Assembly: GCA_030546905.1 (NCBI GenBank)
Contig: JAUOPI010000027.1
Coordinates: 1,677-33,676, forward strand
Reading direction: 5' to 3'
From: Granulosicoccaceae sp. 1_MG-2023
GTDB taxonomy: Bacteria; Pseudomonadota; Gammaproteobacteria; Granulosicoccales; Granulosicoccaceae
Length of the DNA: 32,000 nt
Under the pieces are notes generated by a model, which was not told the origin of the DNA, made no database searches, and saw nothing but the letters and a program-made list of their open reading frames with translations. Made by a program: the position numbers and the translations under genes. Below are positions 1-32,000 of this stretch, one piece after another (positions within the stretch are counted from its first letter, which is position 1; the number at the start of each line of letters is the position of its first letter).

Positions 1-534
1 CCGATAAGCCCACGGTTCCTGATGCAACCCCGGCTGACGCCATAGCCCGACCGCAGCTTCCTGCGCCCGGCGCTCTACGCCGCGGTAGACCGGTGACTTG
101 CAGTACTTGCCATACACCACCGCCTGACCGGCGCTGACCAGCTGCAGGTTCAGGGAACGGCGCTGATCCTGCGGCGCATAGACCTCGGCGATGGTCCGGC
201 CGTAGCGGTCGGTCGACAGTGATTGAATCGCCACCCGTGCCGGTGTGATCTGACGCAGGTAGTCCCTGGAGGCCGTCCCCCACGGGCGCTGCGCCAGCTC
301 CGGCGCATCGATGCAGTTGAGTCTCACCCTGACAACCTCACCGCCGCATGAGACACGCATGGTGTCACCGTCATGGATGTTGATGACGTCGCAAACGGGG
401 TTGGTCTGAGTCTGCCCTTCGGGCGAAGTGCTTGTGATGGTGTCGGTGGAGGTCTGACAGCTGGATAACCAGGGGAGTGTGAGACCCACAATGGCCAGCG
501 TCCGGAACACACACCAGGCTTTTTGAGGGAACAT
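1..534 (-). CDS. Thermonuclease-family (staphylococcal-nuclease-like) lipoprotein, 3' end cut by the window edge
   Basis: Absent from the ORF track because it runs off the edge. The ATG is the complement of cat 532-534. I read all 178 triplets down to base 1 without a stop. Translation MFPQKAWCVFRTLAIVGLTLPWLSSCQTS... gives a signal peptide plus lipobox (LSSC). It continues DGDTMRV..VRLNCIDAPE..DRYGRTIAEVY..LQLVSAGQAVVY..EAAVGLW, the conserved SNase/thermonuclease motif series. Confidence 0.8.
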   Translation of the reverse strand, partial: MFPQKAWCVFRTLAIVGLTLPWLSSCQTSTDTITSTSPEGQTQTNPVCDVINIHDGDTMRVSCGGEVVRVRLNCIDAPELAQRPWGTASRDYLRQITPARVAIQSLSTDRYGRTIAEVYAPQDQRRSLNLQLVSAGQAVVYGKYCKSPVYRGVERRAQEAAVGLWRQPGLHQEPWAYR

Positions 535-866
535 CGCTTTGCCTGTTCTTGGCATTATTTTCCTTGCGAAATAGGTGAGAAGAGTGGCTCAGACCGCTAG
601 TCGGTCAGTAGTCGGGACAGTCATGAAAGAAAGCGTAGTTCAGGTCTCAGCTTCCGCCAGTGCCATGCTTGTGATGACGCTCGCAATTATTGTGTTTCGC
701 CGGCAGCGACCCTGGGTGTTCCGGTTTTTGATGGCTTCTTTCAGTTTGTTGTGACTGTCTCGGTTGTTTCTCGCTGTAGGTTCTTGTTTTCTATTGTCAG
801 TAAAGGTTGTGGTGTTGGCGGAAGATCACGCCGTGGCGGAGTCAAACAGCGACGAGGGAATTGTCT

Positions 867-1736
867 ATGGCAGCAAATTACCAAGACGAGCTAAAGGCGC
901 TCGACGAACTATTTCATAACGTTGGCAGGTTCCGATCAAGTGAGGATTTCCTGGCTTTGCTTGAATTTGTCAGGAAGTTCAGGAATATAGCGCCATACAA
1001 TGCCTTCCTGCTGCATGTCCAGAAACCCGGTAGCCAGTTCGTCGCCACGGCCGTCGACTGGAAGAGAAAATTTAACCGCTCCATCAAAGTCGGTGCCCGT
1101 CCGCTGATTACCCTGTTCCCGTTCGGCCCGGTGCGCTTTGTTTATGAGCTGGGCGATACTGAGGGCGAGGACTTCCCGGAGGAGTTGCTCAAGCCCTTTA
1201 AAACGGCCGGAACGCTTCCGGATGCGCTCTGGAGCCTGCTGATGACGAATCTGCCGCGTGAGTGTGTTTTCTACGCGGAAGCCGATCACGGTACCGGCAG
1301 TGCCGGGTTTATCAGAGGCGCTGACAGGGGGAAGTTTCAGCTTGTAAAAGACAAAAAGGTGCCGGTCTTGTACGAGCTGGTGGTGAATGGAAACCACTCA
1401 ACAGAGGAAAAATTCGCAACGATCGCCCATGAGCTCGGGCATCTGTATTGCGGCCACCTTGGCAGTCCTGACCCGTCATGGTGGACTGCCCGTACAGGAC
1501 TGCCGTTAAACGTGAAGGAGTTTGAGGCGGAAAGCGTGGCCTGGCTTGTGTGTGAGCGGGTCGGGGTTAAAAACCCCTCGGAACAGTATCTCCGGGATTA
1601 TTTAGGCAATAACGGGGAGATTCCACCGGTAAGTCTGGAAGCGATTTTCAAGGCGGCATTGCGGGTGGAAAGTATGACAAAACGAACACTGAGCATCCGT
1701 AAGCTGCCGGAAAAGAAATCCGGGCGGGCATCGTGA
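867..1736 (+). CDS. HExxH zinc metallopeptidase, ImmA/IrrE (peptidase M78)-like C-terminal domain, with an N-terminal domain possibly ArdC-N-like
   Basis: The track ORF is 807..1736. I prefer ATG 867 (GAGGGA 7 nt upstream); 807 is a TTG. HELGHLYCGH is followed about 30 aa later by EFEAESVAWLVCERVG, an HExxH plus downstream Glu helix as in ImmA/IrrE and the ArdC protease domain. The N-terminal APYNAFLL..VATAVDWKRKFNRSIKVGARPLITLFPF resembles the ArdC-N signature by eye only. Confidence 0.7.
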   Translation: MAANYQDELKALDELFHNVGRFRSSEDFLALLEFVRKFRNIAPYNAFLLHVQKPGSQFVATAVDWKRKFNRSIKVGARPLITLFPFGPVRFVYELGDTEGEDFPEELLKPFKTAGTLPDALWSLLMTNLPRECVFYAEADHGTGSAGFIRGADRGKFQLVKDKKVPVLYELVVNGNHSTEEKFATIAHELGHLYCGHLGSPDPSWWTARTGLPLNVKEFEAESVAWLVCERVGVKNPSEQYLRDYLGNNGEIPPVSLEAIFKAALRVESMTKRTLSIRKLPEKKSGRAS

Positions 1737-1737
1737 T

Positions 1738-2154
1738 ATGACGCGGCGTGTATTCGCCGGGGGAGGGGAATTTGTGATTAGCTTTCGTTATCTTCGGTAC
1801 GCCTGCATTGCCATCCTGCTCGGTTGTGTCTGTGCTGCCGTGACTATCCCCGGGCGTCCTGAGGTCAATGTCAGCGTGGTCGCCTTATCGATTGTCTTCG
1901 CCATTCCGTTTATGTCTCTGGTCGTCACACGCTTGCCGGTCTTCAAGCAGTTTTACCGGCAAGACCAGTCGGTGATTCATGATGGTCCGGGGAGCGCCGC
2001 TGACGCAAAAGCCGCGGGGCCCATGGCGGCGCTTGTCACCGGCGGGGTGATCGCACTGGTGCTGTTTTGCGCGGGCGCGCTCAATGTTATGGTGCCGGCG
2101 CTCAGTGGCGGTATTGCCGCTGGCTTTATGAGTTTTTACCACTGGCCGCATTAA
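1738..2154 (+). CDS. Small multi-pass membrane protein, unknown function
   Basis: The ATG lies 1 nt after the upstream TGA (TGAtATG). Hydrophobic segments are ACIAILLGCVCAAVTI, VVALSIVFAIPFMSLVV and ALVTGGVIALVLFCAGALNVMVPALSGGIAAGF. An alternative start is GTG 1774, behind a strong GGGGAGGGG. Confidence 0.6.
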   Translation: MTRRVFAGGGEFVISFRYLRYACIAILLGCVCAAVTIPGRPEVNVSVVALSIVFAIPFMSLVVTRLPVFKQFYRQDQSVIHDGPGSAADAKAAGPMAALVTGGVIALVLFCAGALNVMVPALSGGIAAGFMSFYHWPH

Positions 2155-2440
2155 GTCAGGGCGAATCCGGCCCTGTCATCCGCATCTCCCCGGCGCATAT
2201 TCTTGCCCGTCAACAGCGCCGCTCATCCCGCATTGCCTTGTCCGCCTGAGGGCCGGGGGGCCGGTCCCTTTCGCCTTTGCGCAGTCCGACACACCCGCCG
2301 TCCGGCAGCCTGCTATGATAGCGTTCGCCAAGTTGTTGGCAGTTCAGGATTTTTCGTTTTCGGCGGGGCGCCGCTGACCTACAATCTGCAGAACCATCAG
2401 ACAGCGGCCGTAGCGGGCCGCGGTTCATAGGCAAGAATTC

Positions 2441-3709
2441 ATGCAATCAGAACAAACTACACGTCCGGCGGCTTGCGAGCCGGTGAAACTCCTTATTGTG
2501 TCATCGGATACCTGGAAGCCATTCCGCGTTGATGTGACGGTCCTGTTTGGCGAGGAGATCGCCGGGCGCGGGCATCAGCTTGACTGGATTTTGCAGAGCG
2601 AGGACGCCTGCGATAAGGCCTTTGAGACGCAGTGGGGCGGCGGTACGGTCTGGGTCGGGCGCACCGATGTACGCGATTCGCTGTTAGCCCGGATCCGTAA
2701 GCACACGCTGGGGATTCTGCACGATCTGACCCTGTTCAAGCGTGTCCGGCAGGGTGACTATGATGCGGTTGAGGTGAAAGACAAGTTCATCTCCGGTATC
2801 TGGGCTGTGCTCGCCAAGAAGCTATACAAGGTCAGGTTTATCTACTGGCTGTCTTATCCCTTCCCGGAAGACTACCTCTACCGCGCCGGTGAGCCCGGCA
2901 CGCGCTGGCCTTTGCTGTACCGCATTCGCGGGCGGGTGTTTCATATTCTGCTGTACCGGTTTCTGCTGCCGAATGCCGATCATGTCTTTGTGCAGAGTGA
3001 GCAGATGAAAAAAGACGTCGCCGCGCAAGGCATAGATCCGGCGTGTATGACGGCCGTGCCCATGGGTATACGAGTCGAACCCGATGCACCGGCGCCGGCA
3101 CCGCGGGTCGAACGGCAGTTGATTCCGGCCGGTGAGAAGGTGATTTTGTATCTGGGCACGCTGCACAAGGTGCGCCGTATGGACTTCGTGATCCGCGTGC
3201 TGGCCCGGGTGCTGGAGCAGGAGCCCGGCGCGAAGCTGTATCTGATCGGCAAGGGCGTGGATGACTCTGACGAGCAGGTGCTGATCGACGAAGCAGCACG
3301 GCTCGGTGTGTCCGATTCCCTGGTGATGGTCGGCCAGCTGCCGCAGGCTGAAGCGCTGAAGTATGTGCGCGAAGCCGATGTCTGCGTCTCGCCGTTTTTC
3401 CCGACACCGATCCTCAATTCAACGTCGCCGACCAAGCTGGTTGAATACATGGCCATGAGTAAGGCGGTGGTGGCCAATGACCATCCCGAGCAGCGGCTGA
3501 TGATCGAGGAGAGCCGCGCCGGTTACTGTGTGCCTTATGAAGAGCAGGCTTTTGCCGATGCCATAGTGAAGATTCTGCGCGATCCGCAGGAGGCCGATGC
3601 CATGGGCTTGCGTGGTTATGATTACGTGGTGGCGCGCCGCAGCTACCGGGTGATTGCCGACGCCGTGGAAAAGCAGCTTTGCGAGATCGCCGGCAAGACG
3701 AAACACTGA
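2441..3709 (+). CDS. Glycosyltransferase family 4 (GT-B fold)
   Basis: A 422-aa ORF. The C-terminal half carries the GT4 pattern: LGTLHKVRRMDFVIRVLARV, KLYLIGKG, VMVGQLP, ADVCVSPF..PTKLVEYMAMSKAVVAND. Confidence 0.85.
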   Translation: MQSEQTTRPAACEPVKLLIVSSDTWKPFRVDVTVLFGEEIAGRGHQLDWILQSEDACDKAFETQWGGGTVWVGRTDVRDSLLARIRKHTLGILHDLTLFKRVRQGDYDAVEVKDKFISGIWAVLAKKLYKVRFIYWLSYPFPEDYLYRAGEPGTRWPLLYRIRGRVFHILLYRFLLPNADHVFVQSEQMKKDVAAQGIDPACMTAVPMGIRVEPDAPAPAPRVERQLIPAGEKVILYLGTLHKVRRMDFVIRVLARVLEQEPGAKLYLIGKGVDDSDEQVLIDEAARLGVSDSLVMVGQLPQAEALKYVREADVCVSPFFPTPILNSTSPTKLVEYMAMSKAVVANDHPEQRLMIEESRAGYCVPYEEQAFADAIVKILRDPQEADAMGLRGYDYVVARRSYRVIADAVEKQLCEIAGKTKH

Positions 3710-3729
3710 CACAGGACAGTGCCACTACA

Positions 3730-4842
3730 ATGACAAAACGCGTTTGTATAGTTAACCCCTTCCAGCACGGCGGCGGGGCGGAATACCAGATCAGTTGTCT
3801 TATCCGCCACCTGAGCAGTAGCGGTAAGTTCGAGATCTTTTATCTGGCCCGGCATATTGTCGAGGATATGCCAACCCCGGGTTATCGCGTCGTTAAAATC
3901 GGCAAGGGCAGCACGGTGCCGCGCTTCGGTTATATGGTCGATGCGGTGCCGCTTTACAAAGCGCTCAGCGAGCTCAAACCGGACGTGATCTACCAGCGTG
4001 TCGGTTGTGCCTATACCGGTATTGCCGCGTTTTACGCAAAAAAACACGATATCCCGATGTTCTGGCATGTCGCGCACGACACTGACGTAACACCGGGCAA
4101 TGCCTTCTACGGTCGCAATCCGCTGCGCCGGATGCTGGAAAAACGCGCGGTCGAATACGGTCTGCGTCACGCCAGCGGCATTATTACCCAGACCGCATCT
4201 CAGGCCGCTTTACTCAAAGCCAACTACGGCCGCGATTGTGATGCGACGATTGCCAATTTCCATCCGGCACCGCAGGAAGAAATTGACAAGTCTGGCCCGC
4301 TGACCGTGGTCTGGATTGCCAATCTCAAGCCCTGGAAACGCCCCGAAGCCTTTGTGCGCCTGGCGCAGGCGCTGGGCGATTTGCAGGACGTGCACTTTAC
4401 CATGGTCGGTGCACCGCCCGGAGGCGGTGGTGATGCGGCCTGGGGTGAGGCGCTGCTGGCCGATATCGAACGCACACCGAATCTGACCTACCGCGGCCAG
4501 CTCAGTCACGATGAGGTCAACGCCTTGCTGGTGCGCTCGCACCTGTTTGTTAACACCAGCGAGGCTGAAGGCTTTCCGAATACCTTTATTCAGTCCTGGA
4601 TGCGCGGCCTGCCGGTGGCCAGTCTGAGTGTTGATCCCGATGGCATTCTCGAACAGAAACAGATCGGTTTTTACGCCAATGGCGATGAAGACGCACTGGC
4701 CGTGGGTGTCCGCGGCTTGCTGACCGATGACGCCCGGCGCCGCGAATGTGCCGAACGGGCGCAAGCCCATGCCGCTGAATGCCATTCCATGAAAAATGCA
4801 GCCCGGATCGAGGCATTGCTGGTCTCGCAGGAGCACAACTGA
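3730..4842 (+). CDS. Glycosyltransferase family 4
   Basis: The track ORF is 3679..4842. ATG 3730 gives MTKRVCIVNPFQHGGGAEYQ, a typical GT4 N-terminus. LFVNTSEAEGFPNTFIQSWMRGLPVAS is the E-x7-E motif region. Confidence 0.85.
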   Translation: MTKRVCIVNPFQHGGGAEYQISCLIRHLSSSGKFEIFYLARHIVEDMPTPGYRVVKIGKGSTVPRFGYMVDAVPLYKALSELKPDVIYQRVGCAYTGIAAFYAKKHDIPMFWHVAHDTDVTPGNAFYGRNPLRRMLEKRAVEYGLRHASGIITQTASQAALLKANYGRDCDATIANFHPAPQEEIDKSGPLTVVWIANLKPWKRPEAFVRLAQALGDLQDVHFTMVGAPPGGGGDAAWGEALLADIERTPNLTYRGQLSHDEVNALLVRSHLFVNTSEAEGFPNTFIQSWMRGLPVASLSVDPDGILEQKQIGFYANGDEDALAVGVRGLLTDDARRRECAERAQAHAAECHSMKNAARIEALLVSQEHN

Positions 4843-5360
4843 TGTTCGCTAAAATTGCCGGTGATCTCAGAGCGCATCGTGAAGGCCTGTTGGCTCTGGG
4901 CTTTTGGGCCATGCTGGTGTACCGCTTCGGTAATGCGCGTTTTGTCGTGCGCAATAAGTGGATAAGACTACCCTGGACCCTGATTTATATCGTTCTCAAC
5001 AAGCTGGTCTCGGAAGTGATGTGCGGGATTGTGATCGGTTCCACGGCGAAGATCGGACAGCGTTTTCAGATCGAGCACCATGGTTGTATTGTGATCCACG
5101 GTGCATCCGTGATCGGGGATGATTGCATGATCCGCCACGGCGTTACGCTCGGCAATGGCGGTGCAGCGGACCCGCTTGGCGCGCCCACGCTTGGCAATCA
5201 TGTGGAAGTCGGGGCCGGGGCGAAAATCCTCGGCCGCGTGCATATCGGCGATAATGCGATCATCGGTGCCAATGCGGTGGTGGTCAAAGACGTGCCGGCC
5301 AATGCCGTGGTTGGCGGTATTCCCGCCAAACTCATCAAAATGCGCACACAGGCGTCCTGA
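4842..5360 (+). CDS. Hexapeptide-repeat O-acetyltransferase (CysE/WcaB-like serine acetyltransferase family)
   Basis: The track ORF is 4779..5360. ATG 4842 overlaps the upstream TGA (TGATG). The N-terminus MFAKIAGDLRAHREG..WAMLVYRFGN is followed by left-handed beta-helix repeats (VIHGASVIGDDCMIRHGVTLGN..VEVGAGAKILGRVHIGDNAIIGANAVVVKDVP). Confidence 0.85.
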   Translation: MFAKIAGDLRAHREGLLALGFWAMLVYRFGNARFVVRNKWIRLPWTLIYIVLNKLVSEVMCGIVIGSTAKIGQRFQIEHHGCIVIHGASVIGDDCMIRHGVTLGNGGAADPLGAPTLGNHVEVGAGAKILGRVHIGDNAIIGANAVVVKDVPANAVVGGIPAKLIKMRTQAS

Positions 5361-5373
5361 ACCGGACAGCAGC

Positions 5374-5643
5374 TCAGGCGGCTTGCCCGATCAGCGGCGC
5401 GCTGCCGAGCAGTGTCGGCAGTTCGAACTCCAGATAATCAGCCATTCCCGTCCAGTCACGTTTCTCCTGGCAGACCAGCAGCGCATGGATCAGACCTTGT
5501 AAAGCGGCCTGCTCAGCGGCGGGCGCCGTTTGCATAACCGCCTCAAGCAGATCCGGCAGTGCCAGGGTTGCGGCAACATGTTTGCCGCGGCGCAGTTCAG
5601 CGGCCATGCTGCCGGCCTGTTTGATCGTTTCTTCGCTGTTCAT
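5374..5643 (-). CDS. Hypothetical 89-aa acidic helical protein, translationally coupled to the Maf-like gene
   Basis: Its ATG overlaps the stop of the upstream gene (ATGA; + strand tcat 5640-5643). Third-position G/C-rich codon usage matches its neighbours. I recognise no motif. Confidence 0.6.
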   Translation of the reverse strand: MNSEETIKQAGSMAAELRRGKHVAATLALPDLLEAVMQTAPAAEQAALQGLIHALLVCQEKRDWTGMADYLEFELPTLLGSAPLIGQAA

Positions 5644-6932
5644 TCGCAGAAATCCGGATGTAACTGTGTGCCGCGGATGCGCGCCCCTTCGGCACTGCTG
5701 TTGTAAAAACGCACATTTGAGCGGGCTGCGATATAGCGCTCCAGCTCAATGCGGTAGTTGTTGAAGTTGGTGTCCGACGGAATCCGTTGGCCGTGGCCGT
5801 TCAGTGTCCAGGCGCCGGCACGGGCCACACTCGGGCCCAGCGCGCCGTCCTGCCAGCCGCTGTGCGTGCGGTTGCCGGGGTAGCCGAAATCAGCACCGGC
5901 CAGAATGACGTTTTCACACCCCATACGCACAGCCAGATCCACCGCCGGATGGATCACGCTGCCGCCGCTGTACAGACGCGCCAGCGGAGTTGCGCCGTTA
6001 AGTGCTTCATACATCGGGTGCGCTGAGACAGCGGCAAAACGCGGTCCCGGCCAGGCTTGTAGTGTTTCGGCAGGTACCAGCGGGAAATACACCAGCGGCA
6101 CGTCGCGCCAGTGATCGGTGTTCATATGCATGGGCCGGATCAGATAGTCGATGCTGACCACGTAGTCCGGTGTCAGGTCCGCGGCGGCCAATGCCTTCAG
6201 TGAGGTATCGACTGCAATCACCACTGTGTCCGGGTGCGCCGCTTGTCGTGCCTTAATCCGCGGCAGTGCCGCGCTCAGGCCGGGGCCGGCACCGGTGACA
6301 ATCGCGGTGGCACCGGGATGATCGCCGAACAAGGACGCGGCATCGCCGTCGGCCAGTACCAGCGGTTTGTTCTGTTGCAGCCGGGCACTGAACTGCGGAT
6401 TATCGCAGCTGAAGCGTTGTTCGGTGAAATCCCGGGTCAGCTCCGCCTCCAGCGCCTGAACCGTCGGCAGGGCCGCGTCTGAGGCCAGTTGCATTTCCGC
6501 CGGCAAGGTAAGAAACGGCTTATGCAAATCGCTTTCTTCGCTCAGCAGCGTCAGATCGGTGCGCGGATCGGCCAGCCAATCCTGTTGTTCGGTCACTTGC
6601 AAGGTGAGACTGAACAGGGCGGGGTTGAGGATGCGGACTTTCAAGGCATGCAGGCGTTTGTCTTCCAGCGCGGCGCGGGGCAGGTGACCGAGGCCGCTGC
6701 CATAGCAGTGCACCACCGGCTGACCACGCGCGTCACGGGCCAGCGCACGCGCTTCGCCCACCGCATCGTGGCGGCTGCCCAATTGCAGGCCGTTTACCGC
6801 CAGCGTATTACACAGGCCATCGACGACCGTCACCTGCAAGTCGCTGCTGTCACTGTTCTGTAGTCGCGTCAGTAATTCGGGCCAGCGCTCTGCCAGCACC
6901 TTACGGTTCGCGTCCCACACGGGGTTGTCCAT
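5640..6932 (-). CDS. DUF115 / MptE-like, motility-associated-factor (Maf) family glycosyltransferase
   Basis: The track ORF is 5640..7121. ATG 6932 is preceded by GGAAGGAG. Motifs: IVTGAGPGLSAALPRIK, VVIAVDTSLKALAAADLTPDYVVSIDY, SGGSVIHPAVDLAVRMGCENVILAGADFGY. Confidence 0.8.
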   Translation of the reverse strand: MDNPVWDANRKVLAERWPELLTRLQNSDSSDLQVTVVDGLCNTLAVNGLQLGSRHDAVGEARALARDARGQPVVHCYGSGLGHLPRAALEDKRLHALKVRILNPALFSLTLQVTEQQDWLADPRTDLTLLSEESDLHKPFLTLPAEMQLASDAALPTVQALEAELTRDFTEQRFSCDNPQFSARLQQNKPLVLADGDAASLFGDHPGATAIVTGAGPGLSAALPRIKARQAAHPDTVVIAVDTSLKALAAADLTPDYVVSIDYLIRPMHMNTDHWRDVPLVYFPLVPAETLQAWPGPRFAAVSAHPMYEALNGATPLARLYSGGSVIHPAVDLAVRMGCENVILAGADFGYPGNRTHSGWQDGALGPSVARAGAWTLNGHGQRIPSDTNFNNYRIELERYIAARSNVRFYNSSAEGARIRGTQLHPDFCE

Positions 6933-7134
6933 TTTCTGCTCCTTCCCGGGAAAAACAACCGGCACAGGCCGGGCGCACGGCCTTCCGGACCGTCTTTGCA
7001 AGGCTTTGTAGCAAAATGGATACCGCCCCGGCGCAGACAGGCCGGGCGGACAACTCAGGCGGCGGAGACTTCGACGGTGGTGTGGTTGATGGGCTAGTGG
7101 TCTGCCGACCGAAACCGCCATTGCCCTTTACTAG

Positions 7135-7308
7135 CTGGTTTTTTCGGACCGCGTCATCGTTCAGGAGCTTGCCGCATCCCTAAACCTGACAGCGAGCCAT
7201 AAGAAGGATCTTGTGAAGGCGCTGAAAAAAGATCGGGAAAGAGTCAGGGTGGTGATGGAGAAATACCCAAGCTACTTCCGGGAACGGATGAATGAGATCA
7301 TGGGCTAA
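7135..7308 (+). pseudogene. Short ORF or gene remnant whose stop codon lies inside the attC R'' core
   Basis: Below the length cut-off of the track. The frame is open from TAG 7132-7134 to TAA 7306-7308: LVFSDRVIVQELAASLNLTASHKKDLVKALKKDRERVRVVMEKYPSYFRERMNEIMG*. There is no early ATG. Candidate starts are only CTG 7135 or GTG 7213 (AAGAAGGA upstream). Confidence 0.25.
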
Positions 7309-7389
7309 CAATCACATGCACTCGGACAGCAAAAAGCGCCGCTCGTTCCTCGCTCTGCGTTTTGCTGCCGGTGATATAAAGCGTTAAAT
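7303..7389 (+). mobile_element. Integron attC-type recombination site (87 bp)
   Basis: The site is GGCTAAC (7303-7309) ... GTTAAAT (7383-7389). Hand-traced pairing: CAC 7319-21/GTG 7371-73, CGG 7323-25/CCG 7068-70 region (7368-7370), CAGCAAAA 7327-34/TTTTGCTG 7360-67. T7322 and A7326 are unpaired on the left arm. An unpaired spacer lies next to the cores and the central loop is variable. Confidence 0.7.
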
Positions 7390-7701
7390 GCCAGTGATCG
7401 CGAGATCCAGTGCTCCAACAATCTGCTCCCTGAAATGCGATAGGGAGCCAATTGGATTCTTCAGCTGTTTTTCAGGCACTGAAGAAATTTGAGGTGTCAG
7501 CAACAGCAGTTCCTGGTCAGCAAAGGTTATTTCTGGTGTGAGGCCTTGCATGGCTTGGCCGCCAAAAGCCGCGCGCTCAACCAATGGAATGACGATACGA
7601 GTTGCGAGATCTGTCAGAAGAGGGCTTTGAATATCCACTAAGTACGGGTAAATCGTCTTACTGGTTTTGCTCGGGTTTGGGTAAACGTCGAACTGAGCCA
7701 T
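7384..7701 (-). CDS. ccdB: CcdB toxin (gyrase poison family)
   Basis: The track ORF is 7384..7791. ATG 7701 gives MAQFDVYPNPSKTSKTIYPYLVDIQSPLLTDLATRIVIPL...ISSVPEK..GSLSHFREQIVGALDLAITGI, which is colinear with F-plasmid CcdB (QFKVY..LFVDVQS..RMVIPL..ASVP..LSH..GI). Confidence 0.9.
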   Translation of the reverse strand: MAQFDVYPNPSKTSKTIYPYLVDIQSPLLTDLATRIVIPLVERAAFGGQAMQGLTPEITFADQELLLLTPQISSVPEKQLKNPIGSLSHFREQIVGALDLAITGI

Positions 7702-7946
7702 CAAAACTCCCGAAATTCGTCCCCGAAACAGCCGTGTTGTTCGACGAACTCGTTGTAGCTTTTGATTGCTGTCCGGTTTTCCTCTACCCATTGGTCAGCT
7801 TTGCGCTTTGCTAACTCTTCTTTCAATGCCCGCTCAAGGGTCGCAGACAGGTTAATGTTCAGAGCGCGTGTCTTTTTCAGCAAATCGCTGTTAACCGACA
7901 AATTTGTGGCTTTTTTTGGTGCGGCTGTGTTGTATAGATCGGCCAT
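7701..7946 (-). CDS. ccdA: CcdA antitoxin
   Basis: The track ORF is 7701..8015. ATG 7946 is preceded by GGAGGC. The sequence MADLYNTAAPKKATNLSVNSDLLKKTRALNINLSATLERALKEEL..WVEENRTAIKSYNEFVEQHGCFGDEFREF matches the CcdA pattern. Its stop overlaps the ccdB ATG by 1 nt (TGATG). Confidence 0.9.
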   Translation of the reverse strand: MADLYNTAAPKKATNLSVNSDLLKKTRALNINLSATLERALKEELAKRKADQWVEENRTAIKSYNEFVEQHGCFGDEFREF

Positions 7947-7983
7947 TGTAGCCTCCGGTTGCGGTAACACACTTAGCAATAGC

Positions 7984-8007
7984 GTATGCGCATGGTCGTG
8001 CGCATAC
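7984..8007. promoter_or_regulatory. Probable ccdAB operator: perfect 9-bp inverted repeat within the promoter spacer
   Basis: GTATGCGCA (7984-7992), tggtcg, TGCGCATAC (7999-8007). On the minus strand it sits between TTGTAT (-35-like) and TACGCT (-10-like), 38 nt upstream of the ccdA ATG. Confidence 0.5.
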
Positions 8008-8013
8008 AAGTGC

Positions 8014-8083
8014 ATTTAACCAAAGGCTGTTGTCGGACGCGCCTATGCTGCGCTCCGGCACGCCGCAAAGCCAAGCGTTAGAC
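8014..8083 (+). mobile_element. Integron attC-type recombination site (70 bp)
   Basis: The site is ATTTAAC (8014-8020) ... GTTAGAC (8077-8083), a perfect RYYYAAC/GTTRRRY pair. Hand-traced pairing: AAC/GTT, a 4-nt unpaired spacer, then GGCT/AGCC, TTG/CAA, CGG/CCG, CG/CG, GCC/GGC. Single bulged bases G8029, T8033 and A8037 are all on the left arm, and the loop is 13 nt. Confidence 0.75.
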
Positions 8084-8135
8084 GCGCGAACAAGGTCCCT
8101 GGTGTTGACCGCTATGCCGTTGGGAGGATCGTGAC

Positions 8136-8456
8136 TTGCCCAGGGTGTATGAGAGGGCCAGAGTGCTGACCATCAAGGTCGGAGTGTTTGGCTTACCGCT
8201 CGTATACTTCGGCTGGGCATACCTGTTCTGGTCTCCCATCTTTGGATCAGGCGAGTCGGTGTGGTCCTTCCCCAAGATCATCCTGTTCCTTGAAGGGGGA
8301 GCAAGTCCGCAGATTGCAGGGTTGCTTGTTGTGCCTGCAGGGTGTTTGGATACGGACGTCTCCATTCGGTCAACAGCGCATATCTTTATTTCCTGCAAGG
8401 CCGGCTGGGACGATGCGCCCGCGGATGTGCCGAAGTTTGAGGGCCTGCCCGACTAG
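8136..8456 (+). CDS. Hypothetical small membrane protein; N-terminus reminiscent of a CPBP/Abi-family protease, probably a truncated fragment
   Basis: A TTG start lies 7 nt after GGAGGA (8123-8128), directly after attC 2. FGLPLVYFGWAYLFWSPIF...ILFLEGGASPQIAGLLVV resembles the first two TM helices of CPBP proteins. The rest of that family is absent and the ORF ends at 106 aa. Confidence 0.3.
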   Translation: MPRVYERARVLTIKVGVFGLPLVYFGWAYLFWSPIFGSGESVWSFPKIILFLEGGASPQIAGLLVVPAGCLDTDVSIRSTAHIFISCKAGWDDAPADVPKFEGLPD

Positions 8457-8681
8457 ACTGTTGCGGCCAAACCCCGATCCGCACTGAGGCTGTAGCACCA
8501 ATGCCGGGGTAGGGCGCCGGTGTCGATCGGACTATTTCATATGTAATATCGCGGTACCTGCCATTTATGAATCTCCGCGGCTTATTGCCGGCAAGCTTAC
8601 CTGAAAGGCCTACGCTGACGGGAAAGTTGTCAGCGGGGCGGTTGATTTGCGTGCCAGTGTTTGCGGGAGAGGAGTGAATTC

Positions 8682-9173
8682 ATGATGGCTTATATCGCTG
8701 AGATGTGGGCGCTTGCGCTGGAAGGCGAGAAGCAGGGTGTACTGTTTTTCGTGGTGATCTACGTGTTGATTGTGTGTCTTTACTCTCTGGTGCGGCAATT
8801 GTTAATCAGGCGCTGGCCGCTGGCCAAAGGTAAGTTGCTCAGTGCGACGGTGGAGAAGTGGGGCGTGGAGGACATTATCCCGGCGGAGCAGGACTATAAA
8901 GCCGCGGCCTTGTATGAGTATGAGGTGGCCGGGCGGCGGTATCGGGGCAGGCGCGTATCGCCCTGGGTGATAGTTGCGTCGTATAACGCCAGAATGCTGC
9001 TTGAGAAGCAGTTATCCGGGGTCAGGATTCATCCGGACGGCTCGGTTGATGTTTTGTACAAGCCCGGAAAGCCACACAAGAGCTATCTGGTAAAGCCGGG
9101 GCTGTTCGGAATGGCGCTGACCTTCGGGATCGCAGTGATACCCTTGATACTCTATCTGAGGGCGTATGCCTAA
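8682..9173 (+). CDS. DUF3592-family membrane protein
   Basis: The track ORF is 8661..9173. ATG 8682 follows GGAGAGGAG. The layout is TM, then WPLAKGKLLSATVEKWG..AAALYEYEVAGRRYRGRRVS..HPDGSVDVLYKPGKPHKSYLV, then TM. This is the DUF3592 arrangement. Confidence 0.7.
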   Translation: MMAYIAEMWALALEGEKQGVLFFVVIYVLIVCLYSLVRQLLIRRWPLAKGKLLSATVEKWGVEDIIPAEQDYKAAALYEYEVAGRRYRGRRVSPWVIVASYNARMLLEKQLSGVRIHPDGSVDVLYKPGKPHKSYLVKPGLFGMALTFGIAVIPLILYLRAYA

Positions 9174-9268
9174 GCGGCACCATAGGGCTCGCCGGCGTTT
9201 ATCTACTTATTTGTTGCACGTTCTGTAGCTAAGGTCTGTCCATTAATGCCTTTACATCAGTAGCGGGG

Positions 9269-9586
9269 ATGAGCTTACTAGTACAGGACTCGCTGACCTA
9301 CACCTCTGCCCGGACCTGTGACGATGGTACGCGGGAGTTGGCAGCCAACGGCATTCCTGATCAGGAAGTAGGCACGTTCCCGAACCCGGGTAACCCCAAT
9401 GTCATTTCCGAACAGAGTGGTTCTGCAAGCTTTTGCCTGGTGCCTTCTGAGACAGGTACCGCGACCGGATCGGGGCGCATACTGCACATCACCGTGTCGC
9501 GAAAATCGGCGCAGCTGCGCCATGAGTTTGCGTTAACACCGGCGCAGCCGGTCGCTGAGTTATTCCCGGCAACGGACAGCGACTGA
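9269..9586 (+). pseudogene. YHYH-protein-like fragment (N- and C-terminally incomplete)
   Basis: LAANGIPDQEVGTFPNPGNPNVISEQ matches the NGIPxHxxGxFPxxGNPNxIxxQ signature of YHYH proteins. There is no signal peptide (an in-frame TAG lies just upstream), and similarity is lost after about 70 aa. Confidence 0.35.
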
Positions 9587-9599
9587 AGCGGCCGTTTAA

Positions 9600-10535
9600 T
9601 TAAGCGCTTTCCTGCGCGGCGCTGACTTCCACGGTGGCGTGGTCGATGGACCAGTGCTCGCGCAGGCGTTGTTTTACGGCTTGCAGTATGGCGTCGCGGT
9701 CAGAAGCGGGTTTAACACTCACTTCCAACGTTGCCATGGGCCGCTCCTCACTGATCATCCAGACATGCACATGCCGGGCGCTGAGCACGCCGGCGACCTG
9801 ACTTTCCAGGTCCGCCGCAATGCCGTCGCCGTCCACGTGCGGCGGTGCCCCTTCGAGCAGAATATTGGCGCTCTCGCGCACCACCGCATAGGCCGAGCGC
9901 AGGATCAGCAGCGCCACCAAAACCGATAGCAGGGGATCGATCGGGGTCCAGCCGCTCAGCATGATGATGATGGCGGCGATAATCGCGGCCAGTGAGCCGA
10001 GCAGGTCGCCCAACACATGCAGTGCGGCGGCGCGCACATTGAGATTTTCCCCGCCGGCGGCAGACAACACCTTAAAGCTGATGATATTGACCACCAGCCC
10101 GCCGACGGCGACCCAGAACATCAGCCCGCCGGTCACGGGCGCCGGTTCGCTGAGGCGGTGCCAGGCTTCGACCACAATCCAGGCGGCGATCACAAACAGC
10201 GCCAGCCCGTTAACAAAGGCGGCCAGCACCGAGATGCGGTCAAAGCCGTAGGTGCGGCGGGGATCTGCCGGTCGCGCGGCCAGGCCGATGGCAATCCGCG
10301 CCAGCAGCAGTGAGGCGGTGTCGGTGAGCATATGGCCGGCGTCGGCCAGCAAGGCCAGCGAACCGGAGATCAGGCCGCCGGCGATTTCGGCCAGCATAAA
10401 GCCGCCGGTCAGCCAGACGGCAATGCCCAGGGCCCGCCGGCGCTTGGCAAGTTGTTCGGGACTGGCGCCGCGTAGCGGCGAGAGATGGCTGTGACTGTGA
10501 TCGTGTGCGTGGTGATGTGAGGCGTGGCCGGGCAT
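9600..10535 (-). CDS. Cation diffusion facilitator (CzcD/ZitB-type) divalent-metal efflux transporter
   Basis: A His-rich N-terminus (HASHHHAHDHSHSH) is followed by ALGIAVWLTGGFMLAEIAGGLISGSLALLADAGHMLTD and AAALHVLGDLLGS. These are the CDF signature helices. Confidence 0.9.
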   Translation of the reverse strand: MPGHASHHHAHDHSHSHLSPLRGASPEQLAKRRRALGIAVWLTGGFMLAEIAGGLISGSLALLADAGHMLTDTASLLLARIAIGLAARPADPRRTYGFDRISVLAAFVNGLALFVIAAWIVVEAWHRLSEPAPVTGGLMFWVAVGGLVVNIISFKVLSAAGGENLNVRAAALHVLGDLLGSLAAIIAAIIIMLSGWTPIDPLLSVLVALLILRSAYAVVRESANILLEGAPPHVDGDGIAADLESQVAGVLSARHVHVWMISEERPMATLEVSVKPASDRDAILQAVKQRLREHWSIDHATVEVSAAQESA

Positions 10536-10630
10536 GGCGTCGTACGTGCGTTTCAGTGAGTCAGATTGCCCACGTTACGGCAGTCTGCGGCAAAAGAAAA
10601 GCGCACGGCGCCCATGCCCGGTTCCGGGGT

Positions 10631-11485
10631 TCAGTCGAAGACTACGGTGCGGTTGCCGTGCACCAGTACGCGGTCTTCCAGATGTGCGGTCAGGCCGCGG
10701 GCCAGCACGGCTTTTTCCACGTCCTTGCCCAGGCGCTCCAGATCACGGTCAGTTTGCGTATGCGACACGTGGATGGTGTCCTGCGCGATAATCGGTCCCT
10801 GATCGAGCTCTTCGGTGACGTAGTGGCAGGTCGCGCCGACCAGTTTGACACCGCGCTGCCAGGCCTGATGGTAAGGCCGCGCACCGACAAATGACGGCAG
10901 AAAGCTGTGGTGGATATTGAGTATCTGATGGCGGTACTTGCTGCACAGCGCCGGCGGCAGAATTTGCATATAGCGCGCCAGCACAATCGTGTCGGCCTTG
11001 TATTGGTCGATCAGGGCCTCGGTTTTGGCAAAACCGGCGGCTTTGTCGTTTTTGTCGACCGGCACATAGTGATAGGGAATACCGTACCATTCCACCAGAC
11101 CGCGGTGGTCTTCGTGATTGCAGATCACGCAGGTGATCTCGCAATCCAGATCCTTGCTGCGCCAGCGGTCAAGCAGATCGCTCAGGCAGTGCGAGCCTTT
11201 GCTGGCCAGCAGCGCGACCTTGCGCGGACTGTTGCCGTCGATGATCTGCCATTTCATCTTAAAGCGTTCGGCGATCGGCGCGAACTGACGGCGCAGCTCC
11301 TCCAGATCAAACGGCAGCGAGTCGGCTTTGACCACCAGACGCGAAAAGAACCAGTTGGCTTCGTGGTCGGAATGGTGGGAGGCTTCAAAGATCCAGCCGT
11401 TGTTGCTGCTCAGCAGCGTCGCAACAGCGGCGACTATGCCCGGCTGGTCAGGGCAGTTGTAGACGATACGGTAGGTGTTTTTCAT
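10631..11485 (-). CDS. purU: Formyltetrahydrofolate deformylase
   Basis: An ACT-like N-terminus (CPDQPGIVAAVATLL) is followed by NIHHSFLPSFVGARPYHQAWQRGVKLVGATCHYVTEELDQGPII, the PurU formyltransferase core. Confidence 0.92.
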   Translation of the reverse strand: MKNTYRIVYNCPDQPGIVAAVATLLSSNNGWIFEASHHSDHEANWFFSRLVVKADSLPFDLEELRRQFAPIAERFKMKWQIIDGNSPRKVALLASKGSHCLSDLLDRWRSKDLDCEITCVICNHEDHRGLVEWYGIPYHYVPVDKNDKAAGFAKTEALIDQYKADTIVLARYMQILPPALCSKYRHQILNIHHSFLPSFVGARPYHQAWQRGVKLVGATCHYVTEELDQGPIIAQDTIHVSHTQTDRDLERLGKDVEKAVLARGLTAHLEDRVLVHGNRTVVFD

Positions 11486-11591
11486 GACAGTCCGGCGGTG
11501 CGCGGCTTTATTGCTTAAAAGCGCGCAACTTTAAGCGAGGAGGGGGCAAAGTCAAGGGAACCCGCCGGATTGGCGGGCGAAAACGTCAGGC

Positions 11592-12443
11592 TCAGGCGCT
11601 TTTGGCCAGAAACTGCGCGACCGCCGCCGGATCGATCGGCAGATTCAGGTTTTCCACCACGCCGTCCTGACTGATCGCTTCAATGCGTGCGTGATCAGAC
11701 CAATGCAGCAATTGCAGCCAGCCGTTCTCGTCCTCGGTCAGGGCGGTGCAGTGTTCCACCCAGTCACCGTCATTGCAGTAGAGTGCGCCGTCGATCATGC
11801 GTATGCCGGCTTTATGGATATGGCCGCAGATGTAGCCGTCGAACTGCTGTTGCGCGGCGGCGCGGGCAGCGGCGTTTTCGAACTTGGCGATATAGTGTGC
11901 GGCATTGTTCAGGCGGGTCTTCAGCCAGCCGGACAGCGACCAGTAGGGTTTACCGCGCAGGCGTTGGTAGCGATTCATCCAGCGGTTCAGGCGCAGCAGC
12001 GCGCTGTAGCTGTGGTCGCCGATAAACAACAGCAGCTTGTTGTGGCGTACCGCGGAGTCGAATTCGTCGCCGTGACTGACGAAAAAACGCCGTCCGTCGG
12101 CGGCTGTGTGCTCGGCGTTCAGGCGCACGTCGATGCCAAGAAAACGGGTGCCGCTGAAATCGCGTAACAGGGCGTCGTGATTGCCCGGAATATAAGTCAC
12201 TCTGGTGCCGTTTGCGGCCTTGCGGAAAATCTCATTGACCACCGCGCTTTGTTCTTTGCTCCAATGCACGCTTTTTTTCATCTGCCACAGGTCAAAAATA
12301 TCGCCGACCAGATACAAATGCGCACAGTCGCTTTGCTGCAGGAAATCCAGCAGATAGCCGGCCTTGCAGTTTTTGGTGCCGAGATGGACGTCAGAGATAA
12401 AAATGCTGCGAAACTTCAGTTTGCTCATCGGGGGCGAACTCAT
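11592..12443 (-). CDS. Calcineurin-like metallophosphoesterase of the LpxH/PlcP group; the context favours a PlcP-like phospholipase C
   Basis: The motif series is FISDVHLG, LVGDIFD, IPGNHD, VSHGDEFD, CGHIHKAG. It lies immediately downstream of btaA-btaB on the same strand. Confidence 0.75.
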   Translation of the reverse strand: MSSPPMSKLKFRSIFISDVHLGTKNCKAGYLLDFLQQSDCAHLYLVGDIFDLWQMKKSVHWSKEQSAVVNEIFRKAANGTRVTYIPGNHDALLRDFSGTRFLGIDVRLNAEHTAADGRRFFVSHGDEFDSAVRHNKLLLFIGDHSYSALLRLNRWMNRYQRLRGKPYWSLSGWLKTRLNNAAHYIAKFENAAARAAAQQQFDGYICGHIHKAGIRMIDGALYCNDGDWVEHCTALTEDENGWLQLLHWSDHARIEAISQDGVVENLNLPIDPAAVAQFLAKSA

Positions 12444-12517
12444 GGCGAATGGGGCTTAGCCTAGCGCGGGAAAATGACAATCCTGCGTCAGTCCTGTGAA
12501 CACTGCGTGACCGGACC

Positions 12518-13228
12518 TTATTCGCCCGGCATCCATTGCAGTGTCGGTGCAGTCGGATCAGGCTTGCGGTAGCAGGCAATCAGCGCATAGCGGCCGGGCA
12601 AGTGCCTGAGTTGCAGTTGCCCGCCTTGGCGGGTCAGGCTTTGCAGAAAGCCCGGCAGGGCCGGCTCCGGATGTACGTGAAAACGTTTCAGCCAGCCGAG
12701 CAGCATTGTGCGGAACCAGGCCGGCATGCTTTGCTGGTCGGAAAAATCCACCACATGCAGGCAGCCGCCCGGGCGCAACACGCTGATGGCCTGCTCGATC
12801 GCAGCCTGCCAATCGGGAATCATCGACAACACGTAGGAAAACAGCACATGGTCAAACGGCTCATCACGCCCGAAGCTGGCCGGTGTGACCTGTTGCGCAA
12901 GAGCCTGCTGCAGACGCACGTTGCCGGTGTAGAGCCGGTGCCGGCGCAAATTGCCAAGCGCTGTATCGAGCATGGCCTGCGAGGCGTCGATACCGAACAG
13001 CTCGCTGCCGGGATTGTGGTAGGCAAGCTTGCAAAGATTACGCGCCGTGCCGCAGCCCATGTCCAGCAGGGTTTCGTCGGTATCCAGATCGATTTCCCTG
13101 AGCAGACTGTCGCGACCGAGCAGGTAGTACTTGCGCGACCAGTCGTAGACATAGCGTTGCAGGCGGTACTGCGCATCCATTTTTACGGCGGTATCGGCAC
13201 CGCCGTGATCATCCGTGCTTGAGAACAT
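12518..13228 (-). CDS. btaB: Class I SAM-dependent methyltransferase, BtaB-like (DGHS to DGTS N-methylase)
   Basis: The track ORF is 12518..13297. ATG 13228 overlaps the btaA end by 20 nt; the alternative is ATG 13180. Motifs: MDAQYRLQRYVYDWSRKYYLLGRDSLL, then LLDMGCGTARNL (SAM motif I). Confidence 0.75.
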   Translation of the reverse strand: MFSSTDDHGGADTAVKMDAQYRLQRYVYDWSRKYYLLGRDSLLREIDLDTDETLLDMGCGTARNLCKLAYHNPGSELFGIDASQAMLDTALGNLRRHRLYTGNVRLQQALAQQVTPASFGRDEPFDHVLFSYVLSMIPDWQAAIEQAISVLRPGGCLHVVDFSDQQSMPAWFRTMLLGWLKRFHVHPEPALPGFLQSLTRQGGQLQLRHLPGRYALIACYRKPDPTAPTLQWMPGE

Positions 13229-14426
13229 ACAAGTGGAATCCGCCGTAAATGGCCGAACGGTCGCGACGGAAAAACGCGCGCGAGGCCGCCGGGTCATAAG
13301 AGAATTGTTTGGTCAAGCTGTCGGGCAGTACCGATTCAAGCGGTGATTCAGCCGCTGCGGTACGGAAGATGATCCGGCTGCCGGGCCGTCCGGTGCGGAC
13401 AATTTCCTGCCATAGTTCAATCAGTGCGGCATCGGACATCCAATCCTGCGCATCGAGAAACACAAAGCGATCCAGTGAATTGGCCGCGCGGCTTTTCAGA
13501 TGTGCGGTCAGGGTTGTGTTATGGGTGTCGATCTTGTGCAGCTGATCGCGGATCGTGGTGTAGTTCTCTTCGCGCAGATAATCCGGTACGGCCTTGCGTT
13601 TCTCGTGGTCATAGCTGTGGCTGAATGCCTGCCAGGCGAAGTAGTTATCGCTGACAGGAAAATCGCAGGCCAGACGTTCGACGCGCTCACGGAACTGCGC
13701 GAGCAGATTGCCTTCGCGTTTCATGGCCTCGTATTGCTGCGGCGGTATGCCAAGGCTGAAGACCGACATCGGCAGCTTACCCAGCAGGCGCACCAGCGTG
13801 TTGTCGAAAAACGGGCGGATTTCGCGTCTGAAGATCTCGGCCTGTTCCGCCTGGCTGGTGGCGCTCAGCAAGCGCTGCGGCTGATAGTCGGTGCAGCGGG
13901 CAATAAAATGCAGAAAGCGCATATACCAGCCGAAACGGGTATGCCGGTACAAACCGTCGCGGAAAAGGCTGATACGACGCCGGCCGTTAAAACGCCGTCC
14001 GTCCCAGAAGGCGCGCAGTTCAGGGTCGATCGCATCGCGGATATAGCGCCGGTACAGACGCGGATTCGATTCGCAGTCGCCGTAGCCGAAAAAATCATAA
14101 AAGGCGTCAAAATCCGGCAGCTGTTGCATGGCCGCGATTTTCAGCCGCGTCAGTGACAGATGATAGGGATTCAGGTCCACGGCTGTAATACGCGCCGGCG
14201 ATGCGGTCAGATAGTTCAGCACATTGCAGCCGCCGGAGGCGATGGTCAGCACGTCGCTGTCTTCGCGCAGCTGCAGGGCTTCCATGTCGATGCGCGGGTC
14301 TTCCCAGATCTGGTTGTAGATAAAGCTGTTAAACCAGATGCGGAACAGGCGTTGTTGCATGCCCCGCAAACTGGCCAGCTTGTTTTGTTGGACCGCGCTT
14401 TTCAGAACGTGTGAGGCACCGGTCAT
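13209..14426 (-). CDS. btaA: DUF3419 / BtaA-like SAM:diacylglycerol 3-amino-3-carboxypropyl transferase
   Basis: The track ORF is 13209..14450. ATG 14426 has GGAGAAATCCCT upstream, whereas 14450 has no RBS. FIYNQIWEDPRIDMEALQL..DVLTIASGGCNVLNYL is the DUF3419 signature. Confidence 0.82.
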   Translation of the reverse strand: MTGASHVLKSAVQQNKLASLRGMQQRLFRIWFNSFIYNQIWEDPRIDMEALQLREDSDVLTIASGGCNVLNYLTASPARITAVDLNPYHLSLTRLKIAAMQQLPDFDAFYDFFGYGDCESNPRLYRRYIRDAIDPELRAFWDGRRFNGRRRISLFRDGLYRHTRFGWYMRFLHFIARCTDYQPQRLLSATSQAEQAEIFRREIRPFFDNTLVRLLGKLPMSVFSLGIPPQQYEAMKREGNLLAQFRERVERLACDFPVSDNYFAWQAFSHSYDHEKRKAVPDYLREENYTTIRDQLHKIDTHNTTLTAHLKSRAANSLDRFVFLDAQDWMSDAALIELWQEIVRTGRPGSRIIFRTAAAESPLESVLPDSLTKQFSYDPAASRAFFRRDRSAIYGGFHLYVLKHG

Positions 14427-14470
14427 AGGGATTTCTCCGGATGTGGTCATCGGCGCAGTCTAGTCAGCGC

Positions 14471-14492
14471 ATATGTCGCCACGGTGACATAT
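14471..14492. promoter_or_regulatory. 22-bp near-perfect palindrome in the btaA / DUF1284 divergent intergenic region
   Basis: ATATGTCGCC AC GGTGACATAT pairs at 9 of 10 positions and lies 45 nt upstream of btaA ATG 14426. Half-sites TGTCGC/TGTCAC resemble Pho-box hexamers but are inverted, not direct. Confidence 0.35.
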
Positions 14493-14640
14493 ACGCCGAT
14501 ATTCAAAGCGCCGATAAGCTTGCTGCTGCACAGGCGCGGCGGTTTCGCGTTAGACTGAGCGGCCCGTGGAGGATTGCTGCCGATAATGAACCCAAACCAC
14601 CTATTGTTGCCGTCCCCGGCCGGTATGCGGAGGCTCTGCT

Positions 14641-15090
14641 GTGCCTGAGCCTGTACGTTTCCGGGGCCATCATTTGCTGTGTATGCTCAGCTACCAGTCG
14701 CAGGGGTATACGCCGGCGTTTGTGGCCCGTTTTGATGAGGCTGTGGAGGCGCTGAACCGGGGCGCCTCGCTGGTGCTGGAATCCGGGCCGGATATGCTGT
14801 GCGAGACCGTGCTCGGCGAGCCTGATTGCCATTGTCACAATGCCAGTGTCAGACAACGCGACGCGCTTGCTTTACACGCCGTGGGACAGGCGCTGGGCCA
14901 GACTCTGGCGCCGGGAACAAGCCTGTCTCTGACAGCGGAGCAGGTGTGGCAGCTGCGGCAGGGTTTTGCCGATGGCAGTTTGCGGGCCGCCTGCGAGGGT
15001 TGTCAGTGGGCGCGCCTGTGCACGCGCATCGCGAGGCAGCAATTCCCCGGTGTGCGTTTATTTCCGGCAGCTCCGGCGAGCAAGAAGTGA
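14641..15090 (+). CDS. DUF1284 domain protein (Cys-rich, unknown function)
   Basis: A GTG start lies 7 nt after GGAGG. FRGHHLLCMLSYQSQGYTPAFV, then DMLCETV..EPDCHCHN..CEGCQWARLC matches the DUF1284 pattern (R.HHLLC..GY...F......C..C). Confidence 0.75.
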   Translation: MPEPVRFRGHHLLCMLSYQSQGYTPAFVARFDEAVEALNRGASLVLESGPDMLCETVLGEPDCHCHNASVRQRDALALHAVGQALGQTLAPGTSLSLTAEQVWQLRQGFADGSLRAACEGCQWARLCTRIARQQFPGVRLFPAAPASKK

Positions 15091-16565
15091 CGTCGCCGCC
15101 CAGCTTGCTCGCTGCAATACAGGCTCAGGCCCGGGCGCAGCCGCACAAAGTGGCCATGTGTTGTGCCGGCCGTTCACTCAGCTATGCGGACTTGTACCGG
15201 CGTATCGCCATGCTGCACGGGCATTTGCAGCTCGCATTGCCGCCGCGCTCGCCGGTGGCGCTGTGTTCGCGTGATCCCTTGTGGCTCAGCAGCGTGTTTC
15301 TGGCCCTCGGTGCCGGCAATCACAATGCGTTGATTTTCAACCCCGCGTGGCCGCAGGCGATGCAGCGGGCTGCCTGGCAGCGTCTGCAGCCGGCGCTGTG
15401 GCTGGGCGATGAGTTGCCAGCCTGGGCGCATGGCCATACACGTCATTCATTGGAGCCGGCCCCGGACGGGCATGGCGGCGCACTTGTCAAACTGCAGGAG
15501 GCGGTGGCCCGGCGCGATACCGGGGCCTTGTTCTATACCGGCTTCACTTCCGGCTCGTCGGGTGTGCCGAAGGGCTTTTCGCGGCATGAACGCAGCTGGC
15601 TGGCCAGTTTCGCTGCCGATCAGCGGATCTTCGGCTTCAGCGCCGGTCAGGTGTTTTATTGTCCGGGCAGTCTGGCTCATTCGCTGTTTCTGTATGCGGT
15701 GATGCGCGCGCTCTATGCCGGTGCCACGGTGCAGATCAGCGATGAGTTCCGGCCGGCCCGGTGTCTGGCGCAGCTGCGCGCCTCGGCCGATGTATTGTTT
15801 GCCGTACCCACCCAGTTGCAGGCCCTGGCCGGGGCGGCACGTGAGCCCGTGCCGGGCTTGCGAAAAATCCTTTCATCCGGCGCCAAGCTGCACAGCGGTG
15901 CATTAGCCGCCATCAACAAGGCGTTTCCGCAGGCGCAGGTCTGCGAGTTCTACGGCAGCTCGGAGCTCAGCTATATCTCGGTCGCCGGCCCGGGGGCACC
16001 GCGCGGCTCGGTGGGTAAGCCTTTGCCGGGCGTGCGCGTGTCCGTCTGCAACAGCCGGGGAGAAGCATTGCCGGCCGGGGAAAAAGGCCTGATCTATGTG
16101 GACAGTGAGCTGGTTTTTGAAGGCTACGCCGGACCGCAGGGCGGCACTCATCGCGAGGCTTTAGCCGTCTGTCAGGCGGGGATTTCCTGCCGTGATATCG
16201 GCTATCTGGATACGCAGGGGAATCTGTTTATTACCGGGCGTGCCGATCGCATGATGCTGGTTGCAGGGCGCAATGTGTATCCGGAAGAAATCGAACAAAT
16301 ACTACAAGCCCATCCGGACGTGCATCAGGTTGCGGTTTTGCCGCAGGCCGATCAATTGCGTGAAACCCGGCCTGTGGCTCTGCTCAATACAAGTCCGGAT
16401 GTTTGCCGGAAAACCCTGTTGGCCTATTGCCGCCAACACCTGCCTGCGTGGTCGGTGCCGACCATGTATTACCGTGTCCGGCATTGGCCGCTGACGGTTT
16501 CGGCCAAGACCGATTTTCCGGCCCTGCAGGCTTTGCTGGCGCAGGGCAGGCTGGAGCCCTTATGA
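15087..16565 (+). CDS. AMP-dependent synthetase/ligase (acyl-CoA synthetase family)
   Basis: The track ORF is 14826..16565. GTG 15087 overlaps the DUF1284 stop (GTGA). Motifs: YTGFTSGSSGVPKGF (AMP-binding core), EFYGSSELS, GYLDTQGNLFITGRADRMMLVAGRNVYPEEIE, SAKTD. Confidence 0.85.
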   Translation: MTSPPSLLAAIQAQARAQPHKVAMCCAGRSLSYADLYRRIAMLHGHLQLALPPRSPVALCSRDPLWLSSVFLALGAGNHNALIFNPAWPQAMQRAAWQRLQPALWLGDELPAWAHGHTRHSLEPAPDGHGGALVKLQEAVARRDTGALFYTGFTSGSSGVPKGFSRHERSWLASFAADQRIFGFSAGQVFYCPGSLAHSLFLYAVMRALYAGATVQISDEFRPARCLAQLRASADVLFAVPTQLQALAGAAREPVPGLRKILSSGAKLHSGALAAINKAFPQAQVCEFYGSSELSYISVAGPGAPRGSVGKPLPGVRVSVCNSRGEALPAGEKGLIYVDSELVFEGYAGPQGGTHREALAVCQAGISCRDIGYLDTQGNLFITGRADRMMLVAGRNVYPEEIEQILQAHPDVHQVAVLPQADQLRETRPVALLNTSPDVCRKTLLAYCRQHLPAWSVPTMYYRVRHWPLTVSAKTDFPALQALLAQGRLEPL

Positions 16566-17698
16566 ACCCCTGTTATATCGCGGCAGCGCGGCGTACGGCG
16601 GTCGTTCCGGCCGGCGGCGCTTTTTCCCTGTGCGAGGTTTATGATCTGGGCGCCACGGTGATCAAAGCCTTGCTCAGCGAGCTGGCACTGGAGGCTGAGC
16701 AGGTCGATCTGGTGATCGCCGGCAATGCGCTTTACGGCGGCGGAAACCCGGCGCGGATGGCGGCATTGGCGGCCGGCTTGCCGGTTTCCTGTCCGGCCAT
16801 GACACTCGACACCCAGTGTGCCGGTGGGCTGGATGCCTTGCATATGGGGCGGGCGCTGATCGGATCGGGGCAGGCCCGGGTGGTGATTGCCGGCGGTCTG
16901 GAGAGCTGTTCACTGGCGCCGCGCCGACAGCACCGGCCGCGTTCACCGGCGCAGGCGCCGCAGTTTTATACGCGGCCGGCATTTTCGCCGGATGCGGCCG
17001 ATGATCCGGACCCGGCTGTGGCGGCGCACGCTGTGGCGAAAGCCTATGCGCTGAGCCGTGCGGATCAGGCGCGTTTTGCCTGCGACAGCCACCGCAAGGC
17101 GCGCGCCGCGCAAGCGCGTCTGCGTGCAGAGATCGTCAGCTTCAACGGCGTCAGCGACGATGCGTTTACGCGTGTTCTCAGCGAGATGCTTTGCGCCAGG
17201 GCACCGCTGCTGGCCGGCGAGGATGAGTTTGCGATCAGCAGCGCCTGCACGGCAGTCAGCGCTGATGCGGCGGCATTTGTGGTGTTGATGTCGGAGGCGG
17301 CGCTGGCGCGTGTCTCGTCTGATGCAAGCCCGGTTCGCATCGCGGGAACTGCGCAGGCGGCTGTGCGCAATGCTGCAATGCCTTTGGCGCCGGTGACGGC
17401 GAGCCGCGCTGTGCTGGAACAAGCCGGACTTGCAATAACTGATATGGCTGTGGCCGAAGTGATGGAAGCGTATGCTGCGCAGGCCATGGCCTGTATCCGC
17501 GATACGGGACTGCCGCCGGCGCAGCTTAACCGCGGCGGCGGAGCGTTGGCACGCGGTCACCCGATCGGCGCTTCCGGGGCGGTCAATGCGGTGCGATTGT
17601 TTCATGAGCTGCAAACCGAAGCGCCCGCCAGCTATGGCTTGGCGACGATTGCCGCGGCCGGCGGGTTGGGCTCGGCTCTGATCGGGCAGCGGCAATGA
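16562..17698 (+). CDS. Thiolase-family protein with a partly degenerate catalytic set
   Basis: The track ORF is 16403..17698. ATG 16562 overlaps the ligase stop (ATGA). Motifs: LDTQCAGGLDAL (nucleophile Cys region), VIAGGLESCS, GGGALARGHPIGASG. However, VMEAYAAQ replaces NEAFAAQ, and IAAAGGLG replaces C-I-G-G-G-Q-G. Confidence 0.85.
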   Translation: MNPCYIAAARRTAVVPAGGAFSLCEVYDLGATVIKALLSELALEAEQVDLVIAGNALYGGGNPARMAALAAGLPVSCPAMTLDTQCAGGLDALHMGRALIGSGQARVVIAGGLESCSLAPRRQHRPRSPAQAPQFYTRPAFSPDAADDPDPAVAAHAVAKAYALSRADQARFACDSHRKARAAQARLRAEIVSFNGVSDDAFTRVLSEMLCARAPLLAGEDEFAISSACTAVSADAAAFVVLMSEAALARVSSDASPVRIAGTAQAAVRNAAMPLAPVTASRAVLEQAGLAITDMAVAEVMEAYAAQAMACIRDTGLPPAQLNRGGGALARGHPIGASGAVNAVRLFHELQTEAPASYGLATIAAAGGLGSALIGQRQ

Positions 17699-18120
17699 TC
17701 TGTCTGTCTGAGGCCGACGCGCTCGCTTCGCTGCTGGGGCGCGACTTGCATTGTCCGAAGCCGCTTTGCGCCAGCCACGCTGCGCTGAGCGCTTTTCTGG
17801 CTGTATCGCAGGACCGCCAGCCAATTCATGATCCCGCAGGTGAAGCGCTGGTACCGGCCAATCTGTTGCTGAGTTTGCTGCCTTGTGTCTTGCAGAGTGC
17901 GCTGCAGGTCGGCGGCCACAGCGCCTGCTACACCGTCGGCTATGACCGGATACGGTTTCGCCGTCCGGTGCGGGCAGGGCAGGTGTTGCAGGTCCGCTTC
18001 AGTGTGCAGCAGGTCAGGCGCCGCGCCGGGGGCGTTTATGCAAGCCTGGATATAGCGATTTACGATGAACAGGGGCGCGACACGCTGACGCTGCGCCAGC
18101 GTGATTACTACCTCGACTGA
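17695..18120 (+). CDS. MaoC-like (R-specific enoyl-CoA hydratase-type) hotdog-fold protein
   Basis: The ATG overlaps the thiolase stop (ATGA). VSQDRQPIHDP follows the hydratase-2 motif S-G-D-x-N-P-I-H, with Asp and His retained. The C-terminal hotdog beta-sheet pattern is RFRRPVRAGQVLQVRFSV. Confidence 0.72.
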   Translation: MICLSEADALASLLGRDLHCPKPLCASHAALSAFLAVSQDRQPIHDPAGEALVPANLLLSLLPCVLQSALQVGGHSACYTVGYDRIRFRRPVRAGQVLQVRFSVQQVRRRAGGVYASLDIAIYDEQGRDTLTLRQRDYYLD

Positions 18121-19539
18121 TTACAGCGCATAGCCGATGCGCAAAGCGCCCCAGTGGCGTCCGCGCACCAGAATCGGCGCTGACACATCCTTCATCAGGA
18201 CAAACTCGCCGCCGCCCATATCGCGGCGATAGGTCTGCAGCAGAAAGGGTTTGCGGTTTTGCGCCGCCGCCAGGCCGGTGCGGTCGTTAAACAGCCGGCG
18301 GTTGCGGCAATGGGCGTTGTTCCAGACCCGGTCGTGGCCGGGCGGGCGTGAGAACTTGCGGTTGTGGGTCGGCAGATAGCCGTTGCTGTCGACCGCCGCG
18401 CAGAAGGCGACCTTTGTATCCATCTCCAGAATGCTTTCCTGCACATCGGGGAACAGCCGGTCAGTCAGGTCGGTAAACGGGGCCAGGTATTGCTGCGGAT
18501 CGGTGCCGGCAATTGGCCGGTACTGATGGCTGAACAAGGCCTCGGCGCCGATCATGCCTTTGTCCAGCGCCTGTTCAAGGCGGGCTGCCAAGGCGCCGGC
18601 GCCGTCCACGACTGCCTCGATAAACGGACTGTCGGATGTGCGCCGGCCGGAACCGGCCACCAGCCCGATCATGTTTTCGGTCTCATCGAGCAAGCGCCGG
18701 ATACGCGCTTCGGCCTGGGCCAGATTGTCCACGGTCTGGCCCAGGCCGCCGACCATGGTCCCCAGTTCGCTGTTGATCTGTGCACACTGGCGGCGCGAAT
18801 CGGCTGCAGCACCGGAGATATCATCGACCTGTTGATTGATGTGTTCGATGGAGTTGTTGAACATATCCACGGTGGTGCTGATCACCGCCACGCCGCGGGT
18901 GGTTTCCTCGGCCAGATTGACCGAAGTATCGGTGGCGCTTTTGAGGGTTTGCAGACTGCCGCTCAGGTCGTCGATGGCCGAATCGATTTTGCCGGTGGCT
19001 TCGCCGGTGGCCATGGCGAGGCTTTTCACTTCACCGGCGACCACCGAAAAACCGCGTCCGGCCTCGCCGGCACGGGCCGCCTCGATGGTGGCGTTCAGGG
19101 CCAGCAGATTGGTCTGCATGGCGATGCCCTCGATATTGGAGGACATGGTGGTGACCTGGCCGAGGTTGCCTTCAATTGAGCCGAGCTTCTCGCCGACCAG
19201 CGACACCGAGCTGGTCAGCTGGCCGATACGCTCGATGGCGCTATCGATGGTGCTGGCCGATTCCAGTGCGCGGCCGGCCACATCGGCGGTGGTTTCCCGG
19301 GTGCTGCTGCCGGCGCGGTCAATCTGTTCGACGGCCGAGGCCAGTGATTGGATATAGGCGGCCAGATTATCGAAAGCCGATTTCTGCTCACGGACGTAAT
19401 TGACGATGACTTCCAGGTTGCCCATGACATCGGCCATTTCCAATCCGAGCATTTCCACCCGATGCAATATGTCGTCGGCAAAGCCGTCGATAGAGTCCTG
19501 ATGTTCCTGCTGAGCCGCAATCTGTCGCTGTGCGTTCAT
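18121..19539 (-). CDS. Soluble methyl-accepting chemotaxis protein with a C-terminal Cache/PAS-like sensor domain
   Basis: The track ORF is 18121..19641. I prefer ATG 19539 (AGGA 7 nt upstream); the alternative is 19554. [34 protein letters not shown] is the MCP hairpin tip. I see no TM segment. The C-terminal 150 aa ([48 protein letters not shown]) look Cache-like. Confidence 0.82.
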
Positions 19540-19708
19540 TGACGATCCTGTCATATGGCCGGCGCAATCCCTGACCGGCGGTAAACTCACCACAGTCTGT
19601 GGTAGATAAAAATACAAACGGCCGTGTCGCTTGTGTGACACATGTGACGCCGTATCTTGTCACGTTTTGTATCGGAACTGCGTCACAAATCTGAAGCGCT
19701 GTTTGCCG

Positions 19709-19738
19709 CCGTCTTAGCGCCACGCGGCGCTAAGACGG
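19709..19738. repeat. Perfect 13-bp stem / 4-nt loop hairpin in a divergent intergenic region
   Basis: CCGTCTTAGCGCC acgc GGCGCTAAGACGG. No T-tract follows on either strand. Confidence 0.6.
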
Positions 19739-19867
19739 TCGCGATTCACAAAGCGCGCCTGTCATGCGGCGCCGGTCTGCGGGGTTGGTCGCGATTTTGC
19801 AGCGTAAAGGCTTCTACAAAGCCGTATGGCCGGCCGCCACGGAAGCGCGCTGGCCGGAGAGAGACAG

Positions 19868-20584
19868 ATGAAAAACACGACCCGACTGATTGCCGCGCTG
19901 CTGCTGGTGTTGCCGGCGCTGCCCTCGTACGCCAATGAAGGTAAGGCAGAAGGGCATGTGTCGATTCAAACCCGCGCCAATTACAGCGTGTCGACGGTGC
20001 CGGAGAATATGACGGTGGAGGAGAAAAAAGCGCGTTTTGCACAACTGTTGCTGCCGCCGCTGAAAAAAGTCCATGCCGAGCTTGAAGGCACCTATGAAAT
20101 CGTTCGCGGCAAAATCTCCCGCGGCGACCGGAAAGGCCTGGATAAGCTGAAAAAATACTATGAAGTTGAATCCGACGAAGCGCTGCTGGCGGCGCTGAAA
20201 CCGCATCCGGTCAGCATCGCCTTGGCGCAGGCGGCCATGGAGAGCGCCTGGGCGACGTCGCGCTTTATCCGTGAAGCCAATAATGCCTTTGGTATCTGGT
20301 CATTCAAATCCGACGAGCCGCGCATTGCCGCAGGTAAAACCCGTGGCAGCAAAACCATCTGGCTTAAGCGCTACGACTCGCTGGAAGAGTCGGTACGCGA
20401 TTTTTACAAGCTGATTGCCCGCTCGCCGGCCTTCCGTGAATTCCGCCAGTTGCGTCTGCAAACCGATGACCCGCACCAGCTGGTCACAAAACTTCACCGC
20501 TATTCCGAAAAGGGCAGTGATTACGGACGCTCCTTATCGGCGATTATCCGGCAGAACGATTTCACCGCTTTCGACGCCGGTTAG
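19868..20584 (+). CDS. Bax-like glucosaminidase-domain protein (secreted)
   Basis: The track ORF is 19826..20584. ATG 19868 follows GGAGAGAGA. The signal peptide is MKNTTRLIAALLLVLPALPSYA. ALAQAAMESAWATSRF..NNAFGIW is the glucosaminidase (FlgJ-C/Bax) motif. Confidence 0.8.
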   Translation: MKNTTRLIAALLLVLPALPSYANEGKAEGHVSIQTRANYSVSTVPENMTVEEKKARFAQLLLPPLKKVHAELEGTYEIVRGKISRGDRKGLDKLKKYYEVESDEALLAALKPHPVSIALAQAAMESAWATSRFIREANNAFGIWSFKSDEPRIAAGKTRGSKTIWLKRYDSLEESVRDFYKLIARSPAFREFRQLRLQTDDPHQLVTKLHRYSEKGSDYGRSLSAIIRQNDFTAFDAG

Positions 20585-20702
20585 GCCTGCGCGCCCGCCG
20601 CTGGCGGTAAAACGGTTTAGCGCAGCCGCTTGCGGCCGATAGGGTGGTAAAGCCTGCCTGCCCAAGGGCGGGCTCCGGAGCATCGCAAGCAGGTAGAAAG
20701 TT

Positions 20703-21221
20703 ATGGTCAAATCCGCGTCGTCGCTTTTATCCTTTCCCAAACTGCCCCTGGGGCCCAGACAAGAGGCCGTCAGCGGGCCGGTCGAACTGCGCACCCGCAG
20801 TTTCAGTATGAGATTGCCGCCGGGCTGGCAGATCCAGAGCCGTGAAGACGGCGCACGGGGCCATTCCGGCAAGCAGGACCGTTTGATTGTCGACCGCTAT
20901 GTGCTGCAGGCCAATGATAATGCCGGCTACCGCGCCGCCATTGAATCCTGCCGGCAGCTCTTGCACGAGAGCATGCTCGAAGCGGCCAATGATGCGCAGT
21001 ACGAGGATGACGGCGGCTTCGAAATTATTCATTTTGCCCCGGCTCTGGTGGTCGAGCGCCATCAGGCCCGTCAGCGCGACGGCAAGGGCTTTCTGTGCCA
21101 GTACAGCATCGTCTGCCGCGACTGCATGATCCGCATCCGTTACGAAGGCCCCGAAGACGTGCGCGCCCAGCAGAGTCAGCTCGAGGAAGCCATCCGCGGC
21201 ATCATCTGGCACGACGACTGA
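20703..21221 (+). CDS. Hypothetical protein
   Basis: A 172-aa ORF with genome-typical codon usage and no recognisable motif. The start is uncertain. Confidence 0.5.
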   Translation: MVKSASSLLSFPKLPLGPRQEAVSGPVELRTRSFSMRLPPGWQIQSREDGARGHSGKQDRLIVDRYVLQANDNAGYRAAIESCRQLLHESMLEAANDAQYEDDGGFEIIHFAPALVVERHQARQRDGKGFLCQYSIVCRDCMIRIRYEGPEDVRAQQSQLEEAIRGIIWHDD

Positions 21222-21259
21222 GTCGCGTCCGCGCTTGTCAGGCGCCCGTCGCTGCGGGC

Positions 21260-21727
21260 ATGCTTGGCGGCATGTTAAACCCTACCATTGCGTATGTGGG
21301 CAGTGAGACCGTATGGCCGCTGCGCCATGCGGTGTTCTTTGCCGGAAAGCGCCTGAGTGCGGCCCGTCTGCCGGCCGACAAGGAGGCGCTGCACCTCTGC
21401 GCCGTTCTGCCCGTTCCCGATACTGATCTGTCCGCCGCGGCCGGGGTGATTGCCGTCGCTTCGGTTTATCCGCAAGCACAGGCACCGGCCCGCCTGCGCT
21501 TTCTTGCCACGGACCCGCAATGGCGCCGTCAGGGCCTGGCCCTGCGACTGCTCGGTTTTTTGTTTGCCGATCCGCCGCCGGCGCTGCGCCACGGACTTGT
21601 GTTGCATGCCGAAAGCACACTGCGTCCGCTTTATGAACAAGCCGGACTGCACACCGACGGTGCTGCATACCGGCGCAGAAACCGCGACTATCTGGTGTTC
21701 CGCCGCGGGCCGGACTTGCCGGCCTGA
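21260..21727 (+). CDS. GNAT-family N-acetyltransferase
   Basis: The track ORF is 21095..21727. ATG 21260 (or 21272) avoids overlap with the upstream gene. LRFLATDPQWRRQGLALRLLGFL is the acetyl-CoA-binding motif A (R-x-x-G-x-A), and YEQAGL lies near the C-terminus. Confidence 0.7.
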   Translation: MLGGMLNPTIAYVGSETVWPLRHAVFFAGKRLSAARLPADKEALHLCAVLPVPDTDLSAAAGVIAVASVYPQAQAPARLRFLATDPQWRRQGLALRLLGFLFADPPPALRHGLVLHAESTLRPLYEQAGLHTDGAAYRRRNRDYLVFRRGPDLPA

Positions 21728-21785
21728 CATGCGGGCCCGGCTGCGTGCTTTGTATACTGGCCTGCAGACCCACAGGAGAACTGAG

Positions 21786-22910
21786 ATGCGCAGATTAGCC
21801 GTGTTGCTGGGCTTGAGCCTGGCCCTGGTGGACAGTGCCGCGGCGCAGGCTGCGGTATCGGCCGCTGCCGCCGACGACAGTCTGAAGGTCGAGATCCTCG
21901 CCGACCGGCTCGATCACCCCTGGGGCCTGGCCTTTTTGCCGGACGGGCGCATGTTGGTCAGCGAGCGCGGCGGTACGCTTTTGTTACTGAGCGCGGACGG
22001 GCGCAAACGCGAGACGGTCGCCGGCGTGCCGGCGGTGGCCAGCGGCGGGCAGGGCGGCTTGCTGGATGTGGCGGTGGACCCGGACTTTGCCGATAACCGC
22101 CGGGTCTTTCTCAGCTATGTCGGTGCGGACCGGGCGGGGCGTCGCGGTACCGAAGTATTGCGCGCTGAACTGAGCGGAAATGCGCTGACAGACAGCCGGG
22201 TGATCTTCCGGCTTGAGCCGAAAACCAACAGCACACGCCACTTCGGCTCGCGGCTGGTGTTCGGCCCGGATGAGACGCTGTTTATTACGCTCGGTGACCG
22301 TGGTGACAAAGATCGCGCGCAGGACCTGAACGACCACGCCGGCTCGCTTATCCGTATTAACACCGACGGCAGCGTGCCGGATGACAATCCCTTCGTGAAT
22401 CAGGCCGGGCGCCGGGCTGCGATCTTCAGCTACGGGCACCGCAATATCCAGGGCGCGGCCCTGCATCCGCAAAGCGGTCAATTGTGGCTGCACGAACACG
22501 GGCCGCAGGGCGGTGATGAGCTCAATATCGCCCGTGCCGGGCGCAATTACGGCTGGCCGGTGATTACGTACGGGGTCAACTACGGCATTGGCACGCAGAT
22601 CGGTGAAGGCACAGCGAAAGCCGGTATGGAGCAGCCTTTGTACTATTGGGTGCCGTCGATTGCGCCGTCGGGTATGACGTTTTACAGCGGCGATTTATTT
22701 CCCCGCTGGCGTGGCGATCTGTTTGTCGGATCGCTGAAGTTCCGCACCTTGGTGCGTCTGAGCCTGAACGGCACGCAGGTGATCGCCGAAGAGCGCCTGC
22801 TGAGTGAGCAACTCGGCCGTATCCGTGATGTGGTGCAGGGGCCTGACGGCGCGTTGTATGTGCTGACCGACGAAGCGCGCGGGGTGTTGGCGCGTTTGTC
22901 GCCGCAATAG
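21786..22910 (+). CDS. PQQ-dependent soluble sugar (aldose) dehydrogenase, YliI/Asd-like
   Basis: The track ORF is 21450..22910. ATG 21786 follows AGGAGA and is followed by a signal peptide. Motifs: HPWGLAFLPDGRMLVSERGG, GGLLDVAVDPDF, SYGHRNIQGAALHP, HEHGPQGGDELN, NYGWP. Confidence 0.9.
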   Translation: MRRLAVLLGLSLALVDSAAAQAAVSAAAADDSLKVEILADRLDHPWGLAFLPDGRMLVSERGGTLLLLSADGRKRETVAGVPAVASGGQGGLLDVAVDPDFADNRRVFLSYVGADRAGRRGTEVLRAELSGNALTDSRVIFRLEPKTNSTRHFGSRLVFGPDETLFITLGDRGDKDRAQDLNDHAGSLIRINTDGSVPDDNPFVNQAGRRAAIFSYGHRNIQGAALHPQSGQLWLHEHGPQGGDELNIARAGRNYGWPVITYGVNYGIGTQIGEGTAKAGMEQPLYYWVPSIAPSGMTFYSGDLFPRWRGDLFVGSLKFRTLVRLSLNGTQVIAEERLLSEQLGRIRDVVQGPDGALYVLTDEARGVLARLSPQ

Positions 22911-22914
22911 GGAA

Positions 22915-23490
22915 TCAGGCGTGGCAGCCGGGCGCAAGGACGCTGACGGTGTTGCGCAGCAACTCGCGCTCCAGAGCTTCGAGCTGTTCGCGCAGATCGC
23001 TCAGAAAGGGATTGAGCTGCAGGGCCCGTCGCCAGTCAGCGGCCGCATCAAAAGGCTGCCCCAGAGCCAGACGGATCATCCCGCGACCGCCGATGGCGCC
23101 GAAATGGCGCGGTTCCAATGCCAGGGTCTTTTCCACCTGACGGGCGCTGGCCGGCAGATTACCGAGGCGGAAATTCACCGTGGCAAGCTTGTTCCAGCCT
23201 TCGGCAAAACCCGGCGCCAGTCCGGTCACGCGGCTGAAGCGGTCCAGCGCCACGGCCAGACGGTTCTGTGCCAGGGCGCTTATGCCCTGATCCATCAGTG
23301 CATTGACCCGCGGGTCAGGGTTGGCCTGCCAGAGCTGCAGGATCTGCCCGGTCAGCTGCGCTGCCTGAGCGGTATCGGTGCTGGTCTGCAGGGCGGCAAA
23401 CAGCCCGTCCAGACGCGGGTCTGACTGATCCGCCGCTGCGGGCAGACCGAACATCAGCAGCAGGGCGAGCAGACAGGGTGCAGGTTTCAT
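22915..23490 (-). CDS. Secreted tetratricopeptide-repeat protein
   Basis: The track ORF is 22915..23550. ATG 23490 gives the signal peptide MKPAPCLLALLLMFGLPAAA. TPR-like helices include FAEGWNKLATVNFRLGNL..ARQVEKTLALEPRHFGA. Confidence 0.72.
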   Translation of the reverse strand: MKPAPCLLALLLMFGLPAAADQSDPRLDGLFAALQTSTDTAQAAQLTGQILQLWQANPDPRVNALMDQGISALAQNRLAVALDRFSRVTGLAPGFAEGWNKLATVNFRLGNLPASARQVEKTLALEPRHFGAIGGRGMIRLALGQPFDAAADWRRALQLNPFLSDLREQLEALERELLRNTVSVLAPGCHA

Positions 23491-23630
23491 GGCAGAACCT
23501 CCGCATAAGCGAGCGCCTCTCCATCCTAGCGCGCCGGGCCGGGCAACCAAAGCGCTATTGTCAGCCGGGCGTTCCGGCCCGGCGGGTTTTGCCAGCGCTG
23601 CCGGGCCTGTGTCACCATACTGTTTGCCTG

Positions 23631-23668
23631 CCGCTCAGGGCTGCGGGCAGTGGCTGCGCCCTGAGCGG
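23631..23668. repeat. Perfect 11-bp inverted repeat (16-nt spacer) upstream of chaC
   Basis: CCGCTCAGGGC (23631-41) ... GCCCTGAGCGG (23658-68). A second hairpin, GCCGGGC gttccg GCCCGGC plus GGGTTTT, lies at 23564-23590. Confidence 0.5.
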
Positions 23669-23741
23669 CTGCAACAGGAAACCACGGATCCGGCCGTCGT
23701 CGCCTTGGCGCCGGAACCGGCGATTAACAGAGTGACAAGCT

Positions 23742-24311
23742 ATGCCTGCCAATGACGAGGAACTTTCGCAGTTGTTTTCAATGGTGCCGCCCGGGCCGCT
23801 GCGGGTTTTTGCCTACGGCTCGCTGATGTGGCGGCCGGGGTTTGCCTACAGCGCGTGTTGCGATGCCGTGTTGCAGAACTACCGTCGCGCGCTGTGTGTC
23901 TGGTCCTGGCATCACCGGGGCACGCCGCAAGTGCCGGGCTTGGTTTTTGGGCTGGACCGCATTGAAGGCAGCTATTGCCAGGGCTGTCTGTATACCGTAG
24001 CCGATGAGAATCGCATGACGGTCTTGCAGTATTTGCGTGAGCGTGAGCTGATCACCGATGTTTACCAACCCATGTACCTGCCTTTGCAAACCCCGCAGGG
24101 TGAGCTTCACGGGCTGACGTTTGTGGTCCGTCAGGATCACCGCCAGTATGCCGGCGAACCCGATGCGGACACCTGTGCGCGCATTTGTGCCGGCTCGGTC
24201 GGCAACAGCGGTCCCAACCGCGACTACGTCTTGTCGACCGCCGATTATCTGGCCCGTGCCGGGGTGGATGATCCCTGGTTGTTTTCTGTGGCGGAAAAAC
24301 TGCGCGGCTGA
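23742..24311 (+). CDS. chaC: ChaC-family gamma-glutamylcyclotransferase
   Basis: VFAYGSLMWRPGF, then HHRGTPQVPGLVFGLDR..GSYCQGCLYTV..VLQYLRERE matches the ChaC motif order. Confidence 0.85.
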   Translation: MPANDEELSQLFSMVPPGPLRVFAYGSLMWRPGFAYSACCDAVLQNYRRALCVWSWHHRGTPQVPGLVFGLDRIEGSYCQGCLYTVADENRMTVLQYLRERELITDVYQPMYLPLQTPQGELHGLTFVVRQDHRQYAGEPDADTCARICAGSVGNSGPNRDYVLSTADYLARAGVDDPWLFSVAEKLRG

Positions 24312-24627
24312 TCCGCCGCGCCTGTGCCTGGCGCCTCAACAGCCCTGATTCCGGGCGTTTTTAACAGTCCCTGTTGCCGGCGCGCCATCTGACCTTCCAA
24401 TTTCTTTATCCGTTTTTTATCAAGTCCGGTACCTGAGAGCCGCTGTCGGTGCGCCGGCGCTGAGCGCGCCTTGCTAAGTCGGGCAAAGCGTCCCGGTGCA
24501 GGCAAGACAAAGCGCGTATAGCGGGGATAAAAATTCCGCATAGCAAAACATGGTACCGCATATTGATTGGGTATTTTGTAGCTGCTAAGTTCTTCCCAGC
24601 TTTTAACGGAATAACGACGGAACGCCT

Positions 24628-25824
24628 ATGAATATTGATTTTACCGAAGAAGAACTGGCCTTCCGCGAGGAGGTGCGGCAGTTCTTCCGCAACGAAATGC
24701 CGGCTTCGGTGCGCGATAAGGTGGCCCGGGGTTGCTGGCCGGACAGGGAAGATCATGTTGCCTATCAGCAGGCGCTCTATGAAAAAGGCTGGGCAGGCGT
24801 GAACTGGCCGGTCGAATACGGCGGCACCGGCTGGAGCGCGGCTCAGCGCTATATCTTTTACAACGAAGCGGCCGCTGCGGATGCGCCGCGCATTATACCG
24901 TTCGGTCTGGCGATGGTCGGTCCGGTCATTTACACCTTCGGTAATGATGAGCAGAAAGCGCGTTTTCTGCCGGATATTCTGGCCAGTCGCGTCTGGTGGT
25001 GTCAGGGCTATTCTGAGCCCAATGCCGGTTCGGATCTGGCCGGCCTTAAAACCCGCGCAGTGCGCGATGGCGCTCATTACATCGTCAACGGCAGCAAAAC
25101 CTGGACGACACTGGGCCACTATGCGGACTGGATTTTCTGTCTGGTGCGTACAGACGATTCGGGCAAAAAGCAGGAAGGTATCAGCTTTTTGCTGATCGAT
25201 ATGACAAGCCCGGGCGTCACTGTAAAGCCGATTATCACGCTCGACGGACGCCACGAAGTCAATGAAGTCTTTTTCGAAGACGTGCGCGTACCGGTGGAGA
25301 ATCTGGTCGGCGAAGAGGGCAAGGGCTGGACCTATGCCAAGGTGCTGCTGACCCATGAGCGCACTAATATTGCAGGCGTGGCTCCGTCCAAACGGCGTTT
25401 GGCCAGGCTAAAGGCCTTGCTTGCCGATCCGCCGGCCGGTGTGCCGTCTTTGCGTGAAAACGCGGTTTTTATGGCGCGTTTGGTCGAAACCGAAATCGAG
25501 CTGACCTCACTGGAATACACCGAGTTGCGGGTGCTTTCGGCGGTTGCGACCGGTAAGGCGCCGGGGCCGGAGTCGTCGATCCTGAAGATCAAAGGCACGG
25601 AAATTCAACAGGCGCTGGATGAGTTGTGGCTGGAAGCGGCCGGCATTTACGCCATGCCGTTTGTGCCGGAGCAGTATCAGGCCGGTTTTGAGGGCGAATC
25701 CATCGGGCCGCATTTCGCCCCCAGTATGGCGCCGCTGTATTACAACAACCGTAAGGTGACGATTTACGGCGGTACTAACGAGATACAGAAAAACATTATT
25801 GCCAAGCAGGTGCTGGGCTTCTGA
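24628..25824 (+). CDS. Acyl-CoA dehydrogenase (catalytically complete subunit)
   Basis: Motifs are WCQGYSEPNAGSDLAGLKTRAV, WTTLGHYADW and a C-terminal IYGGTNEIQKNIIAKQVLGF. The last carries the canonical G-T-x-E-I-Q catalytic-Glu motif. Confidence 0.9.
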   Translation: MNIDFTEEELAFREEVRQFFRNEMPASVRDKVARGCWPDREDHVAYQQALYEKGWAGVNWPVEYGGTGWSAAQRYIFYNEAAAADAPRIIPFGLAMVGPVIYTFGNDEQKARFLPDILASRVWWCQGYSEPNAGSDLAGLKTRAVRDGAHYIVNGSKTWTTLGHYADWIFCLVRTDDSGKKQEGISFLLIDMTSPGVTVKPIITLDGRHEVNEVFFEDVRVPVENLVGEEGKGWTYAKVLLTHERTNIAGVAPSKRRLARLKALLADPPAGVPSLRENAVFMARLVETEIELTSLEYTELRVLSAVATGKAPGPESSILKIKGTEIQQALDELWLEAAGIYAMPFVPEQYQAGFEGESIGPHFAPSMAPLYYNNRKVTIYGGTNEIQKNIIAKQVLGF

Positions 25825-25834
25825 GGGGACAGAC

Positions 25835-26971
25835 ATGGATTTTTCACTGAACGATATCCAGCAGATGCTGCAGGACTCGGCGTCGCGCTTTGTGCGCAAC
25901 GACTATGGTTTTGCCTCCCGCCGCGCCATTGTCGAATCGGCCGCGGGCTACAGTGCCGCGCATTGGCAAACCTACGCTGAGCTGGGTTGGCTGGCGCTGC
26001 CGTTTCCGGAAGAGGTCGGTGGTATGGGCGGTAGTCTCAGCGACCTGATGGTGCTGCAGACCGAGCTTGGTCGTGGTCTGATTGTCGAGCCCTATCTGGC
26101 GACAGTGGTGATGGCCGGAAATCTGATAAACCGGCACGCGGCGGCCGGGCAGAAACAAGCCTTGCTCGAAGCGCTGATCAGTGGCGAACAGTTGTTCAGC
26201 TTTGCCGGTTTTGAAGCGGCGGCACAGCACGATATCCGCCTTATCAGCACCACGGCCGGCGCCGACGGCGACGGCTACCGCCTCAACGGTCATAAAGCCG
26301 TTGTTATCGGTGCCGGACTCGGCGGAAAGCTGGTCGTGGTGGCGCGCACCGGCGGCCGGCCCGGCGATGCCGGCGGCTTGTCGCTGTTTCTGCTTGATGA
26401 AGACGCCGAAGGGGTGAGCTTGCAAGGCTACACCACAAACGATGGCTTGCGTGCCGCGGATGTGAGGCTGAGCGATGTGCTGGTCGGCCCTGAGGCGCTG
26501 CTCGGCGATGCGGGCACGGCGGCACCGGCGATTAACGCCATGCTCAACGATGCCATTGTGGCACTGTCGGCCGAAGCGGTCGGGGTCATGGAGACCTTGC
26601 TCAGCCGCACGGTTGAATTCTGCAAGGTACGTAAGCAGTTCGGCGTGCCGATCGGCAGCTTTCAGGTCCTGCAGCATCGTATGGCCGATATGTTTATGGA
26701 ATGCGAACAGGCCAGGTCCATGTTGTATTACGCGACCATTGCGGTGGCCGGGGGCTGCGATGCTGATGTGGCCGCGTCACGGCTCAAGGTGCGTATCGGC
26801 AAGGCCGCCCGCCTGGTCGGGCAGCAGGCAATACAACTGCACGGCGGCATGGGGGTGACTGATGAGCTGGATGTGGGGCACTACTTCAAACGCCTGACAA
26901 TGATAAATACGCAGCTGGGATCGCGGGATGCGCATCTGCACCGCCTGGTACAGCTGCAGTCGGTCGCCTGA
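25835..26971 (+). CDS. Acyl-CoA dehydrogenase family protein lacking the C-terminal catalytic-Glu motif
   Basis: The track ORF is 25799..26971. ATG 25835 lies 10 nt after the upstream stop. The ACAD fold pattern is present (VRKQFGVPIGSFQVLQHRMADM, QLHGGMGVTDE), but the region equivalent to Y-x-G-T-x-E-I-Q reads RLTMINTQLGSRD. Confidence 0.86.
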   Translation: MDFSLNDIQQMLQDSASRFVRNDYGFASRRAIVESAAGYSAAHWQTYAELGWLALPFPEEVGGMGGSLSDLMVLQTELGRGLIVEPYLATVVMAGNLINRHAAAGQKQALLEALISGEQLFSFAGFEAAAQHDIRLISTTAGADGDGYRLNGHKAVVIGAGLGGKLVVVARTGGRPGDAGGLSLFLLDEDAEGVSLQGYTTNDGLRAADVRLSDVLVGPEALLGDAGTAAPAINAMLNDAIVALSAEAVGVMETLLSRTVEFCKVRKQFGVPIGSFQVLQHRMADMFMECEQARSMLYYATIAVAGGCDADVAASRLKVRIGKAARLVGQQAIQLHGGMGVTDELDVGHYFKRLTMINTQLGSRDAHLHRLVQLQSVA

Positions 26972-27018
26972 GCCTGCCGGTCGGTGGTGAACCGGCGCTA
27001 AACGAAATGTGTGTGTGG

Positions 27019-27050
27019 AGTGCAGGTCTGTGTGGGATTTGCACTTTTTT
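27019..27050 (+). terminator. Candidate intrinsic terminator after the ACAD pair
   Basis: AGTGCA (27019-24), a 15-nt loop, TGCACT (27040-45), then TTTTT to 27050. The stem is short (6 bp). Confidence 0.35.
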
Positions 27051-27051
27051 A

Positions 27052-27104
27052 GACGGTCTGTGTCAACGCTGAAACTCGCTCCGGCGTGCGCAGACCGTTT
27101 TTTT
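27052..27104 (+). terminator. Second candidate intrinsic terminator
   Basis: ACGGTCTG(tg) 27053-62 pairs with (cg)CAGACCGT 27089-98 and is followed by TTTTTT to 27104. The loop is long (about 26 nt). Confidence 0.4.
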
Positions 27105-27237
27105 CGTTTGCCGGCATGCTGCTGACTTCTTCTTACCGCGCAGTCTGCGTAAACTGTATCGCGAAGGCAGGGCCGCAAAGGCGCTGCCGGCGAGCTATCA
27201 AAATGACCGGCAGCCAGGCCGGCGCGGAGGAAAACCT

Positions 27238-28005
27238 ATGACCGAAAACGCACTTGTGCAGATGAACCGTGAAGGCAATGTGATGTTGCTGACCATGAAC
27301 CGGCCGGAGCGCAAAAATGCCCTGAACGGGGAAATGTATGCGGCCCTGGCCGCAGCGATTGAACAGGCCGATCAGGATGCGGCGGTGCGTGCGATCGTGA
27401 TCACCGGCAGCGGTGATGCTTTTTCGGCCGGCAACGATCTGGCCGACTTTGAAAAAACCGGTGAAGTGGCGGTCTCGCCCGGCGCGGCCTTTGTGCGCAC
27501 CTTGTTGCACGCGAAAACGCCGTTGCTGGCGGCGGTGAACGGCATGGCGGTGGGCATAGGCGTGACCATGCTGGCGCACTGTGATCTGGTCTACGTGGCG
27601 GAATCGGCCCGTTTGCGTCTGCCGTTTACTGCCCTCGGGGTGGTGCCGGAAGCCGGGTCAAGCATGTTGTTGCCGGCGATTGTCGGTCATCGCCGCGCCG
27701 CTGAGCTGTTGCTGCTCGGCGAGTTTTTCACCGCCCCTGAAGCCGTTGAAATGGGTCTGGCCAACGCCGCCTGCGCGGATGATCAGGTGCTTGCCCAGAC
27801 CCTGCAGGCGGCTGCCAAACTGGCCTCGCTGCCGGCCGGCGCGGTAAGCGAGACGCGCCGCATGCTGAAGGAAAACTTCGGCGCCGCTCTCGAAGCCCGT
27901 GTCGAGGAAGAGTTCAGTGTCTTCGCGCGTTTGCTGCACAGTGACGATGCGGCCGAGGCACGTGCGGCCTTTCGCGAGAAACGTCTGCCAGTCTTCAATC
28001 AGTAA
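27238..28005 (+). CDS. Enoyl-CoA hydratase/isomerase (crotonase family)
   Basis: GGAGGAAAACCT precedes the ATG. Motifs: VITGSGDAFSAGNDLADF, AAVNGMAVGIGVTMLAHCDLVYVAESARLRLPFTALGVVPEAGSS. Confidence 0.9.
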   Translation: MTENALVQMNREGNVMLLTMNRPERKNALNGEMYAALAAAIEQADQDAAVRAIVITGSGDAFSAGNDLADFEKTGEVAVSPGAAFVRTLLHAKTPLLAAVNGMAVGIGVTMLAHCDLVYVAESARLRLPFTALGVVPEAGSSMLLPAIVGHRRAAELLLLGEFFTAPEAVEMGLANAACADDQVLAQTLQAAAKLASLPAGAVSETRRMLKENFGAALEARVEEEFSVFARLLHSDDAAEARAAFREKRLPVFNQ

Positions 28006-28074
28006 TGCGGCCCTGCCGGCCACAGCCGCCTGTTTGCGGCTGCGCGCCGGCGCCTCAGCCGGATGCGGTGCTGT

Positions 28075-28125
28075 CCCTGTCTGTGTTATAACTCATTGTG
28101 TTTTAGCGCATTTTATGACACAGGG
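28075..28125. promoter_or_regulatory. AT-rich imperfect inverted repeat upstream of the IclR gene (candidate promoter/operator)
   Basis: CCCTGTctGTGTTATAA (28075-91) ... TTATGACACAGGG (28113-25). The direct repeat TGTGTTATAAC/TGTGTTTTAGC lies between them. This is the only AT-rich patch in the intergenic region. Confidence 0.3.
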
Positions 28126-28235
28126 AATCGGCAGGCGGGCGCGTCTGTGTGTCAGGCGGGCGTTCGTGCCGGCTGGAGAAACAACCCGGTCGCAAAATGG
28201 AACGCCGCATTCATTAACACTGAAGACCACTGCAG

Positions 28236-29033
28236 ATGACTGATATTATTGATTTGCCGCGCAAGAAAAGCGCGGAGAAAGACCGGAAATTCGTCGAGGC
28301 GCTGGCGCGTGGATTGGATGTGTTGCGCGCCTTTGGTCAGCAGGGCGGCGGCGTTCTGGGGAATCAGGATCTGGCCCGCATCACCGGCTTGCCCAAGCCG
28401 ACCATCTCGCGCATGACCTATACGCTGACCAAACTCGGCTATCTGGCCTATTCCACGCAGCTGGAAAAATACCAGCTCGATGCCGGTGTGCTGGCGCTGG
28501 GCTATGCCTACACCTCCAATCTGCATGCGCGGCAGATCGCCAAGCCCTATATGGAAAAGCTGGCGCAGCGCACCGGTGTCTCGGTCGGCCTGACCATCCG
28601 CGAGCGCATGTCGATGATCTATGTGGAAAACTGCCGTGGCGATGATGCCCAGGCTTTACGCATGGACGTGGGGTCGCGCCTGCCGATTATCACCTCGGCG
28701 GCCGGTCGCGCCTTTCTGGCGGGGCTGCCGCAGAGCGAGCGCGAGGTGGTGCTGTCGGTGGTCGAAGAGGTCGCCGGGGAACACTGGCCGGCCATGAAGG
28801 CAGGTTATGACGCGGCCATGCGCGATTATGAAGACAAGGGCTTTTGCACCTCGCTCGGCGATTGGGACCGCACCGTCAATGCGGTCGGTGTGCCGCTGAC
28901 ACTGCAGGACGGGCGTGTGATGGCGCTGAACTGCGGCGGACCGGCCTATCTGGTCTCAAAGGAGACCGCGCTGGAATCGCTGGGACCACAACTGATCCAC
29001 GTGGCCAAAGACATACTCGCCAGCGGTGTGTAA
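28236..29033 (+). CDS. IclR-family transcriptional regulator
   Basis: An N-terminal wHTH (RGLDVLRAF..LGNQDLARITGLPKPTISRMTYTLTKLGYL) is followed by a C-terminal IclR effector domain (PIITSAAGRAFLAGL). Confidence 0.9.
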   Translation: MTDIIDLPRKKSAEKDRKFVEALARGLDVLRAFGQQGGGVLGNQDLARITGLPKPTISRMTYTLTKLGYLAYSTQLEKYQLDAGVLALGYAYTSNLHARQIAKPYMEKLAQRTGVSVGLTIRERMSMIYVENCRGDDAQALRMDVGSRLPIITSAAGRAFLAGLPQSEREVVLSVVEEVAGEHWPAMKAGYDAAMRDYEDKGFCTSLGDWDRTVNAVGVPLTLQDGRVMALNCGGPAYLVSKETALESLGPQLIHVAKDILASGV

Positions 29034-29062
29034 ACCCGCGCCGGCGGCCAAATTAAGTCAAA

Positions 29063-29095
29063 CCGGACAGGTCCCCGGCCTGTCCGGTTTTTTTT
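29063..29095 (+). terminator. Rho-independent terminator between convergent iclR-type and gcdH genes
   Basis: CCGGACAGG (29063-71), a 7-nt loop, CCTGTCCGG (29079-87), then T8 (29088-95). AAA on the 5' side gives weak bidirectional potential. Confidence 0.8.
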
Positions 29096-29112
29096 GTCCT
29101 GAGCGCGGTGCC

Positions 29113-30288
29113 TCAGAAAAAGGCCTGCAGGCCGGTCTGGGCCCGGCCCAGAATCAGCGCATGCACGTCGTGGGTGCCTTCGTAGGTGTTGACCGCCTCC
29201 AGATTCATCACATGACGGATGACGTGATATTCGTCGCTGATGCCGTTGCCGCCGTGCATATCCCGCGCAACCCGCGCGATATCCAGAGCTTTGCCGCAGT
29301 TGTTGCGTTTCATCAGCGAGATGAGTTCCACCGGACAATTGTTGTCGTCGATCATGCGCGCCAGGCGCAGACAGCCCTGCAGGCCGAGGGCGATTTCGGT
29401 CTGCATATCAGCGAGTTTTTTCTGCACCAGCTGGGTGGCGGCCAGCGGGCGGCCGAACTGCTGGCGTTCGAGGGTATAGTTGCGCGCCTGTTGCCAGCAG
29501 AACTCGGCCGCGCCCATGGCGCCCCAGGCGATGCCGAAGCGGGCTTTGTTGAGGCAGCCGAAGGGGCCTTTCAGACCCGTGACCCCGGGCAGCAGGTTTT
29601 CTTCGGGGACGAAGACGTCGTTCATGCCGATATCGCCGGTGATCGAGGCGCGCAGTGAGAACTTGCCCTCGATTTTGCTGGCGCTCAGTCCGGGCATGCC
29701 GCGTTCGAGGATAAAGCCGCGGATCACATCGTCGAGTTTGGCCCAGACCACCATCACATCGGCGATGGGGCTGTTGGTGATCCACATCTTGCTGCCGTTG
29801 AGTACATAACCGCCGTCGCTGGCCACGGCGCGGGTTTTCATGCTGGCCGGGTCCGAGCCGGCATCCGGTTCGGTCAGGCCGAAGCAGCCGACCCATTCAC
29901 CACTGGCCAGACGCGGCAGGTATTTCATGCGTTGTTCTTCGCTGCCGTAGGCGTAAATCGGATGCATCACCAGCGACGATTGCACGCTTAGCGCTGAGCG
30001 GTAACCGGAGTCCACGCGCTCGACCTCACGGGCAATCAGGCCGTAGCTGACATGGTTGACGCCGGCGCCGCCGTATTGCTCAGGCAGGGTGGCGCCGAGC
30101 AGGCCGGTTTCGCCGAACTCGTTCATGATCTCGCGGTGGAAATGTTCCCGGCGGTTGGCTTCCTGCACACGCGGCATCAGTTTGCTTTGGCAGTGCTCGC
30201 GCGCGGTGGCGGCGATCATGCGCTCTTCTTCGCTGAGTTGTTCGTCAAGCCGGAACGGGTCCTGCCAGTCAAATGCCACTTTGCTCAT
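29113..30288 (-). CDS. gcdH: Glutaryl-CoA dehydrogenase
   Basis: [25 protein letters not shown].., [21 protein letters not shown], and [24 protein letters not shown] at the C-terminus give a GcdH-type pattern. Confidence 0.92.
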
Positions 30289-30319
30289 GCGGGTTTCCTC
30301 ACGTCATTTTGTTGGATGT

Positions 30320-30344
30320 TGTCATGACATCACTGTAGCCAGTG
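30320..30344. promoter_or_regulatory. Two short palindromes in the gcdH / LysR divergent intergenic region (candidate regulator sites)
   Basis: TGTCATGACA (30320-29) and CACTG tagc CAGTG (30331-44). Confidence 0.3.
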
Positions 30345-30425
30345 GCGGGTGGATAAGTAAAATAGCTGAAAACGATATTTTTCATCACATTTGTTGATGG
30401 CTGTGCGCAGCGGAGTGCTAAGGCA

Positions 30426-31307
30426 ATGAATTTCAAGCGGTTGCAGTACTTTGTGTGTCTGGCGCAGACCGGCAATTTCACCCGCGCTGCGGCCACGCTG
30501 GGCATAGCGCAGTCGGCCCTGAGCATGGCGATCCGGCGGCTGGAAGAGGAAACCGGGCTGTATCTGGTCAACCGCGCCGAGCGGCGCGTCAGTCTGACCG
30601 CTGACGGCGAGGCCTTGTTTGCCCATGCCGAACGGATACTCGCCTCGGTCGGTGAAGCACAGAAAGCCCTCGCGGAAAGACGCGATCTGGACAGCGGTCT
30701 GGTTTGCTTCGGTGCTTCGAGCATGATCAGCTCCTATCTGCTGCCGCCGGTGCTGACGGCCTTCAAGCAGCGTTATCCAGGCATCAGTGTCAGGCTGGTG
30801 GAAGCCGGCACGGACACGCTGTCACAGATGTTGATCGACGGTGAGCTGGAACTGGCCCTGGTGCGTGCCGATCAGCTGCACGAGCAGCTGCGCTGTCAGC
30901 CGCTGTTTGTCGAAGAGGTGGTGGCTTGTTTGCCGGCCTCGCACCGGCTTGCGGCCAAGCCGCACCTGGCGGTCGGGGAATTCTGTGCCGAGCCGCTGGT
31001 GTTGACGCGTGAGGGGTATTTCCTGCGTGAAGCGCTCAAGGGAAGACTGGCGCCGGATGCGGTGCTGGACGTGCGCTTTGAAACCAATCTGACCGAGTTG
31101 ATGAAAAAGTTGGTGCTCGCCGGGGTTGGCATCAGTACCTGTCTGCCGATGATTGTGCGCGATGAGCCCGGCTTGGTGGCGCGTTCCTTCTCACCGCCGA
31201 TTCCCTTGCCCATGGGGCTGGGTCGCAAGCGTAATCACCATTTGTCGCGTGCCGCTGCAACCTTCAGCCGCTTTCTCGAAGAACAGGTGCCGGGGCTGTA
31301 TCCCTAA
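30426..31307 (+). CDS. LysR-family transcriptional regulator (GcdR-like by position, divergent from gcdH)
   Basis: MNFKRLQYFVCLAQTGNFTRAAATLGIAQSALSMAIRRLEEETGLYLVNR is a LysR wHTH, followed by a LysR substrate-binding domain. Confidence 0.88.
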   Translation: MNFKRLQYFVCLAQTGNFTRAAATLGIAQSALSMAIRRLEEETGLYLVNRAERRVSLTADGEALFAHAERILASVGEAQKALAERRDLDSGLVCFGASSMISSYLLPPVLTAFKQRYPGISVRLVEAGTDTLSQMLIDGELELALVRADQLHEQLRCQPLFVEEVVACLPASHRLAAKPHLAVGEFCAEPLVLTREGYFLREALKGRLAPDAVLDVRFETNLTELMKKLVLAGVGISTCLPMIVRDEPGLVARSFSPPIPLPMGLGRKRNHHLSRAAATFSRFLEEQVPGLYP

Positions 31308-31323
31308 GCCGTAAACGGCGCGT

Positions 31324-32000
31324 TCAGGCAAATACGGGCGGCACCGGCCGCCTGAAATCCAGACAGGCCTCAAGCTGCGCTGCCGCCGCCAGCAGGCGGT
31401 GTTCCTGATGGCCGCGGGCCATCAGTTGCAGTCCCAGTGGCTGACCTTCGTCGTCGAAACCGCAGGGCAGGGTCAGGGCGCAGAAGCCGCAGATATTGGC
31501 CACCACGGTGTTCTGCAGCAATGCGCCGCTGGCGCTGGCCTGGGCGGCATTGTTGTGAAGTTCGCTCAGGAGCGGCGCGCTGCGGGTTGTGGTCGGGCTC
31601 AGCATGATGGCGTCTTCGTCCAGGCGGCGGCCGGCGTAGTCCTGTATGGCAGTGAGTTGTTTCATGCGGTTGAGGTAGTCAACCGCGCTGACGCGCTCGC
31701 CTTCGCTGATCAGCACATCGGTGCGTGGACCGAGTTCGTGGCGCCAGGAGGGGATCTCCGAAGCGATAAACGCGGCGCATTCGATGGCAGCCGTGTTCGG
31801 GCCTTCCCGCAGCAGGGTGCGGATCTGGCGGAACAGGCCGTGCGCGCAATCCGTTACCTCGATCCCTGCGCGTTTGATGGTGTCGATTACCGCGAAAAAC
31901 GCCTGATGCAGCGGTTCGGCCAGCGTTTCGGTGCTGCTGCTATCGGCCAGCACAAAACGCCAGGAGCCGGTTTCTGCCGGTGCCGGATGCGGGTCCAGGG
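31324..32000 (-). CDS. Amidase-signature family amidase, 5' end beyond the window
   Basis: The track ORF is 31324..31953 (GTG). The frame stays open upstream to the window end (..LDPHPAPAETGSWRFVLADSSS..). The C-terminal pattern is NICGFCALTLPCGFDDEGQPLGLQLMARGHQEHRLLAAAAQLE. Confidence 0.8.
   Translation of the reverse strand, partial: LDPHPAPAETGSWRFVLADSSSTETLAEPLHQAFFAVIDTIKRAGIEVTDCAHGLFRQIRTLLREGPNTAAIECAAFIASEIPSWRHELGPRTDVLISEGERVSAVDYLNRMKQLTAIQDYAGRRLDEDAIMLSPTTTRSAPLLSELHNNAAQASASGALLQNTVVANICGFCALTLPCGFDDEGQPLGLQLMARGHQEHRLLAAAAQLEACLDFRRPVPPVFA

Follow-up and report, generated by a model that had tools for sequence, protein, structure and literature searches.

A two-attC cluster around a ccdAB cassette, probably the remnant of a larger array, in a Granulosicoccaceae bacterium

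We analysed a 32-kb stretch of DNA (the window) from a Granulosicoccaceae bacterium and find in it two attC sites on the same strand that enclose one complete cassette carrying ccdA and ccdB. In our main reading, to which we give a probability of about 0.88, the locus is an orphan cluster of two attC sites without an integrase (CALIN) on the bacterial chromosome, in which a larger array has decayed and one ccdAB cassette has been left intact. The published definition of a CALIN asks for two or more attC sites with no intI close by, and among the origins that have been proposed is the loss of the integrase (PMC4889954). [quoted passage not shown] CALINs are a well-known kind of element, and the finding is in that respect correct but ordinary; what is new here is that the neighbours of the ccdAB cassette are relics on both sides. 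The initial annotation, which had described a CALIN-like attC pair around a reverse-oriented ccdAB cassette, placed all of these features correctly, and both sites are detected by covariance models. The features that we discuss are the following.

7099–7305, + strand: small cassette gene relic, 5'-truncated, recognised by tblastn to a metagenome protein (P0241)
7303–7389, + strand (top strand): attC site 1, 87 nt, detected by covariance models R1 and R2
7384–8077, + strand: complete cassette of 694 bp between the G/TT points (the slash marks the crossover), with ccdB, ccdA and attC site 2
7384–7701, − strand: ccdB toxin gene, 105 aa (Pfam PF01845 CcdB, E 1.9e-32, positions 1-101 of 101)
7701–7946, − strand: ccdA antitoxin gene, 81 aa (Pfam PF07362 CcdA, E 3.3e-32, positions 1-71 of 71)
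7984–8007, strandless: perfect 9-bp inverted repeat GTATGCGCA-N6-TGCGCATAC in the sequence between ccdA and site 2
8014–8083, + strand (top strand): attC site 2, 70 nt, member of a family of 54 unique copies, detected by R1 and R2
8078–8456, + strand: remains of one or more following cassettes, starting TTAGAC, with no attC after it

Detection of the attC sites

The evidence for the two sites comes in the first place from R1 and R2, home-built covariance models made from array attCs only, with site 1 left out of both; the training attCs are related to site 2, and the models are therefore not fully generic. Scanning the 32-kb window with either model returned exactly two matches, sites 1 and 2, both on the + strand. 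Site 2 scores 92.4 bits with R1 and 83.6 bits with R2, and site 1 scores 26.6 bits (E 8e-6) with R1 and 43.0 bits (E 2.5e-9, full length) with R2, as against at most 17.5 bits for everything else on either strand of the window with R2. For comparison, the known attC sites of aacA4, catB3 and dfrA1 score 45-49 bits with R2, a range that widens to 34-49 bits when qnrVC1 is included, and the models likewise pick up the known attCs in two integrons, one a clinical class 1 integron and the other annotated on a Marinobacter plasmid. No match was returned from 1.42 Mb of unrelated genomic control DNA, which consisted of 80 loci taken from a CzcD search of genome contigs. The initial annotation had named a covariance-model scan as a check of its attC call, and with these home-built models both sites do stand above background, on the + strand.

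Strict RYYYAAC...GTTRRRY pairs also occur at 1396, 17524 and 26542, but neither model supports them and we therefore treat them as chance. A scan of the window against Rfam gave no family at the gathering threshold, which is evidence neither way concerning attC.

Architecture of the attC sites

Inverted RYYYAAC/GTTRRRY cores had been proposed for both sites, and this description is accurate for three of the four. Both cores of site 2 are perfect (R'' ATTTAAC at 8014-8020 and R' GTTAGAC at 8077-8083), as is the R' core of site 1 (GTTAAAT, 7383-7389), but the R'' core of site 1 (GGCTAAC, 7303-7309) has a G at position 2 and so departs from RYYYAAC at one position (6/7 match). The crossover points fall between G7383 and T7384 in site 1 and between G8077 and T8078 in site 2. 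In the covariance-model alignments, site 1 can be laid over its full length on the architecture of the site 2 family, with one non-standard pair in its L box, and the top-strand bulges of both sites occupy columns 16, 20 and 24: G7318, T7322 and A7326 in site 1, and G8029, T8033 and A8037 in site 2. The five left-arm bulges that had been traced by hand are all on these columns, and the model adds G7318 to them. In each site the bulges are on the top-strand AAC arm and are split by 3 + 3 bp, giving a 6-bp stem from first to last, and the corresponding extrahelical bases of the bottom strand are C16, A20 and T24, among which T24 is the conserved base and C16 is atypical.

This arrangement has close parallels among characterised sites. 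attC sites have two or three extrahelical bases, located on the top-strand AAC arm with a 6-bp stem from first to last, and VCR2 and attC-oxa2 are attCs with three (Nivina et al. 2016, PMC5027507). Both resemble the sites described here in having bulges at 16, 20 and 24 on that arm and a 6-bp stem, and attC-oxa2 further shares the bottom-strand T24 and A20 (PMC5027507). The present sites differ from the attCs of that study in carrying C at bottom-strand position 16, where G is usual, and in a spacer of 4 nt, where 5-6 nt is usual.

The two sites are also related to one another at their ends, although not quite in the way first described. The sequence AAGCGTTA is found just twice in 32 kb, at 7379 and 8073, where it forms the right ends of both sites, in agreement with the initial annotation; the common left end, given there as CTAAC, is actually TAAC. 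The interiors are not wholly unrelated, as had been thought, since both contain TCGGAC in the left arm and GCCG in the right arm. As single-stranded DNA the bottom strand folds better at both sites, slightly so at site 1 (−15.9 kcal/mol for the − strand versus −14.9 kcal/mol for the + strand).

The site 2 family

Site 2 belongs to a conserved family of attC sites of about 70 nt, of which we recovered 54 unique copies from metagenomes. In an alignment of 52 sequences, 93.8% of cells in the hairpin are paired, versus 25-38% when the partners are slid, and two to three of its pairs show compensatory changes. The family alignment gives an unpaired spacer of 4 nt per arm. The outer bases of the cores are variable and the interior is conserved, and variation of the outer core bases is expected if a site takes its last six bases from the cassette that follows. 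With members drawn from metagenomes (marine and other), from a Marinobacter plasmid and from a class 1 integron of E. coli, the family has a column identity of about 89%.

The genomic settings of the family associate it firmly with integrons. IntI homologues are present at 11 metagenome loci that carry attCs of this family, and the attCs are directed away from intI at all 11. Seven metagenome integrases, together with the Marinobacter plasmid integrase that adjoins the family, score 396-425 bits with the NCBIfam model TIGR02249, whose cut-off is 265 bits. An attC of this family ends the last cassette of the class 1 integron on E. coli plasmid pEc98_2, directly before qacEdelta1, and in a plasmid of Marinobacter sp. 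SBY-1 the family occurs after two bla cassettes, adjoining an annotated integron integrase.

These observations bear on the proposal that the palindromes are host REP/BIME elements, or terminators or regulatory hairpins of ccdAB with fortuitous AAC/GTT ends: both sites are imperfect palindromes, intergenic and beside gene ends, and their isolated strands fold weakly better than shuffles (z −0.02 to −2.3 for both sites), but we consider this reading extremely improbable, since no further copy is present in the window, members of the site 2 family are known from many unrelated organisms and always in cassette arrays and directed away from intI, a T-run tail is lacking at both sites and the four terminator-like sites that a scan returned are all elsewhere, and the core bases vary on the outside and are conserved in the interior as cassette exchange predicts. 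The initial annotation had likewise set the sites apart from REP families.

The ccdAB cassette

The unit between the G/TT points at 7384 and 8077 has the form of a single cassette. Its first six bases, TTAAAT (7384-7389), are the exact complement of ATTTAA (8014-8019) in the R'' core of its own attC, and its first three bases are the stop codon of ccdB. The stop codon of ccdA overlaps the start of ccdB (ATGA), and a GGAG lies upstream of the ccdA ATG. With full-length CcdA and CcdB domain matches and this layout of adjacent genes, the antitoxin first and the stop and start overlapping as in translational coupling, the pair conforms to a CcdA/CcdB type II toxin-antitoxin (TA) system. Both genes are on the − strand and the attC top strand is the + strand, so that the opposite orientation reported initially is correct. 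The initial annotation had further described the cassette as ccdA-ccdB alone with its own promoter and operator. There is indeed no gene other than ccdA and ccdB between the crossover points, and the inverted repeat at 7984-8007, which is also kept at three other loci (L081, L085 and L088), may be the CcdA/CcdB operator; a scan for consensus sigma-70 promoters of ccdAB, however, returned 0 sites.

Comparison with other genomes defines the same boundaries. The 694-bp unit of ccdB, ccdA and attC is also present in Marinobacter contigs, in different surroundings, and between the window and two of these loci (L085 and L087) homology extends only from GCG/TTAAAT to AAGCG/TTA, with differing sequence outside. 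In L085 the ccdAB cassette is accompanied by other TA pairs in an array whose five attCs share one strand. The ccdAB unit elsewhere thus keeps its attC flanks, and homology stops at the G/TT points, as anticipated by the initial annotation. The CcdB protein is 95% identical to a Marinobacter CcdB, its closest proteins being those of Marinobacter and Halomonas. When the cassette was compared by blastn with the plasmids of PLSDB, the attC part alone was matched. A tyrosine recombinase gene near ccdAB at another locus (L082, 15239-16063) was considered and rejected as an integron integrase, as it scores 122 bits against the cut-off of 265.

From these features we can propose how the cassette would be mobilised. 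The − strand of each site is predicted to fold into a hairpin in which the R box is paired, a spacer of 4 nt is left unpaired, and C16, A20 and T24 are extrahelical bases of the L box. If an integron integrase were provided in trans, it would cut the bottom-strand AAC between A and C, which corresponds to the top-strand G/TT. Recombination between site 1 and site 2 would then free a circle of 694 bp with the predicted junction ...CCAAGCG/TTAAATGCC, and in the rebuilt attC the two arms of the R box would pair perfectly over 7 bp (ATTTAAC/GTTAAAT). The ccdA-ccdB operon, on the − strand, would be read from signals that the cassette itself carries. Since there is no integrase in the window, the ccdAB cassette is probably immobile here, unless an intI is present elsewhere in the cell.

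Relic neighbours and the absence of an integrase

The units on either side of the ccdAB cassette are incomplete. On the left, the relic at 7099-7305 is 72% identical by tblastn to residues 30-98 of the 98-aa protein P0241; the N-terminal 29 residues are missing, an in-frame TAG (7132-7134) stands in place of a conserved E, and the gene ends at a TAA stop (7306-7308) within the R'' core of site 1. A homologue of this relic at another locus (L213) is followed by a related attC. A TTAGCC cassette start matching the R'' core of site 1 was sought and none was found. On the right, the open reading frame at 8136-8456 is chimeric, its final 60 codons (8274-8453) corresponding to the C-terminal part of a cassette gene of the GFA family, with 61% identity by BLASTP to residues 72-133 of a cassette protein from locus L138 that itself matches Pfam GFA (E 2e-24). 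The full GFA-family gene, followed by a site 2-family attC, is present at three loci (L138, L146 and L099). In the window, a search with R1 and R2 for a third attC in 8084-9600, including the segment 8456-8560 after the GFA fragment, returned none, and a MAFFT alignment there was unconvincing. GC content is 0.48-0.58 in the acquired region and 0.60-0.65 in the flanks.

The statement of the initial annotation that no integrase was in view extends to the whole window: Pfam detects no tyrosine recombinase in the 32 kb, and tblastn finds neither an IntI match nor an intI pseudogene there, even at E 10, which leaves intI-free spans of 7.3 kb on the upstream side and 24 kb on the other. A 16-residue likeness to the W-x-Y-L-F-P-S part of IntI at 8187-8234 (E 2-4) was judged to be noise. 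Upstream of site 1 are the cassette relic, a Maf-type (MptE-like) gene, a hexapeptide transferase gene and two GT4 glycosyltransferase genes, the Pfam assignments agreeing with the earlier account of Maf and glycosyltransferase genes on this side; the components of a complete integron, namely intI, an adjacent attI and a Pc before the first cassette, are lacking upstream of site 1. A search through CzcD for a syntenic relative found none, the best matches being 59-65% identical, and the next relative of PurU is 77% identical.

Origin of the cluster

The most likely history is that a larger, horizontally acquired array lost its integrase and was eroded by deletion. The dip in GC content and the 95% identity of CcdB to Marinobacter proteins both suggest horizontal acquisition. 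Between the two possibilities raised initially, a cluster of attC sites without an integrase and a rearranged array edge, the truncated relic cassettes on both sides of ccdAB favour a decayed or rearranged edge.

We considered how the same arrangement might have arisen if the cluster had been split by rearrangement from a complete integron elsewhere in the genome, whose integrase would still act on it. In the published survey, half of all CALINs come from genomes that encode IntI (PMC4889954). Both attCs around ccdAB appear intact, and their bottom strands are probably on the leading-strand template, which is also the arrangement in chromosomal integrons that are maintained (PMC13108822). We nevertheless regard such a split as unlikely, at something like one chance in several, as no IS or other rearrangement scar is present in the 32 kb and the eroded state of the neighbouring cassettes suggests that there is no ongoing turnover.

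Clearly less probable again is that an integrase acting in trans placed the cassettes directly at a non-specific secondary chromosomal site (GNT/GTT), where there was never a full integron. Secondary-site insertion is one published origin of CALINs (PMC4889954), and here the surrounding genes are ordinary chromosomal ones with no intI pseudogene nearby. Insertion of intact circles, however, would yield whole cassettes, so later deletions would be needed in any case. The gene of the leftmost unit lacks its first 29 codons and carries a stop, no TTAGCC start is found for that unit, and what follows site 2 is only part of a gene, with no attC.

Returning to the decay of a larger array, we may ask why ccdAB alone is intact. 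Loss of ccdAB would be expected to kill the cell by post-segregational killing, which would protect adjacent DNA as well, and the cassette may be intact for this reason. We offer tentatively, and at below even odds, the suggestion that ccdAB is the sole intact survivor through its own addiction, TA cassettes outlasting integrase and neighbours, and the linked suggestion that the site 2 attC type, which is unusually conserved and very widely distributed, may mark one prolific cassette source. If this is true, the locus would be a natural 'fossil' of TA cassettes outliving the integrase and neighbouring cassettes, and one prolific source would be feeding both environmental and clinical integrons.

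Relation to known systems

The locus leaves current understanding unchanged and its significance is modest. It documents that integron cassettes have reached the Granulosicoccaceae, a marine family that has received little study, by horizontal transfer, and provides a clear small case of array decay around a TA cassette that fits the published idea of array stabilisation. TA cassettes are often oriented against the array, and those of sedentary chromosomal integrons reportedly include the ccd cassettes of Vibrio superintegrons. As in the Vibrio superintegron TA cassettes, a two-gene TA operon here makes up one cassette that has its own attC. Unlike those, the present cassette does not belong to a large integrase-bearing array and is the sole intact cassette of a remnant, and both the attC type and the host family (Granulosicoccaceae) differ from those of the Vibrio VCRs. 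Chromosomal integrons are known to contain TA cassettes that bring their own promoter, and a stabilising effect on cassette arrays is ascribed to these (Richard et al. 2024, PMC13108822).

This locus agrees with the CALINs described in 2016 (PMC4889954) in its two attCs on the same strand without intI, its cassettes other than resistance cassettes, and its gammaproteobacterial host. With two sites, the cluster is of the minimum size under that definition, and the visible flanking relics, which document decay, fall outside it.

The site 2 attC type ties the environmental cassette pools of Marinobacter and its relatives to a cassette found in a clinical class 1 integron of E. coli. Members of the site 2 family, with 84-92% identity, are the attC of the last pEc98_2 cassette, which encodes a hypothetical protein, and the attCs of the SBY-1 bla cassettes; unlike the site described here, those copies lie in complete integrons in which the genes are oriented forward and the cargo is different.

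Two attC sites flank a reversed ccdAB cassette

Two imperfect palindromes with inverse cores bracket a pair of overlapping minus-strand genes, whose products match Pfam CcdB (E 1.9e-32, 101/101 positions) and CcdA (E 3.3e-32, 71/71 positions). The cluster and its immediate flanks contain the following features:

7099-7305, left relic, a 5'-truncated pseudogene of a small cassette-borne gene, by homology to a metagenome protein
7303-7389, site 1, imperfect palindrome with inverse cores GGCTAAC...GTTAAAT
7984-8007, perfect 9-bp inverted repeat between ccdA and site 2
8014-8083, site 2, imperfect palindrome with inverse cores ATTTAAC...GTTAGAC
from 8078, right relic, a cassette starting TTAGAC
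8136-8456, chimeric ORF in the right relic; 8274-8453 is homologous to a GFA-family C-terminus

The octamer AAGCGTTA occurs at just two places in the whole 32 kb, the right ends of site 1 and site 2. Directly behind the G of site 1 comes TTAAAT (7384-7389), which is exactly complementary to the opening ATTTAA of site 2, as expected of a cassette that was formerly a circle with a single attC. GC content is 0.48-0.58 across about 7000-9590, against 0.60-0.65 outside.

Both sites were detected by two covariance models, home-built, seeded from the site 2 family (the ~70-nt attC relatives of site 2) and distinct from the attC model of IntegronFinder. R1, built from 52 family sequences with the structure set by hand and run on the window with filters off, gave two significant matches, site 2 at 92.4 bits and site 1 at 26.6 bits (E 8e-6, full length), followed by the reverse strand of site 2 (15.1 bits) and a score of 12.9 bits. 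On the loci fetched for comparison, R1 revealed same-strand arrays beside intI, the heterologous attCs there scoring 19-60 bits. R2, built from 91 array sites found beside intI and including no window sequence, scored site 2 at 83.6 and site 1 at 43.0 bits, all else reaching at most 17.5 bits and lacking cores. With R2, the class 1 integron from E. coli yielded four of four attCs (aacA4 49.0, catB3 45.5, dfrA1 45.3 and the family site 83.0 bits), and so did a Marinobacter plasmid integron, whose 126-nt qnrVC1 site was among them; unrelated proteobacterial DNA (1.42 Mb) gave no match at E up to 10.

In the attC sites described by Nivina et al. (PMC5027507), the arm with AAC in the top strand bears two or three extrahelical bases, located at 16, 20 and 23/24; the last is a conserved T and the first usually G, a 6-bp stem lies between first and last, and the unpaired spacer is usually of 5-6 nt. 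In the window sites the bulges fall at 16, 20 and 24, 3 + 3 bp apart, reading C16, A20 and T24 on the bottom strand. The bulge geometry and T24 agree with that description, and A20 is shared with attC-oxa2, whereas C16 is unusual and the spacer measures 4 nt. Folded as single-stranded DNA, the minus (bottom) strand is slightly better than the plus strand for both sites. The initial annotation had proposed from the sequence an attC pair around a reversed ccdAB, with a common right end and bulges on one arm of each site; the cores, Pfam matches, octamer and covariance models bear this out.

The site 2 family and the top strand

A metagenome scan with CGCAAAGCCARGCGTTA returned 120 stretches, about 57 of them full-length relatives of site 2 and the remainder chance matches. 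The family set holds 54 unique copies, and the 52 aligned have a mean column identity of 89%. The interior is conserved and the outer three bases of each core vary, a pattern that would follow if the neighbouring cassette supplies the last six bases. In the family hairpin 93.8% of cells are paired, compared with 25-38% when partners are slid; columns 27-48 and 28-47 show compensatory changes, and single-base bulges interrupt the 5' arm at columns 16, 20 and 24.

When the family loci were searched by tblastn with an IntI1 query, eight proved to have full-length homologues and three more had fragments. Seven of these metagenome integrases and that of the Marinobacter plasmid pass the NCBIfam model TIGR02249 'integron integrase' (cut-off 265) with 396-425 bits. 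At 11 of 11 loci with an IntI homologue, the family site is found to the cassette side of intI, its top strand directed away from that gene. In the annotated E. coli plasmid pEc98_2, ordered aac(6')-Ib4 - catB3 - dfrA1 - hypothetical and then qacEdelta1-sul1, it is the attC of the last (hypothetical) cassette, just ahead of qacEdelta1-sul1; in the plasmid of Marinobacter sp. SBY-1, whose integron has an annotated integron integrase, a family site stands behind each of the two bla cassettes. This shared orientation fixes the plus strand as the attC top strand in the window, with ccdAB opposite to the array direction, as had been proposed.

The site 2-type attC (~70 nt; window 8014-8083, comparison loci L089-L208, L209 5998-6068, L210 5584-5653 and 7998-8067) is strikingly conserved. 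Copies come from many unrelated metagenomes, from the integron of a conjugative Marinobacter plasmid (behind bla cassettes), from a plasmid of Thiolapillus and from an E. coli class 1 integron, where the copy is the attC of a cassette encoding a hypothetical protein; this attC type may be a tracer of a common environmental cassette source.

The ccdAB unit in other genomes

CcdB of the window shares 95% identity with a Marinobacter protein and 80-90% with proteins from Halomonas, Alkalilimnicola, Aliidiomarina and Nitrincola. On the contigs encoding these relatives, ccdAB neighbours other toxin-antitoxin pairs and small genes. Alignment with these contigs shows shared sequence beginning at GCG|TTAAAT and, in the Marinobacter contigs L085 and L087, stopping at AAGCG|TTA, the DNA beyond these boundaries being different in each context. 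Homology thus breaks at both G|TT points, the crossover points by which the unit had been delimited, so the ccdAB unit between them moves as a single block.

In Marinobacter contigs L081-L084 an IS66 transposase fragment interrupts the site 2 homologue, cutting the attC of the ccdAB cassette. A group II intron reverse transcriptase and IS fragments also lie in this array, an illustration of how such arrays get broken; these disruptions map to L081 9390-9710 and 12341-13183 and to L082 11184-13787. After an HTH gene in L081 comes a second site 2-type copy with 91% identity.

A probably decayed array with no integrase in the window

The cassettes on either side of the ccdAB unit are relics. The left one aligns at 72% identity with residues 30-98 of a metagenome protein of 98 aa; it lacks the first 29 codons, an in-frame TAG (7132-7134) replaces a conserved E, and its stop falls inside R'' of site 1. 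Its family (proteins P0241-P0244, 60-98 aa) is cassette-borne, with no Pfam match and no assigned function; in locus L213 a homologue lies in an array with a HicA gene and carries a related attC. In the right relic, the chimeric ORF ends in 60 codons that correspond to the C-terminus of a cassette gene of the GFA family (PF04828). Loci L138, L146 and L099 carry that gene in full, with a site 2-family attC behind it; in the window the ORF has an unrelated N-terminal part, and the cysteine-rich GFA N-terminus and the attC are gone.

Pfam annotation of all large ORFs of the 32-kb window found no recombinase, placing two GT4 glycosyltransferases, a hexapeptide transferase and a Maf-type gene to the left of the cluster and CzcD, PurU and lipid and CoA metabolism genes to the right. 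PurU matches a protein of Granulosicoccaceae sp. 1_MG-2023 at 100% identity, the next relative following at 77%. The IntI1 query found no homologue in the window, and tblastn of five integron integrases gave nothing better than E 0.4. Sixteen residues at 8187-8234 (FGLPLVYFGWAYLFWS) faintly resemble the W-x-Y-L-F-P-S of integron integrases (E 2-4, three related queries), a likeness we judged to be noise.

With two attC sites and no integrase, the locus is a CALIN (a cluster of attC sites without a nearby integron integrase) under the published definition (PMC4889954). The evidence supports the initial annotation almost point for point, including its CALIN-like cluster with no integrase in view and Maf and glycosyltransferase genes on the left. 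That the cluster split off from an integron elsewhere in the genome we consider rather unlikely. We favour a decayed array over a fresh secondary-site insertion because the flanking cassettes are relics. It is a reasonable inference that the ccdAB cassette may have been kept whole because its loss would be toxic. Toxin-antitoxin cassettes, ccd cassettes among them, are already known from Vibrio chromosomal integrons (PMC13108822, its reference 39). As CALINs are common too, the locus adds an example to a known kind.

Replication orientation and the wider window

GC skew is positive throughout 1-32000 (0.02-0.09), so the plus strand is probably the leading strand and the attC bottom strands probably lie on the leading-strand template. 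To judge from this skew, the orientation is like that reported for the V. cholerae chromosomal integron, where it is described as limiting cassette excision (PMC13108822).

The low-GC stretch extends beyond the attC cluster through 8457-9590, with a DUF3592 ORF (8661-9173) and a 105-aa ORF without a family (9269-9586); it contains no attC and has no match in the fetched loci, and may represent a separate insertion or additional eroded cassettes. A 309-aa ORF that weakly matches Peptidase_M78/IrrE (E 7e-5) and, directly after it, a 138-aa ORF without a family occupy 807-2154, on the left edge of the glycosyltransferase/Maf cluster; the two may form a regulatory or defence-type pair.

Follow-up and report, generated by a model that had tools for sequence, protein, structure and literature searches.

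The 32,000-nucleotide window, by which we mean the whole stretch of Granulosicoccaceae sp. 1_MG-2023 DNA that was analysed, carries on its + strand, between positions 14641 and 18120, four open reading frames that can be read directly from the sequence, in the order DUF1284 protein, AMP-forming ligase, thiolase and MaoC-type hotdog protein. The features of the locus are as follows.

14467..14496, no strand assigned: palindrome GCGCATATGTCGCC-AC-GGTGACATATACGC in the divergent intergenic region, with 17-nt arms that are 82% complementary
14629..14633, + strand: Shine-Dalgarno-like GGAGG, read directly, 7 nt 5' of the DUF1284 GTG
14641..15090, + strand: DUF1284 protein (PF06935), 149 aa, GTG start
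15087..16565, + strand: AMP-forming acyl/aryl-CoA ligase of the ANL superfamily (PF00501 and PF13193), 492 aa from a GTG
16562..17698, + strand: thiolase-family protein (Thiolase_N and Thiolase_C, TIGR01930), 378 aa
17695..18120, + strand: single-domain MaoC-type hotdog protein, 141 aa (MaoC_dehydratas below cut-off; orthologue profile)

The junctions are GTGA at 15087-15090, where the GTG of the ligase overlaps the DUF1284 stop, and ATGA at 16562-16565 and 17695-17698. The gene set and the three 4-nt overlaps given in the first-pass annotation were thus recovered with exact coordinates. No terminator- or promoter-like site above chance was found within the operon. The overlaps are identical in the closest relative (locus L004, 61-63% identity). 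Of 74 related loci, 72 have the thiolase start within the end of the ligase gene, with 4 nt in common in 68 cases and 1 nt in the other 4. Thiolase and hotdog genes overlap in 20/38 related loci, and where they do not, at most 18 nt separate them. Ligase-thiolase coupling is therefore far beyond chance, and the junctions in the window and in its relatives confirm a single, tightly coupled operon.

The ligase contains PF00501 (139 bits) and PF13193 (41.5 bits). Its TSGSxGxPKG motif (T154-G163) and catalytic K474 are invariant in 25 homologues, placing it in the ANL superfamily, and alignment with 24 homologues backs its GTG start. The family lies closest to acyl-CoA ligases and MenE. The top NCBIfam model, PRK07638, scored 281 bits, 114 bits ahead of the runner-up (167) and below its equivalog cut-off of 518; by sequence, the ligase is related to the PRK07638 family and is not an equivalog. 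Similarly, the best specific model for the thiolase was PRK06690 (218 bits, next 190), short of its equivalog cut-off of 498. We take PRK07638 and PRK06690 to be the models of Bacillus YhfT and YhfS.

Membership of the third protein in the thiolase family is supported by matches to Thiolase_N and Thiolase_C and by its TIGR01930 score (253.8, cut-off 240.55). When aligned residue by residue with thiolases of known structure, it keeps the nucleophile Cys89 (TQC) and His348 (RGHPIGASG), and departs from the canonical catalytic set (Cys89, Asn316, His348, Cys378) by replacement of Asn316 with Met (MEAY vs canonical NEAF) and of Cys378 with Ala (AAAGG vs CxG). All 79 orthologues retain the Cys and His and lack both Asn316 and the second catalytic Cys, in agreement with the earlier description of this thiolase as atypical. 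Because the two residues are lost throughout the orthologues, the enzyme is not of the ordinary Claisen type. Canonical thiolases, such as the Zoogloea ramigera biosynthetic enzyme (PDB 1dlu/1m4s), have the fold family, Cys89 and His348 in common with it (E ~1e-49). By contrast, every member of the window's family has Met for Asn316 and Ala for Cys378, and the window thiolase has a shorter loop domain and an Arg before GHP where canonical enzymes have Leu.

The hotdog protein scored 24.2 bits against MaoC_dehydratas, just below the cut-off of 27, while 14 of its 16 orthologues matched that model (best E 1.3e-17). The Asp/His pair for which it had been called hydratase-like is indeed invariant (Asp40 and His45 in SQDRQPIH), as are F34, P54, P63 and F88. 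Its closest solved relative is Mycobacterium tuberculosis Rv0130 (2c2i), a single-domain (R)-hydratase with the same Asp/His motif, matched by the family profile at E 7e-19; Rv0130, however, is a stand-alone protein from another genomic context, and the window's hotdog is divergent (own phmmer E 0.24). On these sequence grounds, it is probably an (R)-specific enoyl-CoA hydratase/dehydratase.

The first-pass annotation had compared this set of enzymes to the steroid side-chain FadD/Ltp/ChsH systems. The FadD/ChsH/Ltp2 system likewise combines a ligase, a MaoC-type hydratase and a thiolase-fold protein, and the lack of a dehydrogenase, which we confirmed for the operon, together with the missing Claisen base, would suit a thiolase-like protein acting as a retro-aldolase on the hydratase product. 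The analogy fails nonetheless, as the protein is a true thiolase (PF00108/PF02803) above the TIGR01930 cut-off and, unlike Ltp-type aldolases, retains its nucleophile Cys and its His, both strictly conserved. We rejected an Ltp2/SCP2-type aldolase identity, given best matches to type I/II thiolases, the strictly conserved nucleophile Cys and the absence of a DUF35 gene. The window protein thus belongs to another thiolase subfamily and has no DUF35/ChsH2-type partner, the hotdog is lacking in over half of the related operons, and the genomic context is biotin transport, not sterol catabolism, all of which makes a retro-aldolase extremely improbable.

The first protein of the operon matches DUF1284 over profile positions 1-102 of 102, scoring 50 bits (cut-off 25), in a family that comprises some 1,700 representative clusters when grouped at 50% identity. 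The Cys-rich motifs noted earlier are real and kept in homologues (H10, H11, C14, C54, H64, C65, C118, C121 and C127, with six conserved Cys), along with R8, D51, D74 and W123, and the protein is probably a metal or Fe-S protein. AlphaFold2 predicted its fold confidently (pLDDT 90.7), and neither a sequence search nor a Foldseek fold comparison (best E 0.69) turned up a solved relative. That DUF1284 belongs with the other operon genes is borne out by its fusion to the ligase in some Rhodospirillales (P0028, P0035 and P0036). Three unrelated putative redox/metal proteins are found at this one position of the operon: DUF1284, a ligase-fused nitroreductase domain and a PF03692 CxxCxxCC protein.

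Stand-alone DUF1284 genes lie directly 3' of bioY in 9/9 looked-up loci. In metagenome loci, 48 of 73 follow bioY and 8 more follow a BioR-like GntR gene (56/73 together); roughly one in four stand-alone genes has neighbours of an unrelated kind, for instance valS, sodB or glnA. In the two-gene bioY-DUF1284 operons of Rhizobiales, Rhodobacterales and Ramlibacter, which carry a BioR box, the DUF1284 protein is 41-53% identical to that of the window and all conserved Cys/His are common to both. Unlike the window, these operons have no ligase, thiolase or hotdog, and DUF1284 comes after a bioY that stands alone, the two genes often overlapping by 4 nt.

We compared the ligase locus across 80 species-level relatives, 76 of which were evaluable for an upstream transporter. 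The thiolase lies directly 3' of the ligase in 77/80, whereas the hotdog was found in 36/80 and DUF1284 adjoins or is fused to the ligase in only 6/80, so that the full four-gene order, for which a synteny survey had been proposed, is not general. Genes for the biotin ECF transporter (bioM/N/Y) are located immediately upstream of the ligase, on the same strand, in 55 of the 76 evaluable loci and elsewhere in the locus in 2 more, leaving 19 without an adjacent transporter. Pfam calls of BioY, ABC_tran and CbiQ at three loci (L007, L009 and L097) agree with the transporter assignment, as do the RefSeq labels in Azospirillum lipoferum ('biotin transporter BioY'-AMP-binding-thiolase), and tandem bioY copies precede the ligase at three others (L082-L084). 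In Alphaproteobacteria (Bradyrhizobium, Afipia, Xanthobacter, Microvirga, Methylocella and Curvivirga), bioMNY-ligase-thiolase(-MaoC) operons encode an orthologous ligase (35-42% identity), thiolase and hotdog, with junction overlaps and the thiolase MEAF/Y and IAAAGG substitutions as in the window. Their genes follow the ECF transporter, mostly without DUF1284, whereas the window operon has no transporter and starts with DUF1284.

Since no homologue of bioA, bioB, bioF, bioC or bioD was found within 10 kb at any of about 90 loci, the link of the module is to transport, not biosynthesis. This bears on the idea that the operon supplies a precursor, the ligase activating pimelate or a longer odd-chain dicarboxylate (azelate) that the hydratase, the thiolase and housekeeping dehydrogenases would trim to pimeloyl-CoA for BioF. 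The enzyme types suit beta-oxidation-like trimming, the conserved Arg of RGHPIGASG (Leu in canonical thiolases) could bind an omega-carboxylate, and yhfT-yhfS is co-repressed with the bio operon (PMC6391492). Besides the lack of bio genes and the adjacent transporter in 72% of loci, however, the residues for efficient thiolysis are missing, and the linkage of DUF1284 to solitary bioY is left unexplained. In addition, A. lipoferum, where the module lies beside bioY, is described as biotin-requiring. Precursor supply is therefore unlikely.

The first-pass annotation knew of no described pathway with this composition. Indeed, no characterised pathway matches, but the core has precedents in the bioMNY appendages described above and in yhfT-yhfS, a ligase/thiolase pair of Bacillus subtilis and Staphylococcus aureus that is repressed by BirA/biotin and lies beside a bioY gene (PMC6391492, PMC7235819, PMC11089781). 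Both pairs consist of an AMP-forming ligase and an adjacent thiolase, a likeness of composition and best-model ranking rather than shown orthology, and both are associated with bioY, yhfT-yhfS itself and the window module via its relatives. No DUF1284 or MaoC gene is reported for the Firmicute operon (PMC6391492, PMC7235819, PMC11089781). The window reproduces the ligase-thiolase adjacency (4-nt overlap) and has neither bioY adjacency nor an upstream BirA/BioR operator, with scores far under the equivalog cut-offs.

As yhfT-yhfS/vraAB have been described as fatty-acid genes (PMC7235819, PMC5640590, PMC11730646), the module might instead spare biotin: when biotin and acetyl-CoA carboxylase are low, it would activate and process exogenous fatty acids, bypassing malonyl-CoA-dependent synthesis, and be co-regulated with uptake without acting on biotin. 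The closeness of the ligase family to acyl-CoA ligases and MenE fits this idea. Co-regulation alone, however, predicts neither fusion of the BioY partner DUF1284 to the ligase, nor insertion directly 3' of bioMNY in more than 50 species, nor tandem bioY before the ligase (L082-L084), and the module has no complete beta-oxidation or elongation set. We consider biotin sparing quite unlikely.

Classical work on bacterial degradation of the biotin side chain describes steps that match a ligase, an (R)-hydratase and a thiolase. The module could hence serve catabolism or detoxification, by beta-oxidation of the valerate side chain, either that of biotin itself or that of toxic analogues imported by BioY. 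The CoA ester of one such analogue, alpha-dehydrobiotin, would not need an acyl-CoA dehydrogenase, and co-expression with the transporter would suit a gatekeeper role. Nevertheless, a 3-hydroxyacyl-CoA dehydrogenase is lacking, as is the base of the thiolase, and Firmicute induction under biotin limitation (PMC6391492) speaks against biotin degradation, so that this role appears improbable.

Regulatory sites in the relatives likewise point to biotin. In the first locus set (1.6 Mb), 9 of 12 exact TTATMKATAA (BioR) boxes lie just upstream of bioY-DUF1284 or of a GntR gene, and in the metagenome set 25/48 bioY genes have such a box at most 150 nt upstream. In the window, neither a BirA-like site (14451-14640) nor a TTATMKATAA box (whole window) was found, and no BioY/M/N gene is present in the 32 kb. 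The evidence for a biotin link thus comes from relatives of only 35-63% identity. The palindrome at 14467..14496 resembles neither the BirA operator nor the BioR box; its core is unique in the window, yet 28 of 100 shuffles yield at least one match. It is a possible operator, either for the operon or for btaA.

The absence of bioY from the window, and this palindrome in an intergenic region common to the operon and btaA, would also fit a role that has nothing to do with biotin, taken on in this lineage, such as remodelling of membrane lipids alongside the divergent btaA/btaB (betaine-lipid) operon. This arrangement with btaAB was seen again in only one related MAG, where a btaA homologue (67% identity) is divergent from the ligase (L028). 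At L013, from the same family-level lineage, the downstream neighbours are common at 62% identity and the upstream genes differ, and at L004 a PhoU-like gene lies upstream. Because these two loci differ upstream, the btaAB adjacency most simply reflects shared descent, and re-use for lipids is very improbable.

Taken together, these results make it most likely that the operon encodes a still-uncharacterised step of biotin uptake/salvage, and not an orphan pathway of the fatty-acid or steroid type. More precisely, we give a probability of about 50% to its being a transporter-detached, expanded version of the widespread biotin-uptake module, whose cytoplasmic substrate would be biotin itself or a similar carboxylic acid imported by BioY; the ligase, hydratase and thiolase set would be just as suited to fatty or dicarboxylic acids. 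Gene identities, conserved residues, coupling, the synteny with bioMNY and bioY and the BioR boxes of relatives are direct observations, whereas for this uptake-module reading we infer the substrate, the direction of the reactions and the role of each protein, and also regulation in the Granulosicoccaceae host. DUF1284, a putative metal- or Fe-S-binding protein and elsewhere a BioY partner, would bind or redox-process the imported molecule. The ligase would then convert the side-chain carboxylate into an acyl-adenylate and subsequently a thioester. The thiolase-like protein, made in fixed ratio with the ligase, would accept the acyl group on its conserved Cys, with assistance from the His; because the Claisen base is missing, it would probably transfer or slowly cleave this group rather than perform the normal thiolase reaction. 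Finally, the MaoC hotdog would hydrate or dehydrate a 2-enoyl/3-hydroxy intermediate. The purpose of the module would be a better supply of biotin under scarcity, through salvage, remodelling or retention. Tentatively, it may constitute an unrecognised biotin salvage/remodelling route via a thioester of biotin or a vitamer, with a valerate-side-chain ligase, a Cys/His-only, non-Claisen thiolase-fold enzyme, and DUF1284 as a novel-fold Cys6 metalloprotein and cytoplasmic BioY partner.

Biotin uptake and its regulation have been studied thoroughly, and in S. aureus biotin protein ligase serves as an antibacterial target. The ligase/thiolase pair has nevertheless sat in the biotin regulon without an assigned function. 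Our analysis shows that a pair of the composition known from Firmicute operons also occurs, as a bioMNY appendage, in more than 50 proteobacterial species, with systematic loss of the Claisen base in the module's thiolase, and places the orphan family DUF1284 in the same functional neighbourhood as the biotin-uptake module. A vague unknown operon thereby becomes a set of directly testable questions on vitamin B7 salvage, for which Bradyrhizobium, Xanthobacter, Azospirillum and Bacillus offer cultured carriers amenable to genetics. If true, the salvage-route reading would explain why yhfT-yhfS are members of the BirA regulon.

The first-pass annotation proposed a translationally coupled four-gene operon, and our analysis recovered exactly its four reading frames and the junctions between them:

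14641-15090, + strand: DUF1284 protein (50 bits; cut-off 25)
15087-16565, + strand: AMP-forming ligase (AMP-binding and AMP-binding_C matches)
16562-17698, + strand: thiolase-family protein (Thiolase_N and Thiolase_C matches; TIGR01930 above cut-off)
17695-18120, + strand: MaoC-type hotdog protein (MaoC_dehydratas 24.2 bits, slightly below the cut-off of 27)

The junctions read, in 5' to 3' order, GTGA, ATGA and ATGA. GGAGG lies 7 nt 5' of the operon's first start codon, and the GTG start of the ligase is consistent with an alignment of 24 homologues. No terminator-like or promoter-like site above chance was detected within the operon. At its 3' end, the hotdog stop codon and that of a convergent chemoreceptor gene directly adjoin (18118-18123), with 0 intergenic bases and no terminator. 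This chemoreceptor (18121-19641, - strand) has its signalling domain at residues 124-291, followed by about 200 C-terminal residues without a Pfam match. The four genes form, as proposed, a real operon of unknown function; of the accompanying interpretation this much stood, whereas the analogy with steroid side-chain systems did not, and a biotin-transport context had been missed.

The ligase alignment led to 80 loci from species-representative genomes other than the window's own, at 35-42% identity. The closest relative, the metagenome contig L004 (61-63% identity), carries DUF1284, ligase and thiolase genes with the same overlaps. The thiolase gene directly follows that of the ligase in 77 of the 80 loci, and 72 of 74 loci have a ligase stop that overlaps the start of the thiolase gene (68 with a 4-nt and 4 with a 1-nt overlap). 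A hotdog gene, overlapping or nearly abutting the thiolase gene, was found in 36 of the 80, and DUF1284 adjoins the ligase only in three Granulosicoccaceae loci (L012, L013 and L016) and one Azospirillaceae MAG (L054). DUF1284-ligase fusions occur in Rhodospirillales (loci L031 and L039; proteins P0028, P0035 and P0036). Given these frequencies, we conclude that the ligase/thiolase pair is the core of the module, the hotdog protein being a frequent addition and DUF1284 an occasional one. Trios on Rhizobium megaplasmids, at 31% identity and lacking bioMNY, were set aside as a more distant paralogous group; their thiolase keeps NEAF and has lost Cys378, with Gly at the position of this second catalytic Cys:

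L090 5539-8653 and L096 4513-7671: 4HBT-type thioesterase, ligase and thiolase genes, beside a zinc-dependent alcohol dehydrogenase gene

Immediately upstream of the pair and on the same strand, 55 of 76 evaluable loci carry the biotin ECF transporter genes bioM, bioN and/or bioY (all three in 51), and two more of the 76 carry them elsewhere within the locus. Precomputed Pfam calls identified BioY (PF02632), ABC_tran and CbiQ in L007, L009 and L097, beyond the BLAST labels, and on a plasmid of Azospirillum lipoferum the RefSeq annotation has a 'biotin transporter BioY' directly 5' of genes for an AMP-binding protein and a thiolase. Homologues of bioA, bioB, bioF, bioC or bioD were found within 10 kb in none of about 90 loci. 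Since transporter genes adjoin the module and these synthesis genes are not nearby, we conclude that the module accompanies genes for biotin transport rather than those for its synthesis; in this setting, a role in supplying pimeloyl-CoA seems unlikely. Three loci (L082, L083 and L084) carry a tandem pair of bioY copies ahead of the ligase-thiolase genes, a possible sign that one of the BioY paralogues takes up something besides biotin. No common palindrome rose above background upstream of 50 bioMNY-ligase operons.

DUF1284 is likewise tied to biotin. Stand-alone homologues, 41-53% identical to the window protein, directly follow bioY in all nine contigs looked up (Brucella, Mesorhizobium loti, Devosia, Aestuariibius and several metagenome contigs); in several cases the gene shares 4 nt with bioY, and in several a GntR/FCD regulator gene comes first. 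In Ramlibacter, the order bioM-bioN-bioY-DUF1284 is found about 4 kb away from the ligase. A metagenome scan yielded 80 further DUF1284 loci, and in the 73 with sufficient upstream sequence the gene directly 5' was bioY in 48, GntR in 8 and unrelated in 17 (e.g. valS, a superoxide dismutase gene or glnA). The box of the biotin-responsive regulator BioR, reportedly defined by Rodionov and Gelfand in 2006, is TTATMKATAA. The fetched loci, 1.6 Mb in all, contain 12 copies of this motif, nine of them just 5' of bioY-DUF1284 or the GntR gene; in the metagenome set, it lies at most 150 nt upstream of 25 of the 48 bioY genes. Clustered at 50% identity, the DUF1284 family comprises about 1,700 representatives; its members are nearly always stand-alone proteins of 130-170 aa, and no informative fused domain was found in the longer ones. 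Full-text literature searches returned no mention of DUF1284, PF06935 or COG3543.

Conserved DUF1284 positions are R8, H10, H11, C14, D51, C54, C65, D74, C118, C121, W123 and C127; the set of six Cys and two to three His would be compatible with metal or Fe-S binding. AlphaFold2, suggested by the first-pass annotation, produced a confident model (pLDDT 90.7) but led to no PDB relative: the best Foldseek hit (E 0.69, TM 0.19) was not meaningful, and phmmer found no solved sequence relative. Kinship with a Cys-rich PF03692 protein of Curvivirga was rejected, as hhalign finds no relation.

Alignment of the thiolase-family protein with solved thiolases spans the full length (E about 1e-50). Two catalytic residues are retained, Cys as the nucleophile (TQC) and His (GHP); the Asn of NEAF (canonical Asn316) is replaced by Met and the second catalytic Cys by Ala. 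This pattern (DTQCC, MEAF/Y, RGHPIGASG, IAAAGGLGSA) is common to all 79 orthologues, and more distant ligase-linked thiolases of Azospirillum and Rhizobium retain NEAF and have likewise lost the second Cys. In thiolases, this residue serves as the base in both Claisen condensation and thiolysis. Because it is lost, the family, judged by its residues, cannot be an ordinary thiolase; acyl-enzyme formation is probably still possible. The steroid side-chain analogy fails on several counts: the protein is of the type I/II thiolase family with its nucleophile conserved, the DUF35 partner of the steroid systems is absent from the operon, and the context is biotin transport. A steroid-like aldolase is therefore hardly credible. 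The hotdog family keeps F34, D40, H45, P54, P63 and F88, including the hydratase Asp/His pair; Pfam MaoC is matched by 14 of the 16 members, and a search with the family profile recovers Rv0130, an (R)-hydratase of M. tuberculosis (E 7e-19). A single-sequence AlphaFold2 model of the hotdog protein (pLDDT 49.5) was left out of the analysis. The ligase is an ANL enzyme whose nearest solved relatives, NRPS adenylation domains, MenE and oxalate-CoA ligase, do not indicate its substrate; that it activates fatty acids in a biotin-sparing role is decidedly unlikely.

The window itself contains no bioY, bioM or bioN, no BioR box and no Rfam match to an RNA element, and the intergenic region ahead of DUF1284 has no BirA-operator-like site (half-sites, at most 4 mismatches in total). 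The module probably stands alone in this organism, and its putative link to biotin is comparative, drawn from related loci and from nothing within the window. Glucosaminidase and GSDH genes (19826-22910) recur in the same order, at 62% identity, in the Granulosicoccaceae MAG L013, and the operon proteins share only about 39-45% identity with the same MAG, so that the operon appears either to evolve faster than its surroundings or to have been replaced. Other features of the window are:

2441-7121: possible cluster for glycan synthesis or flagellin glycosylation, with two glycosyltransferases of family GT4, a hexapeptide-repeat transferase and an MptE-like/Maf-type protein
7384-8015: CcdB toxin gene (Pfam E 4e-32), with a small upstream ORF as candidate antitoxin
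11592-14450, - strand: betaine-lipid-type operon, divergent from the studied operon (DUF3419/BtaA-like, SAM methyltransferase/BtaB-like and LpxH-like metallophosphoesterase)
14467-14496: near-perfect palindrome GCGCATATGTCGCC-AC-GGTGACATATACGC, unique in the window, between the divergent btaA-like gene and DUF1284
25799-29033, about 8 kb downstream: acyl-CoA dehydrogenase, crotonase-type enoyl-CoA hydratase and IclR regulator

The palindrome has no resemblance to a BirA operator or to a BioR box. A BtaA of 67% identity is also divergent from the ligase in a second gammaproteobacterial MAG (L028, 3-566), with no DUF1284 between them; a lineage-specific link of the module to the btaAB lipid operon is very improbable. 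The genes at 25799-29033 supply enzyme types absent from the operon, an adjacency not seen in relatives.

We infer the substrate, reaction direction and physiological purpose of the module as follows. It would work on whatever BioY imports: DUF1284 would bind this molecule or process it by redox chemistry, the ligase would activate its side-chain carboxylate, the thiolase-like protein, synthesised in constant proportion to the ligase, would take the acyl group onto its Cys for transfer or slow cleavage, and the MaoC protein would interconvert enoyl and 3-hydroxy forms. Three unrelated putative redox/metal proteins share the slot beside the ligase in different lineages:

L009-L011, about 6269-6931 in L009: PF03692 CxxCxxCC protein (Cys-rich, Curvivirga), before bioY
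L097 7001-9100: nitroreductase domain fused to the ligase
L007 9001-10908: DUF1284 fused to the ligase

This shared slot suggests that a redox step is part of the pathway. That the module acts directly on biotin or a biotin vitamer has, on this comparative reading, about even odds (roughly 0.5); its use in the catabolism of biotin or of an antimetabolite is distinctly improbable.

A pair of similar composition is known from Firmicutes. In S. aureus, BirA binds the yhfS-yhfT operon, whose products are homologues of thiolase and ligase, and represses it in a biotin-responsive manner, half-maximally at about 10 nM biotin (PMC6391492; PMC7235819). According to a 2024 review (PMC11089781), yhfS/yhfT lie 3' of a bioY gene both in B. 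subtilis and in S. aureus. None of these three papers assigns yhfS-yhfT a function. Like the window operon, the Firmicute pair combines a ligase with a thiolase, a likeness drawn from published description and NCBIfam scores. The best NCBIfam models were PRK07638 for the ligase (281 bits; next 167) and PRK06690 for the thiolase (218 bits; next 190), both scores lying far below the equivalog cut-offs. We take these models to be those of Bacillus YhfT and YhfS. Searches found no useful literature on either model or on biotinyl-CoA. We conclude that the operon belongs, as a new form, to a known but functionally unsolved kind, and that the roles of yhfT-yhfS and of DUF1284 become directly testable through it.
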